From assembly GCA_039919075.1 (NCBI GenBank), contig JBDSGJ010000005.1, positions 46,927-110,926 of the forward strand: a DNA stretch of 64,000 nucleotides, in the 5' to 3' direction. The position numbers and the translations under genes were made by a program. The notes under the pieces were generated by a model. That model was not told where the DNA came from, ran no database searches, and saw nothing but the letters and a program-made list of their open reading frames with translations. Below are positions 1 through 64,000 of this stretch, one piece after another. The stretch comes from Sphingomicrobium sp. Its GTDB lineage: Bacteria > Pseudomonadota > Alphaproteobacteria > Sphingomonadales > Sphingomonadaceae. Positions within the stretch are counted from its first letter, which is position 1. Every line of letters starts with the position of its first letter.

Positions 1-462
1 CTTCAACTCGGCGAGCAGCGCGCGCGCGACCTTGCGGCTCCAATGATCGACGAGTCGATCGCCCTTGGGTGCCCAGCTGGTGCCCATCTCGAGCCGGTAG
101 GGCCGCATCGCATCGCGCGGTCGAAGCACGCCGTAGAGTCCGGACAGGATGCGGAGATGGTCCTGGGCATAGTCGATGACATCGTCGTCGGCCGAGGCGG
201 CGTCGAACCCGCGATAGACGTCACCGGCGAAGGTGCGAATGGCAGGACGCGACTCGGCTTTCGCGAACGTCTTGAAGCGTTTGACGTTGAGTTCTGCCAG
301 CTTGTCCGAAATATGCATGAGCTGCGCGAGGTCGGCCGGCTTGAGCCTCGCCGCCGCACGCGCAATCCGCCCCGCTTCGTCAGCGAAGCGCGGTTCGGTT
401 GGTATGTCGGCAAAGGGCGAGGCGAGGTCGAGCGTCTTCGCCGGGGAAAGCAGGATGATCAT
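1..462 (-). CDS. yaaA: YaaA family peroxide-stress protein (partial, runs off the window start)
   Basis: Manual translation of the minus strand from the ATG at 462: MIILLSPAKTLD...AIRTFAGDVYRGF...LRILSGLYGVLRP.D.MRPYRLEMGT, which are the YaaA hallmark motifs. Confidence 0.9.
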   Translation of the reverse strand, partial: MIILLSPAKTLDLASPFADIPTEPRFADEAGRIARAAARLKPADLAQLMHISDKLAELNVKRFKTFAKAESRPAIRTFAGDVYRGFDAASADDDVIDYAQDHLRILSGLYGVLRPRDAMRPYRLEMGTSWAPKGDRLVDHWSRKVARALLAELK

Positions 463-637
463 CGTGGCGCGACCGCTAACCGCTCGCCGGGGCCGGGTCA
501 AAGCGCTTGCGCCAAGTTGCTGGTTCAATTGGCATTCAGCCGCCGCCTGCAATCGAGCTTTGCCTCGGGTAGAATGCGGACTATTGCCGCGCCCGATAAG
601 TTTTGCTGTGCCAAGCGGCTGTCAACAGGAGAGTATA

Positions 638-1885
638 ATGAGATTCATCAGCACTGCCTTTGGAAGCGCCGTGGGCACCGCGCTCGGCCTCGCGCTGGCC
701 GCCGCAACGCCCGCAGCGGCCCAGACCGCCGCCGCAGCGCAACCAGCCGCAAAGCCGCTCAAGCTATCGCCCCAGGCAATGAAGCCGATCTTTGACCTGC
801 AAGCCGCGATCAAGGCCAAGAACAGCGCCGCGATCCCAGGGCTGCTTGTCGCCGCCAATGCCGCCGCCAAGGTCCCTGATGACCGCTCCGCGATCGCTCA
901 GCTTCAGCTTCAGGCGGCAATCGAAGCCAATGACCCCAATGCGCTTGTCGCGGCCGCGGACGCGCTGCGCGCCGCTGGCGGCACGATGAGCGCGTCGAAT
1001 CTTGCGAACATCTATATCCACGCCGGCCAGCAACTCGCCAATGCGCAGCAAATCGGGGCGGCGACCGGTGCACTCGACAAGGCGCACGCAGTTGATCCCG
1101 CCAACATCGATGTGCTGCTGTTGAAGTCGGACCTGCTCTACAAGCAGAAGCAGTTCGGCCCCAGCCTCGATGCCCTGTCTCAGGCGATCGCCCGCAAGAA
1201 GGCGAGCGGCGCGGTGATTCCCGAGTCCTGGCTGCAGGCCGGGGTAGCGCGCTCCTATGAAGCCAAGTTGCCGATCGCATACGACATGGCGCGGCAGTGG
1301 GCATCGGCTTATCCGACGGCAGGCCACTGGCGCGACGCAATCAACATCTATCGCAACATGTCAGGGCTCGACCGCGTTGGGCTGATCGACATGTTCCGGC
1401 TTGCCCGGGCTAGCAAGTCGCTTGGTGGTGAAGCCGATTATGCGCCGTTCGCCGAGGCGCTTATCGCGCGCGGCTATCCGGGCGAAGCGGTCGCGGTGAT
1501 GCAGGAAGGGTCGGCGGCAGGGTCGATCAGTCTCCAGTCGGCGAACCTGGCGCGGACCTTTGCGCTCGCCAAGGGCAAGTCGATTGGCGACCGCGCGGCC
1601 GCCACGGCCGCGGCGCGGACCGCGCTCGGTGCCGCCGGTGCGGCGACGACGATGGCCACGGCGGATCGGTTGCTCGGCTATGGTGATTTCGCGCAGGCGG
1701 CAACGCTTTATCGTGCCGCGCTTGGCAAGCCCGGCGCCGATGCCAACCTGATCAACCTCCGGCTCGGCGAAGCATTAGCGCAGTCGGGCGACAAGGCGGG
1801 CGCCATGGTCGCGCTCCAGGCCGTGGGAGGCGCACAGTCGGACGTCGCCAAATATTGGCTGGCATGGGTGTCAAGCCGCGCCTGA
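638..1885 (+). CDS. Secreted Ala-rich TPR-like helical protein
   Basis: AGGAG before the ATG at 638; signal peptide MRFISTAFGSAVGTALGLALAAATPAAA; helical repeats. Confidence 0.75.
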   Translation: MRFISTAFGSAVGTALGLALAAATPAAAQTAAAAQPAAKPLKLSPQAMKPIFDLQAAIKAKNSAAIPGLLVAANAAAKVPDDRSAIAQLQLQAAIEANDPNALVAAADALRAAGGTMSASNLANIYIHAGQQLANAQQIGAATGALDKAHAVDPANIDVLLLKSDLLYKQKQFGPSLDALSQAIARKKASGAVIPESWLQAGVARSYEAKLPIAYDMARQWASAYPTAGHWRDAINIYRNMSGLDRVGLIDMFRLARASKSLGGEADYAPFAEALIARGYPGEAVAVMQEGSAAGSISLQSANLARTFALAKGKSIGDRAAATAAARTALGAAGAATTMATADRLLGYGDFAQAATLYRAALGKPGADANLINLRLGEALAQSGDKAGAMVALQAVGGAQSDVAKYWLAWVSSRA

Positions 1886-1905
1886 TTGAAACTGTCTGAG
1901 AGAAC

Positions 1906-1935
1906 AGGGCGTCGGCGCATCGCCGGCGCCCTTTT
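1906..1935 (+). terminator. Rho-independent terminator
   Basis: Hairpin AGGGCGTCGGCG-cat-CGCCGGCGCCCT followed by a T run just after the stop at 1885. Confidence 0.7.
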
Positions 1936-2063
1936 CGTTGCTTAAGATGGCTTTAACCCATTGTCCCGATCCGGGATGGTTAACGCCCGCCCCCTTTTGC
2001 TCGTCGCCGCCGCTGTCCAAGCCTCACGCGCCCGCAGCCGAAGATGAGGCCGATTAGCGTACC

Positions 2064-3674
2064 GTGAAATTTGACGACCGCCTTGCTACGATCCTCAGCC
2101 TGACACCGAACGGGCCGCACGACCGCGCGGTACGCTGGCGCCAGCTGGTCGATCTCGTCGCGCGCGCCGGACCCGAGGCGAGCGGGCCAACGGTGGCCCA
2201 GGCGATTGCCCAGATCCGCGAAGGACGGGACGATGTCGCGGTTGAAGCGCGCGCTGCGGCGGCGCGCTCGATCGCCGGGCGGGCGCTGCCCGATGCGCTG
2301 CTCGAGGCATTCGCCGCCGATCGGCTCGACGTCGCCGCGCCGCTCCTCGCCAACGGACCGCCGACGGCATCGCTGCGCCGCGCGGCCTCGCCCGCGGTTC
2401 GCCGGTTTCTCGATGCGATGCACCCACCGCAACTGGTCGCGGATCCCATTGCTGGACCCGAGGCCGCGCCAATGCCCGAGTCCGCGGCCGAGCCAACCGC
2501 CCCGGTGCCCGCCGCGATCCCATCGATCAGCGAGGTCGTAGAGCGGATCGAGCGGCTCCGCGTCGCGCGTGACGCGGGACTTGCTGATCGCTCGTCAGCG
2601 CCCGTTCCGTCCGCGCCGCCCGCGCCGCCGATCCCGGTTCCACCGGTCGAGCGACCCGTGCCGACACGGACCGCGCCTCCGCGACACGACCCGCCGACCG
2701 CGCCGGAGTCGCTTGGTCTGTTCCGCTGGGAATGTGGACCCGGGGGCAATATCGGCTGGGTCGAAGGCGCCCCGCGCGGCGCCCTGGTCGGGCGGTCGAT
2801 CGCGCGCGCCGAGCCGTCCGAGGGAGTCGATCGCGATGTCGAGCGTGCCTTCGCTCGCCGCGCGCCCTTCCGGGACGCGAACTTGTCGCTGCCCGAGGCG
2901 GGCCTGGTCGCCGGCGACTGGCTGATCAGTGGGGTGCCCGCCTTTGCGCCGGGCGACGGGCGGTTCGTGGGCTACCGGGGCATCGCCCGCCGCGCCGAAG
3001 CGCTCAAGGCGCCCGTCATCGCTGCCGTGCCCGGACCACTCGACCCCGCTGCGCTGCGTGAGCTGGTCCATGAGATCAAGACCCCGCTCAATGCGATCAT
3101 CGGGTTCGCCGAGATCATCGACGGCCAATATCTCGGCCCGGCACAAAGCGGCTATCGCGAGCGCGCGGCGGAAATCGTGGCCCAGGCGGGGATCCTGCTC
3201 AGCGCGATCGACGATCTGGATTTCGCGGCGCGGCTTCGTGGCCGCGACAGCGCCGAGTCGAGCCCGAGCGACTTCATGTCCTTCTTTCAGCCTTTCGCCT
3301 ACCGCCTGCAGAAGCTTGCGCTTGACCGCGGGGTCACGCTGGCGATCGACTCGCCGCCGGGCGAGGGGCTGTGCACGCTCGACCGCGAACTTGCCGAACG
3401 GCTTCTGGACCGTTTTGCCGAGGCGGTGTTCGCGGCGACGACCCCGGGCGAGACGCTGCGGCTCGCAGTCCGCCGCGAAGACGGGTTTTGCGCACTGCGC
3501 CTGTCTCGTCCACGGGCGCTCGAGGGGATGAGCGACTCCGACTTGTTCGGGGGGCGCAATGGCGACGGCGCCGATTTCTCGCTGCGGATGGTCGTCGGCC
3601 TCGCCCAAATCGTCGGCGGCAAGCTAGCGGCGGATGGCGGTGATCTCGTCCTGCGGATGCCGATGGCTGCCTGA
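2064..3674 (+). CDS. Histidine kinase family protein (HisKA domain, divergent ATPase domain)
   Basis: H-box LVHEIKTPLNAIIGFAEII; PAS-like segment FRWECGPGGNIGWVEG; N and G boxes poorly conserved. Confidence 0.75.
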   Translation: MKFDDRLATILSLTPNGPHDRAVRWRQLVDLVARAGPEASGPTVAQAIAQIREGRDDVAVEARAAAARSIAGRALPDALLEAFAADRLDVAAPLLANGPPTASLRRAASPAVRRFLDAMHPPQLVADPIAGPEAAPMPESAAEPTAPVPAAIPSISEVVERIERLRVARDAGLADRSSAPVPSAPPAPPIPVPPVERPVPTRTAPPRHDPPTAPESLGLFRWECGPGGNIGWVEGAPRGALVGRSIARAEPSEGVDRDVERAFARRAPFRDANLSLPEAGLVAGDWLISGVPAFAPGDGRFVGYRGIARRAEALKAPVIAAVPGPLDPAALRELVHEIKTPLNAIIGFAEIIDGQYLGPAQSGYRERAAEIVAQAGILLSAIDDLDFAARLRGRDSAESSPSDFMSFFQPFAYRLQKLALDRGVTLAIDSPPGEGLCTLDRELAERLLDRFAEAVFAATTPGETLRLAVRREDGFCALRLSRPRALEGMSDSDLFGGRNGDGADFSLRMVVGLAQIVGGKLAADGGDLVLRMPMAA

Positions 3675-3709
3675 TACGGCGGGCTGCTTTGGCGCGGCGT
3701 GCGTGAAGG

Positions 3710-3784
3710 TGGTGGGCCCGGAGGGATTCGAACCCCCAACCTAGCCGTTATGAGCGGCCGGCTCTACCGTTGAGCTACAGGCCC
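3710..3784 (-). tRNA. tRNA with CAT anticodon, probably tRNA-Ile2 (lysidine-modified), not initiator tRNA
   Basis: Reverse complement GGGCCTGTAGCTCAACGGTAGAGCCGGCCGCTCATAACGGCTAGGTTGGGGGTTCGAATCCCTCCGGGCCCACCA folds as a cloverleaf with TTCGAAT T-loop and CCA end; G1:C72 is paired and the initiator GGG/CCC anticodon stem is absent. Confidence 0.92.
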
Positions 3785-3903
3785 CGCCCCGGTGGTGGAG
3801 GGGTGTTAGCGGGATGGGCGGGGGCTCTCAACCCGCGAACGGTCTTCATGGCGTGAAATTCGGGCGATGCCGTGATCGGCGTCAATCCAGGGAGTGATGC
3901 TCT

Positions 3904-4266
3904 GTGAAGGTGCGTTTGGTCATCCAGCTGCTCGACGAGGTTCGCGAGTCGTTGGAGATTCCGACCCAGACCTATGTGCTGACGCAAGTCACCAACACCC
4001 TTGCGCTGATCGAGTAGGGGGCCCGGTCAATCTGTGCTTCCAGTCGATCGCCGGGACCGAGGCGGTAAATCGCGGCCGACGACATCATGCTCGGTTATCA
4101 GTCGACCTCGTTCCACGACGCGCTCTACGCCCGCGAGATGCTCGGGGTGAAACCTGCGCCGGAGTATGCGGCGTGGCTTGAGCGGATGGGCCTAATGACA
4201 ATCGAGGGCCGCCTCACGGGTGATTCCCGCAGGCGCCTCGCGACCGCCGCCGATCGCGATGCGTAG
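3904..4266 (+). pseudogene. eutB: Ethanolamine ammonia-lyase large subunit remnant (stop, frameshifts, large internal deletion)
   Basis: Three frames give LLDEVRESLEIPTQTYVLTQVTNTLALIE* / PVNLCFQSIAGTEAVN / ADDIMLGYQSTSFHDALYAREMLGVKPAPEYAAWLERMGL, matching EutB segments I recognise. Confidence 0.8.
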
Positions 4267-4468
4267 TTGCGCTAGTGATCCAGCACCATCGGCACCGCAC
4301 GCTCGCGCCCTTCAAGCGCATATTTGTTCGTCGTCTGCTTGTCATCGCTCCACCCTTCTCAGCAGTTCGAGCCTCCGGAAAACCCGCCGCGATTCAGACC
4401 TTTGCTCGGTCTTGGCGCTGAGCCGCAATTTCTCATCGCAGCCGGTAACGGATGGCTATAAGTCCGCA

Positions 4469-5353
4469 ATGACTCGAGAATTCACTCTGGGCGACATTCG
4501 TCGCGGCGGTCTGCTGGCGATGGCCGCGGCCATGCTGTTCGGCCTTTCGACACCTGCCGCCAAGTTCGTCGTGGGTGACGTCCACCCTTTGCTGCTTGCC
4601 GGTCTCCTGTATCTGGGCTCCGGAATCGGATTAAGCGCGTGGCGTGCCTGGCGGCGACAGGACGGGCTTAACCTGAAGCGGGCGGATCTGCCCTGGCTTG
4701 GGGCCACCGTCCTGTTTGGCGGCGCCCTCGGTCCGGCGCTCTTGATGTGGGGACTGACCACGACGACCGGGTCCGTGGCCTCGTTACTGCTGACCCTGGA
4801 GGGCGTCTTCACGGCGTTGCTGGCGTGGATTGTTTTCCGCGAGCCCTTCAACCGCCGCATCGGTTTGGGGATGGCCGCGATCTTCGTCGGCGCGGTCCTC
4901 CTCGCGTTACGCGGCCATTCGGGCTCGGCCGGACTGGTCGGAAGTCTCGCGGTTGTGGGCGCCTGCGGGGCGTGGGCGGTCGACAATAATTGTACGTCGA
5001 AAATATCGCATGTCGATGCCGTCACGCTGGCCGCCATCAAGGGCATGGTCGCGGGTGTCGTCAACGTCGCTTTGGCGTTGGCCACCGGGGCCAAATTGCC
5101 GCTTCCGAGATTGATTGCTGGGTCGGCAACGATCGGCTTTTTTGGCTATGGCCTCAGTCTTGTCCTGTTCGTCTTCGCTTTGCGGGAAATCGGTGCGGCC
5201 CGGACCGGAGCTTATTTTTCGACGGCGCCCTTTATCGGCGCGGTCATCGGCATCGTTGCCCTCAAGGAACCGATGAGTCTTTCCATTGCCGCCGCCGCCG
5301 GGCTGATGGCAATCGGTGTCTGGCTGCATATTTCCGAGCCAACCAAGACCTGA
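4469..5353 (+). CDS. DMT/EamA family transporter
   Basis: About 10 hydrophobic helices in two EamA-like halves; motif LREIGAARTGAYFSTAPFIGA. Confidence 0.85.
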   Translation: MTREFTLGDIRRGGLLAMAAAMLFGLSTPAAKFVVGDVHPLLLAGLLYLGSGIGLSAWRAWRRQDGLNLKRADLPWLGATVLFGGALGPALLMWGLTTTTGSVASLLLTLEGVFTALLAWIVFREPFNRRIGLGMAAIFVGAVLLALRGHSGSAGLVGSLAVVGACGAWAVDNNCTSKISHVDAVTLAAIKGMVAGVVNVALALATGAKLPLPRLIAGSATIGFFGYGLSLVLFVFALREIGAARTGAYFSTAPFIGAVIGIVALKEPMSLSIAAAAGLMAIGVWLHISEPTKT

Positions 5354-5496
5354 CTCAAGTGTCGTCGGCAAACCGCTTCTCCGCGCGTTAATAGATCACC
5401 AGCCGGGGACACAATTTATCGGTAAAGCATTGCACAGCGGCCCGACGTGCTGCGGCGTATCCAGCCGCGGGCCGTTGGCGAAAAGGCGAAGTTCAA

Positions 5497-7791
5497 ATGG
5501 TAAGCGTCAGTAACGGTGACCTCGGGTCGAACGTGCGGGTCACCGGGTCGCCGACGCTCAGGCACCTCGCGATCATCGGCAACGCTCTACCTCGTCGGTG
5601 CGGGTTGGCGACCTTCACGACCGACACGGTCAACGCGATGCGTGTGCGCTACCCCGCGATGCAGGTCGACCATTATGCGATGGATGATGATACCGGGGTC
5701 GCTTACCCGGATAGCATCAAGACGATCGCGGTGGATGATCCTGCGGCCTATCGCGAGGCTGCCGGGCTGATCGAGGCGAGCGGCGCCGAGGCGATCTGGC
5801 TGCAGCACGAGTTCGGCATCTTCGGCGGCGATGCTGGGTCCTATATCCTCGGCCTGCTCGAGCGGTCGACGCTCCCGCTCGTGGTGACGCTCCACACGAT
5901 CCTTGAACAGCCCTCGGACAGCGAGCGACACGTGTTCGCCCGGCTGCTTGAGCGCGCCGCGCATCTCATCGTCATGGCGCGCAGTGGGCGGACGATCCTG
6001 CGCGAGGTTTACGGGGTCGCTGACGAGATGATCAGCGTCATTCCCCACGGCGTCCCCGATCGAAGCTATGTCGATCCCGATACGGTCAAGGCTCGGTTCG
6101 GGTTGGAAGGGCGCAAGGTCGCCATGACCTTTGGCCTGCTAGGACCCAACAAGGGCATCCAGTATATGATCGAGGCCATGCCGCAGATCATCGCCGAGGT
6201 CGGCGATACCTGCTTCATCGTTATCGGCGCCACGCATCCCAATCTGGTCAGAGAGCAGGGGGAAAGTTATCGCGCGTCACTGATAGCGAGCGCCGCCGCG
6301 CTCGGTGTTGCCGACAGCATCCGCTTCGTCGACACCTTCGTCGAGCAGAACGAACTGCTCGATTGGCTCGAGGCGTGCGACGTCTACGTCTCGGGCGCGA
6401 TTAATCTCGCGCAGATCACCTCGGGGACCTTGTCCTACGCGGTCGCATTGGGGAAACCGGTAGTCTCGACTCCTTATGTCCATGCCCGCGAAATCCTTGG
6501 CGATGAAACGGGCGTGCTGGTTCCGCCGCGCGACGCCGACGCCCTGGCAAAGGCGGTCACCCACTTGCTGAGCGACGATGCCGCGCGCGGGGTGATGGCA
6601 GCGCGGGCCTATGCCGCCGGACGCGAAATGCTGTGGCCACGAGCGATGGAGCGCGCCGCCACGCTGATCGACCGAGCGCTGGCCGAGGCCCAACGAAAAT
6701 TCCTGCCGCGTCAGCCCCGGTCGACCTTGCTTGCGCCCGATCTCTCCGCGCTGCGCGGAATGACCGATACGACAGGAATCTTCCAGCACGGCATTTTTTC
6801 GGTGCCCGATCGCAACCATGGTTACTGCATCGACGACAACGCGCGTGCGCTGATCCTTGCCTGCACTGCGCCGAGCACCAGCGGGGACGACCTTGACCAG
6901 CTATCGACAACCTACGCGTCGTTCATCCAGCATGGGTGGAATCCGGACCTTGGATTATTCCGCAACTTCATGCGCTTCGACCGCAGCTGGTGCGAGGAGG
7001 CGGGGTCCGAGGACAGCAATGGACGAACGCTGTGGGCGCTGGGCTGCGCCGCAGCCGAGGGGCGCACGCGGTCGATGCGCGATTGGGCGCTTCACCTGTT
7101 TGACCGCAGTGCGCGGCTGGCGGAAGGACTCGGCTCGCCGCGCGCTCTGGCCTTCGCGGCACTCGGCGCGGCGAAATTGATATCGGCGGTTCCCGGCCAT
7201 GGATTGTCACGCGAGATCCTCGAACGAACAGGGGATCGCCTTGAGCAGTTGCTGGCCGCTGCGCGCCGCCCCGACTGGACCTGGTTCGAGGAGGTACTGG
7301 CCTATGACAATGCCCGCCTTCCCGACGCGGCGATCCGTGCTGGTCGCGCGCTTGGCCGCACGGAATTGATCCGCCAGGGGATCGAGACGCTCGACTGGCT
7401 GATCAGGATGCAGACCAACAGCAAGGGGAGCTTTCAGCCCGTCGGCACGGACAGCTTCGGTCGCCGCCATGCCGCACCGCTACCGTTTGACCAACAACCC
7501 CTCGAAGCGCAGGCGACGATCGACGCCTGCCGTGCGGCTCACGAGGCGACCGGCGAGCCTCGCTGGCTCGATCAAGCGCACTGGGCCTATGGCTGGTTCA
7601 CTGGCGACAATCTGCTCGGACTGCCGCTCGCCAGCCGCCAGGACGGTGGGTGCTACGACGGGCTGATGCCCCATGGCCTCAATCGCAACCAAGGCGCCGA
7701 ATCGATCCTCGCGCTGCAGCTCGCCAATGTCGCGATTTCGACTCTTTCCAGGGACGATAGCAGCGCTACAAGGATCGGCGGCGCGGCGTGA
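5497..7791 (+). CDS. GT4 glycosyltransferase fused to a C-terminal (alpha/alpha)6 glycosidase-like domain
   Basis: PRRCGLATFT, LQHEFGIFGG, QITSGTLSYAVALGKPVVSTPY; C-terminal part GIFQHG...GYCIDDNARAL...FDQQPLEA...NQGAES. Confidence 0.85.
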   Translation: MVSVSNGDLGSNVRVTGSPTLRHLAIIGNALPRRCGLATFTTDTVNAMRVRYPAMQVDHYAMDDDTGVAYPDSIKTIAVDDPAAYREAAGLIEASGAEAIWLQHEFGIFGGDAGSYILGLLERSTLPLVVTLHTILEQPSDSERHVFARLLERAAHLIVMARSGRTILREVYGVADEMISVIPHGVPDRSYVDPDTVKARFGLEGRKVAMTFGLLGPNKGIQYMIEAMPQIIAEVGDTCFIVIGATHPNLVREQGESYRASLIASAAALGVADSIRFVDTFVEQNELLDWLEACDVYVSGAINLAQITSGTLSYAVALGKPVVSTPYVHAREILGDETGVLVPPRDADALAKAVTHLLSDDAARGVMAARAYAAGREMLWPRAMERAATLIDRALAEAQRKFLPRQPRSTLLAPDLSALRGMTDTTGIFQHGIFSVPDRNHGYCIDDNARALILACTAPSTSGDDLDQLSTTYASFIQHGWNPDLGLFRNFMRFDRSWCEEAGSEDSNGRTLWALGCAAAEGRTRSMRDWALHLFDRSARLAEGLGSPRALAFAALGAAKLISAVPGHGLSREILERTGDRLEQLLAAARRPDWTWFEEVLAYDNARLPDAAIRAGRALGRTELIRQGIETLDWLIRMQTNSKGSFQPVGTDSFGRRHAAPLPFDQQPLEAQATIDACRAAHEATGEPRWLDQAHWAYGWFTGDNLLGLPLASRQDGGCYDGLMPHGLNRNQGAESILALQLANVAISTLSRDDSSATRIGGAA

Positions 7792-7836
7792 TATCGGGTC
7801 CGATGCGCATCGAAACCGATATTCACCTGGGGGCAA

Positions 7837-9120
7837 ATGCTGAACGAATATGATCATCCGCTGCGGCTGAGCGCAGATCCGTCGCGGGTCGTCGTCCGCC
7901 CATTTCACCTCGCGTGGCAAGGGAACGGCGCCGAGCCAGGGCGCGCGCAGCGGCTCGTTCAGGCGGTGCTCGACATCAGTGTGACTGAGGCGCGTCGGCA
8001 ATTGCAGACCGTGCTCGCGGACTTCGAGGCGCGACATTGGCAAACGCGGCGCGTGTTCATGACCCGTTATGAGCAAATCGTGACGCTGTTGCAGCTCGAC
8101 CTGCCTGACATCGGGGACGAGAAACGACAGCTGATCGGTGCCTATTTCTGCCACGAATATAGCTATGCCGCCGCCGCGCTGATGAACCCGAGCGTGGTGC
8201 CGCATCCCGACCAGACCGGCTTGCCGCCGGGATCGGTCCGCATCCTGATGTCGTTGCGCGCGGTCGGGGAGGGCCATATCAGTTCGATCGCTTTCCGCGA
8301 GGGCTTGATCGGCCCCGGAAGTGAATTGGCCCTTTCCCCCGAGCCGCCGTTCGCCACAGCAACCGATGCGCCCGACACCGACACCGAATATGCCGACGGC
8401 CCGGTCACCGTCTTCCGCAATACCGACAGCACCCTGTCAGGGACTGTCATTTTTCCGATTACGCCGGCCCAAAAGAATGGCCTCGAAGACTTGCGCATCA
8501 CGCATTTCACCCATGACGATGGCACGCAGGAATATATCGGCACCTACACCGCTTATTCGGGGCGCGAGATCCAGTCCGAGCTGATGCGCACGGCGGATTT
8601 TCGCAAGATCGATCTGGTGCCGATTCGCGGCGCGGCGGCACGCAACAAGGGGATGGCGCTCTTCCCGCGCAAGATCGGCGGCCGGTTCATGATGATTGGC
8701 CGACAGGACGGCCAGAATCTATTCCTGTTGGGCTCGGATGAGTTGGACCATTGGGAAGACGGCGACCTGCTGTTGCGTCCGGTGTTCCCACGGGAGTTCG
8801 TTCAGATTGGCAATTGCGGTCCCCCGATCGAGCTTGACGAGGGCTGGCTGCTGCTGACCCATGGCGTTGGTGCGATGCGCAAATATGCCATCGGCGCGGC
8901 GTTGCTCGACAAGGACGACCCGTCGAAGGTGATCGGCCGCACCAAGCAGCCGATCCTCGCGGCGCATGATCGCGATCGCGATGGCTACGTTCCCAATGTC
9001 GTCTACACCTGCGGCGCGATGCGGCAGGGCGAGCAGCTCTTCCTGCCTTATGGCGTCGCTGACAGCTCGGTCGCGTTCGCGTTCATCCCGATTAAGGATT
9101 TGTTGGCCCGCCTAACTTGA
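7837..9120 (+). CDS. Glycoside hydrolase family 130 (glycoside phosphorylase-like) protein
   Basis: AAALMNPS, GLEDLRI, GTYTAYSG, RNKGMALFPRKI, QIGNCGPPI, GYVPNVVYTCG. Confidence 0.85.
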   Translation: MLNEYDHPLRLSADPSRVVVRPFHLAWQGNGAEPGRAQRLVQAVLDISVTEARRQLQTVLADFEARHWQTRRVFMTRYEQIVTLLQLDLPDIGDEKRQLIGAYFCHEYSYAAAALMNPSVVPHPDQTGLPPGSVRILMSLRAVGEGHISSIAFREGLIGPGSELALSPEPPFATATDAPDTDTEYADGPVTVFRNTDSTLSGTVIFPITPAQKNGLEDLRITHFTHDDGTQEYIGTYTAYSGREIQSELMRTADFRKIDLVPIRGAAARNKGMALFPRKIGGRFMMIGRQDGQNLFLLGSDELDHWEDGDLLLRPVFPREFVQIGNCGPPIELDEGWLLLTHGVGAMRKYAIGAALLDKDDPSKVIGRTKQPILAAHDRDRDGYVPNVVYTCGAMRQGEQLFLPYGVADSSVAFAFIPIKDLLARLT

Positions 9121-9268
9121 AGGTTGGATAACGGCGATCGTAATTTGCGACTGGCCGTATCAGTAAATTCCGTCGCCTTCGCGTCCGGTTGCGCGCTGCC
9201 CCCGTTCCTGTAGGGTTAGCAAGAGCACAGGCGGCCCGCATCTGGCTCGCCGGCAAGGGGAGGGTGGT

Positions 9269-10105
9269 ATGTCCGACACGCCTGATGCCGGTCTTCCCGC
9301 GACCGCCCCCGCCCCCTTTTATCGACACAAGCTGGCGACGCGGTTGTGGCACTGGGTTAATGCGCTGTCGGTGTTCGTCATGCTGATGAGCGGGCTGATG
9401 ATCTTCAATGCGCACCCGCGGCTGTATTGGGGCAAGTATGGCGCCAATCCCGACCATCCCTGGCTCGAGGTCATGCCGGGGCATATTCGGGTCGGGCCAG
9501 TCGTTCTTCCCGGCTTCGGCGTGTTTGGGGTGAGCGCCAATGGCCGGGGTTACGCCGTCAATCCGCTTTTCACGATCCCCAGCCACTATGACCTCTCGGG
9601 TTCGCGCGAATGGCATTTTGCCTTCGCTTGGCTGCTTGTCGTCCCCGGCCTGCTTTATCTTGCCTGGACGCTGATCGGACCGCACAAGCGCGACCTGGCG
9701 CCGACGCTCGACGAACTGCGGCCAAGCCACATCCTCCATGATATAGGCCAGCATGCGCGGCTGCGCTTTCCGACAGGGGAGGCGGCGAAGCGCTATAATA
9801 TCCTTCAGAAGCTGTCCTACGCGGGGGTGATCTTCGTCCTCCTGCCGGGGGTCGTCGCGACCGGGATGACGATGTCGCCCGGCCTGAACGCCGCGTGGCC
9901 TTGGCTGCTCGACCTGTTCGGTGGGCGGCAGTCGGCGCGATCGATTCACTTCATCTGTGCTATGGGACTTGCGGCCTTCATCATCGTCCATGTCTTGATG
10001 GTCATCCTCGCCGGACCGATCAATGAGGTGCGTTCAATGATCAGCGGCTGGTATCGGCCGCACCCCGATCCGGTTAATGCGGCCATCGCGGAGCCAGCCG
10101 AATGA
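9269..10105 (+). CDS. Cytochrome b/b6 domain membrane protein (partner of the Mo oxidoreductase)
   Basis: RLWHWVN...MSGLMIFNAHP, REWHFAFAW, YNILQKLSY, ARSIHF, IVHV: the heme-ligand His pattern. Confidence 0.85.
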   Translation: MSDTPDAGLPATAPAPFYRHKLATRLWHWVNALSVFVMLMSGLMIFNAHPRLYWGKYGANPDHPWLEVMPGHIRVGPVVLPGFGVFGVSANGRGYAVNPLFTIPSHYDLSGSREWHFAFAWLLVVPGLLYLAWTLIGPHKRDLAPTLDELRPSHILHDIGQHARLRFPTGEAAKRYNILQKLSYAGVIFVLLPGVVATGMTMSPGLNAAWPWLLDLFGGRQSARSIHFICAMGLAAFIIVHVLMVILAGPINEVRSMISGWYRPHPDPVNAAIAEPAE

Positions 10106-10854
10106 TGATGGAGTTTAGTCGCCGGACCCTGTTCGCCGGCGCGGGCGGACTAGTGCTTGCCGGATGCGACAAGATCGCGGCATCGCCCAATGTCCGCAAG
10201 CTGCTGACGCTGGGCGAGAGCGCGACGTTCTCGGCGCAGCGGCTGGTCAGCGACCGCGCGGCGCTGGCACCCGAATTCTCGCTGGCGGACCTGTCGCCAG
10301 TGTTCCGCGTCAACGGCAACGGCAATCCGGGAACGCCGGATTATGACGCGCATGTCGCGGGCGCTTTTGCAGACTGGCGACTGGCGGTTGACGGATTGGT
10401 CGAGCGGCCGTTGAGCCTGTCGCTGGCGCAACTTCGCGCGGCGCCGCATCGCACGCAGATTACGCGGCATGACTGCGTCGAGGGATGGAGTGCGATCGGC
10501 CAGTGGGCGGGAACGCCGCTGCGCCTTCTCCTCCAGCAAGCCGGGCTGCGCTCGTCGGCGCGCTACATAGTCTTCCATTGCGCCGACCTGTCAGGCGGAC
10601 GGCCCTATTATGAATCAGTCGACCTGATCGATGCGCTGCATCCCCAGACGATCCTGGCGTGGGCGATGAACGGCCAGACCCTGTCGGTGCCCCACGGCGC
10701 TCCGCTTAGGCTCCGGGTCGAGCGCCAGCTCGGCTACAAGCAGGCCAAATATGTCATGCGGGTCGAGGCGGTCCAGTCGCTCGCCGGTCTTTACGGCGGC
10801 AAGGGCGGCTATTGGGAGGATGTCGCGGACTATCAATGGTACGCCGGGATCTGA
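10102..10854 (+). CDS. Molybdopterin-dependent oxidoreductase (sulfite oxidase/MsrP-like family)
   Basis: Tat-like SRRTLF; TRHDCVEGWSAIGQW; HGAPLRLRVERQLGYKQAKYV. Confidence 0.88.
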   Translation: MMMEFSRRTLFAGAGGLVLAGCDKIAASPNVRKLLTLGESATFSAQRLVSDRAALAPEFSLADLSPVFRVNGNGNPGTPDYDAHVAGAFADWRLAVDGLVERPLSLSLAQLRAAPHRTQITRHDCVEGWSAIGQWAGTPLRLLLQQAGLRSSARYIVFHCADLSGGRPYYESVDLIDALHPQTILAWAMNGQTLSVPHGAPLRLRVERQLGYKQAKYVMRVEAVQSLAGLYGGKGGYWEDVADYQWYAGI

Positions 10855-10872
10855 CCGGCGCGGCGCGGCGGC

Positions 10873-10901
10873 TTGACTTCGCGGCTGCATTTGCGCACAT
10901 C
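10873..10901 (+). promoter_or_regulatory. Possible sigma70 promoter of the met leader
   Basis: TTGACT followed by a 17-nt spacer and CACAT, immediately before the riboswitch. Confidence 0.4.
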
Positions 10902-10906
10902 GCAGC

Positions 10907-11029
10907 TTCCATCGAGACCGGCTGAGGGACAGGCCCGCAGAAGCCGGGGCAACCACATGATGTGCCAACAGGTACGCCATGCACGGTGCCAAGTCCTGCG
11001 GGGACGCATGAGTCCACCGGCAGATGGTC
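10907..11029 (+). ncRNA. SAM-I (S-box) riboswitch
   Basis: P1 CCATC(10909-13)/GATGG(11023-27); kink-turn and pseudoknot core GAGGGACAGGCCC..GAAGCC.GGCAACC; GGTGCCAAGTCCTGC; lies upstream of methionine biosynthesis genes. Confidence 0.85.
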
Positions 11030-11108
11030 GTGAGTCGTCACTCAAGTGGCGACCTTGCGCTATCGGTCGCCCCGCATGCCTCGATCAACGGAGGTGAATG
11101 CGGACGAG

Positions 11109-12104
11109 ATGACGATCCAGACTGCCCTTTCCGAGACAATCGACAAATCGTTCGAAGTGCGTCCGGCGGGGACGCGCGGCGAAGTGTCGTTCGAATTGGC
11201 GCTGGTGCATGCGGGCAGGACTGCGGTCGAATGCCGCTATGAGATCGCTGGCCGGGATGACGCCCCCGTCATCGTCGTAGCCGGCGGGATTTCGGCGGGT
11301 CGTCACGTAATTGCGAACAGCGCCGACGCCAGCGCGGGATGGTGGCAGGAGCAGGCCGCTTCGTTCGAACGATGTCGCGTCGTGGCAATCGACTGGATTG
11401 GGTCCGACGGATCGCTAGATTGCCCGATCGACCCCATCGACCAAGCGAACGTGCTTGCCCTCCTGCTCGACGCACTCGGCATCGACCGCGTCGCGGCGTT
11501 TATTGGTGCGTCCTATGGGGCGATGGTCGGGCAACAGCTCGCCGTGCATTTTCCCGGGCGTTGTGGCGCGATTCTGTCGTTCAGCGCGGGGGCAAGCGCG
11601 CATCCCTTTTCAAGCGCCTGCCGCTCGCTTCAGCGCAAGGCCGTCGCCATCGCCGAGGCAGGCGGCGACCCCGCCGCGGGCGTCGCTCTCGCTCGCGCGC
11701 TGGCGATGCTGACCTATCGCACCGCCGACGAGTATCGCGTTCGCTTCGACGCTGCGCCAAGCGTCGCCGATGGGAATGTCCGGGTCTCAGCGGAAGACTA
11801 TCTTGACGCCCAGGGAGAGCGCTACGCGGCGCGAACCACCGGAGCCGCCTATCGCCGCTTGTCCGAATCGATCGACCTTCACCGCGTTGATCCCGCTGCG
11901 CTCCGCCTGCCGGCGACCTTCGTTGCGGTCGAGAGCGACTGGCTCGTCCCGATCGAGGATATCCGCGCGCTAGCTGAAGCGGTGCCCGGCGCGCGGTTCG
12001 TGCTGATGCCGAGCCTCTACGGTCACGACGGCTTCCTCAAGGAAGAGGCACAAGTCGCGACGATCATTACCGAATTCCTTGCCGCCCTGGAGCCTGCCCG
12101 ATGA
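11109..12104 (+). CDS. metX: Homoserine O-acyl (probably succinyl) transferase, alpha/beta hydrolase fold
   Basis: VAGGISAGRH, IGASYGAMVG nucleophile elbow, LSESIDLH, SLYGHDGFLKE. Confidence 0.88.
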   Translation: MTIQTALSETIDKSFEVRPAGTRGEVSFELALVHAGRTAVECRYEIAGRDDAPVIVVAGGISAGRHVIANSADASAGWWQEQAASFERCRVVAIDWIGSDGSLDCPIDPIDQANVLALLLDALGIDRVAAFIGASYGAMVGQQLAVHFPGRCGAILSFSAGASAHPFSSACRSLQRKAVAIAEAGGDPAAGVALARALAMLTYRTADEYRVRFDAAPSVADGNVRVSAEDYLDAQGERYAARTTGAAYRRLSESIDLHRVDPAALRLPATFVAVESDWLVPIEDIRALAEAVPGARFVLMPSLYGHDGFLKEEAQVATIITEFLAALEPAR

Positions 12105-13288
12105 GTCACGACTATAAACCAACGACGCGCGCGGTCCGCGCCGGGATCGACTGCGACACCGCTTTCGGAGCGGTCACGCCGCCGATTGTCCTGTCGACGA
12201 ATTTCACTTTCGCCGGTTTCAACGACAAGCGGAAGTACGACTACAGCCGCTCGGGCAATCCCACGCGCGACCAACTTGGCGAAGCGCTCGCTGAACTTGA
12301 AGGCGGGGCCGGAGGGGTGATTACCTCGACTGGAATGTCGGCGATTACGCTGGTTCTCAACGCGCTGTTAAAGCCGGGTGACCGGCTGCTCGTTCCGCAC
12401 GACTGCTATGGCGGCAGCTGGCGCCTGTTCGGCGCGCTCGCGGCGAAGGGCGCATTCGAGATGCGCGCCGCCAACCTGACCGATCCCGCGACGCTCGCCG
12501 AGGCGCTGGCGTGGAAGCCGAACCTGGTGTGGGTCGAAACTCCATCGAACCCGCTGATGCGGATAACTGATATCGCGGCGGTGGTCAGCGGCGCCAGGGC
12601 AATCGGTGCGCTGGTCGCGGTCGACAACACCTTCCTCTCGCCCATCCTCCAGCGACCGCTCGAGCTTGGCGCCGACATCGTGATCCATTCGACCACGAAA
12701 TATATCAACGGACATAGTGACGTCGTCGGGGGAGCGGTGATCGCCAAGGATCCGGCGGTGCAGGAGCAGCTCGGCTGGTGGGGCAATGCACTCGGGCTGA
12801 CGGGCGCCCCGTTCGACAGTTTCCTGACGATGCGCGGACTTCGCACACTCGACGTCCGCTTGCGCGCGCACCAGGAAAATACGGCGGCGATCGTCGACCT
12901 GCTGGCCGGGCATGCCGCAGTGTCGAAGGTTCATTATCCAGGGCTTGCCAGCCACCCGGGCCATGCCATTGCGGCGCGGCAACAGCATGGCTTCGGCGCG
13001 ATGCTGTCGTTTGACTTGGCCGGAGGCGAGGCAGCGGTGCGGCGGTTGCTCGACGGGATGGAGCTGTTCAGCCTGGCCGAATCACTTGGCGGCGTAGAAA
13101 GCCTGATCGCGCACCCTGCGACGATGACCCATGCGGCGATGACCGATGAGGCGCGAGCGCAGGCCGGGATCGGCGCCGGGCTGCTTCGGGTGTCGGTCGG
13201 GATCGAACATATCGATGACCTGCTGGCCGAGCTTGGTGCGGGTCTCGACCGGGCGGGCGCGGTTGGTGAGGCCCAGCGCGCCGCCTAG
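12101..13288 (+). CDS. metB: Cystathionine gamma-synthase
   Basis: YSRSGNPTRD, ETPSNP, DNTF, HSTTKYINGHSD PLP lysine, AESLGGVESL. Confidence 0.93.
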   Translation: MSHDYKPTTRAVRAGIDCDTAFGAVTPPIVLSTNFTFAGFNDKRKYDYSRSGNPTRDQLGEALAELEGGAGGVITSTGMSAITLVLNALLKPGDRLLVPHDCYGGSWRLFGALAAKGAFEMRAANLTDPATLAEALAWKPNLVWVETPSNPLMRITDIAAVVSGARAIGALVAVDNTFLSPILQRPLELGADIVIHSTTKYINGHSDVVGGAVIAKDPAVQEQLGWWGNALGLTGAPFDSFLTMRGLRTLDVRLRAHQENTAAIVDLLAGHAAVSKVHYPGLASHPGHAIAARQQHGFGAMLSFDLAGGEAAVRRLLDGMELFSLAESLGGVESLIAHPATMTHAAMTDEARAQAGIGAGLLRVSVGIEHIDDLLAELGAGLDRAGAVGEAQRAA

Positions 13289-14028
13289 GCGGGATTGAGC
13301 ATTGCCAGCACCTTGTCCACCGTGCCGTCGCGCTCGGCAAAGCGCAGGGGCTTGACCCGTTCGACGAGGATTTCGGACGGGGTTGGCTGCTGCTGGAACA
13401 GCTGCATCACTTCGTCCGCATAATCCTCGAGCGGCTGGTATGCGGGGTTCTGTGCCTGTCCCGGCGTGAGTTCGGTCTGGACCCCCGGCGGTGCAAGCTC
13501 GATCACCTCGATCTTGCCTGCAAGTGCGATCCGCAACGACACGGTGTAGCTGTGCAGCGCCGCCTTCGTGGCTGAGTAGGTCGGCGCGCGGGTGGTCGGC
13601 TGGAAGGCGAGCCCTGAGGTCACGTTGACGATAGCCGGATCGGGCCGCGAAAGCAGTTGCGGGAGCATCTTGTCAATCATCCGGATCGGACCGAGCAAAT
13701 TCGTCTCTATGACCGCCTTGGCATCGGCCAGGTCGCGCTGCTCGGCGATATTCTCGAGCGGCATGATCCCGGCGTTGTTGATCAGCACGTTGATCGCCGA
13801 GTTGGTAGCGGCGAGATGATGGACGAAGTCACGGATGGCTTCGGGATCCTCGACGTCGAGCAACTCGCCGCGCATCTGCGCGCGGCCCGCAATCGCCTCG
13901 TCGAGTTTCGCCCGCTGCCGACCGGTGATGATCACCTCATTGCCGAGATCATGGAAGCGGTGCGCCAGTGCGCGCCCGATCCCGCTCCCGCCGCCGGTCA
14001 TCAGGATTTTGTTGCCCTGCATTTTCAT
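13285..14028 (-). CDS. Short-chain dehydrogenase/reductase (DltE-like)
   Basis: TGGGSGIG, NNAG, YSATK. Confidence 0.9.
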   Translation of the reverse strand: MKMQGNKILMTGGGSGIGRALAHRFHDLGNEVIITGRQRAKLDEAIAGRAQMRGELLDVEDPEAIRDFVHHLAATNSAINVLINNAGIMPLENIAEQRDLADAKAVIETNLLGPIRMIDKMLPQLLSRPDPAIVNVTSGLAFQPTTRAPTYSATKAALHSYTVSLRIALAGKIEVIELAPPGVQTELTPGQAQNPAYQPLEDYADEVMQLFQQQPTPSEILVERVKPLRFAERDGTVDKVLAMLNPA

Positions 14029-14085
14029 GGTCATTCGCCTTGCTGCCTGTCCCGCGGTCAACCGCCAGAACGCGCAAAGGATGCG

Positions 14086-14862
14086 CTACTCGGTCCGCGT
14101 TCCCTGAAGATAGTCGATGCGGATGCGGACCCATTCGCCGACCATATCACGGCCGCCCTTGCGCGGCGGGCGGACAAGGAACTGCCAGGCGGCCTGTCGA
14201 ACTGCGCTCGCCAGGTGGCTACCGGGGGGCGAATTGCCGAGCTCGACGCAGTCGTCGACGTGGAAGCGGGCGATCGTCTTGCACGCGACCAGGCCCCAGC
14301 CGCCGCCGTCGGGCATTCGCGGGGGGAGGTAACCGCCAAGCTCGCGGTCGGTCGGCTGGCGATACCATTGCGCGGCATAGAGCGGCTGGCCGTTGGGCGC
14401 CGTGCCAACGCGCTCCGTATCACCCGCACCGTCGGCCAGCTGCGCGTCATTGCCGCTGTCCTTGGCGGGCGACGGAACCCCCTTGCTGCCAAGCTTGGCA
14501 ATATCAGCCGAAGCGAGGTCACGAGGGGTCAGGATCAGCATCGGCAGGCTGTGGTCAGCGGGCGGAGTTGGCAGCTTGATCTTCGGTGGCGGGGGCGCCC
14601 GGTGCGGCGGCGGCACTGGGGTCGGCTTGGCCGCGCTCTTGGGACGCTGGCGACGATTCGGGGTCGGCTCGTCGGCGGTATTCGGGATGAGATCGACGCT
14701 CAGGGCTCCGGTTCGGGCCATTGGGACGGGGCGGCGGGCGCCGAGGCCAAGCAGCGCCAGGACGATCAACATTTCGAAGCCGATGGCGAGCGCCAGCCCC
14801 GTTGCCCGGCGGCGCGCAATCGATCGGTCTGGAGTGGCGGGGAGCCGGTAGGCGGCGCTCAT
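14086..14862 (-). CDS. Membrane-anchored Pro-rich protein with a TonB-C-like C-terminal domain
   Basis: N-terminal TM helix, Pro-rich linker, C-terminal AAWQFLVRPPRKGG...WVRIRIDY. Confidence 0.6.
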   Translation of the reverse strand: MSAAYRLPATPDRSIARRRATGLALAIGFEMLIVLALLGLGARRPVPMARTGALSVDLIPNTADEPTPNRRQRPKSAAKPTPVPPPHRAPPPPKIKLPTPPADHSLPMLILTPRDLASADIAKLGSKGVPSPAKDSGNDAQLADGAGDTERVGTAPNGQPLYAAQWYRQPTDRELGGYLPPRMPDGGGWGLVACKTIARFHVDDCVELGNSPPGSHLASAVRQAAWQFLVRPPRKGGRDMVGEWVRIRIDYLQGTRTE

Positions 14863-14926
14863 GGCGAGCGCGGCCTAGGGGAGGCGCGGGCAGGGGACAA
14901 GCCCGAGCCTCGAGTCGCGCGGGCCG

Positions 14927-15226
14927 TCAGGCGGCGAGGCGCAGCTCGTCGGCGATCGGTTCGGCTGAGGTCGCTGCGACGGTGGGAATCGTTGCAACGC
15001 TTGCAATAGGGGCGACGACATCGGGAAAGATCAGCCGGGTCGCAAGAACCAGCGCGCCGAGACAAAAATAGCCGACTACAGTCCATAGCGGCTGCCACAG
15101 GATCAACGGCACGAGCGCGACGCGGAACCAGTTTGCGTTGATCCCGAAATCGTCGCCAATCGCTTCGCAGACGCCGAACATGGCGGCGGGTCGATCGATG
15201 ATCGCGGGTTTTGCGGCGGTCGTCAT
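14927..15226 (-). CDS. pspC: PspC domain protein
   Basis: MFGVCEAIGDDFGINANWFRV followed by a TM segment. Confidence 0.75.
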   Translation of the reverse strand: MTTAAKPAIIDRPAAMFGVCEAIGDDFGINANWFRVALVPLILWQPLWTVVGYFCLGALVLATRLIFPDVVAPIASVATIPTVAATSAEPIADELRLAA

Positions 15227-15263
15227 GGAGAGCTCCGGTCAAAGTTGCGGTTGCCTCTCCAGA

Positions 15264-15280
15264 AGCAAGTCATGTGCCAA
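15264..15280 (-). promoter_or_regulatory. Sigma54 (-24/-12) promoter
   Basis: Minus strand TTGGCACATGACTTGCT matches TGGCAC-N5-TTGC, 38 bp upstream of the pspC start. Confidence 0.72.
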
Positions 15281-15407
15281 CTTTGATCGTTGGCTCTTTT
15301 GCGGCGTTTTAACTACCGTTGATGAACAAGGCGTTGCGACGGCGCCGCGCCTGACGCTCAAGGTTGGGAAATTTCACCGATCAAGTGCGGAGCATCATCC
15401 TGTTGGT

Positions 15408-17432
<2,025 letters not shown>

Positions 17433-17445
17433 ATTGTCGTGCCGC

Positions 17446-19281
17446 TTACTCATTGCCGGCCAGCAAGGCCAGCCGTTCCTTGATTTCGTCCCGAGCCGCG
17501 TGGAGGCGCTGCTGCTCGCCAAAGGCTTCGTCATCGCCGATGGCCAGCGCCAGCGTCGCTTCGGCGAGCGCTGCCTCGACCTCAGCCGAAGCGTTCAGCA
17601 CATCCATTGCCGCAGCCAGATCGAGTCCAGCCTGCGCCGGGTCCGTCTCGGGCCGAGTGAAAGAAAAGCCGATGCCGCCGCGCCGCCGCAAGGCGTCGCT
17701 TATGGATAATATGGGGGCGAGCGCCTCGCGATCAAGCGGCGCGCCCGACATCGCGGCGTCGACCAGAAGATCGCGTTGGGCAGCGGCGGCACGATCGGCG
17801 ATCGGCAGGTGGGCGAAGGCCTCAAGCTGGCTCGAAAGTGCGTCGGGATAGAGCGCGAAGCCAGCGATAAGCGCGCGGGCCATGGCCGCGTCGATGCCGC
17901 CACTGCCGATTGCGCGCGCGGTGGCGCTGGGAGGGCCTTCGGGGGGGATGAACTTGCGGGTCTTGGGATCATATTTGCCGCGCTTCTCGAACGGGCGACC
18001 GGGGCGCGCGGCAGGGCCCTGTGGCCGGACGAGCGCATCGAAACGCTCAAGCCATTCGTCGCGGTACAGCCGGGCCAGACTCTGGTCTCCGATCGTCCGC
18101 GCATGGTCGATCAGGCGTTGCTTCAAACCGGCGCGAGCCTCGGGCGTGGTCAGGGGGGCGGTGTCGCGCTCATGGACCCACAACCGCTCGACCAGCGGCA
18201 CCGGCTCGGCGAACAGCGCATCGAGCGCCGACTTTCCACCACTTCGCAACAAATCGTCTGGGTCCTGCCCCTGCGGCAGCGCGACAAACCGCAGCGTCCG
18301 TTCGGGGGCGAGATGGGGCAGGGCACGCATCGCCGCGCGGATCGCCGCCTTCTGTCCCGCGCTGTCGCCATCGAAGCACAGGATCGGGGCGGGATCGAGC
18401 CGCCACATCCGCTCGAGCTGGGCCTCCGTGACCGCTGTCCCGTTGGGCGCAACCGCCTCGCCGATCCCCGCCCGGTCGAGCGCGATCACGTCCATATAGC
18501 CTTCGACGACGATCAGCCGGTTTGCCTTGCGGCTGGCGGGCGCGGCGCGGTCGATATTGTAGAGCGTGCGGCCCTTGTCGAAGAGCGGGGTTTCGGGCGA
18601 GTTGAGATATTTGGGCTCGCCGTCGCCCAGGATTCGCCCCCCGAAGGCGATCACCCGGCCACGCGCGTCGCGAATCGGAATCATCAGCCGGCCACGGAAG
18701 CGGTCGTAGCTGTCCTTGTCCTCGTCCGGCTTGATCAGCATTCCGCTTTCGACCAGTCTCTCTTCGCCGAAGCTGTTGAGCGCAGCCTTCAACCGACCAC
18801 GCGCATTGGGCGCAACCCCGATCCCGAAGCGCGCCGTGACCGCCGGATCGATCCCGCGCTGCTTGAGATAGGCCCGCGCACCCTCCCCCTCGCTGCTCGC
18901 CAGCACCTCGGCAAACCAGCGCTGCGCTGCTGTCATGACGTCACCAAGACCCGTCGCCCGCTCGGCCCGCTCCTGCGCGCGCGGGTCGGCAGCGGGCACC
19001 TCCATCCCGGCCTTTCCGGCCAGTTCCTTGACCGCATCCATGAACGGCAGCCCGCCAGCCTCGGTCAGAAACCGGATCGCATCGCCATGCGCCCCGCAGC
19101 CGAAGCAATGGTAAAAGCCCTTGTCGTCATTGATCGTGAACGACGGGGTCTTTTCCTGGTGGAGCGGACAGCAGGCCTTCCACTCGCGCCCGGCGCGGAG
19201 CAGCTTGACCGACGGCGCGATCACCCCGGACAGCAGCGTGCGGGCGCGCAGTTCGTCGAGGAATTGCGGGGAGAGGCTCAC
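17446..19281 (-). CDS. dnaG: DNA primase
   Basis: Zinc finger [11 protein letters not shown]...[36 protein letters not shown]. Confidence 0.97.
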
Positions 19282-19284
19282 GCC

Positions 19285-19737
19285 CTAGGCGAGCAAACCC
19301 CGCACGAGCGCACTGGCCCGGGCAGGTTCGATGCTGCTTGCATGGCGTTCCTTCACGACCGCCATGACCTTGCCCATATCCTTCATGCTCGCGGCGCCAA
19401 CCTCGGCGATAACCACACCGATCGCGGCCTTGGCCTGAGCATCGTCCATCTGCTGCGGCATGAAGCGTTCGATCGTGGCGATTTCGCCCTGCTCGATCGC
19501 GGCGAGCTCCTCTCGCCCGCCCTTCTGATAAAGCTCGACCGATTCGCGGCGCTGCTTGATCATTTTCTGGAGGACTTCGGTGACAAGCAGGTCGTCGTCC
19601 TCCGGCGCCTTGCCCGTGCGCGCCTCGATATCGCGGTTCTTGATCGTCGACTGCACCATGCGCAGCGTCTGCGTCGTCGCCTTGTCGCCGCTCTTCATGG
19701 CGGTCACCAGCGCGGCCTTGATGTCGTCGCGAATCAT
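19285..19737 (-). CDS. GatB/YqeY domain protein
   Basis: AMKSGDK...LRMV...KQRRES...Y.KGGREELA...MKDMGKVM. Confidence 0.9.
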   Translation of the reverse strand: MIRDDIKAALVTAMKSGDKATTQTLRMVQSTIKNRDIEARTGKAPEDDDLLVTEVLQKMIKQRRESVELYQKGGREELAAIEQGEIATIERFMPQQMDDAQAKAAIGVVIAEVGAASMKDMGKVMAVVKERHASSIEPARASALVRGLLA

Positions 19738-19883
19738 GTTTTGGCTCGTCGTATAAAGCGGAAACCTCATTCTTAGCGGGGTTCGCCGGCACGTTACAGC
19801 CGTTGACCTGAACCCCATCCGGCCCTAGCTGCTGCGGCTTAGCGACATTGCTGCACAACCACCCCGAAAGGCCCCATCCGCCG

Positions 19884-21080
19884 ATGGCCGACGCACGACC
19901 CTTGCCTGTCACCCAGCCTCCCGGCGCGACCGCCTGCCTGGTGTTCGGCGATGGGCGTGTGGCGTGGGGGCGGGGCTTCGGCGCCGAAGGGGCTGCGGTC
20001 GGCGAGTTGTGCTTCCACACCGCGATGACCGGCTATCAGGAAGTGATGACAGACCCGTCATTCGCGCGGCAGGTGGTGGCGTTCACCTTCCCGCACATCG
20101 GCAATGTCGGCGCGAATGACGAGGATTATGAGGCCGACGATCCCCACGCGCTTGGCTGTATCGTCCGCGAGGATGTGACGGGGCCGAGCAATTTTCGCTC
20201 CACCGCCGGCTTTGCCGAATGGATGGCGGCGCATGGGCGGATCGGGATTTCGGGGCTCGACACGCGCGCGCTGACGCGGCTGGTGCGGCGCGAGGGGCCG
20301 CCCAATGTGGTGATCGCGCATTCGGCCAAGGGCGAATTCGATGTTGCGGCGTTGCAGCGGCAAGCGGCGGAGTGGCCCGGGCTCGAAGGCATGGACCTCG
20401 CGAAAGAGGTTTCGCGGGCGCAGCTGGAGAATTGGAGTAAAGGTCCCTCGACTGCGCTCGGGATGAGCGGTCGTGGTGGAGCGGTCTCCCTTAATCCGCT
20501 CATCCCGAGCGAAGTCGAGGGACCCCACGTCGTCGCGATCGATTATGGCGCCAAGCGCAACATCTTCCGCAATCTGGTCGAGGCCGGGGCGAAGGTGACG
20601 ATCGTCCCCGCCAGCGCTTCCTATGACGAGATCATGGCGTTGAAGCCGAACGGCATCTTCCTTTCCAACGGCCCCGGCGACCCCGCCGCGACCGGGGAAT
20701 ATGCCGTGCCCGTCATCCGCCAATTGCTCGGCACTAAGCTGCCGCTGTTCGGCATTTGCCTCGGCCATCAGCTGCTCGCGCTGGCGGTGGGGGGGAAGAC
20801 CTCGAAGATGTTCCAGGGCCATCGCGGGGCCAATCATCCGGTCAAGCGGCTCGCCGATGGGGCAGTCGAGATCACCTCGATGAACCACGGCTTCGCAGTC
20901 GAACGCGAGGGGATGCCGGCCCACGTCCGCGAGACCCATGTCAGCCTGTTCGACGACAGCAATTGCGGCCTCGAACTCACCGACCGCCCCGCCTTCTCGG
21001 TCCAGTACCACCCCGAAGCGAGCCCCGGCCCGCAGGACAGCTTCTATCTGTTCGAGAAGTTCGTGGGGATGATGCGGTGA
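19884..21080 (+). CDS. carA: Carbamoyl-phosphate synthase small subunit
   Basis: TAMTGYQE, LSNGPGDP, GICLGHQ, SVQYHPEASPGP. Confidence 0.97.
   Translation: MADARPLPVTQPPGATACLVFGDGRVAWGRGFGAEGAAVGELCFHTAMTGYQEVMTDPSFARQVVAFTFPHIGNVGANDEDYEADDPHALGCIVREDVTGPSNFRSTAGFAEWMAAHGRIGISGLDTRALTRLVRREGPPNVVIAHSAKGEFDVAALQRQAAEWPGLEGMDLAKEVSRAQLENWSKGPSTALGMSGRGGAVSLNPLIPSEVEGPHVVAIDYGAKRNIFRNLVEAGAKVTIVPASASYDEIMALKPNGIFLSNGPGDPAATGEYAVPVIRQLLGTKLPLFGICLGHQLLALAVGGKTSKMFQGHRGANHPVKRLADGAVEITSMNHGFAVEREGMPAHVRETHVSLFDDSNCGLELTDRPAFSVQYHPEASPGPQDSFYLFEKFVGMMR
20442..20524. repeat. Palindromic (REP/RPE-like) element lying in frame within carA
   Basis: 29-bp arms GGTCCCTCGACTGCGCTCGGGATGAGCGG and CCGCTCATCCCGAGCGAAGTCGAGGGACC (one mismatch) around a 25-nt loop. 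Confidence 0.85.
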
Positions 21081-21376
21081 AGGCGTCTGTGACTCTGCTC
21101 GCTCTACTTCTCGCGTCGCCAGCGTCAGCTCGCGGCGATCTTGCTAAGGCTGTTCGTGCAAGGGAGATGGCCCAGATCACTGACGACTGTCATCTTGCGC
21201 GGTCATCGCTGCGTGAAGATAAGTTAGGCCGGATCCACATTCGGCCTAAGCCAAACTCGCGTTACGAAAACGTCGATTGCCTCCTCAGCAAGCTTAGAAA
21301 AAGCTCACTTGTCGGGAAAATTCCGATGGGGTTCGTCGGCAATGAATCATACGCGCCTGTCGAGAAGAAACACTAA
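21077..21376 (+). CDS. Small putative secreted protein between carA and carB
   Basis: GTG overlaps the carA stop and TAA overlaps the carB ATG; signal peptide [18 protein letters not shown]; two Cys. Confidence 0.55.
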
Positions 21377-24300
21377 TGCCCCGCCGCACCGACATATCCT
21401 CCATCCTCATCATCGGCGCCGGGCCGATCGTCATCGGCCAGGCGGCGGAGTTTGATTACTCGGGCTCCCAAGCGGTCAAGGCGCTCAAGGCCGAGGGCTA
21501 TCGCGTCATCGTCGTCAATTCGAACCCGGCGACGATCATGACCGATCCCGAGCTCGCTGACGCGACCTATATCGAGCCGATCACGCCCGAGGTGGTCGCC
21601 AAGATCATCGAGCTGGAGAAGCCCGACGCGCTGTTGCCGACGATGGGCGGGCAGACCGCGCTCAATACCGCGCTCGCGCTGTTCAAGAGCGGGACGCTCG
21701 ACCGGCTCGGCGTGCAGCTTATCGGCGCCAATGCCGAGGCGATCGAGAAGGCCGAGGACCGGCAGAAATTCCGCGATGCGATGGACCGCATCGGCCTCGA
21801 AAGCCCGCGCTCGGCCGTGGTGCATACGATGGACGAAGCCTGGGCCGCGCTGCCCGAAGTGGGGCTGCCCGCAGTCATCCGGCCGTCGTTCACGCTGGGC
21901 GGAACGGGCGGCGGAATCGCTTATAATCGCGAGGAATTCGAAGGCTTTATCCGCTCAGGCCTCGAAGCCAGCCCAACCACCGAAGTGCTGATCGACGAGA
22001 GCGTCGTCGGGTGGAAGGAATATGAGATGGAAGTCGTGCGCGACCGCGCCGACAATTGCATCATCATCTGCTCGATTGAGAATATCGACCCGATGGGGGT
22101 CCATACCGGGGATTCGATCACCGTCGCCCCGGCGCTGACGCTGACCGACAAGGAATATCAGCGGATGCGCTCGGCCAGCATCGCGGTGCTGCGCGAAATC
22201 GGTGTCGAAACAGGCGGGTCCAACGTCCAGTTCGCGGTCGATCCCAAGACCGGGCGGATGCTGGTGATCGAAATGAACCCGCGCGTGTCGCGCTCGTCGG
22301 CGCTGGCGTCGAAGGCCACCGGCTTCCCGATCGCCAAGGTCGCGGCGCGGCTGGCGGTGGGCTATACGCTCGACGAGATCGCCAACGACATCACCGGCGG
22401 GGCGATGCCGGCGTCGTTTGAGCCGACGGTCGACTATGTCGTGACCAAGATCCCGCGCTTTGCCTTCGAGAAGTTCAAGGGCGCGAAAAATGAGCTGTCG
22501 ACCGCGATGAAGTCGGTCGGCGAAGTCATGGCAATCGGGCGATCGTTTGCGGAGAGTTTGCAGAAAGCGTTGCGCGGGCTCGAGACGGGGCTGTGCGGGC
22601 TCGACCGGGTGCGCGAGCTAGAATTTGCCAGCGACGACGAGATTGAAAATGCGCTGGCACGGGCAACCCCGGACCGGCTGCTGGTCGCGGGCGAGGCGCT
22701 TCGTCACGGTTTCTCGGTCGCGAAGATTTGCGCCATCGCCGGGTTCGATCCGTGGTTTATCGAGCGGTTAGCCGAGATTGTTGCCGCCGAAGTTGAAGTT
22801 CGCGATCGCGGACTGCCACAGGACGCGATCGGCCTGCGCCGCCTCAAGGCGATGGGTTTTTCCGACGCCCGCCTCGCTCAGCTCGCGCTTCGCTCGGCGG
22901 GCGCGCCGCGCGCCAACAGCGAGAAGGCCGCCGCCGGATCGGGCATCGTGCATGATGCGCTCAAAGCACTGACCGGGGGCGTGACCGCTGCCGAAGTGCG
23001 CGCGCTGCGCGAGAAGCTCGGCGTGCGCCCGGTTTTCAAGCGGATCGACAGCTGCGCCGCCGAGTTCGACGCCTCGACCCCCTATCTCTATTCGACCTAT
23101 GAAGCCCCTTTGTTCGGCGAGGGCGAGGATGAGGCCGAGGTTTCCGACCGGCGCAAGGTGATGATCCTGGGCGGCGGCCCGAACCGGATCGGGCAGGGGA
23201 TCGAGTTCGATTATTGCTGCTGCCACGCGGCCTTCGCGCTGCGCGATCTCGGGCTCGAGACGATCATGGTCAACTGCAATCCCGAGACGGTGTCGACCGA
23301 TCCCGAAACCTCCGACCGGCTCTATTTCGAGCCGCTGACCGAGGAGGATGTGCTGTCTATCATCGCCAAGGAGCAGGAGCGGGGCGAACTGCTCGGAGTG
23401 ATCGTCCAGCTTGGCGGGCAGACGCCGTTGAAGCTGGCCGCCGGGCTGCAGGCAGCGGGCGTGCCGATCCTCGGCACCTCGCCCGACAGCATCGATCTCG
23501 CCGAGGATCGCGAGCGGTTCGCGGCGCTGGTCGACAAGCTCGGCTTGCTCCAGCCCGCCAACGGCCTCGCCCGCACGCGCGACGAGGCCGTCGCGATTGC
23601 CGAGCGGATCGGCTATCCGGTTCTGCTGCGGCCCTCCTACGTGCTGGGCGGGCGCGGCATGGAAGTCGTCGACGGGGCCGAACAGCTCGACCATTATATC
23701 GCCACCGCCGTGCAGGTGTCGGGGTCGTCGCCGGTGCTGATCGACCGCTATCTGCGCGACGCGATCGAGGTCGATGTCGACGCCATTTCGGACGGGACCG
23801 ACGTCGCGGTGACCGGGATTTTGCAGCATATCGAGGAAGCCGGGGTCCATTCGGGCGACAGCGCCTGCTCGATCCCGCCTTATTCACTGTCGGCCGAGGT
23901 GCTGGCCGAGATCGAGCGACAAACGCGCGAGCTCGCGCTGGCGCTTGAGGTCAAGGGGCTGATGAATGTCCAATATGCGGTCAAGGACGACAAGGTCTAT
24001 CTGATCGAGGTCAATCCGCGCGCCTCGCGAACGGTGCCGTTCGTGGCCAAGGCGATCGGGCGGCCGATTGCCAAGATCGCGGCGACGGTGATGGCGGGGG
24101 AGCCACTCGCGCCGAACCTGCCGATCGATCGCGACATCAAGCATATCGCGGTCAAGGAAAGCGTCTTCCCCTTCGCGCGCTTCCCGGGGACCGATCCCGT
24201 GCTTGGCCCGGAAATGAAGAGTACCGGCGAAGTCATGGGAATATCGGATAATTTCGACATTGCCTTCGCCAAGTCTCAGCTCGGCGGCGGGGTCGTGCTG

Positions 24301-24714
24301 CCCGATGGCGGCACCGTGTTCATCTCGGTCAAGGATGCCGACAAGGTGAATATCATCCCCGCTGCGGCAAAAATGGCCGAGCTCGGATTCCGCCTGATCG
24401 CGACCAACGGCACTGCCAATGTGCTCCGCGCCGAAGGTATCCCGGTCGAGACGGTCAACAAGGTGGCGCAGGGACGTCCGCATATCGTCGATCGGCTGAC
24501 CGACGGCGAGGTGCAGATCGTGTTCAACACCACCGAGGGCTGGCAGTCGATGAAGGACAGCCAGGCGATCCGCAACACTGCGCTTCATCGCAAGGTGCCC
24601 TACTTCACGACAGCGGCGGCGAGCCTGGCGGTGGCGCGGGCGATTGGGGCGCTTCGCGGCCATGCGCTTGAAGTTCACTCGCTTCAGTCCTATTATTCGG
24701 CCCTGAAACGCTGA
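21376..24714 (+). CDS. carB: Carbamoyl-phosphate synthase large subunit
   Basis: [44 protein letters not shown] domain. Confidence 0.98.
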
Positions 24715-24795
24715 TATTTTTTCGAAAACCCGGTCCGCAGTAGCGCCGCCCCGTGGCAGGCGACGGAACGGTTTTCGCCGAAGAGGGGACTGATC

Positions 24796-25272
24796 ATGGC
24801 GAGCGACAAAGTGCCGATGCTGGCCGAGGGCCACCGCACGCTCGAGACGGAGGTGCGCCAGCTCAAGATGATCGAGCGGCCCTCGATCATCGAGGCGATC
24901 GAGGTCGCGCGCGCACATGGCGATTTGAGCGAAAACGCCGAATATCATGCGGCGAAGGAGCGCCAGGGACAGGTTGAGGCGATGATCTCCGACATGGAGG
25001 ACCAGTTGAGCCGCGCGCTGGTCATCGACCCGACCACGCTGTCGGGCGACAAGGTGGTGTTCGGCGCGACGGTCACGCTGCTCGACGAGGAGGAGCGCCA
25101 AGTGAAGTATCAGCTCGTCGGTCAGGTCGAGGCGAACGCCTCCGAGGGCCGAATCAGCTACGCCTCGCCGCTCGGCAAGGCGCTGATCGGGCGGACGGTC
25201 GGCGAGGAAGTTGAAGTGACGACGCCGTCGGGCGAAAAATATTACGAGATCCAGAAGCTCGATTTCGTCTGA
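24796..25272 (+). CDS. greA: Transcription elongation factor GreA
   Basis: [31 protein letters not shown]. Confidence 0.96.
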
Positions 25273-25279
25273 AAACGGG

Positions 25280-25915
25280 GTGCTGCTGACCTATCAGGCG
25301 CGGACCGCGACCGGGGTCATTGCCGCACTGACCACGCTTTGCTCGCTCCTTGTCCTTATGCTGGGCGCGGTCGAGCGGGCGGCGGTGTTGATGGGCTTCG
25401 TACCACTTCGCTTCGGCGGCGGAGCGAATTTGTGGCCGGCGGTCCCCGCCTTGCTGACGCCGCTGACCGCGACGCTGGTTCATGGAAGCTTGCTCCACCT
25501 CGCCGGCAATCTGCTCATGCTCATGTGGTGCGGTCTTGCGGTGGAGCGGGTGCTCGGCGCGCGTGCGTTGATCCTTCTCTATGCAATGGGCGCTTATGTG
25601 GCCGCGTCGGCGCAGTTTCTCGTCGTCCCCCACAGCGACAATCCGATGATCGGGGCAAGCGGAGCGACCTCGGCGCTGATCGGGGCCTTCGCGCTGAGCT
25701 ATGGCCAGCAGAAAATGATCGTGAAGTCGCGGAGCCTCAACCGCTGGCTTAACGTCGCCTGGTTGCTGGTGGCATGGATCGCGCTTCAGCTGGGATTTGG
25801 TTATCTGATGGGTATGCAGGGCATGCTGCTGGCGACCCCGGCACATGTCGGCGGATTTATCGCCGGCCTGGCGATGCAGCGACCGCTCTTGATCTGGCGC
25901 TATCGTGACGCTTGA
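25280..25915 (+). CDS. Rhomboid family intramembrane serine protease
   Basis: LHLAGN, catalytic GASG, AHVGG. Confidence 0.88.
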   Translation: MLLTYQARTATGVIAALTTLCSLLVLMLGAVERAAVLMGFVPLRFGGGANLWPAVPALLTPLTATLVHGSLLHLAGNLLMLMWCGLAVERVLGARALILLYAMGAYVAASAQFLVVPHSDNPMIGASGATSALIGAFALSYGQQKMIVKSRSLNRWLNVAWLLVAWIALQLGFGYLMGMQGMLLATPAHVGGFIAGLAMQRPLLIWRYRDA

Positions 25916-25937
25916 TCGCGCATAGAAAACCAGTCGT

Positions 25938-26168
25938 TCAACCCGCTGCTTGTGCAGGGCTTTCTGGCTGAAGTAGGCGGTGGAGGTGGACTACGACGTA
26001 GCGCATTTCGGCATCGTCGACGGTCTTCTGCGCGGCCGCGCGCCAGGCCTCCTCGGCATCGGCGTAATTATCGAACAAGCCGACGAAATCGACATTGGCG
26101 AGGTCGGTGAAATCCAGTGTCTGCGGGTCGCTGACCCGCCCGCCGAAGACGAAATGAAGTTTGCTCAT
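25938..26168 (-). CDS. DUF4170 family protein
   Basis: LHFVFGGRV.DP..LDF.DL...Y..A..AWR..AQ.TVDDA.MRYVVVHLHRLL. Confidence 0.8.
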   Translation of the reverse strand: MSKLHFVFGGRVSDPQTLDFTDLANVDFVGLFDNYADAEEAWRAAAQKTVDDAEMRYVVVHLHRLLQPESPAQAAG

Positions 26169-26245
26169 ACCGAACCCGCTAGCACAGCGTTCGGTCGCGA
26201 GGAAACCGCTCGCCCGCCAAATCGCCAGGCATTAGGCATCAAGCA

Positions 26246-26611
26246 TCAGGCGTTGGCGCTGCTCGATGCGCCAAAGCCGAAGAAATCGCGAAGCTTGTCA
26301 CCAGCGAGCTCGTCGACCTTCGCCTTGCCGGCCTCGCGCACCTTATCCAACGACGCGCGGCCAGCATCGGCGAGCTTCGTCCCCGCTGGCTCGAGCAGGT
26401 CAAGCTCGCGCTCGGTCTGCGGCAGGACCGAGGCAATCAGCGCGCCGAGAGCAAGCCCCCCGGCCAGCGCGACCAGTGGCATCGATTCGATACGAGTTGA
26501 GGTCTGATCGCCGAACCTTTCGACCGCCGCGCGGCCCCGATCCCGCAGATCTTCTACGTTGAAGCGGCTACCTGCATCGGGGGTGGATTGGGACTTATCA
26601 TGCTTCGCCAT
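26246..26611 (-). CDS. Hypothetical membrane-anchored protein (DUF883-like)
   Basis: PLVALAGGLALGALIASVLP motif; part of a four-gene cluster. Confidence 0.6.
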   Translation of the reverse strand: MAKHDKSQSTPDAGSRFNVEDLRDRGRAAVERFGDQTSTRIESMPLVALAGGLALGALIASVLPQTERELDLLEPAGTKLADAGRASLDKVREAGKAKVDELAGDKLRDFFGFGASSSANA

Positions 26612-26615
26612 GGCT

Positions 26616-26939
26616 TTACTCCTTACGCTTGGCTTTGACCTTGCCGGAATTTCCGGTGTCACTGAACAAGCCGGTTAGCATCTCGACGATCGGCTTGCGG
26701 GCGAGGATCAGCGCCGCGCCGGCCGCGACCCCGGCGGCAAGCGCGGGACGTTCGCGGACCGAGGTGACCGCACTGTCGGCCGCCGCAGCACCCTTGCCCT
26801 TGGCACCAGCCCATGCCTCCTGGGCGATGGTCTTCGGCGCAAGGCGAAGCTTGATCTCCTCGACCGTGCCGACAAACTGCTCGCGCGCCATTTCGGCTTG
26901 GCCGCGCTTGACGGCGATGCGGATCTCGGCGGCGCTCAT
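26616..26939 (-). CDS. DUF3618-like protein
   Basis: AREQFVGTVEEIKLRLAPKTIA plus a C-terminal TM segment. Confidence 0.65.
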   Translation of the reverse strand: MSAAEIRIAVKRGQAEMAREQFVGTVEEIKLRLAPKTIAQEAWAGAKGKGAAAADSAVTSVRERPALAAGVAAGAALILARKPIVEMLTGLFSDTGNSGKVKAKRKE

Positions 26940-27280
26940 TTCCCGATCGCCTTGATCTTGCCGACTGCCAGATTGACCAGAATCGCCGCAGAGGCGGCAA
27001 GGAGGATCATGCTAACGAGCCCCGCCAACGCCGGGTTCATCACTTGTGCTAGTGCGACAAACAGCGTTGCGACGAGCACCAGCAGCGCGGCGTGCCCAAG
27101 AAACAATGCGGCGCCGAGCAAAACCAGCGGAGTTTGCCAGGCCTTGGCCCTCTCGGTTGCAATAGTGCGGTAGAGCGCAACCTCGGCCATCGCCCATGCT
27201 TTGCCATCGTCGCGCGCTCGACCGAACAGATCGGACAGGCTGTCGGGTTCGGCCTCGGACGGGTCGGGGCGTTTCAGCAT
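26936..27280 (-). CDS. Phage-holin-like family (DUF1469) membrane protein
   Basis: SLSDLFGRARDDGKAWAMAEVALY followed by two TM helices. Confidence 0.7.
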   Translation of the reverse strand: MLKRPDPSEAEPDSLSDLFGRARDDGKAWAMAEVALYRTIATERAKAWQTPLVLLGAALFLGHAALLVLVATLFVALAQVMNPALAGLVSMILLAASAAILVNLAVGKIKAIGK

Positions 27281-27302
27281 CGGCTCGGGCAACGCGGTGC
27301 AA

Positions 27303-27815
27303 TCAGGACTTGGACGAGCGGGACTTGCTATCGGCCGTTTCGAGCCCCGACTTGACCACGCGGACCAAGGCGAAGCCAAGGATCGCAGCCCCGGCAAGGG
27401 CAATGCCCGGCGACTTGCGGACGAGCCCGCGAACATCATCGACCAAATCCTCGGGGTTCTTGTTCGACAGCCCGGAAGCGGCACGCTCCACCGCGTCGGC
27501 GGCCTGACGGGCATAATCGCCATATTGCGAGCCAAGGCGCTCGTCGATCGACGCGGCCGTGTCACCGATCAGCGCCGAGACATTGGTCAGCCCCGCCGAA
27601 GACCGCTCGATCCCTTGGCCAAGAAAGCCGTAGGCCTTGTCGCTGGCGCTGGATTTGAGCTTGTCGGTACCACCCTTCAGGGCGTCGCGAACCCCCGAAG
27701 TCTTGCCCCCTGACGTTGCCGGATCGGCGGTGGGCGTTGGCGTCAAGTCGCTGCCAGCCATTTCAGCGTCGCTGACAATCGTGTCGGTGCCCTCGGGCAG
27801 GTCGTGGTCGGCCAT
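27303..27815 (-). CDS. Hypothetical protein (general-stress cluster type)
   Basis: EDLVDDVRGLVRKSPGIALAGAAILGFALVR. Confidence 0.7.
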   Translation of the reverse strand: MADHDLPEGTDTIVSDAEMAGSDLTPTPTADPATSGGKTSGVRDALKGGTDKLKSSASDKAYGFLGQGIERSSAGLTNVSALIGDTAASIDERLGSQYGDYARQAADAVERAASGLSNKNPEDLVDDVRGLVRKSPGIALAGAAILGFALVRVVKSGLETADSKSRSSKS

Positions 27816-27854
27816 GATACGCGTCTCCGCTGGTTGGAAAACTTACGCGGTACA

Positions 27855-27880
27855 AACACGCCATGCCCGCAACGCGTTCC
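27855..27880 (-). promoter_or_regulatory. Possible EcfG/RpoE2 general-stress promoter
   Basis: Minus strand GGAAC-N19-TT (GGAACGCGTTGCGGGCATGGCGTGTT), 40 bp upstream of the ATG at 27815. Confidence 0.4.
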
Positions 27881-27936
27881 TCGCCTGCGGCGAAACTTGT
27901 CGCAGGGGCATGCCGAGGGTAGGGCGCCCATCCTAA

Positions 27937-29247
<1,311 letters not shown>

Positions 29248-29319
29248 TTAAATAAAATATTCGCGTGAATCGAGCGGTTTGCGCTTGCCACGGCGAATGG
29301 TTTCTGATTCTAAAGAGCG

Positions 29320-29631
29320 ATGGGTGGGCGAGCAAGGACAATTCGGACGATGCGCCGCGCCGCGCTGCCAGCGCTGGCGCTGATCGTCGTCGGGAATTTC
29401 GCCGGTTACGCGGTTGCCGGTCCCAACGGGCTGCTCGCCTGGGGAGGCTATCACCGCGACTTGCTCGAGCGGAAGAATGAACTGGTCCAGCTTGAACAAC
29501 AGCGCTCCGAATTGAAGCATCGCTCGAGCCTGCTTGATCCGCGCAAGGCAGATCCCGACATGGCGGATGAGCTGGTTCGCCGTGACCTCGGACTCGTTCG
29601 TCCCGACGAAGTCGTCGTCCCCCTCAATTAA
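29320..29631 (+). CDS. ftsB: FtsB/DivIC septum formation initiator
   Basis: TM helix, GPNGL, coiled coil, DPDMADELVRRDLGLVRPDE; located after eno. Confidence 0.85.
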   Translation: MGGRARTIRTMRRAALPALALIVVGNFAGYAVAGPNGLLAWGGYHRDLLERKNELVQLEQQRSELKHRSSLLDPRKADPDMADELVRRDLGLVRPDEVVVPLN

Positions 29632-29735
29632 CGATTGCTTATCCGCTGGCAGAAGAATTGCCGCTTCGGCATTGCCACCTCGGTCACCTCCCCCCTATAG
29701 CGACATGCTGCAATTGACCGTCGAAAGGCCCTGTT

Positions 29736-30806
29736 TTGGCGCGAACCGCTAAGCCCAAGTCTCCCACGCCTGCGGCCGACGCCCAGCCGGTCAATGATAC
29801 TCCCAACCGCGAGCGTCCCGTCCAGCCTCATCGGTTCGCGGCCAGCAAGGATCAGTTGCTCGGCCTCTACAGGCAGATGCTGCTGATCCGCCGTTTCGAG
29901 GAGCGCGCCGGACAGCTTTACGGGCTCGGGCTGATCGGCGGTTTCTGCCACCTCTACATCGGCCAGGAAGCAGTCGCGGTCGGGCTTCAATCGGCGATGA
30001 CGGTCGGCAAGGACAGCGTCATCACCGGTTATCGCGACCACGGCCATATGCTTGCCTATGGCATCGATCCTAAAGTTATCATGGCCGAGTTGACCGGGCG
30101 CGCCGCAGGAATTTCGCGCGGCAAGGGCGGGTCGATGCACATGTTTTCCGTCGAGCATGGCTTTTACGGCGGGCACGGCATTGTTGGCGCGCAGGTCGGG
30201 CTCGGCACCGGGCTTGCCTTCAAGCATAAATATAGCGGCGATGGAGGGGTGTGCCTCGCCTATTTCGGCGATGGTGCGGCCAATCAGGGGCAGGTCTACG
30301 AGAGCTTCAACATGGCTGAGCTGTGGAAGCTCCCTGTGATCTACGCGATCGAAAATAACGGCTATGCCATGGGCACATCGGTCGCCCGCTCGGCCTCCGA
30401 GGACCAGTTCTACAAACGCGGCGAAAGCTTCCGTATCCCGGGGATTCAGGTCGACGGCATGGACGTGCTCGCAGTGCGGGGTGCCGCCGAAGAAGCGCTT
30501 GCCTGGACCCGCGCTGGCAAGGGCCCGATCATCCTCGAACTGATGACCTATCGCTATCGCGGGCACTCGATGTCCGACCCGGCGAAATATCGCACCCGCG
30601 AGGAGGTCAATTCCTATCGCGACGGTCGAGACCCGATCGACCAGGCGGCGCGTGAACTCGAGGCAATGGGGATGGGCGAGGAGGAACTCAAGGCGATCGA
30701 CAGCGAGATCAAGGCCCTCGTCATCGACGCCGCGAAATATGCTGAGGAAGCGCCTGAACCCGAGGCCGGCGAACTCTATACCGACGTGCTGGTGGAGTCC
30801 TACTGA
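29736..30806 (+). CDS. pdhA: Pyruvate dehydrogenase E1 alpha subunit
   Basis: [33 protein letters not shown]. Confidence 0.97.
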
Positions 30807-32191
30807 TGGGCATGGAATTGAAGATGCCCGCGCTGTCGCCGACGATGGAAGAGGGGACACTGGCCAAGTGGCTCGTCAAGGAAGGCGATAGCGTCAAGTC
30901 GGGGGACATTCTGGCCGAGATCGAGACCGACAAGGCAACGATGGAATTCGAGGCGGTCGACGAAGGGGTCATCGACAAGATCCTCGTTCCCGAGGGCACA
31001 GATGGGGTCAAGGTCGGCGCGCCGATCGCGACGATGAAGGGCGAAGGTGAAGCAGCTGCGCCCGCGCCCGCGCCCGCAGCAAAGCCCGCCCCGGTCGCGC
31101 AAGCGGCTGATGCAACGCCCACGCCCAAACAGGTGGAGACCGGTGCTCGCGATCTCGTAGCCGATGTCGCACGCACGCACGACGCGCCCGAAATGCCCGA
31201 CGGCACGACGTTGAAGTCGACCACCGTGCGCGACGCCCTACGCGATGCGATGGCCGAGGAAATGCGCCGCGACGAACGAGTGTTCGTGATCGGCGAGGAA
31301 GTCGCCGAATACCAGGGCGCCTACAAGGTAACGCAGGGACTGCTAGCCGAATTCGGTGAGAAGCGCGTGATCGACACGCCGATCACCGAATATGGCTTTG
31401 CCGGCCTCGGCACCGGCGCGGCGATGGGCGGCCTCAGGCCCGTGGTCGAATTCATGACCTTCAACTTCGCGATGCAGGCGATCGACCACATCATCAATTC
31501 GGCGGCCAAGACCAATTATATGTCCGGCGGCCAGATGCGCTGCCCGATCGTCTTTCGCGGTCCCAATGGCGCGGCGTCGCGCGTCGGCGCTCAGCACAGC
31601 CAGAATTATGCGCCCTGGTATGCCAGCGTTCCCGGACTGATCGTCATTGCGCCGTACAGCGCGGCGGACGCCAAGGGGCTGCTCAAGGCCGCTATCCGCT
31701 CGACCGACCCGGTCGTCTTCCTCGAAAACGAGCTGCTTTATGGCCAGCATTTCGACGTTCCAGAACTTGACGACTATGTCCTGCCGATCGGCAAGGCGAG
31801 GGTCGTCCGCGAAGGTAAGAACGTCACGCTGGTGACCTACTCGATCGGGGTTGCCGTCGCGCTCGAGGCGGCCAATGAGCTCACCGAAGCCGGGATCGAA
31901 GCCGAGGTCATCGACCTGCGCACCATCCGCCCACTCGACAAGGCGGCGGTGCTTGCCAGCCTCAAGAAGACCAACCGAATGGTGGTCGTCGAGGAGGGCT
32001 GGCCGACCTGCTCGATCGCCTCGGAAATTATCGCGATCGCCATGACCGAAGGCTTCGACGACCTCGATGCCCCGGTGCTGCGCGTGTGCAATGAGGATGT
32101 GCCGATGCCTTACGCGGCCAACCTCGAGAAACTCGCGCTCATCACCGCCGCGAAGGTCGTCAAGGCGGCTAAGGAAGTCTGTTATCGCTGA
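30806..32191 (+). CDS. pdhB: Pyruvate dehydrogenase E1 beta subunit with N-terminal lipoyl domain
   Basis: [11 protein letters not shown]...[26 protein letters not shown]. Confidence 0.97.
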
Positions 32192-32219
32192 GCCGCCATT
32201 GGGGCCCGATCGGACCCTG

Positions 32220-32822
32220 ATGCTTCACCATTTCCCGCTTCGGCTGCGCCCGGCGGTGGCGGCGCTCTGGGCGATCGACGAGGCGATGGCGGGGGTGGTC
32301 GCGGGGGCGAGCCAGCCCGCGCTGGCGGGGATCAAGCTGGCGTGGTGGCGCGAGGCGCTTGCCCGGCTCGACCGGGACCCGGCGCCGCCCGAGCCACGGC
32401 TGCGCGCGGTGGCAGAAACAATCCTTCCGCTCGGTATTTCGGGGACTGAAGTGGCGGCGCTTGAAGATGGTTGGTCGGGGCTCCTCGATGACTGCCCGGA
32501 TGCGGCGGCGGCTGGCAGAGCGGGTGCACTTTTGTTGAAACTGGAAGCGCGACTGTTTGGCGTGGCGGACCCGCTGGTCGAGCAATCTGGGGCGCTTGTC
32601 TTTCTGACCAATGCGCTGCGCCGGAACCTTGGTGATTTTGGCGAGACGCGCGCGAGCTTGATCAGAGGCCTTGCCGGTCGCCGCGTATCGCGCGCGATGC
32701 GTCCAATCACGCTCGCTGCCCGGCTTGCAGCGCGCGACCTCGCCGAGCCCGAAGGAACGCCTGGACGCGCGCTGGCGATGATCGCGCACCGCCTGACCGG
32801 GATTATTGCGAGGGGGAATTGA
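32220..32822 (+). CDS. Squalene/phytoene synthase-like protein (start uncertain, possibly TTG at 32199)
   Basis: ALWAIDEAMA...IKLAWWREAL...EPRL. Confidence 0.65.
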   Translation: MLHHFPLRLRPAVAALWAIDEAMAGVVAGASQPALAGIKLAWWREALARLDRDPAPPEPRLRAVAETILPLGISGTEVAALEDGWSGLLDDCPDAAAAGRAGALLLKLEARLFGVADPLVEQSGALVFLTNALRRNLGDFGETRASLIRGLAGRRVSRAMRPITLAARLAARDLAEPEGTPGRALAMIAHRLTGIIARGN

Positions 32823-32885
32823 CTTAGGGCCCGCGACGCCTAGCCTTGGCCGTGCCGAATCCTCTGTCTTGCGGGGGTTTCTCTC

Positions 32886-33340
32886 ATGTCTCGAATGATG
32901 GCTGGCGGCGCCGTGACGCTGCTCCTGACCACTGGTGCTTTCCTGTTCTGGCAAGCCATGCCGCCAACCGATCGATTCTGCCTGACGCGCCGTCAGCCAG
33001 CGCTTCGCCCTCACCTGCGGGCACCAAGTTCGCGATGCTCAGCCCCGAATTGCCCCAGGTCCCGGAAGCGACCGCGAAGACCCGGGAGGAGAAGAGATTT
33101 GCCCGCGCCGACAAGGACAAGGACGGCAAGGTCACGGAGGAGGAATTGCTCGCGCCGCGGCACAAGGCCTTTGCCAAGCTCGATCAGGATCATAACGGAA
33201 TGCTGTCGTTCAATGAATGGGCGGCCAAGACGATCAACAAGTTCGAAGGCGCCGACGACGACAAGAATGGTGCGCTGACCGCCGAGGAATATGCCGAAAC
33301 CGCCCCCAAGCCGAAACGTCACCAGATTCGATGCACTTGA
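32886..33340 (+). pseudogene. EF-hand protein with a 1-bp frameshift near 32955
   Basis: Signal anchor MSRMMAGGAVTLLLTTGAFLFWQ is in one frame; ADKDKDGKV, LDQDHNGML, ADDDKNGAL EF-hand loops are in another. Confidence 0.65.
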
Positions 33341-33363
33341 TTGAGACAGGGCATTCCTCTGCT

Positions 33364-33783
33364 ATGACCTGGGTCATGGAAATCAAAGCCGCGACCTATT
33401 CGAGCTTCGCCGCACCCGGGCTTCAGCCGGTCGAGCTTGAGCAAATCCTCAGCGCATCGCAGCGCAACAATGCGCGCGACGCGATTACCGGGGTCCTCAT
33501 GTTCAACGGCGCCGCGTTCGTTCAGACGATCGAGGGGCCACCTGCGGCGATCGATGCCTTGCTGATGCGACTGGCAACGGACCGGAGCCACTGCCAAATG
33601 GAGATCTGCGACGAGCGCTCCCTGTCGCGCCGTATCTTTCCGGACTGGGTGATGGGCTATGTCCGGATGGATGGCGGTTGGCTCGAGGGTCAATATGACA
33701 TCACTGACGCGCTGGCGCGCGAGATGCCGGTCGAGATTCGCGGCCTGTTGACGTCGATGGCGACGACGCTGCCGTTCGAGTGA
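33364..33783 (+). CDS. BLUF domain blue-light sensor
   Basis: TYSS, SQRNNARDAITGVL, FVQTIEG, RRIFPDW.MG, with the conserved Tyr/Gln/Trp-Met. Confidence 0.88.
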   Translation: MTWVMEIKAATYSSFAAPGLQPVELEQILSASQRNNARDAITGVLMFNGAAFVQTIEGPPAAIDALLMRLATDRSHCQMEICDERSLSRRIFPDWVMGYVRMDGGWLEGQYDITDALAREMPVEIRGLLTSMATTLPFE

Positions 33784-33801
33784 CGCGGGCCGCGAGGCTT
33801 G

Positions 33802-35136
33802 TCAGACGGGTTCCGCGACTCGGACCGGATCGAGCCAGTCGGCCAGCGCGCCGCGGGCGCGGTCGGTGTAGGCCCGCTTGCGATCGGCCTTTTTCACCTT
33901 GGGGCCTCCAAGCGGCGGCATCAGGCCGAAATTGACGTTCATCGGCTGGTAGGTCTCGGCGATTGCACCCCCGGTGAGGTGACCAAGGAGAGCTCCAAGC
34001 GCGGTCTCGGGTGGGGGCGGCGCGAGCGCCATCCCGCGCGCCTCGGCGATGGCGAAGCGCGCCGCGAGCAGTCCGATCGCGGCGCTTTCCACATAGCCTT
34101 CGCAGCCGGTGATCTGCCCGGCGAAACGGATGCGTGGGCACGACTTCAACCGCAATTCGCCATCGAGCAATTCGGGCGAGCGGATGAAAATGTTGCGGTG
34201 AATCCCGCCAAGCCGTGCGAACTCGGCCCTCTCTAGCCCGGGAATCGTTCGAAAAATCCGCACTTGGTCGGCGTGTTTCAATTTGGTCTGGAAGCCGACC
34301 ATGTTCCACAATGTGCCAAGCGCATTGTCCTGCCGCAGCTGGACCACGGCATAGGGCCAGCGCCCCGTTCGCGGATTGTCGAGCCCGACCGGCTTCATTG
34401 GCCCGAACCGAAGTGTCTCGGGGCCGCGCTCCGCCATCACCTCGATCGGCATGCACCCCTCGAAATAGGGCGTGTCGCGTTCCCAGTCCTTGAACTGGGT
34501 CTTGTCACCGGCGTTGAGCGCAGCGATGAACTCGGCATATTGCTCGCGGTCCATCGGGCAGTTTATATAGTCTTTCCCGCCCTTGTCCCAGCGGGCCGCC
34601 ATCCAGCACACTTCCATGTCGACGCTGTCACGGTGGATGATCGGCGCGATTGCGTCGAAGAAGGCAAGCGACCCTGCGCCGGTGGTGGTCGCGATCGATG
34701 CGGCCAGCGCTGGCGCCGTGAGCGGTCCGGTGGCAATGATTGTCGAGCCGTCGGGAAGCCGGTCAATGCGCTCGCGGACAAGTTTGATGTTGGCATGGCC
34801 TTCGACCGCCCGCGTGATCTCGGCGGCAAATGCCTCGCGATCGACCGCAAGCGCCGATCCGGCGGGAACGCGGTGAAGGTCTGCGGCGCGCATGACGAGC
34901 GACCCAAGCGTTCGCATTTCCTGGTGGAGCAAGCCGACGGCATTGCTCTCCGCATCGTCCGATCGAAAGCTGTTCGAGCAGACCATTTCGGCAAGGCGGT
35001 CGCTCTCATGCGCGGGGGTCGTCTCGCCGCTCCCGCGCATTTCGGACAGCCGGACCTTGAGGCCAGCCTCGGCCAGCTGGAACGCCGCCTCGGAGCCGGC
35101 GAGCCCGCCGCCGATGATATGGATATCGTGGGTCAT
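33802..35136 (-). CDS. trmFO: tRNA (uracil-5-)-methyltransferase TrmFO
   Basis: [40 protein letters not shown]. Confidence 0.96.
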
Positions 35137-35211
35137 GGGGTCCCATACTCGCCGCGGCCGCGCTTCGTCGAGCGGCTCGACATGGCCGAAGCCGAAACGC
35201 TAGTGGGCGAA

Positions 35212-35820
35212 ATGACGTTGCTCCCCGCGCTTGCCGCGCTGACCCTGTTCGCGCTGGCGTCCTCGATTACGCCTGGGCCTAACAATTTGATGCTGCTGTC
35301 GTCGGGCACCCGCTTCGGTTTTTTCCGGACGATCCCGCACATGCTCGGGGTGACTCTTGGTTTCGGGCTGATGATCGCGCTGGTTGGGCTTGGGCTGGCG
35401 CGCATCTTCAGCGCCTATCCCGTGCTTCAAACGCTCCTCAAGATCGCCAGCGTCGCCTATCTGCTCGTGCTGGCGTGGAAGATCGCGGTGTCGACGCAGC
35501 CATCGGTCGACGCGCTCGAACAGCAGGGTCGGCCGATGAGTTTCCTCGGTGCGGCAGCGTTCCAGTGGGTCAATCCCAAGGCGTGGACGATGGCGATCAC
35601 CGCGATGTCGGCCTATATCCTGCCGGTCGGACCGTTGGCGGGTCCGTTGCTCGTCGCATTGGTGTGCATCATCGTGACGATCCCGTCAGTGACCTTGTGG
35701 ACCGCAATCGGCTTGCATCTTCGTCGCTTTCTGGAGGATCCAGCCAAGCTGAGGCTGTTCAACTGGACCGCTGCGGTTCTTCTGATCCTTTCCCTCTATC
35801 CGGCGTTGATCGGGCATTGA
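35212..35820 (+). CDS. LysE family translocator
   Basis: ITPGPNN...G.RFGF, FQWVNPKAW. Confidence 0.9.
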   Translation: MTLLPALAALTLFALASSITPGPNNLMLLSSGTRFGFFRTIPHMLGVTLGFGLMIALVGLGLARIFSAYPVLQTLLKIASVAYLLVLAWKIAVSTQPSVDALEQQGRPMSFLGAAAFQWVNPKAWTMAITAMSAYILPVGPLAGPLLVALVCIIVTIPSVTLWTAIGLHLRRFLEDPAKLRLFNWTAAVLLILSLYPALIGH

Positions 35821-35845
35821 CCCGCCCGACCTTGGATTTGGATGC

Positions 35846-36055
35846 ATGAAGATATTCACGATCGGCTATGAGGCGGCGACGATGGCCGACTTCCTCGCCG
35901 CGCTCACCGATGCGGGCGTCACGCGCGTCATCGAGGTGCGCGCCCTGCCGTTGTCACGGCGGCCGGGCTTTTCCAAAACGCCCCTCAAGGGGGCGCTCGC
36001 CGAGGTCGGGATCGACTATGTTGACCTCAAGGCGCTTGGCGATCAATTCGCCTGA
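35846..36055 (+). pseudogene. Truncated DUF488 family protein
   Basis: IFTIGYE...VRALPLSRRPGFSK...LG then stops at 69 aa. Confidence 0.65.
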
Positions 36056-36136
36056 GCGAACGCGCCGTTCCGGATCATTTGTTTACGACACGGTTAGGGT
36101 CGTCGCGTTAATAGCGCCGAGCGGAAGGGCAGAAAT

Positions 36137-37120
36137 GTGATCGACGCCAAGCTGAACGACGAGCCGGGGCGCATGTTGGCGCTCAAGCGCTATGGCGTGC
36201 TCGATACTGGGCGCGAGCAGAATTTCGACGCGATCACGTCACTTGTGTGCTCGGTGCTCGACGTGCCGATCTGCGCGGTGTCGCTGATCGACGAGGAGCG
36301 GCAATGGTTCAAGTCGATTGCCGGGCTCGATGTGGCGGAGACTCCACGCGAACTGGCATTCTGCGATCATACAATCCGTGCGCGGGGGATCATGCAGGTC
36401 GGGGACGCCACTGCCGACGTGCGATTTGCCGAGAATGCCCTGGTCACGCGCGATCCGCTGATCCGAAGCTACGCCGGTGCGCCCCTGGTTACCCCCGACG
36501 GCTATCAACTTGGCGCGCTATGTGCGATCGACCGCAGGCCGCGCCTGTTCGACACCGCGCAACTGGCGCTGCTCGAGCGCTTTTCGGGCCTCGTTGTCGA
36601 GCAGCTGGAATTGCGCACGTTGGCCCATCAGGATTTCCTGACCGGGGCGCTGTCGCGTCGCGCCTTTACTGATGGTGCGCGCGCGGCGCTTCGCCAGCAG
36701 GCGCGCGATGGCGCGTCGGTGGCTCTGATGACCCTCGACGTCGACCATTTCAAGTCGGTCAATGACCGCTTCGGGCATGGTGTCGGCGATCAAGTATTGA
36801 AGGGAATTGCCGATTCCTGCCGAGTGGCTCTCCGCCCGGGTGACCTGTTCGGCCGGATCGGAGGTGAGGAGTTTGCGATACTTCTGCCAGGCACCGACTT
36901 CGGCCCCGCGCTCGCCTGCGCCGAGCGACTGCGAATGGCAATTCAGGAACCACGCGGATCAGCCTGTCCCGTGGTCACCGCGAGCTTCGGGCTTGCGATG
37001 GCCGAGGCGGGTGAGGACTTCGACCAGTGGCTCGCTGCCGCGGACGGCGCGCTTTACGAAGCGAAACGCGGCGGGCGCAATCGCTGTGTCGCCTTCGAGC
37101 GAGAACGCTTCGCCGCCTGA
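36137..37120 (+). CDS. GAF-GGDEF diguanylate cyclase
   Basis: QWFKS...PRELAFCDHTI, YAGAPL; DVDHFKSVNDRFGHGVGD, RIGGEEF. Confidence 0.93.
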   Translation: MIDAKLNDEPGRMLALKRYGVLDTGREQNFDAITSLVCSVLDVPICAVSLIDEERQWFKSIAGLDVAETPRELAFCDHTIRARGIMQVGDATADVRFAENALVTRDPLIRSYAGAPLVTPDGYQLGALCAIDRRPRLFDTAQLALLERFSGLVVEQLELRTLAHQDFLTGALSRRAFTDGARAALRQQARDGASVALMTLDVDHFKSVNDRFGHGVGDQVLKGIADSCRVALRPGDLFGRIGGEEFAILLPGTDFGPALACAERLRMAIQEPRGSACPVVTASFGLAMAEAGEDFDQWLAAADGALYEAKRGGRNRCVAFERERFAA

Positions 37121-37950
37121 CGGGGCAGCGGCTCCGTGTCCGTCGCCCCATCCTCAACCAGGGCGGGCCAGCGCTGGCGCCAGCTGCGGTACCAGTCGGC
37201 GAGTTCGTTAGGTGGTAGCGGCGTGGCGATGAGATAGCCTTGAGCGACGTCGCAGCCGAAGTCGCGTAGGAGAAGCAATTGTTCCTCGGTCTCGACCCCC
37301 TCGGCGGTCGCGGTCAGCCCGAGGCCATGGGCGAGCTCGATCATCGTCCTGACGATCAACCGGCTGTCGGCGCTTTCCATCATGTCCGTGAGGAAGAAGC
37401 GGTCGATCTTGAGCTCGGTGAAGGGCAGCTGGCGAAGCTGCATCAGCGTCGAATAGCCCGTTCCGAAGTCATCGATCGCCAGCCCGATGCCCTTGATGCG
37501 GAAGCGGGTGAGTGTGTCCATCAACTGGATCAGCGGCTGCGTGGCGCCCTCGGTCAGTTCGAGGACGAGCCGCTCGGTCGGCACCTCGAGCGCCCGGCAC
37601 ATTCGCTCGACGAGGTCAGGAAAATCGAGCTGGTCGAGGCTGAGCGCCGAGATATTGAAGGCGAGGCACAGGTCGAGACCCTGCTTGTGCCACAGCCGCC
37701 ATTGGGTCAGCGCAGTGCGAAGCCCCCATTGGGTCAGCGGATCGATTAGTCCGTTCCGCTCGGCGAGCGGAACAAAGCGCGACGGCGGGACCGGCCCGAG
37801 CACGGGATCATCCCAGCGAACCAGCGCCTCGACGCGCTTCAGGCTGCCGTCGACGAGGCTGATTTTCGGCTGGTAGGCAAGGTGAAGGCGACCATTGATC
37901 AGCGCGCGCTCGAATCCGTCAAGCAGCCCGAGATCGGCCGCGGCGATCAT
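37054..37950 (-). CDS. EAL domain c-di-GMP phosphodiesterase
   Basis: YQPKI, VEALVRW, LELTE, IDDFGTGYS, ELKIDR, AEGVET, QGY. Confidence 0.92.
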   Translation of the reverse strand: MIAAADLGLLDGFERALINGRLHLAYQPKISLVDGSLKRVEALVRWDDPVLGPVPPSRFVPLAERNGLIDPLTQWGLRTALTQWRLWHKQGLDLCLAFNISALSLDQLDFPDLVERMCRALEVPTERLVLELTEGATQPLIQLMDTLTRFRIKGIGLAIDDFGTGYSTLMQLRQLPFTELKIDRFFLTDMMESADSRLIVRTMIELAHGLGLTATAEGVETEEQLLLLRDFGCDVAQGYLIATPLPPNELADWYRSWRQRWPALVEDGATDTEPLPRQAAKRSRSKATQRLRPPRFAS

Positions 37951-38342
37951 GTCGCGAACTGCGGCTTCAGGCTTTCGAGCAATGCCTCGATATCGTCGAG
38001 CCGGGTCGGCTTCTCGAGCGGGCCGGCCATCGTCAGTCCAAGAGCCTGGCCGAGCCGAAAGGCGCTTTCGAGGATGCGGCGATCGAATCCGCTGATGATC
38101 AGGACTGGACCGCCGAACCGCTCTGCGGCGAGAAAGCGCAGAAGTTCGACTCCGTCCATCCCCGGCATACCAAGATCGATCGCGACCATCTCCGGCCGCG
38201 CGGCAGCGAAAGTGGCGCGAAAGTCGACGTCACCATGGGCGATAACAGGCTCATAGCCGCTCAATCGCGCCGCGTCGGCAAGATAGGCCGCCAGCGCCGG
38301 TTCGTCGTCGATCAGCAATAGGCGTGGGCGCGTTGGCGTCAT
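37947..38342 (-). CDS. Single-domain response regulator
   Basis: LLIDDE, DLGMPGMDG, ISG, EKP. Confidence 0.88.
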   Translation of the reverse strand: MTPTRPRLLLIDDEPALAAYLADAARLSGYEPVIAHGDVDFRATFAAARPEMVAIDLGMPGMDGVELLRFLAAERFGGPVLIISGFDRRILESAFRLGQALGLTMAGPLEKPTRLDDIEALLESLKPQFAT

Positions 38343-38468
38343 CTGTCCCTCATCCGCCAAGGGATACGCGCACTCGGGCGGGGTTGGTAGCGGAAAGGAC
38401 CGCAACGGCTTCTTAACGCTCGCGGCGCTAGATGTGTCGGACATGCTGTATTTCATCGCGAGGTTGCC

Positions 38469-39167
38469 ATGTTCGGCACGCTGATCCGCCGCAAACCCGC
38501 CCGCTCGTTCGGTCAGGACGAGGCGGCATTCGACTCGACCACTTTCTCGCTTACGACCGATGTGCCGCGGCCGGTCGAGAAGCGCGGCGAGGAGCGCCTG
38601 CCCGTCCTGCTTCGAGTCGCCAAGCTCATCAGCGCTGACGGCGAGCAGCTCATCCGCGTGCGCAACATGTCCGCTGGCGGGCTGTCCGCGGAACATGGCC
38701 AGCGTCTTACCATCGGCGAGCAGGTCTCGGTCGAGATTGGGCTCCAGAAGGTGCCGTCACAAGTCGTGTGGAAGCGCGAGGGCATGTGCGGCCTGAAGTT
38801 CGACCAGAATGTCGATCTCGGCGAAATGCTTGCCGGACGCAAGCCACGCCATGGCTTCCGGCCCCGCCCGCCGCGTCTCGAAGTTCAGTGCAAGGCGAGC
38901 CTCCGGATCGGCAAGACCTATTACACGGTCGACGTCCATGATCTTTCGCTCGGGGGCATGAAGGTCGAGCCGATCGAGGAATATTGCCTCGGAAAGCAAG
39001 TGGTCATCGTCGTCGAGAGTCTTCGCCCGGTAAAAGGGGAGGTCCGCTGGTTTGCCGATCGCAAGGCGGGGATCGTGTTCGATCAGCCGCTGCGCTTTGA
39101 AGAGCTTGCCGAATGGATGGGCAAACGACTCGAAATGGCCAGCCTCAAGGCCAGCATCAAGAAATAG
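38469..39167 (+). CDS. Tandem PilZ domain protein
   Basis: RxxxR and (N/D)xSxGG motifs twice: EERLP..VRNMSAGG; RPPRL..VHDLSLGG. Confidence 0.85.
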   Translation: MFGTLIRRKPARSFGQDEAAFDSTTFSLTTDVPRPVEKRGEERLPVLLRVAKLISADGEQLIRVRNMSAGGLSAEHGQRLTIGEQVSVEIGLQKVPSQVVWKREGMCGLKFDQNVDLGEMLAGRKPRHGFRPRPPRLEVQCKASLRIGKTYYTVDVHDLSLGGMKVEPIEEYCLGKQVVIVVESLRPVKGEVRWFADRKAGIVFDQPLRFEELAEWMGKRLEMASLKASIKK

Positions 39168-39212
39168 CAGGGCGCTTCCCTCCCTCGCGCGGCTGCGATA
39201 ACGAGGCGAGCG

Positions 39213-39968
39213 ATGGGGGACCAACTTCATGAACCCGGCGGCGTGCGCGCGGTCGAGGCAGGCGAAGTCGCCGGGCGGCCGATGAAGCTGTTCGACTTCA
39301 TCATGGTCGCGTTCGTCGTGATCCTGCTGCTGTCGAACGTCATCGGCGCAGGCAAGCGCGCCGTCATCGACCTGCCGCTCGTCGGACCGTGGCCGTTCGG
39401 TGCGGGCATTTTATTCTTCCCCCTGAGCTATGTGCTCGGCGACGTGCTGACCGAGGTCTATGGCTATGCCCGCGCGCGGCGCTGCATCTGGGCGGGATTC
39501 GCGGCGATGCTGTTCATGGTTGCGATGAGCATGATCGTCGTGGCGCTTCCGCCCGACGCTGGCTGGACCGGGCAGGCCGCCTATGAACAGGTATTCGGCC
39601 AGGTCCCGCGCATCGTCTTCGCCTCGATCTGCGCCTTCTGGGTCGGCGAGTTCGCCAATTCGGTCGTGCTCGCGCGGATGAAGGTCTGGACGCAGGGGCG
39701 GATGCTGTGGACCCGCACGATCGGGAGTACCGTCGTCGGCGAAGGTCTCGACAGCCTGATCTTTTATCCGCTCGCCTTCTGGGGCGTGGCGGGGTGGCCC
39801 GCCGCAACTCTGGCCAAGATCATGCTGACCCAGTTCGTTCTAAAGGTCTCATGGGAAGTGCTGCTAACCCCGCTCACCTATGTCATCGTCGGCTGGCTCA
39901 AGCGCAAGGAAGGGCTCGATGTTTATGACGAGTGCACCGAATTGACCCCTTTCCGCCTGCGCACCTGA
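39213..39968 (+). CDS. Queuosine precursor transporter (YhhQ/Vut family)
   Basis: FPLSYVLGDVLTEVYGY..ARR, RTIGST.VGE..DS. Confidence 0.9.
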   Translation: MGDQLHEPGGVRAVEAGEVAGRPMKLFDFIMVAFVVILLLSNVIGAGKRAVIDLPLVGPWPFGAGILFFPLSYVLGDVLTEVYGYARARRCIWAGFAAMLFMVAMSMIVVALPPDAGWTGQAAYEQVFGQVPRIVFASICAFWVGEFANSVVLARMKVWTQGRMLWTRTIGSTVVGEGLDSLIFYPLAFWGVAGWPAATLAKIMLTQFVLKVSWEVLLTPLTYVIVGWLKRKEGLDVYDECTELTPFRLRT

Positions 39969-39999
39969 CCCCCATATTGGCGGTGAAGGAGATTTTCCC

Positions 40000-40542
40000 A
40001 TGGTCGACGAAACCGCGATTCTCGCAGGCGGATGCTTCTGGTGCACCGAAGCAATCTTCCTTGACCTCGTCGGCGTGAAATCGGTCGAGAGCGGATACAT
40101 CGGCGGGCAGGTAATCGCGCCGACTTACAAGCAGGTTTGCGCTGGTGACACCGGTCATGCCGAGGCCGTGAAGATCGTCTTTGACCCGGAACAATTGACC
40201 TTTGGCGACCTTGCCGATGTATTCTTTGCAACCCACGATCCAACACAGCTCAACCGACAGGGCAATGACGTTGGCACGCAATATCGCTCGGCCATCTTCC
40301 CCCAGTCCCCAGAGCAGGACACCGAAGCCCGCGCCGCAATCGCCCGCGCGAACGCGACCTGCGGCGGAAAGGTTGTGACCACGATCGAGCCCGACGCGCC
40401 CTGGTACCCGGCCGAGGATTATCATCAGAATTACTGGGAGGGCGAAGGCCAGCGCAATCCCTATTGCCTGGCGACGATCCCGCCGAAGCTTGCGAAACTG
40501 CGCACGAGCCAGGCGAAGTTGAAGAGTGGCGTCTCGGCCTGA
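40000..40542 (+). CDS. msrA: Peptide methionine sulfoxide reductase A
   Basis: GGCFWC, HDPTQLNRQGNDVGTQYRS, AEDYHQ.Y. Confidence 0.96.
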   Translation: MVDETAILAGGCFWCTEAIFLDLVGVKSVESGYIGGQVIAPTYKQVCAGDTGHAEAVKIVFDPEQLTFGDLADVFFATHDPTQLNRQGNDVGTQYRSAIFPQSPEQDTEARAAIARANATCGGKVVTTIEPDAPWYPAEDYHQNYWEGEGQRNPYCLATIPPKLAKLRTSQAKLKSGVSA

Positions 40543-40659
40543 CCAGAGTTGTTTCAGCGGTCGACGTCTCGGCGTCGGTCTGGATCCCGGTCGTCAATGG
40601 AATGCCGTCGTCCCGCGACATCTCGCGGCATGCAAGTGACCGGGATGAGGCGTGCGGCA

Positions 40660-41574
40660 CTAGCCCCGGGGCGCCGCAGCCCGCTTCAATCTATCCCGGA
40701 TCGCCGCCGCCAGCCCATCGCCGGGAACTGGTGCCACCGCGATCCGTGCGTGCGGCGCCGCATCAGCCTGATGGAGCAGGTCGAACAGGCGTGCGGCGGC
40801 CTCCACCGCATCGCCAGCCGCACTCAAAGTGACCTGTCCAGCCACCGCCCCGAAGCCGATCATAAATTCGTTGTCCATCGCCTCGGTCGCGTCCAGACGC
40901 AGCGGCTTCGACGGCGCATAATGGCTCGCCATCTGACCCGGCGCCTCGATACCGCGCGCGTCCTCGACGGCGTCAATCTCGATCGGACCACGACGCAGCA
41001 GGCGCGGCGGGCCGCCGGTCACTGAGACAATGCTGCTTTCGATACCGCGCGCGCACGCGCCGCCGTCGAGGATCAGTGCGATCCGATCGCCCAGGCTCGC
41101 CGCGACATGTCGCGCGCAGGTCGAGCTGATCTTCCCGCTAGCGTTCGCCGAGGGCGCCGCCAACGGACGGCCGGTAGCGGCCAGCACTGCCTGCATGACC
41201 GTATGCGCGGGGACTCTCAGTGCGATGGTGGACAGTCCGGCGGTGACCAAGGCCGCAACCCCGGAGTTGGGTCGCAGCGGCACGACCAACGTCAGCGGAC
41301 CGGGCCAATGTGCCTCCGCCAGCGCCCGCGCGGCGAGATTAAACACCCCGATTGCTTCGGCTGCGGCGACGTTGGCAACATGGACGATCAGCGGGTTGAA
41401 ACTCGGTCGGCGCTTGGCTGTGTAAATCCGCGCGACCGCGTCGGCATTGGTCGCATCCGCCGCCAGACCATAGACCGTTTCGGTCGGCACCGCGACGGGG
41501 TGCCCGGCAAGGATCAGTCGCGCTGCTTCGGCAATTGCGTCGGGGGTTGCGGGGAGAATGGCTGGCGGGGGCAT
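40660..41574 (-). CDS. tsaC: L-threonylcarbamoyladenylate synthase (Sua5 type)
   Basis: VPTETVYGL, KRRPSFNPLI, AAPSAN.SG, APGQMASHYAP. Confidence 0.93.
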   Translation of the reverse strand: MPPPAILPATPDAIAEAARLILAGHPVAVPTETVYGLAADATNADAVARIYTAKRRPSFNPLIVHVANVAAAEAIGVFNLAARALAEAHWPGPLTLVVPLRPNSGVAALVTAGLSTIALRVPAHTVMQAVLAATGRPLAAPSANASGKISSTCARHVAASLGDRIALILDGGACARGIESSIVSVTGGPPRLLRRGPIEIDAVEDARGIEAPGQMASHYAPSKPLRLDATEAMDNEFMIGFGAVAGQVTLSAAGDAVEAAARLFDLLHQADAAPHARIAVAPVPGDGLAAAIRDRLKRAAAPRG

Positions 41575-41620
41575 GGCCGCGCGGCTATAGCGCGTGGCTC
41601 CGAAAACCAAGGAAAACCGC

Positions 41621-43279
41621 ATGAGCTTCGCCTGCGCCGTCCGCGACCAGCGGCTCGTCCTCGATGTGGTCGTCGGCATAGCCGGCCTTGCCGCTACGGA
41701 ACGCTTCGCCGATGCGACCCCCGACATGGTCGATGCGGTACTCGAAGGCGCGGCGCAATTCGCCGAAGGGGAATTCGCGCCGCTCGACCGAATCGGCGAC
41801 ACCATCGGGTCTCGCTGGGCCGACGGCGTCGTCACCACTCCACCCGGTTTCTGCGAAGCTTACGCCGCGTTCGTTGCGGGCGGCTGGATGGGGCTTGCCG
41901 CGCCGGCGGGGGCAGGCGGGCAGGGGCTTCCGCTCGCCCTGTCGGCGGCGCTGATGGAAGACCTCAACGCCGCGAACATCGGTTTCGCGCTTTGCCCGAT
42001 GCTTAGCATGGGCGCCATCGAGGCGCTCGAAGTGCACGGCTCGGCGCAGCAGAAAGCGGATTATCTGCCGAAGATCGTCAGCGGCGAATGGCCCGCGACG
42101 ATGAACTTGACCGAGCCGCAAGCGGGCAGCGATGTTGGTGCGCTCAAGACGCGGGCCGATCTCGCCAAGGACGGATCATGGAAGATCAGCGGCACCAAAA
42201 TCTACATCACCTATGGCGAGCATGACCTGGCCGACAACATCATCCACCTCGTTCTTGCGCGCACCCCCGGCAGCCCCGAGGGCACCAAAGGCATCTCCCT
42301 CTTCCTCGTCCCCAAACTCCTCCCCGACGGGCAGCGCAACGACCTCAGCTGTGTCTCGATCGAGCATAAGCTCGGCATCCACGCCTCGCCGACCTGCGTG
42401 ATGAGTTTTGGCGATGCGGGCGGCGCGACCGGCTGGCTGATCGGCGAGGAGCGTGCGGGCATGAAGGCGATGTTCACGATGATGAACAATGCCCGGCTCA
42501 ACGTCGCGCTCCAGGGAGTCGGCATCGCCGAGCGCGCAACCCAGCGCGCGGTTGCCTATGCGCTCGATCGGCGCCAGTTGGGCCGCGCCATCGCGGAGCA
42601 TGCCGACGTTCGCCGAATGCTTCTCCGGATGCGTGCGCTCACGAACGCGGCCCGTGCGCTGACCTATCTGGCGTTCGGCGACCTCGACCGCAAGGCGACC
42701 GGCGACGCCGCCGCGGGTTCGCGCGCGGAGGTCCTCATCCCGCTCGCCAAGTCATGGTGCACCGACATCGGCTGCGAAGTCGCCAGCATGGGTATCCAGG
42801 TCCATGGCGGCATGGGCTATATCGAGGAAACCGGCGCCGCCCAGCACCTTCGCGACGCGCGCATTGCGCCGATTTACGAAGGCACCAACGGCATTCAGGC
42901 GGCGGACCTCGTTGGCCGCAAACTAAGGCTCGACGGTGGTGCTGCGTTCGATACGCTGATCTCCGATATTCGTGCCGACATCACCAGGCCCCACCTCATC
43001 GCCTTGGCCGACGCCGTAGAGGCGGCCGCCATCACGCTTCGCAAAGCGGGCGCCGATGACCGACTCGCGGGGAGCTACCCATTTCTCACCATGTGCGCCG
43101 TGCTCGTCGCCGGCTGGCTGCTCGAGCGGATCGCGCGCGCGCCAGAAGCGCAGGACCGCGACCGCGCGGTGGCGGACTATTTCGGAATGATGGTTGCTGC
43201 CGAGGCGGTCGGCCTCGCCGCCGCAGCGCAGGGCGGGGCAGGGACACTTTACGCGGTAACGGCCGAGGCGCTCGCCTAG
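41621..43279 (+). CDS. Acyl-CoA dehydrogenase
   Basis: MNLTEPQAGSD, GTKIYIT, QVHGGMGY, IYEGTNGIQ. Confidence 0.93.
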   Translation: MSFACAVRDQRLVLDVVVGIAGLAATERFADATPDMVDAVLEGAAQFAEGEFAPLDRIGDTIGSRWADGVVTTPPGFCEAYAAFVAGGWMGLAAPAGAGGQGLPLALSAALMEDLNAANIGFALCPMLSMGAIEALEVHGSAQQKADYLPKIVSGEWPATMNLTEPQAGSDVGALKTRADLAKDGSWKISGTKIYITYGEHDLADNIIHLVLARTPGSPEGTKGISLFLVPKLLPDGQRNDLSCVSIEHKLGIHASPTCVMSFGDAGGATGWLIGEERAGMKAMFTMMNNARLNVALQGVGIAERATQRAVAYALDRRQLGRAIAEHADVRRMLLRMRALTNAARALTYLAFGDLDRKATGDAAAGSRAEVLIPLAKSWCTDIGCEVASMGIQVHGGMGYIEETGAAQHLRDARIAPIYEGTNGIQAADLVGRKLRLDGGAAFDTLISDIRADITRPHLIALADAVEAAAITLRKAGADDRLAGSYPFLTMCAVLVAGWLLERIARAPEAQDRDRAVADYFGMMVAAEAVGLAAAAQGGAGTLYAVTAEALA

Positions 43280-43632
43280 TCGCGCTCGCTTGCGAGCAGT
43301 TCCGCGGGCTCGATCCCGAGACGCTCCATACGCGCGCGGATTGCGGGCCATTCGGCGCCGACGAAGAATTCGCGCTCGCGCTCACGCAGCCGCACGCGGG
43401 CGCCCGGGGCGACGAACATGCCGATGCCGCGCTTGACCAGAACCAGACCCTCGTCCTGGAACCCCTGGTAGGCCTTGGCCACCGTCAGCGGGTTTGCGCC
43501 CTGCTCCACTGCCAATGCGCGGACCGAGGGCAGCGGATCGCCGTCGGTGAAGCGGCCTGCGAGGATCGCGTCGGTGATCATCTCACGCAAGCGGACGTAA
43601 ACAGGCTTTTCGGGGAGGCAGCGAAGCGTCAT
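43276..43632 (-). CDS. GntR family regulator (YtrA-like)
   Basis: LPSVRALA...ANPLTVAKAY...KRGIGMFV. Confidence 0.88.
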   Translation of the reverse strand: MTLRCLPEKPVYVRLREMITDAILAGRFTDGDPLPSVRALAVEQGANPLTVAKAYQGFQDEGLVLVKRGIGMFVAPGARVRLREREREFFVGAEWPAIRARMERLGIEPAELLASERD

Positions 43633-43673
43633 GCTGTCGTAATACAGCAGGGCGGGATCGCCGGCAAGATGGG

Positions 43674-44261
43674 TTACCCCGACGCGCTGCTCCAACGACG
43701 GACAATCTGCGTCATGTCGGGCCGCGGTCGCTCCTCAAGCGGGCGTCCCGGCGATCCCAGGAAGATGAACCCGGCAACGCGTTCACCCGCCTCGCACAGC
43801 GCCTCCCGCACCACATCGGAATAGCTCATCCAGCCGGTAATCCAGCCGCCGACGAAGCCCAACGCGTGGGTTGCATGAAGCAGGTTCATCGCGACCGCAC
43901 CGGCGGACAATTCCTGTTCCCACAACGGGATCTTGTGCCCAGCGATTGGTGCCGAAAGCACGACGACGAGGGTCGGCGCCTGGTGAGCAAATTCGCTCGC
44001 CTTGGCGTAATGCGCGCTGTTCACGTCCGGGTCCTGTGCCGCAAGCGCGCGTGCAAGCAGATCGGCGAGCGCTTGCCGCTGGGCCTTCTCGATCACCACG
44101 ATGCGCCACGGGAATAGCTTGCCATGGTCGGGCGTCCGTGCCGCAATCGTCAGAATTCGACCAAGTTCAGCATCGGAGGGTCCGGGCGCGATCATCTCGC
44201 GCGGCTTGCCCGATCGGCGCGTTTCGAGCAGCGCGAGGGGCGAAGTCAGATCGTTGAGCAT
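43674..44261 (-). CDS. Nitroreductase family protein (YdjA-like)
   Basis: RRS, ARTPDHGKLFPWR, W.TGW, GFIFLG. Confidence 0.88.
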   Translation of the reverse strand: MLNDLTSPLALLETRRSGKPREMIAPGPSDAELGRILTIAARTPDHGKLFPWRIVVIEKAQRQALADLLARALAAQDPDVNSAHYAKASEFAHQAPTLVVVLSAPIAGHKIPLWEQELSAGAVAMNLLHATHALGFVGGWITGWMSYSDVVREALCEAGERVAGFIFLGSPGRPLEERPRPDMTQIVRRWSSASG

Positions 44262-44386
44262 GGCTCCCTCTACTATCTCGGGCGGTCCACAACAAATGCT
44301 TCCCAAGGTCGTTTCATTCGTTACGGTGTGCGTCAATCGGAACGGCGCCGGAGGCGTACGCCGACCGCTACGAGGAGCGTTGCCAA

Positions 44387-45991
44387 GTGACAGCAGAAAC
44401 GATCATCCCAATCATTGCCGGCATCTTCCTGCTGATCCTGCTGGCCGGGGGCGGGATGGTTGCGGCGTCGAAGGAGCCCGAGTTCCTGGGGCATCCCAAG
44501 GGCCTCTACATGCTGTTCTTCGCCGAGATGTGGGAGCGTTTCTCCTATTACGGCATGCGCGCGCTGCTGATCTTTTACCTGACCAAGCACTGGCTGTTCG
44601 ACGACGGCAAGTCGAACCTCATTTACGGCGCCTATGGCAGCCTGGTCTACATCACGCCCTTGCTCGGCGGCTATCTCGCCGACCGCTATCTGGGGCAGCG
44701 CAAGGCAGTGATGTTCGGCGCGGTGCTGCTGACCATCGGCCACTTCATGATGGCGTTCGAAGGAACCGGCGGACAGGCCGATCCGGTGATCAACATATTC
44801 TGGCTGGCCCTGTCGTTCATCATCGTCGGCTCGGGTTTCCTCAAGGCCAATATCTCGGTGATGGTCGGGCAGTTGTACCCGCTGACGGATGTCCGCCGCG
44901 ATGGCGCTTACACCATCTTCTACATGGGGGTGAATGTCGGTGCCGCGATCGGCACCATCTTCGCCGGCTATCTTGGCGAGACCTACGGCTGGAAATATGG
45001 GTTCGGCTCGGCCGGAGTGGGCATGCTCCTCGGCCTAATCGTGTTCGTGCTCGGCAAGAAGGCGCTCAATGGCGTCGGCGAGGCACCGGTCGAGCTGTCG
45101 AGCGGCAGGCAGGCAGCGATCTATGGCGGAGCGATCGCCTCGATCGGGGTGATCTGGGCGCTCATCCAGTATCAGTCGGTCATTCAGACGCTGCTGATCG
45201 TCGCTGGCGTCCTGCTGTTGCTCTACGTCCTCTACGAAGCGTTCAAGCTCGAGCCCCACGCCCGCGACCGGATTTTCGCGATCCTGTTCCTGATTGCACT
45301 CAACCCGATCTTTTGGGGTTTATTCGAACAGGGGGGCGGGTCGCTGAACCTCTACACCGATCGCTTCGTCGACCGCGCAGGGGTGCCCGCCTCGCTGTTC
45401 CAGTCGATCAATCCGATCTACATCATCCTGCTCGCGCCCTTCTTCGCCTGGCTGTGGCTCAAGCTCGGTCGCAAGGGGCTTGAGCCCTCCGCGCCCGCCA
45501 AGTTCGGCCTCGCCCTGCTCCAGGTCGGCGCGTCGTTCCTCGTCTTCGTCCTCGGCGCCAAATCGGTCGGGGCAGCGGCGATGACCCCGGTCCTGTTCGT
45601 GTTCGTCATTTACCTGCTGCAGACTACGGGCGAATTGTGCCTGTCGCCGGTTGGACTGTCGGCGATGAACCGGCTCGCGCCCAAGTTCATGGCGAGCCTG
45701 ATCATGGGCGCCTGGTTCTACATGACTGCAGTCGGCCAGTTCGTCGCGGGCAAGATCGGCGAGGCGACTGGCGGCGAGGGCGGCGTGATGTCCAAGGAAG
45801 GCACGCTGGCAATCTATAACAAGATCGGCTGGATCACCGTTGCCATCGGGGTCGGCGTCCTGCTCGTCTCGCCGCTGGTCAAGCGCTGGATGCACCTCGA
45901 CACGCTCAAGGATGACGATCTGGCCGGGCAGGCCGCACTCGCCGAGCCGCAAGCGGCGGGAGTGCATCCCGAACTTGAGACGAAGGGCTGA
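44387..45991 (+). CDS. Proton-dependent oligopeptide transporter (POT/PTR family)
   Basis: EMWERFSYYGMR, GSGFLKANIS, FYMGVNVGA, GELCLSPVG. Confidence 0.93.
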   Translation: MTAETIIPIIAGIFLLILLAGGGMVAASKEPEFLGHPKGLYMLFFAEMWERFSYYGMRALLIFYLTKHWLFDDGKSNLIYGAYGSLVYITPLLGGYLADRYLGQRKAVMFGAVLLTIGHFMMAFEGTGGQADPVINIFWLALSFIIVGSGFLKANISVMVGQLYPLTDVRRDGAYTIFYMGVNVGAAIGTIFAGYLGETYGWKYGFGSAGVGMLLGLIVFVLGKKALNGVGEAPVELSSGRQAAIYGGAIASIGVIWALIQYQSVIQTLLIVAGVLLLLYVLYEAFKLEPHARDRIFAILFLIALNPIFWGLFEQGGGSLNLYTDRFVDRAGVPASLFQSINPIYIILLAPFFAWLWLKLGRKGLEPSAPAKFGLALLQVGASFLVFVLGAKSVGAAAMTPVLFVFVIYLLQTTGELCLSPVGLSAMNRLAPKFMASLIMGAWFYMTAVGQFVAGKIGEATGGEGGVMSKEGTLAIYNKIGWITVAIGVGVLLVSPLVKRWMHLDTLKDDDLAGQAALAEPQAAGVHPELETKG

Positions 45992-46032
45992 CCCGGCTCG
46001 CTATCGACCCGAAGGGCCGCTAGGGCCGCGCG

Positions 46033-47373
46033 ATGGGACGCAAATTCTTCGGCACCGACGGTATCCGCGGGCTCACCAACACCGCGCCGATGACGGTCGA
46101 AATCGCGGTGAAGGTCGGCCAGGCGGCGGGCGCGCATTTCCTTCGCGGGGATCACCGCCACCGGGTGGTGATCGGCAAGGACACGCGGCTGTCGGGCTAT
46201 ATGATGGAATCGGCGCTGGTCGCGGGGTTCGCCAGCGTCGGCATGGACGTCGTGCTGCTCGGGCCGATGCCGACCCCGGCGGTGGCGATGCTGACAAGGT
46301 CGATGCGCGCCGATTTGGGCGTGATGATCTCGGCCAGCCACAACAAATTTGCCGACAATGGCATCAAGCTGTTCGGTCCCGATGGCTATAAATTGTCGGA
46401 CGAGGACGAGCTGGCGATCGAGGCGCGGCTCGGCGAAGTGCCCGTGCTGGTCGCGCCGGAGAAGATCGGGCGCGCCAAACGCATCGATGACGCGCGCGGT
46501 CGCTATGTCCATTTCGCCAAATCGACCTTCCCCGACCGTCTGCGGCTCGACGGGGTCAAGATCGTGCTCGATTGCGCCAATGGCGCGGCTTACTCGGTCG
46601 CGCCCGAGGCCTTGTGGGAGCTTGGCGCCAACGTCATCCCGCTCGGCGTTTCGCCCGACGGAATCAATATCAACGAAGGCTGCGGATCGACCGAGCCGAT
46701 GCTGCTGCGCGAGACGGTGGTCGCGTCGGGGGCCGACATCGGGCTCGCGCTCGACGGCGATGCCGACCGGCTGATCGTGGTCGACGAGAAGGGCAATCTC
46801 ATCGACGGCGACCAGCTGATGGCGTTGATCGGGATCGAACATCACCGCGAGCGACGGCTGATGGGCAATGCCGTGGTCGCGACGGTAATGTCGAACCTCG
46901 GGCTCGAGCGGCGGCTGGCCGAGGAAGGCATCGCGCTCGAGCGGACCCAGGTTGGCGACCGCTATGTGCTCGAGGCGATGCGCGCGCGCGGGCGCAATGT
47001 CGGCGGCGAGCAGTCGGGGCATATCATCCTGTCCGACCACTGCACCACCGGCGACGGGCTGGTCGCCGGGCTGCAAGTCCTCGCCGCGCTGATCGAGCGC
47101 GACAAGCCCGCGAGCGAGCTGCTCCACCTGTTCGAACCCGTCCCGCAACTGCTCAAGAACGTCCGCTATGCGAAAGGCCAGCCGCTCGAAGACGCCGCGG
47201 TGAAAGCTGCCATCGCCGACGCCGAAGCAAAGCTGACCGGCCGCGGCCGCCTCGTCATCCGCAAGTCCGGCACCGAACCCCTGATCCGCGTCATGGCCGA
47301 GGGCGATGATCTCGCCATGGTCGAAACGCTGGTCGACGGGATTTGCGACGCGGTGAGGGTGGCGGCGGCTTAG
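46033..47373 (+). CDS. glmM: Phosphoglucosamine mutase
   Basis: [34 protein letters not shown]. Confidence 0.97.
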
Positions 47374-47437
47374 GATTTTGCCGACGACCGCTGTCGACCC
47401 ACTTGCAGACGTTGAGCACTGAGCTAACTTGGCCAAC

Positions 47438-47941
47438 ATGGTGAACTTCGTCGCACACGACTCACGCTTTCGCTTGGCCCTCCTCTTTCTCACTTCTGTC
47501 GTTTTCGTCGTTGGAGGATTTTGGGCGGGAGGGGCATTCGGCGCGGCACCCAGTTCGCCCCGCTACCCGGACGCTGTGATCTTTAGCGTCGGCTGGTTCA
47601 GCGTAGTCTTTTTCGGCTTGGGTGGGGTCGTGGCCTTGAAGAGGTTCTTAAACCCACGTGAGCAGCTGGAGATTGGGTCTTATGGAGTTCGGTGGTTTCC
47701 GTGGTCTGCCCACGTCATTCCGTGGTCAGATATCACTGACGTGACCACTTGGCGGCATAAGCAACAGAAGGCGATCGTCCTCCATCTCCGCAATCCCCCC
47801 CGGTTTCAGGGAAGAAGGCTCGCCGCCGCGTTCGCCGGGGCAAATCGGACGCTGACGGGTGGCGACATTTTCATCTCTCTAACGGGCACCGATCGCACTT
47901 TCGAAGAAGCGGTGTCGGCGATTGCGCGCTTTAGAAGCTAG
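47438..47941 (+). CDS. Hypothetical membrane protein (STM3941-like)
   Basis: Two TM helices then a PH-like segment IPWSDI; lower-GC codon usage. Confidence 0.55.
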   Translation: MVNFVAHDSRFRLALLFLTSVVFVVGGFWAGGAFGAAPSSPRYPDAVIFSVGWFSVVFFGLGGVVALKRFLNPREQLEIGSYGVRWFPWSAHVIPWSDITDVTTWRHKQQKAIVLHLRNPPRFQGRRLAAAFAGANRTLTGGDIFISLTGTDRTFEEAVSAIARFRS

Positions 47942-48183
47942 ACGGCTTTCGAATATGGCACCGTCCGCTTTCCACCAAAAGCAGCCGGCTCTCCCCGATT
48001 TCCCTGTCCTACAGCACCCCGTTTGTGCGACAGATTCCCATCGCGAGTCATTCGCGTCTGCTCTTTCTTCCTTGCCGAAACCGCCCTGGGTGAAATCGCT
48101 CCACGAGTGCGAACATGTGTGAACATTCGCGGGCCCGCCAGCGCCCACTTTCGCTCCGCCGCGATCCCCCCTAGACCCGCCCC

Positions 48184-48408
48184 ATGCTCGCCATGTGCCC
48201 CGATTGTGAACGCTGCGGCGCCGACCTGCCTGCCTCGGCGGCAGGCGCGTTTATCTGTTCGTTCGAATGCACCTTCTGCGCCGAGTGTGCCGAGGCGCTT
48301 GACGATCGCTGTCCCAATTGCGGGGGTGAGCTGGTCGATCGTCCGGCGCGGTCGAAGGCTAATCTCGCCAAACATCCCGCCTCGACGGAGCGGAAATTCG
48401 CCTCGTGA
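48184..48408 (+). CDS. DUF1272 family protein
   Basis: CERC...ICSFECTFCAECAE...CPNCGGELV.RP. Confidence 0.85.
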   Translation: MLAMCPDCERCGADLPASAAGAFICSFECTFCAECAEALDDRCPNCGGELVDRPARSKANLAKHPASTERKFAS

Positions 48409-49580
48409 GGACGCCGCGCATTCTCGTCATAGCTGGCTCGGACTCCGGTGGGGGCGCGGGGATCCAGGCGGATATCAAGACGATCACCATGCTCGGCGGG
48501 CATGCGATGACCGCGATCACCGCCATCACCGCGCAGAACACGCTCGGCGTGAGCGCGGTTCATCCGGTGCCGACCGAAATTGTGCTGGCGCAGATCGACG
48601 CGGTGGTCGGCGACATCGGGGTCGACGCGATCAAGGTCGGGATGATCGGCAGCGCCTTTACCGCGACACAGGTGGCGCTTCGGCTGGCGAGTATCGACGT
48701 ACCGATCGTGTTCGATCCGGTGATGATCGCGACCAGCGGGGCGGCGCTGGCCGACGAGGCGACGATCGCGGCGTTCGGGCTGCTGATGGACGTCGCGACG
48801 CTTACCACCCCCAATCTGCCGGAACTCGCGCGATTGACCGGCAACGAGGACCCAATCGCAGCCGGGCTGGCGCTGGTCGGGCGCCATGGCGGCGCGGTGC
48901 TGGTCAAGGGCGGGCACGAGAAAGGCGACGCGCTCGCCGACGCGCTGATCGAGGAGGATAACCTCACCAGCTGGCAGGGTCAGCGGATCGACACGAGCAG
49001 CACCCACGGCACCGGCTGCACGCTGGCCAGCGCGATCGCCTTTCACCTCGGCTGCGGCGAGAGCCTCGCCCGCTCGGTCGAGCGCGCGCGGCATTTCGTG
49101 CGGATGGCGCTGCTCGAGGCGCCGGGATTGGGAGCCGGGCATGGGCCGCTTGGGCAACAGTCGGTGCGGCTCGATGCTGGACCAGAAGCGGGCAACGCGC
49201 TGCGGCTCAATCAGGTGACCGTGACGGGCAGGGATTATGCCGCGATGGTCGCCTTCTATCGCGCGCTGGGGCTCAGGCAGATCGTCGATGCGCCCGACAA
49301 CAATTACGCCCGGTTCGAAAGCGCGGGCGGGGCGACCTTTTCGGTCCAGATCGATCCAGAGGAAGTCATCTCTGAATCGACCGCAGTCTATTTCGAGTGC
49401 GACGACCTCGACCAGCGCGTCGAGCGGCTGGCCCGCGCGGGGATCGCCTTCGAACATGGCCCGCGCGACCAGCCATGGATGTGGCGCGAGGCAAGGTTGC
49501 GCGACCCGGCAGGGAATATCGTCTTTCTCTACAAGGGCGGCGAGGCGCGCCGCTTTCCGCCGTGGCGAATGGCCGAGTGA
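48405..49580 (+). CDS. thiD: HMP/HMP-P kinase ThiD fused to a VOC/glyoxalase domain
   Basis: AGSDSGGGAGIQADIKT, TPNLPE, THGTGCTLAS; C-terminal NQVTV...YFECDDLD...WREARLRDPAGN. Confidence 0.88.
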   Translation: MRTPRILVIAGSDSGGGAGIQADIKTITMLGGHAMTAITAITAQNTLGVSAVHPVPTEIVLAQIDAVVGDIGVDAIKVGMIGSAFTATQVALRLASIDVPIVFDPVMIATSGAALADEATIAAFGLLMDVATLTTPNLPELARLTGNEDPIAAGLALVGRHGGAVLVKGGHEKGDALADALIEEDNLTSWQGQRIDTSSTHGTGCTLASAIAFHLGCGESLARSVERARHFVRMALLEAPGLGAGHGPLGQQSVRLDAGPEAGNALRLNQVTVTGRDYAAMVAFYRALGLRQIVDAPDNNYARFESAGGATFSVQIDPEEVISESTAVYFECDDLDQRVERLARAGIAFEHGPRDQPWMWREARLRDPAGNIVFLYKGGEARRFPPWRMAE

Positions 49581-49602
49581 AGGCCAGCCGCAGCACATCC
49601 AT

Positions 49603-49682
49603 CATCCCGGGCCCGACCCGGGACCTACCTATCTTTCTTGGCCTGGTGCAAGATAAAGGTAGGCCCCGGATCAAGTCCGGGG
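49603..49682. repeat. REP-like composite palindrome (casposon target, left part)
   Basis: Hairpins TCCCGGG-ccga-type/CCCGGGA, CCTACCT...AGGTAGG and CCCCGGA-TCAAG-TCCGGGG; continues as CCGGATCAAGTCCGGGGTGACG at 63486. Confidence 0.75.
49666..49680 (+). repeat. Left target-site duplication CCGGATCAAGTCCGG
   Basis: Identical to 63486-63500. Confidence 0.9.
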
Positions 49683-49722
49683 GGTATAGTGATATGACGA
49701 AATCGATGGGTAGGTGACCACA
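49681..49722 (+). repeat. Left terminal inverted repeat
   Basis: GGGGTATAGTGATA-N19-GTGACCACA. Confidence 0.9.
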
Positions 49723-49937
49723 GTCCGCATTGGCTGTGCGGCGTTTTGTTATCAGCGCGGTAGCTCTGTAAGCGGCCCGTCGGCTCGCCTCACCTCGTCG
49801 GCGTGACCGTGACGGAAACAGCACCAATTCTTCAATGGATAGTTTTGTTGTTAATTATTGGCACTCCAGCTTCCTTTCCGCTCGCAGACCTGCTTAACAT
49901 TGTTGCGCTGCACGTGTTTTTTGGAAGGACGCCTAAA

Positions 49938-50162
49938 ATGAGGCTACTGCGATCGCTAGCCTTCGCGACGGTCGTTTGTAGTGCGTCTTCGGCGCTTGCT
50001 ACGGAAACGATTGCATATACTTATGATGCACGAGGCCGGGTGATAAAGGTCGTTCGGACGGGTACGATAAATAACAACCTCACCTACGATTACACCTTCG
50101 ACAAACCCGACAATCGGACCCGGGTTAAGGTGACTAATTCGCCAAATCCTCCGCCGCCATAA
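49938..50162 (+). CDS. Small secreted single-YD-repeat protein
   Basis: Signal peptide MRLLRSLAFATVVCSASSALA, then ETIAYTYDARGRVIKV...YTFDKPDNRT. Confidence 0.7.
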   Translation: MRLLRSLAFATVVCSASSALATETIAYTYDARGRVIKVVRTGTINNNLTYDYTFDKPDNRTRVKVTNSPNPPPP

Positions 50163-50203
50163 TCACTAACTGTTTTTTTTCGGCTGTGTGGGGGGGGCGA
50201 GTG

Positions 50204-53200
50204 ATGTTGGAATTTCGTCGGGTCAGCTTATTGCCCGCAAAGCGGCTTTTTTCGCTTGCCGCGCTTCTCTCGATTGCCCTCGCCGCCCCGAGCCATGGGC
50301 AAAGCGCGGGACCCGTAGCCAGCCCGCCTACTCGGCTAAACATCGATCAAAATGGTGTCGATGTTGTGTCGGGCACATTCGATATCCAACAAACCGATGT
50401 GGCCATCGGTCCACCCACGGGCGGCCTTCAGTACGTTCGAACGTCACGCGGTAGCGGCTGGCTAAACCCGTATTTCGGGACAATTAAAGTTTCAGGGTCG
50501 CAACGGATTGTCAGTATCGGCGGGCAGTCAACCACCTTCACGCTGACCGGTTCGGTCTACGTTTCGGATCAGGGCACCGGTGCCACGCTGGCCTACAACT
50601 CCTCAACACTCATTTATACATATACAACGCCTAATGGCGTTGTGGCGACCTTCGAGCCATTGATAAACACGAAAGTCCAATACACCGCTTACGCCGCGAC
50701 GTTAACAAAGCTCAAGTATCCGTCGGGTCTTGAACTCACAATGACCTACCGATTCCAAAATAACTGTGTTCGGGTCGGTAGTATTTGTGACGGTGGGGCT
50801 ACCAAGCGCGTTGCGCGTCTTCAATCGGCTAACTCGAATACGGGCTACCAACTAAAATTCGAATATGCCTACAATCCCAGTGATACACCGCCGTTCGATG
50901 TCGATCTCCTTGATAGCTGGTACCAACTCACCAGCGTCACGGGCCTCAATAACGCAGTCGAATATTGCGCGCCCTCCAGCAGTGTTTGCACCTACGTCAA
51001 TAGCTGGCCCAAGGCGCAGTACACAACTGACGGGCTGCAGGTTACGGACCCGCTCAATCGAGTGACCAAATACACTAAGGTAGCCAGTCGAATCACCGCC
51101 GTTCGGCGACCGTCGAGTGCCACAGATAACCTCACGCTGAGCTACGATGCGAATGCGCGGGTCGCCACTTTTTCAGACGGCGCTGGGGGTTGGACGTACG
51201 GCTACTCCGATGTGGGCAACGTCCGCACCACGACCGTCACGGATCCCGCCGGACATAACCGCATTATCGTTTCCGATCTTACATTGCTTCGTCCTACCGC
51301 AATCACGGACGAACTGGGTCGCACTACCAACTATCAATATGATGCGAATGGCCGTGTCACACGCGTCACACTTCCAGAGGGTAATTATACCAGTTTCACT
51401 TACGACGCGCGTGGGAACGAGACCCAGGCGACTTCGGTTGCGAAGGCGGGTTCGGGCTTGACTGATATAGTCGCCACCGCCAGCTATCCAGCAACGTGCA
51501 CGAATGTTGTCACATGTAACCAGCCGTCGTCGGCAACGGATGCTCGAGGAAACACCACCGACTATGTTTACGACCCGACTCATGGCGGTGTGACGAGCGT
51601 AACGTTACCTGCCCCGTCAGTTGGTGCGGTACGGCCGCAAACCCGATTCAGCTACACGCCTCTCTACGCTTGGTACAAGAACAGTGCAGGCACGATCGTC
51701 CAGGCGACATCGTCAGTTTACGAGCCTACCTCGACGTCGTCTTGCCAGTCGCTTGCTAGCTGCGCGGGCGGGTCCGATGAGGTCAAGCGAACGTTGACCT
51801 ACGGCACGTCGGGAGTCGCGAACAATCTTCTTCCGACAACATCATCGTCAGGGTCAGGGGATGGCCTACTAACTTCGACGACCACAAGTGTGTGGGATAT
51901 GTATGGTAACCCCTTCACGGTAGACGGGCCACTTGCCGGAACGGCAGACACGACGCGATTTCGGTATGACCTCGCACGTCAATTGACTGGAGTCGTCGGG
52001 CCGGATCCCGACGGCGCGGGCTCACTCAAAAATCGTGCAATGAGAAATACCTACAATCTCGATGGCCAGACGACATTAGTGGAGCGCGGCACTGTCAACA
52101 GTCAAAGCGATCCTGACTGGACGGCCTTCGCGACCTTGCAACAGGTTGCCACCAGCTACGACGCTCAGGGGCGGCGGGTAAAGGAAAGCGCGACCGCTGG
52201 CGGGACGACCTATGCGGTCACGCAATACAGCTACGACAGTATGAGTCGCGCCGATTGCACAGCAGTACGGATGAACAGCGCGGTGTTCGGTTCGCTGCCA
52301 GCCTCGGCCTGCACCGCTGGAACGCCGGGAAGCTTTGGAGCGGATCGAATCAGCAAGATGACTTACGATTGGGCGAGCGAACCTACGATATTGCAGTCCG
52401 CGCTTGGCACTGTCGACCAGGCCAATGACGTGACGCTGACTTACAGCAACAATGGCAAGAAAGCCACTTTGACGGACGCAAACGGAAATCTCACAACCAA
52501 TGAATATGACGGCTTCGATCTGCTGCTGAAAACGCGCTTTCCCTCGCCCACCGTGCCCGGAACGAGTTCGACGACGGACTATGAGCAGGCAACTTATGAT
52601 CCGGCGGCAAACGTAACGCAGAGACGTCTGCGTGACGGGCAGCTGATTGGCCTTACTTACGACGCACTCAATCGCGTCACAGCCAAGGATTTGCCGGGAG
52701 CCGAACCCGACGTCGCCTACACGTATGACAATCTGGGGCGCTTGTTGACTGCATCCCAGACTGGCCAGACGCTAACCTACTCATACGACGCACTTAGCCG
52801 CACCTTGTTGCAAGGTGGGCCGCTCGGGACAATGGCAACGCAATGGGACCTGGCCGGGCGGCGCACGCGGCTGACCTATCCGGACGCCTTCTACGTCACC
52901 TACGACAATCTTGTCACCGGTGAGGTGACAGCCATCCGCGAAAATGGAGCGGTCTCGGGCATCGGTGTACTGGGGGCGTACGCGTACGACAATCTGGGGC
53001 AGCGCTTGTCGCTTGTCAGAGGGAACGGAACTGCCAGCACTTATGGCGATGACTCAGTATCGCGCTTGATCTCGCTAGCGCATGACCTGTCGGGGACGAA
53101 CAATGACCTTACGGTGGGCCTAACCTACTCACCTGCAGCGCAGATTGCGACACGGACAGCGAGCAACGATCTTTATGCGTGGGGCGGGCATTATAATCGC

Positions 53201-54409
53201 GACATCATCGAAACGCCCAATGGATTGAACCAGTTGACTGTTCAGGGAGCAACATCACTGACCTATGACGGTCGCGGCAACACGTCGGCGGTGGGCGCTG
53301 CGAGCTATGGTTATTCGTCGGAGAATCTCCTGACTTCCGGTCCCGCCGGAGTGACTCTCAACTACGATCCGGCGCAGCGGTTGTATCAGACGGTGGGCGC
53401 CTCGACGACGCGGTTCGGCTATGATGGCGTGGAGATGATCGGGGAATATGATGGCAGTGCCGCGCTGCAGCGGCGCTATGTGCGCGGGCCGGGCAGCGAC
53501 GAGGTCCTTGTATGGTACGAAGGCAGTGGCACGGTCGATCGGCGCTGGGTCTATCAGGACGAGCGCGGCTCGACGATCGCCATCGCCAATGCCAGTGGTG
53601 CGCTCACCAATGTGTTGAGCTACGATGAATATGGCTCCCCGGCGACGGCTAATGTCGGGCGGTTTCAGTATAGCGGACAAATGTGGTTGCCCGAGCTTGG
53701 AATGGCCTATTACAAGGCGCGCATCTACGCGCCCGGTCTCGGGCGATTCATGCAGACCGACCCGATCGGCTATGCTGCTGGGATGAATCTCTACGCCTAT
53801 GTCGGGGGCGACCCCGTCAACTTCGGAGACCCTGACGGATTGTGCAGCAACAAGATCGCCGAGACCACCGACCCGAAGTGCCTTGCGCAAGACGGCAATG
53901 GAGGAATCTGGGATCGCGGGGAGTGGCGTCCGGATATACCTGTGGTGGGCAAGCCCTTCCAGCCTGGCTTTAGCGCGGGGACGACGTTTGGATCGGCGGT
54001 CGGCTATCAAATTCCTAGCGGCAACGGGAACGCAGGGACCGGCGTCGAAATGGCTTGCGTTGGACCGCTAAGAGCGCTTGCTGGAGCGTGTGCTCGCGCC
54101 TTGAACGACGTATTGAAGAGAGTTCTTCCTGAGGTAAAAGTGCCCACGCTGCCACCCGGTGTGACGCCCCGGCAATTCGGTGACGCGGCAGGCTTCGGCC
54201 GGTCACTAAAGGACCTACCCCTGCGGAGTGCAGACGACGTAGCAAACTCTGCAAACAGACTTCAGTCGATGGGTTTTACATCCAACGACGTCGCAGCGTG
54301 GCGGAATTTCTACCAGGATCAGTCATGGCGGGTGCCACAGAATCTCAGTGCGGCACATAGAGCCGGCCTTCTGGACAGAATATGGTGGAACATGAAGCTC
54401 CCATTTTGA
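50204..54409 (+). CDS. RHS/YD-repeat polymorphic toxin with signal peptide
   Basis: Many YD repeats (YDANGRVT, YDALNRVT, YDNLGRLL); core end GRFMQTDPIGY...NLYAYVGGDPVNFGDPDG followed by a variable C-terminal domain of about 190 aa. Confidence 0.92.
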   Translation: MLEFRRVSLLPAKRLFSLAALLSIALAAPSHGQSAGPVASPPTRLNIDQNGVDVVSGTFDIQQTDVAIGPPTGGLQYVRTSRGSGWLNPYFGTIKVSGSQRIVSIGGQSTTFTLTGSVYVSDQGTGATLAYNSSTLIYTYTTPNGVVATFEPLINTKVQYTAYAATLTKLKYPSGLELTMTYRFQNNCVRVGSICDGGATKRVARLQSANSNTGYQLKFEYAYNPSDTPPFDVDLLDSWYQLTSVTGLNNAVEYCAPSSSVCTYVNSWPKAQYTTDGLQVTDPLNRVTKYTKVASRITAVRRPSSATDNLTLSYDANARVATFSDGAGGWTYGYSDVGNVRTTTVTDPAGHNRIIVSDLTLLRPTAITDELGRTTNYQYDANGRVTRVTLPEGNYTSFTYDARGNETQATSVAKAGSGLTDIVATASYPATCTNVVTCNQPSSATDARGNTTDYVYDPTHGGVTSVTLPAPSVGAVRPQTRFSYTPLYAWYKNSAGTIVQATSSVYEPTSTSSCQSLASCAGGSDEVKRTLTYGTSGVANNLLPTTSSSGSGDGLLTSTTTSVWDMYGNPFTVDGPLAGTADTTRFRYDLARQLTGVVGPDPDGAGSLKNRAMRNTYNLDGQTTLVERGTVNSQSDPDWTAFATLQQVATSYDAQGRRVKESATAGGTTYAVTQYSYDSMSRADCTAVRMNSAVFGSLPASACTAGTPGSFGADRISKMTYDWASEPTILQSALGTVDQANDVTLTYSNNGKKATLTDANGNLTTNEYDGFDLLLKTRFPSPTVPGTSSTTDYEQATYDPAANVTQRRLRDGQLIGLTYDALNRVTAKDLPGAEPDVAYTYDNLGRLLTASQTGQTLTYSYDALSRTLLQGGPLGTMATQWDLAGRRTRLTYPDAFYVTYDNLVTGEVTAIRENGAVSGIGVLGAYAYDNLGQRLSLVRGNGTASTYGDDSVSRLISLAHDLSGTNNDLTVGLTYSPAAQIATRTASNDLYAWGGHYNRDIIETPNGLNQLTVQGATSLTYDGRGNTSAVGAASYGYSSENLLTSGPAGVTLNYDPAQRLYQTVGASTTRFGYDGVEMIGEYDGSAALQRRYVRGPGSDEVLVWYEGSGTVDRRWVYQDERGSTIAIANASGALTNVLSYDEYGSPATANVGRFQYSGQMWLPELGMAYYKARIYAPGLGRFMQTDPIGYAAGMNLYAYVGGDPVNFGDPDGLCSNKIAETTDPKCLAQDGNGGIWDRGEWRPDIPVVGKPFQPGFSAGTTFGSAVGYQIPSGNGNAGTGVEMACVGPLRALAGACARALNDVLKRVLPEVKVPTLPPGVTPRQFGDAAGFGRSLKDLPLRSADDVANSANRLQSMGFTSNDVAAWRNFYQDQSWRVPQNLSAAHRAGLLDRIWWNMKLPF

Positions 54410-54427
54410 GGCGAGGGAGATAGATCA

Positions 54428-54631
54428 ATGATAGTGACTATATCGAATGTGGACGATGCTGACTTTTCAGTGGTTGTGGAGCCGTACGCCGAAGAGCGAC
54501 CGTTGCCAAGGAAGTCCTCAATCAAGATCGAAATCTTATCAATTGCATTGAGTGATTATGAGATTGTTGTTGGCGATGCTGTTATATCTTTATTTATACC
54601 ATCGGATGCAAAGTATAAGTTTATCGACTGA
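54428..54631 (+). CDS. Candidate immunity protein
   Basis: Acidic 67-aa ORF with a GGGAG RBS, 18 bp after the RHS stop, AT-rich. Confidence 0.6.
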   Translation: MIVTISNVDDADFSVVVEPYAEERPLPRKSSIKIEILSIALSDYEIVVGDAVISLFIPSDAKYKFID

Positions 54632-54762
54632 TACAAGCAATTAACCAAGTTGATCTATTCGTATATATGCAAACCCAGTTAGAATTTATTTTATGCAAAG
54701 GATGGAAACGTTCGCTTTAACAAATGGTCAATTAACCCATTGTAGCTTGATCTTGCAATCGG

Positions 54763-57700
54763 TCAGGTTTTGGAGGGGGGACTACACGGCACTGTGTGGG
54801 GAGACTCCGGTGCCGTTTCGGAACCATGGGTTGTGTGGGTTGAGCGCTCATTCGATGACTTCAGTTTACGTCGCAGGTTCGACGGATCGATCTCAAGCCG
54901 CCGCGCAGTTGCTCGAAGTCCGTCACGTCTCACGGAGACCCGAAGATGGCCAAGTTCGGCCTGCCGTTCGCCACTAAACTTAGCTGCTAGACGTCGGGCC
55001 GTTGGCAATCGCCTCGTTACTTTCTCCGCCAGCTTTTTGATCTTAGGAGATTCCGGGTCTGCCACGAGTGCCTTCAGGCGAGAAATTGGAATGCCAATCA
55101 GCCTCGACCCGGTCGCGTCACCAAAGTCAAACAGATAGGATCGCAGCTCCTCGGCTACTTGGTCGGGTGACGCGCCATAAGCGACGAGGCTGTCTGGATT
55201 GAGCCCAAGGATGGCTAGCCGCTGCCAGTCGTTCGATTCCTTGCCGATATGGATGACGTGACCGGCGTGGATATGGCGCCGCCTCGTCGTGCCCCGGTCC
55301 CAGTAATCCCCGTTTAGGAACTTCGACTCAGGTTGAAGATAGTATTGGGCGAGTGCCTCAGCGTAGGTTTTGAGCGCGTCACTCGAAATCGGATCACCGC
55401 TGATTCGATCAAATGCCCCCCCTATCGCCTTAGCGTTAGACGAATCGAAGGGCGCAATTGGCCTGATGTCCGTTCGCTTCAACCGCTTCGCCCGGCGTTC
55501 GCTATCGATTACGCTTTCGACCGGCGCATCCTTCTTCGCCGTCATCGCCAGCAAAAAGCCGAATGGCTTCACCTGACTGCGATACGGCTTTCCCTTATTG
55601 AATTTCGAGAACCATTTGAGCAATTCGGGGGTAGTAGCCCCATAGCGGCTAATTGCCGGTCGCCTAAGGCCTGGATGAAAATCCATTGGCACCCTATTAG
55701 GATTGCCGCTCAGTGCAGCACAAATGATTTGATACCAAACATCCGCGTGCCAGCGCTCAATCCCTTTGCCCAAGACGGACCTATCCGGCGCCAGTATTGA
55801 TTTTGGCGCATCCGTTTCTGGATAGGGTGCTAAATGCTGCCCTAAGCCGTGAGCCGATACCTTTCGCATCATCGGCTTTTCGTCCGCTCCTAAATTAAAA
55901 AGAGCATAGCGTTTCGACGATATGGCCCAGCAGAAAAGCGGCTCCGGCAAATTGCTTTGAAGTCCCGAATTCACATCCTCAGTTTTTAGGATCGAACCTG
56001 GAAAACAATAGGGGTTCAGCGCCTCGAACCAATTCACAATCGACGCAACGCGGCTTTCAAATTCGGACGGATTCATCCCATCAGGCTTTGCAATCGCAAT
56101 GCTATCAGTATCGCAAAAAGCCCAATCCATTCCGCTTTCGATTGTCAGCGTCTCGGCAATTGCCAACATTAGCCGAGCGGCGCCTGTAATGAGTGTGCCG
56201 AGCAATGGATGAAAATACGAGCCGGGCATTTCCGATTTATCGGTTTCAAAGCTAAACGGCTCGCACGTAGAGCTATGCACTGTCGTTTTCGATTTGGAAG
56301 CGCGGCTATCGACATTGACCTCGATATAGATTCCATAGCTGACCGAATTGGCCGCAATCTTCAGCGCGTTCTGTTCAGTGTCCAGCGAATCCAATTCATT
56401 GCCAGTCGCCCCGGCCTTCCGGCCCTGAGTGGCCTTTCGCAATTCGATTAGCCGTTTGAAGAAATCGTCTTCGTAAGGTTCGATATGATAGTCCGGATTG
56501 CCAGCGATATCGATCGGTCGGAGACCGTCTTGCGGTATTCCCGCCTCAAACGAGATAGCTTCCAAAACTTCGAGCGATTTGCCGGTCAAAAGCTTTGAAG
56601 CGATGCAGTCCGCCAGCGTGAACCACAGCGGGGTTGCAGAGGTTAGGTGATTGGCGCCGATGGTCGTTTGCGCCTCGCCGCTGTACGCAGCGCGGACTGG
56701 GAAGATTTCCCCCGCCGCTTGGACGCGAACAAGAGTGGTCAGGCCGAGCCAGATTGGCTTGGACTGGAGCACAAGCAAGTCGATCGCTTCCAGCAGCTCC
56801 CTTGTCTCCGTTGTCGAGTCGCGCCACGTAACCCCTTCAGCCGCCACAAATCGCCATAGATTCATGAGCGTGCAAACTGTCGGGTACATCGATAGGAAGT
56901 CGCAAAGGATGATCTGCCGCATCTCGCGCCGAATGCGAACCTCGGAGCGCCCGCCGAAATAGCTGCCCATGATCTTGGCGAGCAGGTGGCGGGGAAATTC
57001 CGGTTGCACGTCGCGCCATGGGCGAACGCCCATTTCCCTGAGATAGCCCTTGCCGATGCTGGCTTCGCTGTAAATTTTCTCTGGTATGGTTCGCGAGAAA
57101 CCAAGCTTGGCGAACCGCCGTTGTAATTCGGCATAGCATTCCCAGGTCGTTTGAACGTCGCCGACCGCATAGCGGACCATATCCTCGGTGATTGGCCCGT
57201 TGAATTCATCGAATTCGATTTTGGGATTGGCTACTTTCAGGAAATTGCCCAAGCCTTGGAGACTAAAGCTTCTAGCAAACAAGGCTGAGGCCAAAGTCTT
57301 GACGTCAATGAAATGCCCGCGCCGGACTGGGATCGCCAGCCCACGATTGCGGTGACCGCGACCGTCCTTTTGACGCATCGGCGCCGAGAAGGCGATTAGG
57401 GCCGATCGGCGGGACAAATGCTTGACTCGGATATTGGGCCAGATTTTTTGCTCGGACAGTTTGAAGGTGAAGGCGCCCCGCATAGGAGCTTTGTCTTGGG
57501 CGAGCGGCGTCTTGGCCGTCCCATGGCTAATCGCTATGCGGGATATATCGAACGGAAGGTTAAATCCGACGATCGTTGCCCGGAGCATATAAGCCCGCTG
57601 GAAAAAGACTTCATCGACGAATTCAGTTCGCGTTCGCAGTTTGAGACCGTGCAAAGCCGCATGCTGACCGATGACCTCAAGTTCGGACGGCAAGACTCCC

Positions 57701-57954
57701 TCAGGATCGTAGAAGATTCCAGCTTCGTCCAATTCTTCGCCGCACCGAAATTGATAGGTGCCGAAGCGGAGCGCTTGCGCCGCATCGGTTGTAGTCTCGG
57801 TATCGAATATCAGCGTGAAGTCAGACGCCGGGAGTGCAGGCTTGCGCTCCTTGCGCGGCGGTTTGTTCGGGTCCGGCAAGATCGTGAACGTCGGTCCGGT
57901 ATACGCCCGCAGCGCGATTGGAAGAAAGTCCGTGATTGGGGGGATGTTGGACAT
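54763..57954 (-). CDS. polB: Family B DNA polymerase (casposon, probably protein-primed type) with C-terminal HTH
   Basis: ExoI FDTETT, ExoII GFNLPFD, ExoIII YAVGD; YFGGRSE; motif A CDFLSMYP; motif B KIAANSVSYG; motif C CDTDS. Confidence 0.93.
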   Translation of the reverse strand: MSNIPPITDFLPIALRAYTGPTFTILPDPNKPPRKERKPALPASDFTLIFDTETTTDAAQALRFGTYQFRCGEELDEAGIFYDPEGVLPSELEVIGQHAALHGLKLRTRTEFVDEVFFQRAYMLRATIVGFNLPFDISRIAISHGTAKTPLAQDKAPMRGAFTFKLSEQKIWPNIRVKHLSRRSALIAFSAPMRQKDGRGHRNRGLAIPVRRGHFIDVKTLASALFARSFSLQGLGNFLKVANPKIEFDEFNGPITEDMVRYAVGDVQTTWECYAELQRRFAKLGFSRTIPEKIYSEASIGKGYLREMGVRPWRDVQPEFPRHLLAKIMGSYFGGRSEVRIRREMRQIILCDFLSMYPTVCTLMNLWRFVAAEGVTWRDSTTETRELLEAIDLLVLQSKPIWLGLTTLVRVQAAGEIFPVRAAYSGEAQTTIGANHLTSATPLWFTLADCIASKLLTGKSLEVLEAISFEAGIPQDGLRPIDIAGNPDYHIEPYEDDFFKRLIELRKATQGRKAGATGNELDSLDTEQNALKIAANSVSYGIYIEVNVDSRASKSKTTVHSSTCEPFSFETDKSEMPGSYFHPLLGTLITGAARLMLAIAETLTIESGMDWAFCDTDSIAIAKPDGMNPSEFESRVASIVNWFEALNPYCFPGSILKTEDVNSGLQSNLPEPLFCWAISSKRYALFNLGADEKPMMRKVSAHGLGQHLAPYPETDAPKSILAPDRSVLGKGIERWHADVWYQIICAALSGNPNRVPMDFHPGLRRPAISRYGATTPELLKWFSKFNKGKPYRSQVKPFGFLLAMTAKKDAPVESVIDSERRAKRLKRTDIRPIAPFDSSNAKAIGGAFDRISGDPISSDALKTYAEALAQYYLQPESKFLNGDYWDRGTTRRRHIHAGHVIHIGKESNDWQRLAILGLNPDSLVAYGASPDQVAEELRSYLFDFGDATGSRLIGIPISRLKALVADPESPKIKKLAEKVTRRLPTARRLAAKFSGERQAELGHLRVSVRRDGLRATARRLEIDPSNLRRKLKSSNERSTHTTHGSETAPESPHTVPCSPPSKT

Positions 57955-58316
57955 TAGAAATCTCCCGAGGGTGTTGGTGCAGAGCGTTCGATAAGCTGTT
58001 CGCCAAAGGTCGTGAGCTTTTCGAGGATGCGTCGAAGCATGTCGGCCAGGCCAAGCAGAAAGCGGCCAATGGCGTGCAACGTCGCATCGGCGTTCGGATC
58101 GAAGGCCGGATGGTCCTTCTGGGTATCGGATAGCTTGCGGTGGCAATTGCGACATGCGATCACGGTGGTGTCATCGCAGCCGAAATCGGCGGCGTGATGA
58201 AGCTCCATGCAGCGCCAGTCATCTTCGCCGCAAATGCAGCAGCTCGGTTCATTCGATCCTAGCGCTTCGAGCCGACGCTGCTTTCGCTGTTCCCACTTAA
58301 GTTGATCTTCGGTCAC
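57954..58316 (-). CDS. HNH endonuclease-like Zn-binding protein
   Basis: CCICG...ELHH...IACRNCHRK; GGAG RBS before the GTG; its stop overlaps the polB ATG (TAATG). Confidence 0.8.
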   Translation of the reverse strand: MTEDQLKWEQRKQRRLEALGSNEPSCCICGEDDWRCMELHHAADFGCDDTTVIACRNCHRKLSDTQKDHPAFDPNADATLHAIGRFLLGLADMLRRILEKLTTFGEQLIERSAPTPSGDF

Positions 58317-58329
58317 GTTAGTTCTCCTT

Positions 58330-58899
58330 TCAAATGATGAGACGGTAGATTTCATGGAAAACTTCATCGCCCTGCGCGGCCATGCGGTGCAGGCGGTTGG
58401 GGTCAGTTTCGAGGGGATGCATCTTGCCATGCACATCGCGGACCGAACGGCCTTCGAAGGGTCGGAGCAGGTCGATATCGTTCGAGTTCAGAAAGGCGCC
58501 GACTGCTGCCGAGTGCTGGCCATTGAGGGAGGCTTGCTCAAAGCCGTCGAGCGTAAGTTCTTTCGAATCGCCCTCAGTTATGACCGTCATGCGACGCGGG
58601 CGGTTGTCGGTGATTTGCCAAAGGCGCCCGGTCCGTTGTGCAAGGGAGTTGTGGCGCAGGAAACGGCGGAATCGCTCGGGTGCGACCCCGGCCTGTTTCG
58701 CAGCGGCGGCTTGGCGACCCGTTTGGCGTAGGAGCTTCAGCGCCGCTTCAAGCTTTTGGTCGGTAATGAAAGGCTGAGCGCGAACGGGCGACTCGATCGA
58801 TCGAGCGTGGCCGCGAGCCTGCGACCGACTCAGGCCGCGCTTGGCGGCGTTCGCGATGCGGCGCTGATATTCAGCCTGATAGTTGCGAGTCGTTGCCAT
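58330..58899 (-). CDS. Hypothetical DNA-binding protein (HTH-like)
   Basis: AAAAKQAGVAPERFRRFL helix-turn-helix-like segment; first gene of the operon with HNH and polB. Confidence 0.6.
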   Translation of the reverse strand: MATTRNYQAEYQRRIANAAKRGLSRSQARGHARSIESPVRAQPFITDQKLEAALKLLRQTGRQAAAAKQAGVAPERFRRFLRHNSLAQRTGRLWQITDNRPRRMTVITEGDSKELTLDGFEQASLNGQHSAAVGAFLNSNDIDLLRPFEGRSVRDVHGKMHPLETDPNRLHRMAAQGDEVFHEIYRLII

Positions 58900-58973
58900 G
58901 CCCCAATTGGAGCTGGAGTCAGGACGCTACGCGAATCGAATAAAGGAAAGAATTACGAACAGTTTTGTCTAGA

Positions 58974-59633
58974 TCAATTCGATTTCCAAAAGACCTTCAA
59001 ATGCCGATCAATAGCTCTATTACTTGGAGCGGAATTCGTAAAAATATGAGGAAACATTATTAGACCATGGCGATGAACAGCGGACGATTGTCGGCCCGGC
59101 TTCAATCCTTCTATTTGACTCTTGATCGATTCTGCGATTGCAAAAACATAGCTTTTAATTGAGGGGCGTCCTATTTTGGTTTCCTGTAGTTCAATGGCCC
59201 CAGCGACACGCACCTTGGCATAACGGTATTCGCCGTCGCGGAATTCTGACTTTCGGTAATCAATAAATTTGTGTTGAAAGAGAAAGGGCGGAACAAGCTC
59301 ATGTGGTGCATCTGACCCTTTTGAGGTGAGAAAACCAATTGCAATTAGCCGACCGCTTTCGAGAGCTTCGATAAATTGGTTTTGCTGACTGCAATATGAT
59401 TCGGTCCTTATCGCCAAATCGACCTGCAAATTTTCTGCGGCCTTAAAAATTAGCTCCGCATCGCTACCGGCAGTCGCGAATTTATGCCGCGAATATTGCG
59501 AATTATCCCTGATTTGGCCTTCAACTTTTGCTAGTCGGGATTCGTCCGGATTTGGCACGAACGTCGCCAATATCTTGCTTAGCGGCGTGCCGCTTTGCCA
59601 CAAACGGGACAGGGTCGCGGTGCTTAGTGGCAT
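58974..59633 (-). CDS. Hypothetical protein (start could extend to 59702)
   Basis: Long open frame in an AT-rich stretch; C-terminal GRPS followed by a helical segment. Confidence 0.6.
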   Translation of the reverse strand: MPLSTATLSRLWQSGTPLSKILATFVPNPDESRLAKVEGQIRDNSQYSRHKFATAGSDAELIFKAAENLQVDLAIRTESYCSQQNQFIEALESGRLIAIGFLTSKGSDAPHELVPPFLFQHKFIDYRKSEFRDGEYRYAKVRVAGAIELQETKIGRPSIKSYVFAIAESIKSQIEGLKPGRQSSAVHRHGLIMFPHIFTNSAPSNRAIDRHLKVFWKSN

Positions 59634-59729
59634 GAGGGCGGCGGCTGAATAGTCATTGGGAATCCGGTGATAAGGGGCGGATTTTAAAGACCCGTTAACC
59701 ACCTAAACATGATGTGAATTCAGCTCTTT

Positions 59730-60851
59730 ATGTTAAAGGTCGGTATGCTCCATGGAATTGAAATTCGATCCGACGAAATTGCCGACGAGTGGGCGATCCG
59801 CTCTGAGTTCTGGCAAGGCGAAGCGGCTTCCCCGAAACGGGTTCGTCGCAAGCGAGAGCGCAACGCGCAACCCTTAATTTTATGCGGACATGGCGTGTCG
59901 CTCCGGATTGAAAATGGCGCGCTCGTAATTCGGGACGGCTTCACGCATTACCCACAAGAGCAGGCGCGGTATCGGTTTTTCCCACGCGACCTAGAGCTTC
60001 CAACGCGCATTCTCTTGCTGGACGGTAGTGGAACCCTCTCGTTCGACGTATTGAACTGGCTTGCCGACCAAGGCGTTGCACTGGCCCGCATCAAATGGAC
60101 TGGCGAGGTCGCGACAGTGGCGGGCGGGAATGGTTACGCGGCGGACCCCGCGAAATTGGATTGGCAGAAGGAAACTCGTGGCAACCCCGCGAAACGCCAC
60201 GCTTTTGCAGCCAATCTTATTCGCCTGAAAGTTGTTGCCAGCCTCGATACGCTTGAGCGCTGCATCCCGGACACTCGCGCCCGCCAAATGGCGACCGGAA
60301 AAGCAAGGGCGGCGATCGAACGACTCCAAGTCGAAGTTTTCCCTGACTTGAATGCGATATTTGCGGTCGAAGGTGAGTGTGCGTCATCCTACTTCGCGGC
60401 GTGGCACGGACTGCCGGTTCATTGGATTGGGCTTTCTAGGCGTCCCGTTCCCAATGATTGGCAGTGCTACTCGGGGCGCAGCTCGCTCGCAGTTGGCATC
60501 AAACCGGAGAACCGGAACGCCTCACACCCTATCAACGCGATGTTGAATTACGCTTACGCGGTGAAACTCTCGCAGCTTCAAATCGACACGATCGCGGGCG
60601 GGTTCGATCCCAGACTGGGGATCATGCATAACAGTCACAAGGGCACCCCGGCGCTGGTTTTGGATTTCATCGAGCTAGAGAGGCCCCGCGTTGACGCAAA
60701 GATATTGGAACTGGTCGCAACCCGCAAATTTGCGGCGGCTGATTTCATCGTAAAGGATGATGGTGTCTGTCGCCTGTCGCCGCAGCTAGCGCGGGCCGTC
60801 GCCATCCTTACGGTCCAATGCAAACCGTTTGGACTTCCGACCACGCTTTAA
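59730..60851 (+). CDS. cas1: Stand-alone Cas1 (casposase)
   Basis: Cas1 catalytic-type motifs EGECASSYF, INAMLNYAY, GFDPRLGIMH, LVLDFIELERPRVD; N-terminal LRIENGALVI beta domain; no cas2 or array nearby. Confidence 0.92.
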   Translation: MLKVGMLHGIEIRSDEIADEWAIRSEFWQGEAASPKRVRRKRERNAQPLILCGHGVSLRIENGALVIRDGFTHYPQEQARYRFFPRDLELPTRILLLDGSGTLSFDVLNWLADQGVALARIKWTGEVATVAGGNGYAADPAKLDWQKETRGNPAKRHAFAANLIRLKVVASLDTLERCIPDTRARQMATGKARAAIERLQVEVFPDLNAIFAVEGECASSYFAAWHGLPVHWIGLSRRPVPNDWQCYSGRSSLAVGIKPENRNASHPINAMLNYAYAVKLSQLQIDTIAGGFDPRLGIMHNSHKGTPALVLDFIELERPRVDAKILELVATRKFAAADFIVKDDGVCRLSPQLARAVAILTVQCKPFGLPTTL

Positions 60852-61085
60852 GCCCGCTTCCAAGGCACCCCCCTCAGCAAGCGGCACGAACAGCTCGCTT
60901 AGGTGAACGCCCAATGTCGCGGCGAGTTTGTCGAGGACATCAACGCTCGGATTCTCCTCAGCGCGTTCCACTCCACCTAAATAGGAACGGTCCACTCCAG
61001 CATCAAAAGCAAGCCGTTCTTGCGAAACATCACTCGCAACGCGAATGCGCCTTAGGTTTCGTGCAATGATATCGCGCCCGCGCAT
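60786..61085 (-). CDS. XRE family HTH regulator
   Basis: NLRRIR...VSQERLA..AGVDRSYLGGVERAEENPSVDVLDKLA. Confidence 0.9.
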   Translation of the reverse strand: MRGRDIIARNLRRIRVASDVSQERLAFDAGVDRSYLGGVERAEENPSVDVLDKLAATLGVHLSELFVPLAEGGALEAGLKRGRKSKRFALDRKDGDGPR

Positions 61086-61174
61086 AGGCAGGCCAAAGCT
61101 ATTTACGGGACATTAAACCACGGGCGATATCCATCTAATTAGAGTTTCAAGGTCACTCTGATGGAGATGTCACC

Positions 61175-61765
61175 ATGTTTTTCCTTCCCCTGCTGTTAGC
61201 GACAATATCCCAAGCCCCTGCTTCCCCTCGTTCCTCGTCCCTCCCCAACGCCGATAATGGTCGAAATGCCAAGGTCATATCTGCAACCCTAGCGAGAGAC
61301 ATAGATGGGGTAGCGCTTGGCGCGTCTATCGGCAGCGTTCGCAAGATGATGACGCTCACGTCGATCGGCGGCGAGCAATTCCAAGGCCGAATGGCGTCAG
61401 TCGATTTTGACCTTGAGTTCACGCCCTTAGGGCGGTTGTTCCGCATAAGCTCGAAACAGAATTTGGGGCAATTCGAGATAGATAAGGATTTCAACCAGAC
61501 CTTAAACCGCAGACTAGCTACAAAATACGGTGTCCCGCGCGGCGCTTCGATCGACACCCGCTATTGGAAGCTAATTCAGGACGTCGAAGATGCCGATGGG
61601 AAACAGCATCCCTTTGTCGTCAACTGGTTGAATGTTGATGCATCGCGCGGCTACGATGGGGTCGAGTTGACGATGACGATGATCGATTTCCGCTACCTCA
61701 TGGCCGATAGGGCCAGATTGAACCACAAACCTCGCAATCAGGCCGAGGGGAATATTTCATTCTGA
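61175..61765 (+). CDS. Hypothetical secreted protein
   Basis: Hydrophobic N-terminus MFFLPLLLATISQAPA; 196-aa open frame. Confidence 0.6.
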   Translation: MFFLPLLLATISQAPASPRSSSLPNADNGRNAKVISATLARDIDGVALGASIGSVRKMMTLTSIGGEQFQGRMASVDFDLEFTPLGRLFRISSKQNLGQFEIDKDFNQTLNRRLATKYGVPRGASIDTRYWKLIQDVEDADGKQHPFVVNWLNVDASRGYDGVELTMTMIDFRYLMADRARLNHKPRNQAEGNISF

Positions 61766-61895
61766 AGTGTCCACTATCACATGACGGACGAGCCGAGCCA
61801 TAGACTGCACGGGCCAATACACTTTAGGTTGCTAAAATCAGTTAGCTTCACAGTAGAATGGCAATTAATTTCTGATATGCTTTGCGACCAGAAGG

Positions 61896-63362
61896 GTGAA
61901 TGATTTGGCCAAAGGCAGACGCAACCAGCGAGTATCCACGGTTTATAAACTCAAACGGTCGCAGGCGACTTTAGATTTTGTGGACGTAGATGTAGCTCGG
62001 GACACGAAGGTCTTTGTTAGCCCGCGTGCGCTCACGCTTATGCAAACAGATTGGGGCGATGGCTGCGTTTCACTCGTTCAAAACTTCTTCGAAACCGTCC
62101 TTCAGCGAATCAAGGATGGAGATGACGCGGGTGCCGAAGCTCTTTTGCAGGAATTAAGGGAGCCTAATGAAACACATCTTGGGCTTTCGAGTAGGGAGTC
62201 GCGCGGCCGCGCGTTGGGCAATGAATCCGCGCATGATGTTTGGTCTGCGCTCAGCCAGAGTGCGGCCGCAAAATCGGGCCTCATTCACGACCTCGAAGAC
62301 ACGGTGCTTCTGATTCACGGTATTGGGGTAGATATTGTCTCGGATGTGACCACCAATATCATACGCGGCCCGTTGATCGCTTACACTCAAGAGCAATGCA
62401 GACAGCTTGGCATTCCGCTCATTGCGGACGTGCCATCGGGACCGATTTGGCACCCGGCAAGGCGAGAATGGATTGCCAAATTTGTTGAACTTCCAATGCC
62501 TAAGACCGGGAAACTTTTGCTTGTTCCAAAGGCGATCGTCCGGCGCACGTCACTTTATGACATGCAGGAGTATTATCGTCATTTCATGCTTGAACACATG
62601 CAACGTGAAGAACTTAAGGCCGGTTCGGCCCTAATAACTATGTTGAAGAAGGGGCCAAAAGTTCACAAAAGCGATCTGATTGATAAGTATGGTGGCGACA
62701 AGAGCGCCGTAATCGAGCAAACGATGAAATATCCCGATGTCTTAGACGACTATCGTCGGGAAAAAGGCAAACGTCCGTTCCTACCCCTCAGTCACGAAGA
62801 CCTCGAAAACCTTGAAGGCAGCTCGCCCGTGGATTGGGATTCGCTCCTAGACGCGGTGACATCGCTGCCGACTGGCACCCAGGACGCATCTTCCTACGAA
62901 AAGGCTATCGAAGCGCTTCTTACTGCACTCTTTTACCCCGATTTGGTTCATCCTGTATATCAACATGAAATCCATGACGGTCGAAAACGGATCGATATCA
63001 AATATACCAATATGGGCGGAGCCGGATTCTTCGCTTGGTTATCTAGGCACTACACAGCGCCCCAAGTTTTCGTGGAATGCAAAAATTACGGTGGCAAAGT
63101 CGCAAACCCAGAACTCGATCAGCTCGCTGGTCGGTTTGGTCGCAGTCGAGGCAATTTCGGAATTCTTGTTTGCCGTCAGTTCGATAACACGGCTCGATTT
63201 CAGCAAAGCTGTTGCGATACCGCTAGGGACGATCGGGGTTATATCGTTGCACTCGACGACGACGATTTGAAGGCACTCGTGGAGGCTCGCAAGGCCAATG
63301 ACGAAGAAGTTTATCGAGATTTACCCCTACTAAGAGAGCGTTTCGAGCAACTCATTGCATAG
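61896..63362 (+). CDS. Hypothetical protein with a C-terminal PD-(D/E)XK restriction-endonuclease-like domain
   Basis: YEKAIEALL...RIDIKY...VFVECKNYG...LDQL.GRF motif order. Confidence 0.7.
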   Translation: MNDLAKGRRNQRVSTVYKLKRSQATLDFVDVDVARDTKVFVSPRALTLMQTDWGDGCVSLVQNFFETVLQRIKDGDDAGAEALLQELREPNETHLGLSSRESRGRALGNESAHDVWSALSQSAAAKSGLIHDLEDTVLLIHGIGVDIVSDVTTNIIRGPLIAYTQEQCRQLGIPLIADVPSGPIWHPARREWIAKFVELPMPKTGKLLLVPKAIVRRTSLYDMQEYYRHFMLEHMQREELKAGSALITMLKKGPKVHKSDLIDKYGGDKSAVIEQTMKYPDVLDDYRREKGKRPFLPLSHEDLENLEGSSPVDWDSLLDAVTSLPTGTQDASSYEKAIEALLTALFYPDLVHPVYQHEIHDGRKRIDIKYTNMGGAGFFAWLSRHYTAPQVFVECKNYGGKVANPELDQLAGRFGRSRGNFGILVCRQFDNTARFQQSCCDTARDDRGYIVALDDDDLKALVEARKANDEEVYRDLPLLRERFEQLIA

Positions 63363-63443
63363 GACGGATTGCATCTGGCTAGCGGCCACCAAAGTTCAAA
63401 TGGTCGGGAACGGCGGGCACACCGACTACCCCATCGCCGCAAG

Positions 63444-63485
63444 TGTGGTCACACTCGCTCGGTTCAGCAGCTATCACTATACCCC
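63444..63485 (-). repeat. Right terminal inverted repeat
   Basis: TGTGGTCAC-N19-TATCACTATACCCC, the reverse complement of the left-end architecture. Confidence 0.9.
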
Positions 63486-63500
63486 CCGGATCAAGTCCGG
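63486..63500 (+). repeat. Right target-site duplication CCGGATCAAGTCCGG
   Basis: Identical to 49666-49680. Confidence 0.9.
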
Positions 63501-63518
63501 GGTGACGAAGAGAGGTAG

Positions 63519-64000
63519 ATGAAACGCCCCTGTTTCAAGATCGAGCGCCAGTTCGCCGAACCGCTGGCCGGGGTCGACGAAGCGGGCTGCGCGCCGCTCG
63601 CCGGGCCCGTCGTGGCGGGGGCGGTTGTGCTCGACCGCGATCATTTTCCACGCGGGATCGATGACAGCAAGAAGCTCGATCTCGAAACGCGCGAGGCGAT
63701 CTTCGGGCGATTGCAGAAGGTCGCGCGGATCGGGGTCGGGATTGCCTCAGTGGAGGAGATCGACACGCTCAACATCTATTGGGCGCGAATGCTGGCGATG
63801 AAGCGCGCGGTGGAAGCGCTGGGATTCGAACCGGCCTTCGTGCTGGTCGACGGCAACCGCCTGCCGCGCTGGGAGCGGACCGAGGCCAAGGCGATCGTCA
63901 AGGGCGACACCAAGTGCCGTTCGATCGCCGCCGCCTCCATCGTTGCCAAGGTCACGCGCGATCGGATCATGCTTGAGCATAGCCGGACCTATCCGGGCTA
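63519..64000 (+). CDS. rnhB: Ribonuclease HII (partial, runs off the window end)
   Basis: Manual translation: AGVDEAG..PLAGPVVAGAV, DDSKKL, LVDGN, KGD....SIAAASIVAKVTRD. Confidence 0.95.
   Translation, partial: MKRPCFKIERQFAEPLAGVDEAGCAPLAGPVVAGAVVLDRDHFPRGIDDSKKLDLETREAIFGRLQKVARIGVGIASVEEIDTLNIYWARMLAMKRAVEALGFEPAFVLVDGNRLPRWERTEAKAIVKGDTKCRSIAAASIVAKVTRDRIMLEHSRTYPG

Follow-up and report, generated by a model that had tools for sequence, protein, structure and literature searches.

Casposons are proposed ancestors of the CRISPR adaptation machinery. To our knowledge, casposon biochemistry and the only in vivo transposition data all come from three archaeal elements, and for the bacterial casposons of family 3 the record so far consists of a few islands, described as intergenic. 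Archaeal family-2 casposons with studied casposases are AciBoo-C1 from Aciduliprofundum boonei and MetMaz-C1 from Methanosarcina mazei, the latter represented by structure 6OPM (PMC5137440, PMC6614799, PMC10359463). Published family-3 elements include CitBat-C1 from Citromicrobium bathyomarinum (Sphingomonadales), HenMar-C1 and HenMar-C2, HypCY54-C1, and NitAL212-C1, the last with a terminal repeat that begins GGGGTAT (Krupovic et al., PMC4046053, PMC4779613). An initial annotation of the DNA described here held that few bacterial members are described. This is accurate for the literature (four in 2014 and four more in 2016, one of them from Sphingomonadales) but not for sequence databases, where the lineage is common: a scan of species-representative genomes recovered at least 123 related loci.

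The window, that is, the whole 64-kb stretch of DNA analyzed, derives from a Sphingomonas-like rhizosphere bacterium. We read segment 49681-63485 (13,805 bp), set between a thiD-glyoxalase gene and rnhB, as a complete family-3 casposon, taken as a self-synthesising DNA transposon, inserted in a REP/MITE-like GC-rich palindrome of the thiD-rnhB spacer, and assign this joint reading a probability of about 0.9. GC content is approximately 0.52 inside the element and approximately 0.65 outside. All features of the complete casposon proposed in the initial annotation were found, and are given below with those added here.

48405-49580: thiD-glyoxalase fusion, flanking gene
49666-49680, no strand: CCGGATCAAGTCCGG, left-hand copy of the 15-bp target-site duplication, at the middle of the host palindrome CCCCGGA-TCAAG-TCCGGGG
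49681-49694, + strand: left terminal inverted repeat GGGGTATAGTGATA; the same 12-14-mer terminates related elements at about 40 loci
49715-49719, + strand: left subterminal conserved TGACC, 20 nt inside the left repeat
49803-50162, + strand: YD-repeat protein, small and secreted, in a 119-aa frame that opens the RHS cassette; signal peptide, YTYDARGR
50186-54409, + strand: RHS/YD-repeat polymorphic toxin, 1407 aa, cargo; RHS_repeat 1.4e-22, TIGR03696 Rhs_assc_core 2.4e-21
54428-54631, + strand: 67-aa frame immediately 3' of the RHS toxin; its position alone makes it a candidate immunity gene
54763-57954, - strand: family B DNA polymerase (PolB), 1063 aa, gene P0121 of the source data
57954-58436, - strand: HNH endonuclease (CxxC...HH...CxNCH); PHROG HNH endonuclease 2.4e-4; in 64/82 related loci
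58330-58899, - strand: 189-aa helix-turn-helix (HTH) protein; in 71/82 loci; HTH_28/HTH_23 matches in family members
58974-59702, - strand: 242-aa protein, divergent from cas1, semi-conserved; homologues in L003, L004, and L100
59730-60851, + strand: casposase, Cas1 homologue, 373 aa, without fused domains; PF01867 1.5e-30
60786-61085, - strand: Xre/Cro-type HTH_3 regulator; PF01381 3.1e-13, "control protein" models 2.8e-17; in 22/82 loci
61175-61765, + strand: 196-aa protein with hydrophobic N terminus; homologues in five loci
61896-63362, + strand: 488-aa Mrr-like nuclease-domain protein, cargo; PADLOC PDC-M36A 1e-41, Mrr_cat 9.9e-5, phrog_27295 7.5e-142
63447-63451, - strand: subterminal TGACC of the right end (GGTCA as read on the + strand), 20 nt inward from the right repeat
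63472-63485, - strand: right terminal inverted repeat, TATCACTATACCCC on the + strand, exact reverse complement of GGGGTATAGTGATA
63486-63500, no strand: right copy of the target-site duplication CCGGATCAAGTCCGG, 18 bp upstream of the rnhB start codon
from 63519: rnhB, flanking gene

The terminal inverted repeats match at 14/14 positions and the duplication copies at 15/15, precisely as the initial annotation had claimed. The 12-mer core of the inverted repeat occurs at only two sites in 64 kb, which are the two ends (0.02 expected by chance). The perfect direct repeat extends over 19 bp (CCCCGGATCAAGTCCGGGG, 49664-49682 and 63484-63502; two matches versus 0.03 expected) rather than 15, because the outer GG/CC of the inverted repeats chances to lengthen the host palindrome. 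The 14/15 split is upheld by L002 and L127, related elements with host flanks unlike the G/C of the repeat, in which a 15-bp duplication meets an end that starts with GGGG. Throughout the lineage the ends share a two-part motif, GGGGTATAGTGATA followed after about 20 nt by TGACC, that is conserved across genera; in the form GGTATAGTGATA-N(14-28)-TGACC it is conserved at 54 ends. Judged from this conservation, the subterminal TGACC is probably the second half of a putative bipartite casposase-binding end.

The predicted catalytic residues of the casposase (E214 or E216, H300, D312, and E315) do not vary among 28 homologues and fall in register with the GFLH...DLxE motif of 4N06. Among solved structures the M. 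mazei casposase 6OPM comes closest, with similarity limited to 2.9e-14 over two stretches, and the HenMar-C1 fragment shown in the 2014 supplement aligns clearly with the present casposase on visual inspection. Homologues of the casposase are named "CRISPR-associated endonuclease Cas1" in databases. The polymerase carries the motifs ExoI (FDTE), ExoII (NLPFD), ExoIII (YxxxD), PolA (DFLSMYPT), PolB (KxxxNSxSYG), PolC (DTDS), and KRY, and its helical C-terminal tail includes an HTH-like LRxTARRLxxDPSNLRR. The earlier claim of a full set of exonuclease and polymerase motifs thus holds, and all of them are invariant in 24 homologues. PolB matched the phrog_1907 DNA polymerase (3e-9) and fell below threshold for Pfam PF00136 (0.0035). 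A single-sequence search against PDB sequences gave no match; a 10-sequence profile gave only weak matches around motif B, to archaeal PolB. The top 50 Foldseek matches to a structural model were all family B polymerases (E 3e-9 to 7e-7), with the fold evidence being local given the low global confidence of that model (pLDDT 58, TM ∼0.2). Archaeal PolB and Pol alpha were the best matches by sequence and fold (the latter from the low-confidence model), and no phi29-type polymerase was among the matches listed in the profile or fold searches.

The remaining core genes likewise agree with the earlier description of HNH and HTH genes, with one HNH and two HTH proteins present. The HNH stop codon overlaps the PolB start codon, and comparison with homologues places the true HNH start probably near 58313-58367. 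The HTH_3 gene is convergent with cas1 and overlaps its 3' end. No family match was found for the 242-aa protein in Pfam, NCBIfam, or PHROG; in L163 a 223-aa gene occupies the same position (a positional match). All core reading frames are full length as compared to homologues, as expected from the intact frames first reported.

The two arms beyond the core are cargo slots. The left arm holds a secreted RHS toxin cassette, in which the toxin has an RHS core between a signal peptide and a variable C-terminal domain, and the YD-repeat protein likely starts at an internal Met at 49938. The 67-aa frame that follows (54428-54631) has no family match. An RHS gene lies at the same arm position in L100, adjoined by a homologue of the YD-repeat protein; the left end of the L100 element is beyond the locus sequence. 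The right arm holds the 196-aa protein, at a position also occupied by a 196-aa gene in L163 (a positional match), and the Mrr-like protein, which from its model matches is a candidate anti-phage defence gene, PDC-M36A. Across the lineage the arms are variable, with RHS toxin, PDC-M36A, GmrSD, McrBC, and reverse transcriptase among their contents.

Judged by its gene context, its end sequence, and its likeness to elements of the reference genera, the element is most probably a new member of casposon family 3. The PolB-HNH-HTH-Cas1 core is common to 66 of the 82 Cas1 loci examined, most others being cut by contig ends, and its order and orientation are kept across many Alphaproteobacteria. Fixed in order, the HNH gene (64/82) and the 189-aa HTH protein (71/82), the latter being the most constant partner of Cas1 in the lineage, agree with the gene content by which family 3 is recognized. 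Core-bearing loci include those of Henriciella (L156 and L157) and Nitrosomonas (L159), the genera of HenMar-C1 and NitAL212-C1. Cas1 identity is 67% to Citromicrobium L091, 41% to Henriciella, and 38% to Nitrosomonas, with the core and end type common to all three. A scan of viral contigs gave one weak match and no sign of virus association. Similar to published family-3 casposons, the element has a bacterial host, an intergenic insertion, a size within 10-16 kb, a PolB, an HNH gene, and a conserved HTH protein. Its PolB may be of the type that Krupovic et al. call RNA-primed, related to archaeal PolB, as opposed to protein-primed. Like HenMar-C1 it encodes a Cas1 without fused domains, and like NitAL212-C1 it has a repeat starting GGGGTAT. 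It differs in its host lineage, its thiD-rnhB site, and its cargo (RHS toxin and PDC-M36A), all of which are new. The two-part end motif and dyad-centred 14-16-bp duplications, defined here over approximately 40 elements, also set it apart from family 3 as published.

To locate an uninterrupted site, as the initial annotation had suggested, thiD-rnhB relatives were collected by a homology scan. The flanking genes and these relatives are from Sphingomonadales, and thiD adjoins rnhB (gap 3-325 bp) in about 50 loci of that order. The closest relative, L012 (amino acid identity of 90% for thiD and 94% for rnhB), and L015 each hold a single copy of CCGGATCAAGTCC(G/A)G between the two genes, and the left and right junctions of the window align to either side of this single 15-mer. 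Element-free relatives that still carried both repeat copies had been named as evidence against an insertion; L012 and L015 carry one. Segment 49681-63485 is therefore an insertion, with the empty site preserved in relatives.

The duplicated sequence is itself palindromic, and this proved common in the lineage. A stem of 5 bp or more, with its centre 9-11 nt beyond the end, adjoins 72% of the 54 ends, as compared to 2.3% at random positions and 4.9% after GGGG. The dyad forms the midpoint of the duplications: the cuts fall 7-8 bp away on either side, for a length of 14-16 bp. Where flanks are unambiguous, the symmetric cuts span 15 bp in L002, L127, and L146, 14 bp in L105, and 16 bp in L156; in L157 the cut is possibly one base off symmetry, at a boundary blurred by G/C runs. 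Approximately one quarter of ends lie outside clear palindromes (e.g., L118/L119, L131, and L137). We tentatively propose, at somewhat less than even odds, that alphaproteobacterial family-3 casposases choose dyad-symmetric GC-rich palindromes (REP/MITE-like, CCCC...GGGG) and cut symmetrically 7-8 bp from the dyad, with duplication length (14, 15, or 16 bp) following palindrome parity. A tRNA-like target, considered for the T-loop-like loop ATCAAGT and the cloverleaf-like fold of the spacer, was rejected as a general rule: ARAGORN found no tRNA, and other target palindromes carry unrelated loops.

A palindrome beside each end might instead belong to the element as part of long inverted repeats, leaving a true duplication of about 1 bp. 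The HenMar-C1 repeat was indeed listed as CCCCCTCTCCCGGATCGGGAGGGGATAAGGG with a 1-nt direct repeat (Krupovic et al. 2014 supplement, PMC4046053), and only the loop of a palindrome tells a direct from an inverted repeat. The asymmetric loops, however, are in direct orientation on both sides in all of the two-ended elements found by the end motif (14/14) as well as in L091, L156, and L157, which identifies the palindrome as duplicated target rather than part of the inverted repeat. The palindrome also differs between insertion sites, unlike the constant inner end; it is already present in the empty sites of L012 and L015, and recurs as the same hairpin in host DNA far from any casposon. This assignment is accordingly very improbable, and the palindrome drawn within the HenMar-C1 repeat corresponds here to the duplicated target. 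Still less credible is a stray CRISPR adaptation Cas1 lying beside a polymerase by coincidence, in an island inserted by some other mechanism. The casposase does pass the generic CRISPR cas1 model TIGR00287 (78.9 bits versus a cut-off of 71.7), and the database name of its homologues points the same way. Against this, all CRISPR-subtype Cas1 models failed by a wide margin, and PolB, HNH, and HTH genes adjoin Cas1 in those 66/82 loci. Pfam, NCBIfam, and PADLOC returned no cas2 or other cas gene among the ten main reading frames, and the 64 kb contained neither a tandem array with a CRISPR-like period nor an Rfam CRISPR repeat, so the combination of Cas1, Cas2, and repeat-spacer array that marks a CRISPR-Cas adaptation module is lacking from the scanned frames and window. 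The same ten frames gave no match to a tyrosine or serine recombinase or a DDE transposase. The solo Cas1 of the initial annotation is thus retained, and subtype models and gene context give no sign of the grouping with CRISPR-type Cas1 named there as grounds for rejection.

A structurally intact but now immobile resident, fossilized or domesticated as a cargo island and retained for the RHS and defence genes it bears, is a weightier alternative, though we consider it unlikely. The cargo arms do resemble defence and competition islands. In Logan contigs of the source metagenome the element has ∼6x depth, and across 48000-64000 in four metagenome runs no contig had the exact empty site (49680 to 63501) or a circular junction, including in the three runs that contain the element; contigs drop rare variants, however, making this absence weak evidence. 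One long "skip" from 49567 to 63561 (20-nt anchor, with unknown letters between) was attributed to the thiD-rnhB region of a related organism and rejected as an excision product. Casposons within one genome are divergent, with 67-79% DNA identity (∼72% for L003/L004), and such low identity indicates separate acquisitions rather than recent intragenomic jumps. Conversely, the repeats and duplication are perfect (19/19 with the overlap), the core frames are full length with invariant catalytic motifs, and tandem insertions and one mini-element seen elsewhere in the lineage indicate movement.

For the preferred reading, a self-synthesising casposon, a transposition pathway may be drawn by analogy with archaeal casposases and CRISPR Cas1. 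A casposase oligomer would bind the two-part ends and use their 3'-OH groups to attack both strands of the palindrome at symmetric positions, after which gap repair would yield the target-site duplication. The element's own PolB would replicate it, the HNH and 189-aa HTH proteins might aid end processing or target choice, and the Xre-type HTH protein could regulate cas1. Family-2 casposons share the Cas1 integrase, the PolB, HNH, and HTH genes, 14-15-bp duplications, site-specific integration, and tandem insertions; in A. boonei the palindromic T-arm of tRNA-Pro is part of the target, and MetMaz-C1 excision leaves a single target copy, matching the empty sites here. In contrast, family-2 Cas1 has a C-terminal HTH, lacking in the present casposase, and family-2 targets are tRNA gene 3' ends with a leader-like upstream motif, whereas the targets described here are REP/MITE-like palindromes at dispersed positions, with no tRNA.

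CRISPR repeats, too, are often palindromic, with inverted-repeat motifs that set the position of the second cut. The Cas1-Cas2 adaptation module also has a homologous Cas1 with the same catalytic residues, and it makes two staggered strand transfers, duplicating the segment between them. Here, no Cas2 is found in the scanned frames, array and leader are absent, the inserted DNA is 13.8 kb with fixed ends, and the duplicated segment is 14-16 bp as compared to a CRISPR repeat of 24-47 bp. REP-targeting insertion sequences (IS1397 and ISPpu9/ISPpu10) insert into REP/BIME palindromes by means of DDE transposases, with short duplications. Their landing sites are likewise GC-rich extragenic palindromes, short and dispersed, that offer safe places between genes, but the integrase of the present element is a Cas1 homologue, and the element would replicate itself. 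Pipolins resemble it as bacterial mobile elements with their own family B polymerase and variable defence cargo, and differ in having tyrosine recombinases, tRNA att sites, and a primer-independent PolB (PMC11551731). The present element has no such recombinase among its ten main frames, and is bounded by inverted repeats and a target-site duplication.

The window supplies a clean, complete family-3 example with a matching empty site, in a lineage common in Sphingomonadales and other Alphaproteobacteria, cultured strains included. With their cargo, casposons join the carriers that spread defence and competition genes through soil bacteria. If true, the palindrome rule would be new for casposons relative to the papers cited here and would correct the published end annotation of HenMar-C1. 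Palindromic landing with dyad-centred cuts gives a concrete rule of targeting, testable in hosts amenable to culture and manipulation, and bears on how a Cas2-free Cas1 integrase measures and recognizes a palindromic target. Such hosts would then offer a tractable bacterial model in which a Cas2-free Cas1 reads a palindrome as Cas1-Cas2 does at a palindromic CRISPR repeat.

The segment from 49681 to 63485 (13,805 bp) is an insertion between a thiD-glyoxalase fusion gene and rnhB, with a documented empty site in relatives. Across about 50 Sphingomonadales genomes thiD and rnhB were found 3-325 bp apart, as compared to 13.9 kb in the window. In one of the closest relatives (locus L012; ThiD 90% and RnhB 94% identical to those of the window), the spacer contains one copy of the duplicated segment (...GGCAGGTCCCGGATCAAGTCCGGGATGACGAAAG...), and alignment showed the left junction of the window matching up to this segment and the right junction matching from the segment onward. 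The spacer of a second close relative, L015, is similar, so that these element-free relatives hold a single copy rather than both repeat copies. GC content changes from ~0.65 in the flanks to ~0.52 inside the element.

Flanks and ends of the element
48405-49580, thiD-glyoxalase fusion, left flank
49666-49680 and 63486-63500, flanking duplication CCGGATCAAGTCCGG, given the 14-bp reading of the terminal repeat
49681-49694 and 63472-63485, 14-bp terminal repeat GGGGTATAGTGATA
49715-49719 and 63447-63451, subterminal TGACC, left and right, spacer exactly 20 nt at both ends
from 63519, rnhB, right flank

A repeat finder returned one outstanding direct pair, CCCCGGATCAAGTCCGGGG, at 49664-49682 and 63484-63502, abutted by the inverted pair GGTATAGTGATA / TATCACTATACC (after the left copy and before the right copy). 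Each motif occurs at only two sites in 64 kb, versus 0.03 expected by chance for the direct repeat and 0.02 for GGTATAGTGATA. The host palindrome is prolonged by the outermost GG/CC of the terminal repeat, which gives the direct repeat its apparent length of 19 bp; the 14-bp terminal repeats and 15-bp duplication of the initial annotation were recovered exactly. On the right, 33 bp separate the end of the element from the start codon of rnhB downstream, and the last cargo gene of the element is oriented toward rnhB, so that read-through out of the element may now drive rnhB.

The gene content proposed in the initial annotation, namely a Cas1, a family B polymerase (PolB) with its motifs, and HNH and HTH genes, was likewise present.

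Core genes and their neighbors
54763-57954, minus, PolB, 1063 aa, start as in the source's gene call P0121
within 57954-58436, minus, HNH nuclease
58330-58899, minus, 189-aa HTH protein
58974-59702, minus, 242-aa protein, function unassigned
59730-60851, plus, Cas1 (casposase), PF01867 at 1.5e-30
60786-61085, strand opposite Cas1, Xre-type HTH gene running into the end of the Cas1 gene

PolB, the start of which overlaps the stop of the gene upstream, is too divergent in sequence for Pfam (match of only 0.0035) and for a single-sequence search of the PDB, which gave no match. It matches a phage polymerase family at 3e-9, and the top 50 Foldseek matches of its AlphaFold model (pLDDT 58) were exclusively family B polymerases (E 3e-9 to 7e-7), among them archaeal PolB, Pol alpha, and large-virus polymerases. 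Exonuclease residues (ExoI D51/E53, ExoII N132-D136, ExoIII Y262/D266), polymerase residues (motif A D352-T359, motif B K532/N536/Y540/G541, motif C D615-S618), and K681-R682-Y683 are invariant in 24 homologues. The C terminus (window 54763-54960, residues about 1000-1032) carries a helical tail with a conserved GLRxTARRLGxDPSNLRR, which looks like a Fis/NtrC-type HTH; a C-terminal HTH was noted in family 2 PolBs in 2014 (PMC4046053).

In Cas1, E214/E216, H300, D312, and E315 match the catalytic Glu, the His of 'GFLH', and the Asp/Glu of 'DLxE', and these predicted catalytic residues are invariant in 28 family members. The generic cas1 model was the sole model passed, every CRISPR-subtype model failing by a wide margin, and the closest solved structure is the Methanosarcina mazei casposase 6OPM. 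No Pfam match to cas2 was obtained among the scanned frames, and the 64-kb window contained neither a tandem array of CRISPR-like period nor an Rfam CRISPR repeat. Elsewhere in the window, a SAM riboswitch (10906-11030, plus; RF00162, 70 bits) and a tRNA gene (3713-3784, minus) are unrelated to the element. Ends, duplication, core, and the empty site in L012 and L015 support the original reading of a complete bacterial casposon.

A Cas1 scan of one genome per species gave 123 loci, the best 80 of which were taken; 82 Cas1 loci were examined in all. Core genes were found in the same order and orientation at most of these (PolB 66/82, HNH 64/82, 189-aa HTH protein 71/82), loci without the full core being mostly contigs cut beside cas1. 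Hosts are mainly Sphingomonadales (Sphingomonas, Sphingopyxis, Novosphingobium, Sphingobium, Tsuneonella, Porphyrobacter, and Citromicrobium), with further loci in Henriciella, Hyphomonas, Hyphomicrobiales, and Nitrosomonas. Identity to the window Cas1 is 67% in Citromicrobium (L091), 41% in Henriciella (L156 and L157), and 38% in Nitrosomonas (L159). Carriers of related elements that are in culture include Sphingomonas sp. UV9 (L095), S. cavernae K2R01-6 (L105), Tsuneonella flava MS1-4 (L108), Sphingopyxis sp. JAI128 (L116), Novosphingobium sediminicola DSM 27057 (L118), and Henriciella pelagia LA220 (L157). Published family 3 casposons (HenMar-C1, HypCY54-C1, CitBat-C1, and NitAL212-C1) come from genera that overlap these hosts (PMC4046053, PMC4779613), and the published NitAL212-C1 repeat starts with GGGGTAT, as does that of the window element. 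By gene context, repeat start, and similarity to elements from these genera, the window element is probably a new member of family 3, and a complete one.

That few bacterial members are described, as the initial annotation held, is true of the literature, which counts eight family 3 elements and says of all bacterial casposons only that they are intergenic insertions (PMC4779613); our literature search found no paper treating casposons together with Sphingomonas. It does not extend to the databases, in which the lineage is common (123 loci). The family 3 class was described in 2014 and a member from Sphingomonadales followed in 2016; given this and the database counts, the window element is not a rarity.

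Across the lineage, the end motif GGTATAGTGATA (≤3 mismatches) followed after 14-28 nt by TGACC was found at about 40 loci. Most such ends are preceded by a GC-rich palindrome, CCCC...GGGG, the sequence of which varies by site (e.g., CCCCGGAYYTGATCCGGGG, CCCTCTCCCCACTGGGGAGAGGG, CCCCTGCCTTCGCAGGGG, and CCCCGTGTCAAGCACGGGG). A perfect stem of ≥5 bp centered 9-11 nt outside the 12-mer was present at 72% of 54 ends, against control rates of 2.3% for random positions and 4.9% for positions following any GGGG. Such a palindrome could belong to the terminal repeat or to the target; in the 2014 supplement, CCCCCTCTCCCGGATCGGGAGGGGATAAGGG was depicted as the HenMar-C1 repeat and the duplication as a single nucleotide (PMC4046053). 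Because the arms of a palindrome fit direct and inverted repeats equally well, it is the orientation of the loop that discriminates between the two. All 14 two-ended elements located by their end motif have loops in direct orientation, as do L091, L156, and L157; together with the empty sites, this identifies the palindrome as duplicated target lying outside the terminal repeat. The palindromic part of the drawn HenMar-C1 repeat is thus most likely target. Duplication length can be determined unambiguously at sites with host flanks distinct from the repeat G/C, and such duplications are centered on the dyad.

Unambiguous target duplications
L002 (L004 flanks same), odd palindrome, 15-bp duplication
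L127, odd palindrome, 15-bp duplication
L146, odd palindrome, 15-bp duplication
L105, even palindrome, 14-bp duplication
L156, even palindrome, 16-bp duplication

The L157 duplication is ambiguous and possibly one base off symmetry. About a quarter of ends have no obvious palindrome, and two Novosphingobium elements, L118 (2719-2734 and 14461-14476) and L119 (about 5271), occupy CCTCCGGCGGGCAAAGGG, a target without a palindrome, so that palindromes are strongly preferred but not obligatory. At the left junctions of L116 (about 1600-1621) and L146 (about 1594-1606), 4-6 extra G separate the duplicated target from the terminal-repeat GGGG, while the right junctions have none; untemplated addition, slippage, or assembly artefact could account for these.

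In the window, a REP/MITE-like unit of roughly 90 nt has the target hairpin as one of its arms, and the two ends of this unit are inverted copies (in the L012 spacer, CGTCATCCCGGGCTTGACCCGGGA ... TCCCGGATCAAGTCCGGGATGACG). When the empty spacer was reconstructed by joining window 49585-49680 to 63501-63513, this unit folded as three hairpins (-25.3 kcal/mol, z = -5.2). Host DNA also contains copies of the target hairpin at other places, away from any casposon. The loop of this hairpin, ATCAAGT, resembles a tRNA T-loop; tRNA prediction on the thiD-rnhB spacer returned none.

The lineage as a whole moves, as insertion sites differ between genomes and both tandem ends and a mini-element are found. 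Two casposon ends lie back to back with one target segment in common in L128 (10890-10940) and L132 (about 6770-6810), similar to the tandem insertions reported for Methanosarcina casposons. In L162, a 2.2-kb mini-element (9377-11586) retains the two conserved ends, is flanked by the palindrome CCCCTGCTTTTGCAGGGG in duplicate, and contains only a partial cas1 and no PolB; it probably arose by deletion or represents a non-autonomous casposon. Casposons co-resident in one genome are divergent. A recent insertion would fit the perfect ends and intact frames of the window element. Direct signs of its movement were not seen: no empty-site or circle junction was found in the source rhizosphere contigs, in which the element is covered at about 6x; this absence is weak evidence because contigs lose rare variants.

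To the observed insertion, ends, duplication, target class, and conserved core, a mechanism can be added from the homologous casposases of A. boonei and M. mazei and from CRISPR Cas1 (PMC5137440, PMC6614799, PMC10359463). The two-part ends would be bound by a casposase oligomer, which would join the end 3'-OH groups to both palindrome strands at symmetric positions 14-16 bp apart, with the duplication arising by gap repair. PolB would copy the element, the HNH and 189-aa HTH proteins may be accessory factors in processing or target choice, and the Xre-type HTH protein is a putative regulator.

Outside the core lie two variable arms. The left arm encodes a small secreted YD-repeat protein, a 1407-aa RHS toxin (signal peptide, RHS core [TIGR03696, 2.4e-21], and variable C terminus), and a 67-aa frame that is its candidate immunity protein; the right arm encodes a 196-aa protein with no function assigned and a 488-aa Mrr-like protein (candidate defence family PDC-M36A, 1e-41; phrog_27295, 7.5e-142). 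In the closest relatives by Cas1, L163 (83% identity) and L164 (76%), arm cargo differs from that of the window, with GmrSD in L163 (175-1884) and McrBC and a reverse transcriptase in L164 (1539-4828 and 11823-13430) in arm positions. The arms thus resemble interchangeable sites for genes of defence or competition. In L163 (11385-12609), 94 nt separate the right end of the casposon from a phage-capsid (PF05065) gene cluster, and this casposon may be located within or next to a prophage or gene-transfer-agent cluster. Potentially novel are the target rule (dyad-centered insertion into GC-rich palindromes), which we give slightly less than an even chance of being both correct and unpublished, the end motif in two parts, and the architecture of the cargo arms.

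Follow-up and report, generated by a model that had tools for sequence, protein, structure and literature searches.

A bacterial casposon and its relatives inserted at the dyad of short GC-rich palindromes: evidence that points to a previously undescribed targeting rule

Introduction

In a 64-kb stretch of Sphingomicrobium DNA, hereafter the window, a casposon of 13,805 bp (positions 49681–63485) lies between two copies of a short hairpin. This arrangement raises the question of whether the hairpin belongs to the element or to the host, and how a Cas1-family integrase (casposase) would come to duplicate it. To our knowledge, casposases have been characterised only from the archaeal families 1 and 2. 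The characterised archaeal enzymes use one asymmetric site per genome, beside a tRNA or EF-2 gene. A literature search for palindrome-centred casposon targeting found no description of it. The insertion of the window casposon and of about 40 relatives, described below, is centred on palindromes and points to a targeting rule that has not been described previously.

Structure and Gene Content of the Casposon

The casposon ends in perfect 14-bp inverted repeats, with 14 of 14 nucleotides matching. The left one, GGGGTATAGTGATA (49681–49694, plus strand), is the terminus of dozens of related elements as well, and the right one, TATCACTATACCCC (63472–63485, minus strand), adjoins the right hairpin copy. 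A conserved subterminal motif, GTGACCACA (49714–49722, plus strand), is mirrored by TGTGGTCAC at 63444–63452, placing the motif at the same distance from either end, and most related elements carry (T/G)GACCACA about 32–36 nt inside both ends. The GC content of the casposon interior is 0.45–0.61, compared with 0.63–0.68 in the flanks.

The casposon codes for Cas1, a family-B DNA polymerase (PolB), an HNH-like protein, a helix-turn-helix (HTH) protein and cargo. The casposase (59730–60851, plus strand; 373 aa) matches Pfam Cas_Cas1 over residues 51–357 (1.5e-30) and scores 78.9 bits against TIGR00287, for which the cutoff is 71.7. It has 1654 homologues at E ≤ 1e-10, an alignment of 27 sequences shows invariant acidic and His residues, and the protein is too short for a fused C-terminal HTH domain. 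The putative polymerase gene (54763–58155, minus strand) has a weak Pfam match (3.5e-3), and the consensus of 22 sequences contains all six PolB motifs, namely FDTETT (Exo I), GFNLPFD (Exo II), YAVRDV (Exo III), DFLSMYPT (A), KIxANSTSYG (B) and CDTDS (C). The alignment profile matches archaeal PolB structures with an E value of about 3e-3, and the single sequence gave no match against the PDB. A small conserved protein (57954–58436, minus strand), the true start of which probably lies further downstream, has a CxxCG...ELHH...CRNCH motif of zinc-finger type in its alignment; Pfam and PDB searches gave no support for an HNH identity, and its profile produced only chance matches in the PDB. The PolB and HNH assignments are thus candidate ones, made from motifs and weak profile scores.

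Two conserved core genes to which no function is assigned (58330–58899 and 58974–59702, both minus strand) have no family matches and are syntenic in the related loci L001, L003 and L004. An XRE-type HTH protein (60786–61085, minus strand; HTH_3, 3.1e-13) is syntenic in L001 and L004. A conserved core protein of 196 aa without assigned function (61175–61765, plus strand) has orthologues of 194 aa that follow the HTH gene in L001, L002 and L004. The cargo comprises an RHS/YD-repeat protein of 1407 aa with a variable C-terminal domain (50186–54409, plus strand; RHS_repeat, 1.4e-22; Rhs_assc_core, 2.4e-21), preceded in another frame by a short ORF with a weak RHS-repeat match (49803–50162, plus strand), and a protein with an Mrr-type nuclease domain (61896–63362, plus strand; Mrr_cat, 9.9e-5), which PADLOC places in the candidate defence family PDC-M36A (1e-41). 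The element is a casposon, as shown by its Cas1, the six PolB motifs, the inverted repeats at its ends and the duplicated target. It is an intact bacterial element, probably inserted recently and probably of the family 3 type.

Duplicated Hairpin and Empty Site

The casposon is flanked by an exact 19-nt direct repeat, CCCCGGATCAAGTCCGGGG, at 49664–49682 and 63484–63502. This repeat is a hairpin with a 7-bp stem and a 5-nt loop (CCCCGGA-TCAAG-TCCGGGG). When three mismatches are allowed, these two copies are the only ones in the window (chance expectation 0.03), and the approximately 50 kb of host DNA in the window contains no second copy. To the left of the left copy lies part of a host repeat unit (49603–49663), which consists of the hairpin CCCGGGCCCGACCCGGG (49606–49622) and a central imperfect hairpin, ACCTACCT...AGGTAGG. 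The right copy is followed by TGACG (63503–63507), the conserved tail of the repeat family, and then by the start codon of rnhB at 63519.

Because G is both the first base of the element termini and the last base of the hairpin, the duplication can be read symmetrically as 11, 13, 15, 17 or 19 bp. In relatives with flanks other than G (L044, L046, L047 and L053), the terminus has exactly four Gs, and therefore the target site duplication (TSD) in the window is best read as the 15-bp segment CCGGATCAAGTCCGG at 49666–49680 and 63486–63500, so that the last two Gs of the left hairpin copy (49681–49682) are the element terminus. That both sides carry a full 19-bp hairpin is due only to the GGGG/CCCC ends of the element, which replace the outer stem bases. 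When the element and one copy are removed, three hairpins form in the restored spacer (–25.3 kcal/mol, z = –4.3), a stability equalled by none of 200 shuffled sequences. The original prediction, made from the window alone, had proposed a casposon flanked by a duplicated hairpin, a three-hairpin spacer upon its removal and a duplication of 15, 17 or 19 bp. The first two proposals are confirmed, the flanking duplication also by the empty site described next, and the third is narrowed to 15 bp, the relatives' terminus of four Gs speaking against 17 and 19.

The restored spacer aligns to the orthologous thiD–rnhB spacer of a related metagenome-assembled genome (L091; GCA_038319435.1), which is uninterrupted and has a single hairpin copy, CCCGGATCAAGTCCGGG, proving the insertion of the casposon. 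The left part of the repeat unit in the window aligns with the doublet CCGTCATC-CCGGGCTTGACCCGG...CCCGGATCAAGTCCGGG-ATGACG of L091. In a metagenome run (X1), sequencing depth is 3–4 times lower over the casposon than over the flanking DNA, and about 14 kb is skipped by two contigs; with anchors of 20–26 nt, this is weak evidence for an empty site.

The empty site bears directly on the question of ownership. A directly repeated palindrome also reads as an inverted repeat, here with arms of 31 nt, and the published terminal inverted repeat (TIR) of HenMar-C1 begins with such a palindrome, so that the hairpins might be regarded as the element's own palindromic termini with a duplication of 0–1 nt, as HenMar-C1 was annotated in 2014. 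For the window this is refuted by L091, in which the hairpin is already present in the unoccupied site. Moreover, different hairpins stand beside identical termini, asymmetric loops have the direct rather than the inverted orientation on the two sides, and free hairpin copies are common in host DNA, making such an assignment hardly credible.

The Hairpin as a Dispersed Host Repeat

The hairpin is found at 6–19 places per Sphingomonad replicon of 0.09–1.76 Mb in stringent BLAST searches, and nearly all plasmid matches lie under no annotated feature. There are 26 free copies in 1.45 Mb, compared with 3–8 in shuffled sequences. N. capsulatum has three exact intergenic copies within 40 kb, and the hairpin is intergenic in the window and in L091 as well. 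The metagenome contains at least 127 copies in 121 contexts, none of which is occupied. Inverted doublets are present in the window, L091, L008, L003, L033 and N. capsulatum (8172 + 8224) and at 24 of 120 metagenome loci, and a doublet of about 110 bp is present or absent among close relatives. The stems vary by compensatory changes, with targeting kept.

Like REP, BIME and REPIN sequences, the hairpin is a short GC-rich extragenic palindrome that forms inverted doublets with a short linker. The copy number of such sequences is typically above 100 per genome. An Rfam search with the doublet gave only sub-threshold matches to miRNA hairpins, and hence the doublet corresponds to no known RNA family; a literature search with the repeat sequence itself returned no paper. 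These dispersed, intergenic copies, often in inverted doublets, bear out the earlier suggestion of a REP-like repeat that offers many landing sites.

Targets of Related Casposons

Loci of relatives were taken from one representative genome per species; some of the insertions could be inherited rather than independent, and their flanks differ in every case inspected. A search with the 12-nt terminus, allowing up to two mismatches, found ends only in L004. The termini of L001 and L003 have diverged, and their ends were recovered through the hairpin instead. Both ends are available for 34 related elements. In 17 of these 34, a perfect stem of at least 7 bp is centred exactly on the duplication, compared with 0.075% of 584,364 background axes; this count used the largest possible TSD, a reading that mis-centres L020, L024, L064, L068 and L071. 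When the symmetry test was anchored at the GGGG joint, 63 of 78 element ends (about 52 sites) adjoined a perfect GC-rich hairpin, compared with 7.8% of random positions. In 47 of these 63 ends the joint lies 7.0 or 7.5 nt from the dyad, and the parity of the duplication tracks that of the loop. When the set is limited to relatives whose Cas1 is at least 51% identical, 36 of the 40 sites have a perfect palindrome whose centre coincides with that of the duplication. The original prediction had named relatives at unrelated, non-palindromic targets as the finding that would speak against it, and the 36 dyad-centred palindromes are the reverse of this. Palindrome-centred insertion is a rule of the clade and not a single case. 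Non-palindromic targets are found in L010, L030 and L036/L037, which are among the closer relatives, and in half of the more distant elements. L046 and L053, which have the same GGGG terminus, likewise sit at non-palindromic sites without G. Because such targets form a minority, symmetry is preferred but not obligatory.

Every observed insertion has survived, repeats and terminators offer safe locations, and the hairpin copies in the metagenome are overwhelmingly unoccupied, as would be expected if integration were random and only insertions in harmless intergenic repeats persisted. Selection of this kind could not, however, set the joints at two fixed distances from the dyad or centre half of the two-ended duplications on stems as rare as those above. 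Even if all such palindromes were intergenic, they would make up less than about 1% of intergenic axes. Integration at random with later selection is thus very improbable.

Near-identical termini stand next to different hairpins, even in one genome (L008/L009 and L024/L079), and an identical hairpin is used by several elements that differ in genome and locus. Targets include at least three classes of hairpin as well as terminator-like hairpins; the target of L080 is the 3' end of a tmRNA according to Rfam, and ARAGORN found no tRNA there. The family therefore targets a geometry rather than one repeat. The earlier proposal that the casposase may recognise a multicopy palindromic repeat is supported as regards the palindrome but not as regards a single repeat family. 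Relative to the asymmetric loop and tail, elements lie in either orientation, in a ratio of about 12 to 5 as counted by eye. In L054, tandem elements have one target copy in common.

That at least three unrelated hairpin classes share one geometry, and that stems vary by compensatory changes while targeting persists, would also be consistent with recognition of an extruded cruciform or single-stranded hairpin, such as might form in supercoiled DNA or on the lagging strand, rather than of a symmetric duplex sequence. E. coli Cas1–Cas2 is reported, in work cited in PMC5137440, to favour sites near inverted repeats that form cruciforms. The solved casposase complex clamps an ordinary duplex target (PMC6977970), the cuts keep a fixed distance from the dyad and fall within the stems instead of at their ends, the duplication prefers C as its first base and G as its last, and stems of 5 bp, which extrude poorly, are used as well. 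Structure-specific targeting is therefore possible but clearly less likely than reading of the duplex.

The base preference itself suggests another route to these sites. In 92% of ends a G immediately precedes the joint, and C occupies positions –14 to –17 in 67–82%. Overlaps between TIR and TSD have been noted and complementary overhangs proposed (Krupovic et al. 2014, PMC4046053). The CCCC-3' ends or overhangs of the element might thus require only C and G runs about 15 bp apart, with GC-rich palindromes merely the commonest CC..N..GG arrangement and the palindrome itself unread. Pairing at the targets, however, reaches the inner stem (GGA/TCC, GTG/CAC, CTCCCC/GGGGAG), far past the terminal runs. 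L046 and L053 have the same GGGG terminus, yet their sites lack a G/C run. Asymmetric pairs of a C run and a G run should also far outnumber perfect hairpins, yet they are seldom the site. Guidance by end homology is therefore unlikely.

Proposed Mechanism of Target Selection

The casposase probably joins the element to both sides of the dyad of a GC-rich palindrome, with a 15-bp duplication in a REP/REPIN-like target, following a rule of the clade. In the window, it would have attached the element by its two 3'-CCCC ends, one to each host strand and 15 bp apart, placing the joints symmetrically about the dyad of a short GC-rich palindrome, and gap filling would then have doubled the 15 bp. 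The target would have been one arm of a REP/REPIN-like inverted doublet between thiD and rnhB of a Sphingomicrobium-like host, where substitution of the GGGG/CCCC termini for the outer stem bases would leave a complete 19-bp hairpin on each side. Related casposases join 7 nt from the dyad at 4-nt loops, giving a 14-bp duplication, and 7.5 nt from it at 3- or 5-nt loops, giving one of 15 bp. Many different GC-rich hairpins are used, with a duplicated segment that begins with C and finishes with G.

The insertion and its empty site are established, as are the geometry of the joints, the recurrence of this geometry and the presence of the repeat in many copies. Beyond these findings, we infer that the casposase itself reads a two-fold symmetric site. 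The likeliest form of such reading would be a two-fold symmetric oligomer that meets the same half-site twice, without an asymmetric leader determinant. The M. mazei casposase binds its target as a pseudo-two-fold tetramer and works equally well on a symmetrised and on the native TSD (PMC6977970).

Implications

The proposed rule would be the first target rule for family 3 casposons. A Cas1-family integrase that measures its cuts from a dyad would have the property needed for the exact duplication of palindromic CRISPR repeats, and the debate over whether CRISPR repeats derive from casposon termini or from target duplications becomes testable at the bench with defined substrates. An integrase that homes to short palindromes independently of a leader could also serve as an insertion tool. 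The results suggest that at least one published casposon boundary, that of HenMar-C1, be redrawn.

A more speculative and rather doubtful extension is that palindromic CRISPR repeats descend from the host target and not from casposon termini. If so, an ancestral casposase would have doubled a palindromic REP-like hairpin at each insertion and rebuilt it on both sides, and an immobilised element would already have lain in a repeat-insert-repeat unit open to more insertions, as the tandem of L054 illustrates. The palindromic TIRs that have been cited as repeat precursors would then be misread duplicated targets.

Comparison with Known Casposons, CRISPR and Insertion Sequences

The window casposon resembles the family 3 elements HenMar-C1 and NitAL212-C1 (PMC4046053) in its core of Cas1 and family-B polymerase, its HTH protein and its intergenic insertion. 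The TIR of NitAL212-C1, GGGGTATG, is similar to the terminus in the window, both beginning with GGGGTAT, and the direct repeat of NitAL212-C1 is 14 nt long (PMC4046053). An N-terminal block of the window Cas1, PLILCGHGVSLRIENG, matches the printed HenMar-C1 sequence (supplement of PMC4046053), and Henriciella relatives with 41% Cas1 identity (L070 and L071) were recovered. An HNH endonuclease and an HTH protein are stated for all family 2 and 3 elements; no target rule is described for family 3, and HenMar-C1 was assigned a 1-nt duplication and a TIR containing a palindrome (PMC4046053). The window element differs in that the palindrome is the host target, the cargo consists of RHS and PDC-M36A-like nuclease genes, and HNH is represented by a motif only. 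For HenMar-C1, the published palindromic TIR probably represents a duplicated target that was misread.

Family 2 casposons (A. boonei and M. mazei) have a TSD of 14–15 bp and an adjacent leader-like tRNA segment (PMC5137440, PMC6614799, PMC6977970). They share with the window clade the duplication of 14–15 bp, a regenerated target that permits tandem elements and a two-fold symmetric enzyme–target complex, and in A. boonei a palindrome forms part of the target region. In family 2, however, the duplicated segment CCCCACTACGAGGAG is non-palindromic and the palindrome, formed by the TpsiC arm, is its neighbour. Integration there depends on an asymmetric sequence upstream, which results in a single site per genome and one orientation. 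In the window clade, the duplicated segment is the palindrome itself, many sites are eligible, and insertions have either orientation. The window casposase also differs from those of family 2 in having no fused C-terminal HTH domain.

CRISPR Cas1–Cas2 is homologous to the casposase, makes staggered attacks flanking an often palindromic segment and leaves the insert between two full copies, and its repeated use gives tandem arrays, as does that of the casposase in L054. In the window, by contrast, the element itself is inserted, and there is no Cas2, leader, array or spacer-sized insert; no cas2 or other cas family was found among the casposon ORFs, and no tandem or CRISPR-like array in 44000–64000. 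The duplication is 14–16 bp in the window clade and 25–50 bp in CRISPR. The original prediction had likened the product to a one-spacer array. Two full hairpin copies are indeed present, but they are only two, with a 13.8-kb element between them and no cas2. The parallel with CRISPR is an analogy.

REP, BIME and REPIN sequences serve as targets for IS1397, ISPpu9/10 and other insertion sequences (Tobes and Pareja 2006, PMC1525189; PMC12288879), which, like the window casposon, land safely in a palindromic repeat that is dispersed between genes in many copies. These insertion sequences are small and have DDE or DEDD transposases (IS3, IS110), whereas the window element is a self-synthesizing element of 14 kb with a Cas1 integrase. 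In the window clade, furthermore, cutting is symmetric with respect to the dyad, and hairpins from several unrelated families serve as targets.

Structure and Gene Content of the Element

The 13.8-kb segment interposed between the thiD–glyoxalase fusion gene (48405–49580) and the RNase HII gene (rnhB, ATG at 63519) is a casposon. Its GC content is 0.45–0.61, compared with 0.63–0.68 in the surrounding DNA. The element encodes a Cas1 homologue, the casposase (59730–60851; Pfam, 1.5e-30; NCBIfam TIGR00287, 78.9 bits, cutoff 71.7), and a divergent family-B polymerase of 1130 amino acids (54763–58155). Alignment of the polymerase with 21 orthologues reveals the complete set of family-B signatures (FDTETT, GFNLPFD, YAVRDV, DFLSMYPT, KIxANSTSYG and CDTDS), and its profile matches archaeal PolB structures (E about 3e-3). 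The casposon also encodes an XRE-type HTH protein, three conserved genes of unknown function and a small protein with an alignment-derived CxxCG..HH..CxNCH motif, for which profile searches found no supporting family or structure. The cargo consists of a toxin-like RHS/YD-repeat protein (49803–54409, counting a short upstream RHS fragment that is out of frame) and an Mrr-type protein (61896–63362) that scores 1e-41 against the candidate defence family PDC-M36A. No further cas genes were found by family searches of the element ORFs, and no CRISPR array by an array search of the region. The element is an ordinary casposon; what appears new is the target rule of its clade.

Cargo varies between elements and resembles conflict genes; the element at L003 carries McrBC and a reverse transcriptase (L003:1539–4828, 11823–13430). 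An internally deleted, non-autonomous derivative occupies the hairpin CCCCTGCTTTTGCAGGGG at L075:9379–11584, where two proper ends enclose a partial Cas1 gene within just 2.2 kb. In the window, the right end is located 33 bp 5' of the rnhB start codon (63486–63521). thiD and rnhB, neighbours in relatives, are probably co-transcribed there, and rnhB expression in the window may now depend on read-out transcription from the element.

The Duplicated Hairpin and the Empty Site

An exact 19-mer, CCCCGGATCAAGTCCGGGG, is present at 49664–49682 and 63484–63502, and both copies adjoin perfect inverted termini. There is no third copy in the 64-kb window with up to three mismatches (chance expectation 0.03). 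The termini open with a run of Gs, which allows readings of the duplication from 11 to 19 bp. The sites of the related elements L044, L046, L047 and L053, which have no flanking G, show that the terminus has exactly four Gs, and so the duplication is 15 bp (49666–49680 and 63486–63500) and the element spans 49681–63485. The GGGG/CCCC termini of the element rebuild the hairpin on both sides. Among the 15, 17 and 19 bp originally proposed, only 15 bp therefore stands.

When the element and one duplicate are removed, the spacer folds as three hairpins (z = -4.3), as originally noted. In the relative L091 (GCA_038319435.1; ThiD 90% identical), the thiD–rnhB spacer is uninterrupted, aligns with both window flanks and contains CCCGGATCAAGTCCGGG once, where the element is inserted in the window. 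The exact repeat, the inverted termini and this empty site together confirm that the casposon lies in a duplicated hairpin. The idea that the hairpins belong to the element is refuted, since the unoccupied L091 spacer already has one.

In L091 the hairpin is accompanied by an inverted partner, giving the host unit CGTCATC-hairpin'...hairpin-ATGACG. In six other relatives (L085–L090), thiD and rnhB are separated by 8 bp and the repeat unit is missing, indicating that the doublet of about 110 bp is itself lineage-variable. As judged from these alignments, the inverted-doublet unit (window 49581–49682 and 63503–63518) looks mobile or unstable. Read depth in the rhizosphere metagenome run X1 is 22–26x for the flanks and 5–8x for the element, and two contigs skip about 14 kb; this is weak evidence that fits the presence of the element in just part of the population. 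Judged by its ThiD homologues, the host lies near Sphingomicrobium. Elsewhere in the window there are a tRNA-Met (3710–3784), a SAM riboswitch (10906–11030, 70 bits) and an odd 96-nt tRNA-like ARAGORN call with a 2-nt 'anticodon' (17293–17388), which Rfam does not support.

The Hairpin as a Dispersed Repeat

Copies of the hairpin away from casposon ends occur at L001, L003, L006, L008 (three copies), L017, L024, L029 and L033, amounting to 26 in 1.45 Mb of analysed DNA compared with 3–8 in shuffled sequence. Inverted pairs are frequent among them, the stems vary by compensatory changes, and the TCAAG loop and GTGACG tail are conserved. With the hairpin and tail as query, BLAST finds 161 places in 33 records of complete plasmids and secondary replicons, mostly of Sphingobium and Novosphingobium, with a maximum of 19 in 611 kb and nearly all outside annotated genes. 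A 40-kb stretch of N. capsulatum contains three exact 19-mer copies, all intergenic, with the consensus AGCGGGA-CCCCGGATCAAGTCCGGGG-TGACGAA. A metagenome scan, with matches in at least 120 contigs (L093–L212), yields at least 127 copies in at least 121 distinct contexts, at least 24 loci having an inverted partner; among the matches listed, none adjoins a casposon end. Therefore, the repeat is dispersed, intergenic, palindromic and doublet-forming, like REPs and REPINs, and its copy number looks moderate. The predicted multicopy nature thus holds in other genomes, although the host DNA of the window (~50 kb) has no additional copy. A second 19-mer context, with GT(A/T)TCCA before and CAGGC after, accounts for 36 of the 127 copies among the matches listed, suggesting a second repeat family with the same hairpin, possibly from other taxa.

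Targets of Related Elements

Casposase homologues number 1654 at E<=1e-10, those with names being mostly from Sphingomonadales. Loci were obtained by exact-protein look-ups (4) and from representative genomes (80). An end detector that accepted inverted termini only with an immediately adjacent direct repeat located both ends of 34 elements. In the great majority, the duplication is a GC-rich palindrome. The hairpin of the window is also the target at L008 (Allosphingosinicella), L005 (Citromicrobium) and L012 (in reverse orientation), and with one change at L006 and L031. Other targets are CCCCGGCCGCGCGCCGGGG (L004), CTCCCCACTGGGGAG (L007, L009), CCCGCCTTCGCGGG (L025, L038, L079), CCCCGTGTCAAGCACGGGG (L020, and single ends in L015, L017 and L018) and the terminator-like AAAAG-CCCCGCCGAAGCGGGG-CTTTTTT (L049). 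Since the flanking DNA differs among them, the sites are separate loci. Two elements of one genome can occupy hairpins of different classes (L008 with L009; L024 with L079).

In 17 of the 34 elements, the duplication is centred exactly on a perfect stem of 7 bp or more; the share of background axes that qualify is 0.075% (n = 584,364, same loci). Likewise, a perfect hairpin adjoins 63 of 78 recognisable ends (about 52 sites) versus 7.8% of random positions. Selection alone is a disfavoured rival account of the sites that survive. The distance from the dyad to the joint is 7.0 nt in 18 ends and 7.5 nt in 29, and 4-nt loops accompany duplications of 14 bp, 3- or 5-nt loops those of 15 bp. The parity of the duplication thus tracks that of the loop, and so the cuts are set by the dyad rather than by a ruler from one side. 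G precedes the joint in 92% of ends, and C occupies positions -14 to -17 in 67–82%. Both orientations relative to an asymmetric loop are seen, about 12 to 5 as counted by eye.

Unrelated, non-palindromic targets are not the pattern among closer relatives, in agreement with the original prediction: the target is palindromic at 36 of 40 sites with Cas1 identity >=51%, and at 6 of 12 among remoter relatives. The use of a multicopy palindromic repeat by the casposase is supported as well; what the sites share is geometry, not one repeat family. In two Novosphingobium species (L036 and L037), the common target CCTCCGGCGGGCAA(A)GG is non-palindromic; either the insertion was inherited or a preferred site of another kind is involved. 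The 3' end of the tmRNA gene is a classical integration site, and the Fimbriimonadaceae element L080 (Cas1 36% identical) is inserted there (L080:2040–2105); the target gives a partial Rfam RF00023 match (E = 3e-8) with GGGGGTTCGAATCCCCCTACCTCCACCA visible, and ARAGORN calls nothing within it. At L054:5250–5295, two casposons lie head-to-tail with one 16-nt target copy between them (...ATCACTATACCCC|CTCTCCCGGGAGGGAG|GGGGTATAGTGATG...), and L047 has a similar end-to-end junction near 6796. In such tandems, the junction sequences indicate that the regenerated target site is used again.

Target Recognition and Comparison with Known Casposons

The casposase would read its target as two identical half-sites. 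In M. mazei, the casposase grips the target as a tetramer of pseudo-two-fold symmetry, and a symmetrised duplication is also accepted (PMC6977970). In the archaeal casposons of family 2, a fused C-terminal HTH is thought to read an asymmetric leader-like sequence, whereas the Pfam match of the window casposase covers residues 51–357 of 373 and leaves no room for such a domain. The two-fold complex and the lack of room for an HTH make the two-half-site reading plausible. Recognition of a cruciform by the casposase is a less likely rival explanation of palindromic targets. Another, also less likely, is guidance of integration by homology of the ends.

The rule of targeting a palindrome centre appears undescribed for this clade, and it is directly relevant to the question of how duplication of palindromic repeats by Cas1 enzymes arose. 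A search of the casposon literature of 2023–2026 found nothing on bacterial targets, a literature search for the repeat sequence did not find it, and a single searchable paper mentions casposons together with REPs, just in passing. IS elements are already known to target REPs (PMC1525189; PMC12288879). The 15-bp segment duplicated in A. boonei, CCCCACTACGAGGAG, is non-palindromic, and the palindrome next to it is the TpsiC arm of tRNA-Pro (PMC5137440). The published terminus of NitAL212-C1, GGGGTATG, with a 14-nt repeat (PMC4046053), agrees with the four-G terminus of the window's relatives. For HenMar-C1, a 1-nt direct repeat was reported, with 'TIRs' that open CCCCCTCTCCCG(G/C)ATCGGGAGGGG and continue with ATAAGGG (2014 supplement, PMC4046053). 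In the Hyphomonas relative L051, a host hairpin precedes the terminus GGGATAAGGG; in the Henriciella relatives L070 and L071, the hairpin is duplicated and the two loops are direct copies of each other. Because of these termini and loops, the palindromic 'TIR' published for HenMar-C1 is most likely a duplicated target, a hairpin of the host, after which comes the true terminus GGGATAAGGG.

Follow-up and report, generated by a model that had tools for sequence, protein, structure and literature searches.

The locus described here raises the question of why an element that carries a cas1 gene should end, on both sides, in the same two sequence blocks separated by the same number of dissimilar bases. 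The window that we analysed is a 64-kb stretch of DNA, in which a first-pass annotation had noticed GGGGTATAGTGATA-N19-GTGACCACA at 49681-49722 and the same arrangement, inverted, at 63444-63485. Both the coordinates and the sequence match (Table 1). The left spacer is TGACGAAATCGATGGGTAG and the right one, read as reverse complement, is GCTGCTGAACCGAGCGAGT. These 19-nt segments had been called dissimilar, and only 4 of their 19 positions agree in register. Counting both strands, the 64-kb window has exactly two copies of the 9-mer GTGACCACA, compared with 0.11 expected, and the 12-mer GGTATAGTGATA, with at most one mismatch, is also found only twice (0.02 expected). When random segment pairs drawn from the element are used as the chance model, with the ends anchored, the probability of an in-register exact run of at least 9 within the next 106 nt is ~4.3e-4, and it becomes ~4.6e-3 once offsets of ±5 are permitted.

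We favour the reading in which the outer block is the Cas1 substrate and the inner block an accessory end-recognition site, the two forming the skeleton of a ~43-bp TIR of a family-3-type casposon. Judging from sequence comparison and from analogy with characterised systems, we give it a probability of roughly 0.65. One detail of the first-pass annotation has to be set aside. It placed the right inner block within the palindrome AGTGTG-GT-CACACT, which is indeed present around that block (63442-63455). Since it depends on positions 33-34, which are unconserved in relatives, we regard it as incidental; no palindrome of this type was found at the left end. We also rejected a single-strand hairpin including the inner block: it appears at the right end only (z -3.15), the left end folds otherwise, and the flanking positions are unconserved.

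Table 1. Coordinates of the features of the element and of its junctions in the window.
Feature	Position	Strand	Remarks
Hairpin CCCCGGA-TCAAG-TCCGGGG, left junction	49664-49682	+	host sequence plus the element's first two G; 7-bp stem (DNA fold)
TSD, left copy, CCGGATCAAGTCCGG, 15 bp	49666-49680	+	exact only at k=15 with terminus GGGG
Left outer (terminal) block GGGGTATAGTGATA	49681-49694	+	element positions 1-14; kept in relatives
Left A-rich central patch AAATC	49700-49704	+	element positions 20-24; counterpart of semi-conserved A23/A24
Left inner block GTGACCACA	49714-49722	+	core TGACCACA at 49715-49722, element positions 35-42
Rhs/YD-repeat cargo protein, 1407-aa ORF	50186-54409	+	Pfam RHS_repeat, E 1.4e-22
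Family B DNA polymerase (PolB)	54763-57954	-	Pfam DNA_pol_B weak; PHROG DNA polymerase 3.7e-9
Small putative HNH-type endonuclease, ~120 aa	57954-58316	-	motif CCIC..ELHH..CRNCH (CxxC..HH..CxxCH) by eye
189-aa protein (p189), predicted winged HTH	58330-58899	-	conserved; candidate end-binding factor
Cas1 casposase	59730-60851	+	Pfam Cas_Cas1 1.5e-30, residues 51-357 of 373
XRE-family HTH protein, 99 aa	60786-61085	-	NCBIfam HTH matches; accessory, not universal
Mrr-like restriction endonuclease domain cargo protein, 488 aa	61896-63362	+	Pfam Mrr_cat 9.9e-5; phrog_27295 7.5e-142
Right inner block GTGACCACA	63444-63452	-	core TGACCACA at 63451-63444
Right outer (terminal) block GGGGTATAGTGATA	63472-63485	-	plus strand ends ...TATACCCC-3' at 63485
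Hairpin rebuilt, right junction	63484-63502	+	19-bp exact direct repeat with 49664-49682
TSD, right copy, 15 bp	63486-63500	+	
Further element ORFs: 242-aa protein, 196-aa protein			

The element, its boundaries and its targets

The stretch 49681-63485 is a casposon, i.e., a Cas1-driven self-replicating transposon, of 13,805 bp, and the blocks are its ends. It has the features of such elements: a stand-alone Cas1, a family B polymerase, and TIRs with a ~15-bp target duplication (TSD). Profile searches found no other cas families among its ORFs, and no repeat array was found in 49400-63800. Its G+C content is 0.49-0.60, compared with 0.61-0.68 in the flanks. Only 16 residues of Cas1 lie beyond the Cas1 profile, which leaves no room for a C-terminal HTH, and searches of this protein in Pfam and NCBIfam gave no matches to HTH families. 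The full PolB ORF (54763-58155) encodes 1130 aa. The protein probably starts at M68 (~1063 aa): alignments with relatives begin at residue 68-69, and the genes called in those relatives encode 1017-1037 aa. The gene at the HNH position, of 120-125 aa, is syntenic in relatives; the window's ORF has no Pfam match above the cut-off. The host is bacterial: ThiD-like and RNase HII genes of bacterial type lie in the flanks, relatives come from Sphingomonadales and other bacteria, and the source is a rhizosphere metagenome. The insertion site is an intergenic hairpin between the thiD-like gene, a ThiD/glyoxalase fusion ending at 49580, and the rnhB-like gene, which starts at 63519.

A 19-bp exact direct repeat, CCCCGGATCAAGTCCGGGG, adjoins both ends of the element. 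This repeat overlaps the G/C runs of the termini, and the boundary is thus ambiguous in the window copy alone. The related element L002, which starts with GGGG and has a repeat of exactly 15 bp (CTCCCCACTGGGGAG), settles it. Applied to the window, the same rule gives the limits stated above and makes the 14-bp outer block the exact terminus. The window TSD is centred on the dyad of the hairpin, which is single-copy within the window, and the GGGG with which the element begins restores the hairpin stem on either side. Contig depth in the source metagenome study is 22-26 for the flanks and 5-7 for the element, and one contig, from a related strain without the element, joins 49567 to 63561 at a junction that is not at the TSD. 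These observations indicate that the insertion is polymorphic among related strains, and they add no base-exact boundary. An exact-protein look-up of the ThiD-like flank gene, made in search of an empty site, gave no match.

Of 10 complete elements, 7 have a TSD of 15 bp and 2 have one of 14 bp. What is duplicated is usually a palindrome rich in GC, cut symmetrically: 5 or more of the 7 pairs across the dyad are complementary in 57 of 123 non-identical ends (46%), against 6.6% in shuffled TSDs and 3% in a shifted control. Some elements have identical ends in two different flanks (L139/L141 versus L140), which indicates recent movement. Sister lineages have switched their target to recA.

Conservation of the blocks and of their spacing

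Relatives ascertained by Cas1 comprise 10 loci with 41-68% identity, mostly from Sphingomonadales MAGs. Every identifiable end in L001-L005 and L007 reads GGGGTATAG(T/C/G)GA..-N19-nTGACCACA, i.e., with the spacing of the window. The outer block was found on 13 further ends of L001-L005, L007, and L010, and it is accompanied by the inner block and N19 on 12 of them; the exception is L010, where the inner block is only partial. We also scanned species-representative genomes without imposing the spacing, using GGGGTATAGNGA-N{10,40}-TGACCACA, and found at least 118 loci. Among the 120 matches listed, the gap is 22, the spacing of the window, in 91, 23 in 16, and 21 in 4. The other 9 of the 120 are scattered over the remaining gaps, ~0.3 per length, which is the chance level. 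Among the matches listed, those with a gap of 23 form a coherent subfamily from Gammaproteobacteria, Haliangium, Rubrobacter, and others. The inner block is kept across Alpha-, Beta-, and Gammaproteobacteria and, in this +1 subfamily, also in Rubrobacter and Haliangium.

The third set was ascertained by p189 (63 loci), with the ends located by the outer block alone, pointing toward the gene. When p189 has at least 54% identity, TGACCACA with at most one mismatch is present on 52 of 54 ends, at position 35 in 50 and at position 34 in 2. The logo of this set reaches 1.5-2.0 bits at positions 35-42. Outside the inner block, A23 (1.39 bits), A24 (1.28), T13 (1.25), and T10 (0.92) stand out; the rest of the spacer has at most 0.5 bits, and the information is below 0.3 bits from position 44 and ~0 from position 46. 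A23 is also present in 83% of the pattern-scan set; the left end of the window has T at this position. Position 34, the first base of the 9-mer GTGACCACA, is unconserved in relatives.

The first-pass annotation had staked its proposal on the conservation of the inner 9-mer and its spacing in related elements, and the aligned homologous ends show both to be conserved. The fixed helical spacing that it proposed is base-pair-exact in most elements, and it has to be loosened to admit sublineages at ±1 bp and one lineage in which the block lies 10 bp closer. As far as the alignments tell, the true unit is a ~43-bp TIR in which two blocks are under strong constraint, with a small A-rich patch between them, and the skeleton is unusually clean in the window copy because its spacers have diverged. 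Selection on the blocks and on their spacing, with a free spacer, is what one would predict for two recognition sites at a fixed distance, and both blocks are probably recognised by proteins. A 3.3-kb mini-element without Cas1 or PolB (L016) has both blocks at both ends, which is consistent with blocks that act in cis.

In more distant elements (p189 below 54% identity), the outer block persists and the inner block drifts. A recognisable inner block is absent from 20 of 30 ends, which means that it is not indispensable for the wider family. Six elements (L177, L178, L185, L188, L192, and L202) have TTGACCAG or TGACCA one base further in, two (L201 and L204) have GGCACCAC in its place, and three (L182, L190, and L193) have nothing recognisable. 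In L186 and L196, four ends have GACCAC at positions 26-31, exactly 10 bp, or one helical turn, nearer the tip. These ends are genuine; L182 and L186, for example, are flanked by 15-bp TSDs. For L006 and L009, two Cas1 relatives at a greater distance, the top inverted matches have other sequences and are not established as termini; those of L006 look like host interspersed repeats.

Candidate readers of the inner block and rival explanations

Cas1, PolB, the small putative HNH protein, and the 189-aa protein are present in every relative, with p189 and PolB beside Cas1 in all 10 Cas1-ascertained loci. The 242-aa protein was detected in some relatives only. The XRE protein, which had been put forward as a possible binder, was detected in 4 of the 10 relatives and is for this reason an unlikely one. 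p189 has 822 homologues, none of which is named. It gave sub-threshold HTH hints only in Pfam, NCBIfam, and PHROG, and no match in a PDB sequence search. In its AlphaFold2 model (pLDDT 81.5), residues 48-83 form a bundle of three helices, after which comes a beta-hairpin. Foldseek matched it best to winged-HTH DNA-binding domains of the LysR type (~58 residues aligned, rmsd ~2.6), in partial matches with probabilities of 0.9-0.99 but E values of 0.1-1. p189 is thus predicted to be a winged HTH protein.

The N-terminal motif of p189, RGLSRSQARGH, is invariant in all lineages. Elements that retain TGACC(A), the lineages that target recA included, also retain the predicted recognition helix, ERFRRFLR (helix 74-83), and this helix is altered both where the block is shifted by 10 bp (L186/L196) and where it reads GGCACCAC (L201/L204). 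As the helix is kept across target classes, it tracks the inner block rather than the target. This covariation is suggestive; it concerns ~4 independent lineages, is confounded by overall divergence, and helix positions 82-84 vary in some canonical elements too. The identities of Cas1 and p189 fall together with the loss of the inner block and do not separate the two as readers. The best candidate binders, from these comparisons, are p189 or Cas1, and the HTH-like tail of PolB is a weaker one.

The ends might work as follows. The element inserted into a palindromic intergenic hairpin and duplicated 15 bp of its target. Each end has three parts. The terminal block, at positions 1-15, reads GGGGTATAG(T/C)GAT(A)(G), and its complementary strand, ...TATACCCC-3'OH, would provide the oligo-C tip that Cas1 uses as nucleophile, by analogy with characterised casposases. 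The short A-rich centre, A23/A24, could allow a bend. The subterminal block, TGACCACA(C) at positions 35-43, would be a second sequence-specific contact that marks genuine ends, and this contact would serve to assemble the end complex before excision, replication, or integration. Strand transfer by characterised casposases requires no more than the last 5 nt, so that the further conserved positions, the inner block above all, most likely reflect such a second contact; by the same token, as these enzymes integrate very short ends in vitro, the inner block may have no bearing on the integration step. The binder would be an element-encoded protein common to all members, i.e., p189 or a second Cas1 subunit, and p189 could supply in trans the HTH that is found at the C-terminus of family-2 casposases and is absent from this Cas1.

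These elements can be joined in a broader scenario, which we put forward tentatively and regard as rather doubtful. Cas1 would read the oligo-C tip, and a separate winged-HTH protein, p189, would read TGACCACA at a ruler distance of ~34 bp, thereby replacing the C-terminal HTH of the archaeal enzymes. The same machinery would attack a short GC-rich palindrome symmetrically, and sister lineages would have been retargeted to the SOS box before recA. If this were true, each insertion would be a palindrome-insert-palindrome, which in form comes nearer to repeat-spacer-repeat than does any characterised casposon.

A different function for the ends would be to serve as origins or priming sites for the element's PolB, with the inner block recruiting the polymerase through its HTH-like tail, or an initiator, and with GGGG/CCCC allowing a slide-back. 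A large PolB is indeed encoded by every member, the C-terminal segment of the window copy weakly resembles a Fis-type HTH, and a reiterated G4 opens each end. In protein-primed genomes of the PRD1 type, reiterated 3' bases serve for sliding back. The original casposon model proposed the TIRs as origins (PMC4046053), and Beguin et al. suggested that the TIR beyond the last 5 nt is used for excision or replication (PMC6614799). However, the match of the PolB tail to HTH_8 is under the cut-off (E 0.023), and the PolB alignment stops before this tail in several relatives that keep the inner block (at residue 1002 in L044). The PolB of family 3 has been reported within the non-protein-primed family-2 clade (PMC4046053), and searches of the element's ORFs in Pfam, NCBIfam, PHROG, and PDB sequences detected no homologue of a terminal protein. 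No contig inspected ends at the termini: all those that reach an end continue into host flanks. We considered the p189-bearing contigs of 12-13 kb as possible free linear or element-length forms and rejected this idea, as those inspected hold host flanks and rebuilt hairpins. Finally, the oligo-C 3' end is already accounted for by the specificity of casposases. The first-pass annotation had presented the outer block as a casposase or priming site; by the analogy of ...ACCCC-3' with TCCCC-3' we retain only the former role. Altogether, a PolB-centred function of the ends seems improbable to us.

The inner block could also be the work of the host rather than of the element, if a nucleoid protein (IHF, HU, or Fis-like) bent the end by binding the A-rich centre and the inner block, which no element protein would then read. 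The conserved A23/A24 lie midway between the blocks, and host bending proteins act at IS10 and Mu ends and, in the case of IHF, at CRISPR leaders. Such proteins take a share in CRISPR integration (PMC6977970). Yet TGACCACA has 1.5-2 bits per position over 8 bp, which is far more specific than the sites of nucleoid proteins. Furthermore, the inner block is kept across host classes and changes between element lineages within Alphaproteobacteria, so it tracks the element and not the host. We find a host factor very unlikely. More trivially, the ends could be an ordinary imperfect TIR whose middle has diverged in this copy, with blocks that have no separate function or, in a variant, with an inner block that is the -35 box of an inward promoter. 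The two ends of L005 and of L157 are alike through the whole 43 bp, spacer included, so the TIR can be continuous, and in some copies the sequence is TTGACC, similar to a -35 hexamer. Against this, the spacer has near 0 bits and the blocks near 2 bits over ~50-100 non-identical ends, a contrast that makes the pattern a property of the family and not of this copy. The promoter variant was rejected: consensus scans were empty at both ends, the base that would open the -35 box (position 34) is unconserved, and positions 58-63 show no conserved -10. An imperfect TIR without separately functioning blocks is, in our opinion, barely credible.

Comparison with casposons and other integration systems

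The end architecture of this family-3-like casposon is previously undescribed, yet it is an unsurprising refinement of what is known. No family-3 (bacterial) casposase is reported to have been studied (PMC8464041, PMC9939771). In the literature that we covered, which is not exhaustive, we found neither a conserved subterminal block nor its spacing described for family 3, and no mention there of palindromic targets that are cut symmetrically. For the characterised casposases, the last five nucleotides suffice for integration in vitro and the remaining TIR is unexplained (PMC6614799). The 8-bp subterminal block, which more than 100 ends keep at a distance exact to the base pair, offers a concrete cis element for mutation, the universally linked predicted winged-HTH protein is a candidate binder, and the natural mini-elements are a ready test substrate. 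The architecture thereby makes steps of casposon recognition, excision, and copying testable. The symmetric duplication of a 15-bp palindrome and the lineage at the recA promoter bear on site choice by Cas1 integrases, which is central to the hypothesis that CRISPR adaptation originated from casposons.

The closest known elements are the family 3 casposons HenMar-C1 of Henriciella marina and NitAL212-C1 of Nitrosomonas sp. AL212 (PMC4046053). Like them, the element of the window combines a stand-alone Cas1, a family B polymerase, and a putative HNH protein in a bacterial host and at an intergenic site; the HNH endonuclease gene is stated for every element of families 2 and 3 (PMC4046053). Its size is 13.8 kb, against 14.4-16.3 kb. 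The terminus of NitAL212-C1, GGGGTATGTTAAC... (GGGGTAT...), listed with a 14-bp DR (PMC4046053 supplement), has GGGGTAT in common with our element, which supports membership in family 3. That of HenMar-C1 begins GGGGATA... and contains ...GGGGATAAGGG (PMC4046053 supplement). The window's Cas1 is 40% identical (E 2e-27) to the HenMar-C1 Cas1 fragment, in a pairwise comparison with a fragment taken from the machine-read supplement; we class the element as a family-3-like bacterial casposon. The published family 3 TIRs are given as continuous repeats, without a conserved subterminal block or fixed spacing (PMC4046053), and TGACCACA, which marks the ends of our element, is missing from the printed TIR of NitAL212-C1. 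For HenMar-C1, the listing gives a 37-bp TIR, CCCCCTCTCCCGGATCGGGAGGGGATAAGGGAAAGCA, and a 1-bp DR, and this TIR begins with the palindrome CCCCCTCTCCCGGATCGGGAGGGG (PMC4046053). By analogy with the elements analysed here, this palindrome probably represents the duplicated target, and a GGGGATAAGG... terminus would come after it. The published TIR strings of both elements had no exact match in the genome contig collection.

The comparison with family 2 concerns Aciduliprofundum boonei and Methanosarcina mazei (PMC6614799, PMC6977970, PMC5137440). In archaeal casposases, the nucleophile is the 3'-OH of the element end. The A. boonei enzyme needs no more than the pentamer TCCCC-3', and its authors ascribe the fact that all 37 bp of the TIR are conserved to other steps such as excision or replication (PMC6614799). 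The 3' strand ends are oligo-C in both cases (TCCCC-3' in A. boonei, ...ACCCC-3' in the window), and the TSD has 14-15 bp both in A. boonei (PMC6614799) and in the window-type elements. A palindromic feature is involved in target recognition in both: the T-psi-C arm of tRNA-Pro in family 2, a palindrome here. The differences lie in the enzyme, the target, and the end. The family-2 casposase cannot integrate without its C-terminal HTH (PMC6977970), a domain that other families lack (PMC6614799), as does the window's Cas1. The targets of family 2 are asymmetric (leader plus TSD, tRNA 3' ends), whereas the TSD of the window-type elements is a palindrome cut symmetrically. The family 2 TIR has ~31-37 bp, of which the tip alone is needed for strand transfer, and a subterminal block at a fixed distance is not among its reported features.

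Ends with a terminal catalytic segment and one or more internal binding segments, whose spacing matters, are well known from the 38-bp IRs of the Tn3 family, IS10/IS50/IS903, Mu, and Tn7. The two-domain ends described here are the familiar solution of DDE transposons, tied in this case to a Cas1-family integrase. The classical ends are used by DDE transposases, whereas the element of the window uses Cas1 and has one inner site per end, with no array of sites. CRISPR Cas1-Cas2 is likewise a Cas1-family integrase and makes staggered attacks at the borders of a short, often palindromic, sequence that becomes duplicated. The CRISPR repeat has 28-37 bp, against 15 bp for the duplicated target here; the element of the window dispenses with Cas2, array, and leader, and the DNA that it inserts is the 13.8-kb element itself.

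Target sites in the two casposon lineages

In the window and among 123 related ends, the duplicated 15 bp of target usually form a GC-rich palindrome, with a cut that is symmetric about the dyad. At least five of the seven possible pairs within the duplication are complementary in 46% of these related ends, against 6.6% after shuffling. In the window, the terminal GGGG of the element rebuilds the hairpin stem at both junctions (49664-49682 and 63484-63502).

The sites of a sister lineage, represented by related loci in other genomes or contigs (L177, L178, L188, L192, L196, L201, and L186), are not GC hairpins. These elements are inserted at GTTC-N7-GTTC motifs, with the target duplication overlapping the box. 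This motif is the LexA/SOS-box form of alphaproteobacteria. The neighbouring gene is recA in L177, L188, L192, and L201 (Pfam RecA, E about 1e-145), and the element therefore lies within the recA promoter region in these loci.

The source rhizosphere and root metagenomes (runs X1-X3) also provide information on the occupation of the site in the window. Contig depth is about 4-fold higher in the flanks (48800-49300 and 63500-64000) than in the element (49800-63500), and a single contig joins 49567 to 63561. Casposon-free related strains thus coexist with the carrier.

Inner block and the p189 family

Two members of the sister lineage, L186 and L196, have the inner-block-like GACCAC at positions 26-31 of both ends, instead of 36-41, i.e., exactly 10 bp, or one helical turn, nearer the tip. 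Their homologue of p189, the conserved casposon protein that is a candidate end-binding factor, has an altered predicted recognition helix (ERLRKHAIER). We found 822 homologues of p189, almost all of exactly 189 aa; all of them are unnamed and lack a Pfam domain. They share an invariant N-terminal motif, RGLSRSQARGH, upstream of the predicted winged HTH.

Directly inside the left inner block of the window there is an inward-facing hairpin that resembles a terminator and has a T-run, CCGCATTGGCTGTGCGG CGTTTTGTT (49725-49741). It could stop read-through out of the ThiD-like gene of the left host flank, and it is not kept in relatives.

Gene content and a mini-element

Genes of the window casposon
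Feature	Coordinates	Strand
Rhs/YD-repeat cargo protein, 1407 aa	50186-54409	
PolB, likely extent	54763-57954	minus
HNH-like ORF	57954-58316	minus
p189 gene	58330-58899	minus

The stop codon of the HNH-like ORF overlaps the likely start of PolB (TGATG), which suggests that the two are translationally coupled; the 1130-aa ORF listing makes PolB too long by 67 N-terminal residues. The cargo protein has a weakly DUF4951-like C-terminus. Cargo in the same arm differs among relatives, including a reverse transcriptase (RVT_1) accompanied by a protein of the STM3845 family, Mrr-like nucleases, and a DDE_3 IS.

One related locus (L016, 1729-4993) is a 3.3-kb mini-element with both bipartite ends canonical and a 14-bp target duplication, in which Cas1, PolB, and p189 are all absent. 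Its sole large ORF (805 aa) has, by eye, a repeat-rich NTPase/LRR-type look. The mini-element is a candidate non-autonomous casposon.

The terminus of HenMar-C1

The published 'TIR' of HenMar-C1, the family 3 casposon of Henriciella marina, is 37 bp long, with a DR of 1 bp (supplement of PMC4046053), and opens with a perfect palindrome, after which comes GGGGATAAGG. Judging from window-type elements, it is probable that the true terminus is GGGGATAAGG and that the palindrome before it represents the target duplication.

Follow-up and report, generated by a model that had tools for sequence, protein, structure and literature searches.

The casposon and its core genes

The window, i.e. the whole stretch of 64 kb that was analysed, originates from a rhizosphere metagenome assembly of low coverage (approximately 5-7x depth). 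Based on the reading of terminal inverted repeats (TIRs) and target site duplication (TSD), positions 49681-63485 constitute a casposon of 13,805 bp, which is inserted between a thiD-like gene and rnhB. The left TIR (49681-49722, plus strand) comprises 14 perfect bases, GGGGTATAGTGATA, and, at offset 34-42, the subterminal motif GTGACCACA; the right TIR (63444-63485, minus strand) is an inverted match to the left terminus. Within the 64 kb, GGGGTATAGTGATA occurs only twice, at 49681-49694 (plus) and 63472-63485 (minus). The same holds for the 15-bp sequence CCGGATCAAGTCCGG, whose two identical copies (49666-49680 and 63486-63500) border both termini. Due to runs of G and C, the border between TSD and TIR is uncertain by about 2 nt. 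The left TSD copy lies within the GC-rich hairpin CCCCGGATCAAGTCCGGGG, and the reconstructed empty site folds into a hairpin with a 9-bp stem. An empty site or excision joint for this copy was not found in four metagenome runs of the source study. The G+C content of the blocks of the element is 0.41-0.61, compared to 0.65 in the host flanks.

The casposase is a stand-alone Cas1 of 373 aa (59730-60851, plus strand), which was identified with Cas_Cas1 (E 1.5e-30) and TIGR00287 (E 3.6e-22). A domain profile search of the ORFs of the element yielded no cas2, and there is neither a CRISPR array nor any other tandem array within the 64-kb window. The family B DNA polymerase PolB (54763-57954, minus strand; 1063 aa) is convergent with the RHS operon described below. 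Its direct Pfam match is weak (E 0.0035); PF00136 is found on many close homologues, and the polymerase motif FCDTDS is invariant in the PolB alignment. More than 1,900 homologues of PolB were found, for the most part in Sphingomonadales. A putative HNH-type nuclease gene (57954-58436, minus strand; CxxC...CRNCH) precedes polB, as it does in almost all of the 79 sister loci surveyed. It was recognised by the CxxC...CxxCH motif and its conservation beside PolB, as a Pfam match is absent at E 0.01; its true start is probably internal, because the sister genes code for 120-133 aa. A core protein of 189 aa (58330-58899, minus strand) is likewise found in nearly all sister loci, with 35-71% identity.

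The following ORF of 242 aa (58974-59702, minus strand) is shared by some sister elements only and has weak homologues in L012, L015, L020, and L032. An XRE-type HTH protein of 99 aa (60786-61085, minus strand; HTH_3, E 3.1e-13) is kept in many sisters. The semi-conserved accessory ORF of 196 aa (61175-61765, plus strand) has counterparts with 36-39% identity in L001, L011, L015, and L052, and L080 contains a gene of 196 aa at the matching position. A second cargo gene in this Cas1-side arm codes for an Mrr-like protein of 488 aa with a restriction endonuclease domain (61896-63362, plus strand; Mrr_cat, E 9.9e-05). Its counterpart in L026, an element whose PolB is only 55% identical to that of the window, shows 76% identity. 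In summary, the element is an intact casposon, in which Cas1, PolB, both TIRs and the TSD are all present.

An RHS operon occupies the variable arm

The variable cargo slot, which is bounded by the adjacent terminal repeat on one side and by the 3' end of polB on the other, is occupied by an RHS operon. The RHS block (49938-54631) begins just inside the left TIR and measures 4,694 bp or 34% of the element, in agreement with the original prediction of about 4.7 kb or one third. The three genes named there, which code for a small YD protein, an RHS protein of 1401 aa and a small downstream ORF, were all recovered at the same positions.

The protein of 74 aa encoded by the first gene (49938-50162, plus strand) has a leader peptide, contains a single YD hairpin and carries a tail of PPPP; it gives one weak match to RHS_repeat. 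Homologues are encoded directly 5' of the RHS gene in L015 (51% identity), L087 (64%), and L089 (54%), and also in L093 and L095. Judging by this recurrence, the small YD protein is a conserved partner of the RHS clade to which the window protein belongs; its secretion is predicted from the leader.

The RHS ORF extends from 50204 to 54409. Residues 1-1213 (50204-53842, plus strand) comprise a leader, a conserved N-terminal region, a YD-repeat shell and the core up to the sequence DPDGL. The protein matches RHS_repeat (E 1.3e-22) and YD_repeat_2x (E 1.7e-18), and TEN_YD-shell is assigned in the precomputed annotation. The RHS core model TIGR03696 is matched at all of its positions (1-76 of 76) by residues 1140-1213 (E 2.4e-21). 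DPDGL itself, which had been noted before as a DPxG cleavage motif, was located at residues 1209-1213 and is followed by a C-terminal domain of 188 aa. It belongs to the autoproteolysis motif PxxxxDPxGL, and self-cleavage at this site is predicted. The N-terminal leader MLEFRRVSLLPAKR / LFSLAALLSIALAA / PSHG-Q was judged by eye only; it has the features of a Sec-type signal peptide, so that the signal peptide proposed previously can be retained as putative. A PAAR or VgrG domain was not detected in the RHS protein by domain profile search, TcB and TcA components are absent from the genes of the element, and the 64-kb window contains no genes of a type II secretion system (T2SS). The protein has more than 3,298 homologues. 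Their alignments span about 85-87% of the query and end at the core; the C-termini therefore vary.

Several observations bear on the cargo status of this block. With a G+C content of 0.58, the RHS gene resembles the element rather than the host (0.65), which counts in favour of cargo. No direct or inverted repeats of at least 9 nt exist between the regions 49695-49940 and 54410-54765, and thus no insertion boundaries of its own were seen for the RHS block; neither does a further TIR copy lie between the RHS gene and polB. Apart from TIR and TSD, the RHS arm has no nucleotide homology to sister elements.

The low coverage of the metagenome assembly raises the question of whether the RHS block is host DNA that was included by a misassigned element end or by a chimeric assembly. 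This is highly improbable and largely refuted by four observations: Just one pair of TIRs exists, its TSD is perfect, and no TIR copy lies in between. At a depth resembling that of the host, independent Logan contigs cover most of the RHS block as well as the remainder of the element. In G+C content, the RHS gene fits the element. Finally, two elements from unrelated samples, L015 and L093, are arranged likewise within their own TIR/TSD pairs. It is therefore well supported that the RHS module is cargo within a bona fide casposon.

The C-terminal domain and its putative immunity protein

The C-terminal domain (CT; 53843-54409, plus strand) is located at the toxin position of the RHS protein, and its last 90 or so residues form a helical, DUF4951-like bundle. 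The score against DUF4951 is 25.6 bits, which is below the cut-off of 27.3 bits. The CT matches PDB entry 2mmb both in sequence (E 0.004) and in fold (probability 1.00, TMt 0.59); this entry, an NMR structure that is itself uncharacterised, is the sole structural match. No functionally annotated protein was matched in the fold search, no enzymatic or pore-forming relative was found, and DUF4951 was not mentioned in the literature that was searched. A word-indexed search with the CT alone yielded a single homologue, P0241, which is 60% identical. As a consequence, no deep alignment is available, and the AF2 model is confident only for residues ~100-188 (pLDDT 70-90), the first ~96 residues being of low confidence.

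The candidate immunity protein is encoded by an AT-rich ORF (54428-54631, plus strand; 67 aa, G+C 0.41), which starts 19 nt past the stop codon of the RHS gene. Five homologues of this protein exist among 1.84 billion representatives. The CT homologue P0241 is encoded in L090 and is followed by an ORF of 64 aa, which shares 35% identity with the 67-aa ORF (E 9e-11). L090 is an unrelated locus that contains an orphan cassette of CT and small ORF. That CT and small ORF are paired again at this one other locus supports a toxin-immunity function, and the two proteins are likely to form such a putative pair.

Alternatively, the RHS protein might not be antibacterial at all: it might target eukaryotes or predators, such as amoebae, nematodes, plant or fungal cells, or serve in surface functions or adhesion, and the small ORF would then be unrelated or code for a chaperone. 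The presence of a Sec leader instead of a PAAR or VgrG domain of the T6SS type, the rhizosphere metagenome as source and a toxin fold without any functionally annotated match are in line with this idea. Moreover, the anti-eukaryotic Tc toxins belong to the secreted YD-shell proteins. However, the AT-rich small ORF follows directly 3' and is paired with the same CT at a second locus. Such a co-occurrence is a signature of self-protection, which is normally absent from anti-eukaryotic toxins. In addition, partners resembling TcA or TcB are absent, and an orphan cassette like that of L090 is what loci of antibacterial polymorphic toxins typically contain. For these reasons, we regard a non-antibacterial role as improbable and prefer the interpretation as a toxin-immunity pair.

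Insertion sites and cargo of the sister casposons

The element is a member of a large casposon family whose hosts are mostly Alphaproteobacteria. Hyphomonadaceae and Nitrosomonas are among the hosts of the 79 sister loci. A terminus of the form (G)GGGTATAG.. together with a perfect TSD of 14-15 bp was found in 47 of the 79, and at the level of the family there are many distinct insertion sites with perfect TSDs of this length. GC-rich hairpins are the insertion targets of the family. Among the fetched loci, no thiD homologue accompanies those elements that share the target hairpin of the window; the target is therefore the hairpin and not the locus. From the sites compared, we infer a preference of this family for hairpin targets, a description of which was not found in the literature on casposons.

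The cargo slot is filled differently in the sister elements. In those whose PolB is 79-84% identical, it contains GmrSD, a reverse transcriptase, or PilZ plus small ORFs. Among 114 cargo ORFs from 47 elements, families related to restriction-modification, TIR (the protein family), KAP, and AbiEii dominate. Judging from these assignments, the genes in this slot mostly serve anti-phage defence. One sister element bears a whole CRISPR-Cas9 locus. The spacers of the CRISPR array of L066 gave no meaningful matches to any of the fetched loci. A scan of viral contigs found no sister elements, and a scan of metagenome contigs with one PolB query returned just two poor loci.

Two further members of the family, L015 and L093, contain complete modules consisting of YD protein, RHS protein and small ORF in the arm that also houses the RHS block of the window. 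Both elements are flanked by their own TIR/TSD pairs and come from unrelated samples. L010 contains an orphan RHS C-terminus only. The tally is thus one full module and one orphan in the 79 genome loci, plus L093 and the window, and RHS is a rare type of cargo in this family. In these loci, the cargo survey that had been proposed showed that RHS recurs, albeit rarely, the slot being devoted mostly to defence genes. Since RHS modules exist in L015 and L093 and no repeats of at least 9 bases flank the RHS block, neither of the two observations named beforehand as arguments against casposon cargo, namely separate insertion boundaries and absence from all sister elements, was made.

Origin of the RHS modules

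The RHS cores of the window, L015, and L093 are only 42-48% identical in pairwise comparisons and are scattered over a tree of 121 sequences. Their nearest relatives lie outside casposons, in contexts that are adjacent to T2SS or T4SS genes, plasmid-like, or chromosomal. The module of the window is inverted relative to those of L015 and L093, and the C-termini of the RHS proteins from the window, L015, L093, and L087 are mutually unrelated. The original prediction had raised the possibility that homologous elements swap RHS C-termini. This notion was not borne out: the three cores do not cluster with one another, so that the modules are not orthologous copies, and swapping within one casposon-borne RHS lineage was rejected. 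We read these data as recurrent and independent capture of whole RHS modules from a mobile RHS pool. According to this model, each module would have been acquired as a unit from a reservoir of related RHS modules, whose other locations are plasmids, conjugative elements and the vicinity of T2SS clusters, and at least three independent captures would have occurred in the casposon family. The capture events appear young.

Rarity and young captures are also expected of a neutral, transient passenger. The RHS operon might accordingly be a hitch-hiker that was captured recently by accident, provides no advantage to the casposon and is going to be lost or replaced, as would be other genes in a slot whose contents turn over rapidly. 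Besides the rarity of RHS among the family members, the independence of the three modules, which do not represent a casposon-specific RHS lineage, agrees with this view. So does a comparison of L010 and L015: their cores share 82% nucleotide identity, and their cargo arms have no DNA in common; L010 keeps just the orphan C-terminus. On the other hand, the 1401-aa ORF and both partner genes are intact, as are the modules of L015 and L093. Furthermore, the three-gene architecture was captured repeatedly and always in the same arm, and nearly all other cargo of that arm is conflict-related, which argues for selection on cargo content. Neutral hitch-hiking is thus rather unlikely, although it deserves more weight than the alternatives considered above.

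Comparison with known systems

The bacterial family 3 of casposons includes HenMar-C1 of Henriciella marina (Krupovic et al. 2014, PMC4046053), and an HNH nuclease and an HTH protein are hallmarks of families 2 and 3 (PMC4046053). In common with family 3 casposons, the window element has a stand-alone Cas1, a family B polymerase, an HTH protein, a putative HNH nuclease, and TIRs; its TSD likewise measures about 15 bp, its host is also an alphaproteobacterium, and the accessory genes vary. It can thus be classified as HenMar-C1-like and family 3-like, an assignment made by host range and gene content. The described cargo of family 3 comprises methyltransferases, nucleases, a Ser/Thr kinase and others, and no secreted toxin. 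In line with the original prediction that toxin cargo is not described for casposons, the literature searched contained no report linking casposons and Rhs proteins.

With RHS/YD toxins, such as Rhs effectors of the T6SS, WapA of Bacillus, and TcC, the module has in common a YD-repeat shell, an RHS core with PxxxxDPxGL, a C-terminal domain that varies, and a small ORF located downstream. WapA is Sec-dependent, and TcC is part of Tc toxins. The RHS protein of the window differs in lacking a PAAR/VgrG or TcB partner, in its Sec leader in a Gram-negative host, in the conserved small YD partner gene upstream, whose product is predicted to be exported, in a DUF4951-like CT without functionally annotated relative, and in having a casposon as carrier. 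A classification as T6SS Rhs effector was rejected, given the absence of PAAR/VgrG, the Sec-type leader and homologues near T2SS, plasmid or T4SS genes. The same applies to TcC of the Tc (ABC) toxins, as adjacent TcB and TcA are absent from the element.

Like pipolins, which have been described as defence islands, and Tn7-like elements, the casposon family combines a conserved core for replication and integration with a hot spot of exchangeable conflict genes. In contrast to both, its integrase is a Cas1 homologue, and its cargo includes offensive RHS modules besides defence systems. In a pipolin study that included 48 reference casposons, the share of defence genes was lower in casposons than in pipolins (PMC11551731). 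In the family surveyed here, which is alphaproteobacterial, the PolB-side arm appears to be rich in defence genes.

Proposed function of the RHS module

RHS/YD proteins form shells around polymorphic C-terminal toxins and deliver them; the cognate immunity gene is located immediately downstream. We assign a probability of about 0.6 to the interpretation that the casposon carries as cargo a captured RHS toxin-immunity operon that arms the host or makes loss of the element costly. Both the RHS protein and its small YD partner would be exported via the Sec pathway by means of their N-terminal leaders. Crossing of the outer membrane may use a T2SS of the host; this route is proposed because close RHS homologues adjoin T2SS clusters in two neighbouring contexts. 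The YD-repeat shell would enclose the C-terminal domain of 188 aa, the RHS core would cut itself after DPDGL, and the DUF4951-like helical domain would be released into a neighbouring cell. The 67-aa protein would protect the producer and its kin by neutralising the toxin. Carriers of the casposon could then kill or inhibit non-carriers, including segregants, so that the host would be favoured in competition and loss of the element would be penalised. It is the intact gene, the conserved pairing of CT and small ORF and the general knowledge on RHS proteins from which we infer such a benefit.

A more far-reaching proposal concerns the whole family, which might act as a widespread, hairpin-targeting shuttle for both defence (restriction-modification, TIR effectors, CRISPR-Cas9) and RHS-based offence with its at least three captures. 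Addiction would then operate at the level of the population, as cells that have lost the element would be killed by their neighbours. We consider this proposal tentative and somewhat doubtful.

Casposons have been studied mainly as ancestors of CRISPR adaptation and treated as rare, mostly archaeal elements with DNA-related genes. The family described here offers a different picture, as a bacterial casposon family that is abundant in Alphaproteobacteria and possesses a defined cargo slot. This slot accommodates anti-phage defence systems and occasionally what is predicted to be a complete, secreted weapon of the interbacterial type with a likely immunity gene. The surprise is moderate, since RHS toxins are well known from mobile elements such as plasmids and islands; the novelty is the vehicle, a casposon, and not the RHS weapon. 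If the RHS pair is active, this would be the first casposon known to change the competitive behaviour of its host, and it would provide an experimental handle on the persistence of such large transposons. Addiction via the RHS pair, if true, would be a means of persistence that had not been ascribed to casposons before.

An RHS operon between the termini of a casposon

The G+C content of about 0.65 drops to 0.50-0.60 near 49.7 kb and stays low until about 63.5 kb. The longest inverted repeat of this region (49664-49694 / 63472-63502) covers the two termini of the element: GGGGTATAGTGATA starts at 49681, and its reverse complement ends at 63485. Each terminus is abutted by CCGGATCAAGTCCGG (49666-49680 and 63486-63500), and the 64-kb window has just two copies of each sequence. 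Another inverted motif, GTGACCACA, is found at offset 34-42 in both arms. The element has a length of 13,805 bp and is inserted between a thiD-like gene and rnhB. It codes for a PolB of 1063 residues (54763-57954, minus strand), a stand-alone Cas1 (59730-60851; Cas_Cas1, E 1.5e-30), an HNH-motif protein, a conserved 189-aa protein, an XRE-type HTH protein, ORFs of 242 and 196 residues and, in the Cas1-side arm, an Mrr-like protein of 488 residues (61896-63362). Neither a CRISPR array nor cas2 was found in the window.

The RHS block (49938-54631) is located between the 3' end of PolB and the left terminal repeat. It makes up 34% of the element, which agrees with the one third estimated in the original prediction. 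No additional copy of the terminal repeat exists between the block and PolB, and a search for bracketing repeats of at least 9 nt found none; the block thus shows no insertion boundaries of its own. We assign a probability of about 95% to the reading that an intact casposon carries the RHS operon as cargo.

The DNA originates from a rhizosphere metagenome. Contigs of four metagenome runs cover most of the element, with a depth similar to that of the host, and these runs yielded no reads that skip the element. In run X1, one contig matches the right terminal repeat at 63487 and then continues into a different flank (TGCGAAAGC...), which suggests that a second related casposon of this community ends at a different hairpin. 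The Mrr-like gene is 76% identical to L026:5290-6744 from an element of Novosphingobium sediminicola, whereas the corresponding PolBs are just 55% identical; this indicates an exchange of cargo between distant family members. Elsewhere in the window, a SAM (S-box) riboswitch was detected on the plus strand (10906-11030, 70.4 bits). ARAGORN reported a 96-nt "tRNA-???" with a two-base anticodon (17293-17388), which is probably a false positive, as it was unconfirmed by Rfam.

Composition of the RHS operon

Three co-directional ORFs occupy the RHS block. The first (49938-50162) encodes a small YD protein of 74 residues, whose leader reads MRLLRSLAFATVVCSASSALA; the protein has one YD hairpin and matches RHS_repeat weakly. 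The second (50204-54409) encodes the RHS protein of 1401 residues (RHS_repeat, E 1.3e-22; YD_repeat_2x, E 1.7e-18). The profile of the RHS-associated core, TIGR03696, is matched over its full length by residues 1140-1213 (E 2.4e-21); ...GGDPVNFGDPDGL closes the core at residue 1213, and the protein extends for another 188 residues. The third ORF (54428-54631; G+C 0.41) starts 19 nt past the RHS stop codon and encodes 67 residues. An RHS protein with the DPxG motif, a small YD protein and a small downstream ORF are all present, as had been read from the sequence. The signal peptide postulated for the RHS protein is likewise recognizable by eye as a three-part, Sec-like N-terminus (MLEFRRVSLLPAKR / LFSLAALLSIALAA / PSHG/Q).

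Export of the RHS protein would most likely be Sec-dependent. Among the three closest relatives of the RHS protein, two adjoin T2SS clusters (GspD/E/F/G and pseudopilins; L087:1-5853 and L088:17629-24290), and the neighbourhoods of these two homologues hint at T2SS substrates in this RHS clade. The 64-kb window contains no T2SS genes. Small YD proteins of 70-79 residues, with a leader and one YD hairpin, are encoded directly upstream of the genes of the Sec-leader RHS clade (for example L087:9630-9848, L089:303-527 and L095:7403-7624); they are present in every examined RHS context but L088 and L094. This conserved partner may act as a cap, adaptor or chaperone.

A candidate toxin domain and its downstream ORF

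More than 3,298 homologues of the RHS protein, with a length of about 1,330-1,570 residues, were found in Sphingomonas, Caulobacterales and related groups. They align only up to about 85-87% of the query length; an alignment that stops before the C-terminus is the usual pattern of polymorphic toxins. For the 188-aa C-terminal domain (CT), a word-indexed search identified a single homologue, P0241, an orphan RHS C-terminus of 276 residues that is 60% identical over CT residues 58-174. In its locus, L090, the P0241 gene overlaps the next gene by 4 nt, and the 64-aa product of the latter is 35% identical to the 67-aa ORF (E 9e-11). Only five relatives of the 67-aa ORF turned up when 1.84 billion representatives were scanned in full with HMMER. 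No better evidence for a cognate pair is available than this conserved pairing of a rare CT with a small ORF that is itself rare, seen at two unrelated loci.

The last 90 or so residues of CT are predicted to form a five-helix bundle (AF2 pLDDT 70-90), and residues 1-96 have pLDDT values below 50. The DUF4951 match of CT is slightly below threshold (25.6 versus 27.3 bits). CT also matches 2mmb, an uncharacterised NMR structure from Acinetobacter baumannii, both in sequence (E 0.004) and in fold (Foldseek probability 1.00). In another RHS protein, P0168, DUF4951 follows a HINT domain and is also found in the toxin position. It is reasonably likely that the operon constitutes an RHS-kind toxin-immunity system. 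The proposal that it benefits or stabilises the element via competition or addiction is a tentative one.

The casposon family and its target sites

The PolB of the window has more than 1,900 homologues, chiefly in Sphingomonadales. Scanning one genome per GTDB species gave 373 loci, 79 of which were fetched. Nearly all of these have the gene order 189-aa gene, HNH, PolB in common, with Cas1 being divergent. A search with GGGTATAGTGAT, the terminus, gave the boundaries of 47 complete elements; they are 5.8-19.9 kb long, and all have a perfect TSD of 14-15 bp. Host range and gene content of the surveyed elements fit bacterial family 3 casposons, which include HenMar-C1 of an alphaproteobacterium (Krupovic et al. 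2014, PMC4046053).

The casposon family inserts into GC-rich stem-loops that are terminator-like or REP-like. In 44 sister empty sites reconstructed from loci L001-L079, the TSD is centred on a GC-rich stem-loop. Of the 44 sites, 30 have a perfect stem of 6 bp or more at the centre, as do 25 of the 860 windows used as controls (Mann-Whitney p = 3e-12), and several of the targets resemble intrinsic terminators. The target hairpin of the window, CCGGATCAAGTCCGG, is reused by L019, L020, L036, L038, L049 and L093. No fetched locus, these six included, encodes a thiD homologue.

RHS modules in sister elements

RHS cargo is not confined to the element of the window. In L015, a Sphingomonadales MAG, an element with a perfect 15-bp TSD (6105-18403) carries a module directly inside its PolB-side terminal repeat. 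It consists of a YD protein of 79 residues that is 51% identical to that of the window (13250-13489), an RHS protein of 1429 residues with another C-terminus past DPSGL, and a hydrophobic ORF of 98 residues. L093 is a JGI metagenome contig that was picked out because its length was common to a PolB hit and an RHS hit. Its element (about 804-14116) is inserted in the same CCGGATCAAGTCCGG hairpin as that of the window; its PolB-side end codes for a 70-aa YD protein (9263-9475), a 1360-aa RHS protein and a 128-aa ORF. L010 contains in its cargo arm a "mini-RHS" of 237 residues (13222-13935), which is composed of a leader, the last 35 or so core residues (…DPVNLVDPDG) and a C-terminal domain, and is next to a 147-aa ORF. 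L010 and L015 share 82% nucleotide identity across the core and no homology beyond PolB. The absence of RHS cargo from all sister elements, which would have spoken against the original prediction, is thus not observed.

Judged by their cores, the three full modules are not orthologous. The RHS cores of the window, L015 and L093 show 42-48% mutual identity and are 46-56% identical to relatives elsewhere; a neighbour-joining tree built from 121 cores places their common ancestor at the root of the entire set. The operon of the window is convergent with PolB; in L015 and L093, the operon runs in the same direction as PolB. Besides the relatives next to T2SS clusters (L087, L088), the nearest ones are L089 on a plasmid-like contig, L094 next to a Trb/VirB T4SS and L095 in an IS-rich chromosomal stretch. 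The simplest reading is that whole modules were captured repeatedly from a mobile pool, and the casposon family would have acquired RHS genes independently, several times. A check for an exchange of C-termini between homologous elements had been suggested; the differing C-termini sit on non-orthologous cores. Swapping within a casposon RHS lineage was rejected, since the cores are scattered in the tree, the orientation differs, and the nearest relatives are found elsewhere.

A slot for conflict genes

The PolB-side arm varies between 1.3 and 7.6 kb among complete elements, and 114 ORFs of at least 120 residues were scanned in this arm of 47 elements. The commonest cargo comprises DNA methylases, components of type I, IIG and III restriction systems, HNH nucleases, KAP NTPases, CAP12/Pycsar-type TIR effectors, AbiEii-like ATPases, recombinases and RepB/ParB proteins. 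PADLOC models matched were MADS, type IIG restriction-modification, PDC-S35 and DISARM DrmMI. Type II restriction-modification components also occur in this arm. Four large ORFs of 1189-1550 residues (L018, L040, L078, L034) had no Pfam match. The closest relatives of the window element from metagenomes contain GmrSD (L080, whose PolB is 84% identical), a reverse transcriptase (L084; PolB 81% identical) or PilZ along with small ORFs (L081-L083; PolB 79% identical). As cargo differs among such close PolB relatives, the slot is a hot spot of conflict genes with fast turnover, and the RHS operon was gained recently relative to PolB divergence. Downstream of the reverse transcriptase of L084, a 110-aa Cas1 fragment (10930-11262) and an HTH gene suggest a tandem, nested or rearranged second casposon.

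The casposon of L066, a Hyphomonadaceae MAG contig, spans 5554-18826 and has a perfect 15-bp TSD and the terminal repeats of the family. Inside these boundaries, its cargo arm contains a complete type II CRISPR-Cas locus: cas9 (15101-18514; TIGR01865, E 6e-174), a type II cas1 (14212-15156) and cas2 (13883-14317), all on the minus strand, and an array with 18 copies of a 36-nt repeat and spacers of 30 nt (12653-13840), the sole CRISPR array found among the fetched loci L001-L095. One element would therefore combine a casposase Cas1 with a CRISPR Cas1-Cas2 pair, with a chimera being possible for a MAG contig. No description of a casposon carrying CRISPR-Cas9 cargo was found in the literature; in a 2024 review of CRISPR on mobile elements, casposons appear solely as ancestors of the adaptation module.

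Toxin-immunity cargo is commonplace on other mobile elements. Among the papers searched, none links casposons with Rhs; a single one that mentions both casposons and polymorphic toxins appears to concern archaeal "dark matter" genes. According to the founding papers (PMC4046053 among them), casposon cargo includes enzymes that handle DNA, methyltransferases, a kinase and the like, and bacterial casposons are few; a 2024 comparison worked from 48 reference casposons (PMC11551731). The RHS cargo of the casposon is real and was correctly described; it is new for a known type of element, and the toxin system itself is known. A function as predicted toxin cargo is plausible. As such, the RHS cargo is of moderate interest, and the abundance of the family, its targeting of hairpins and its slot for conflict genes, including CRISPR-Cas9, are at least as interesting.
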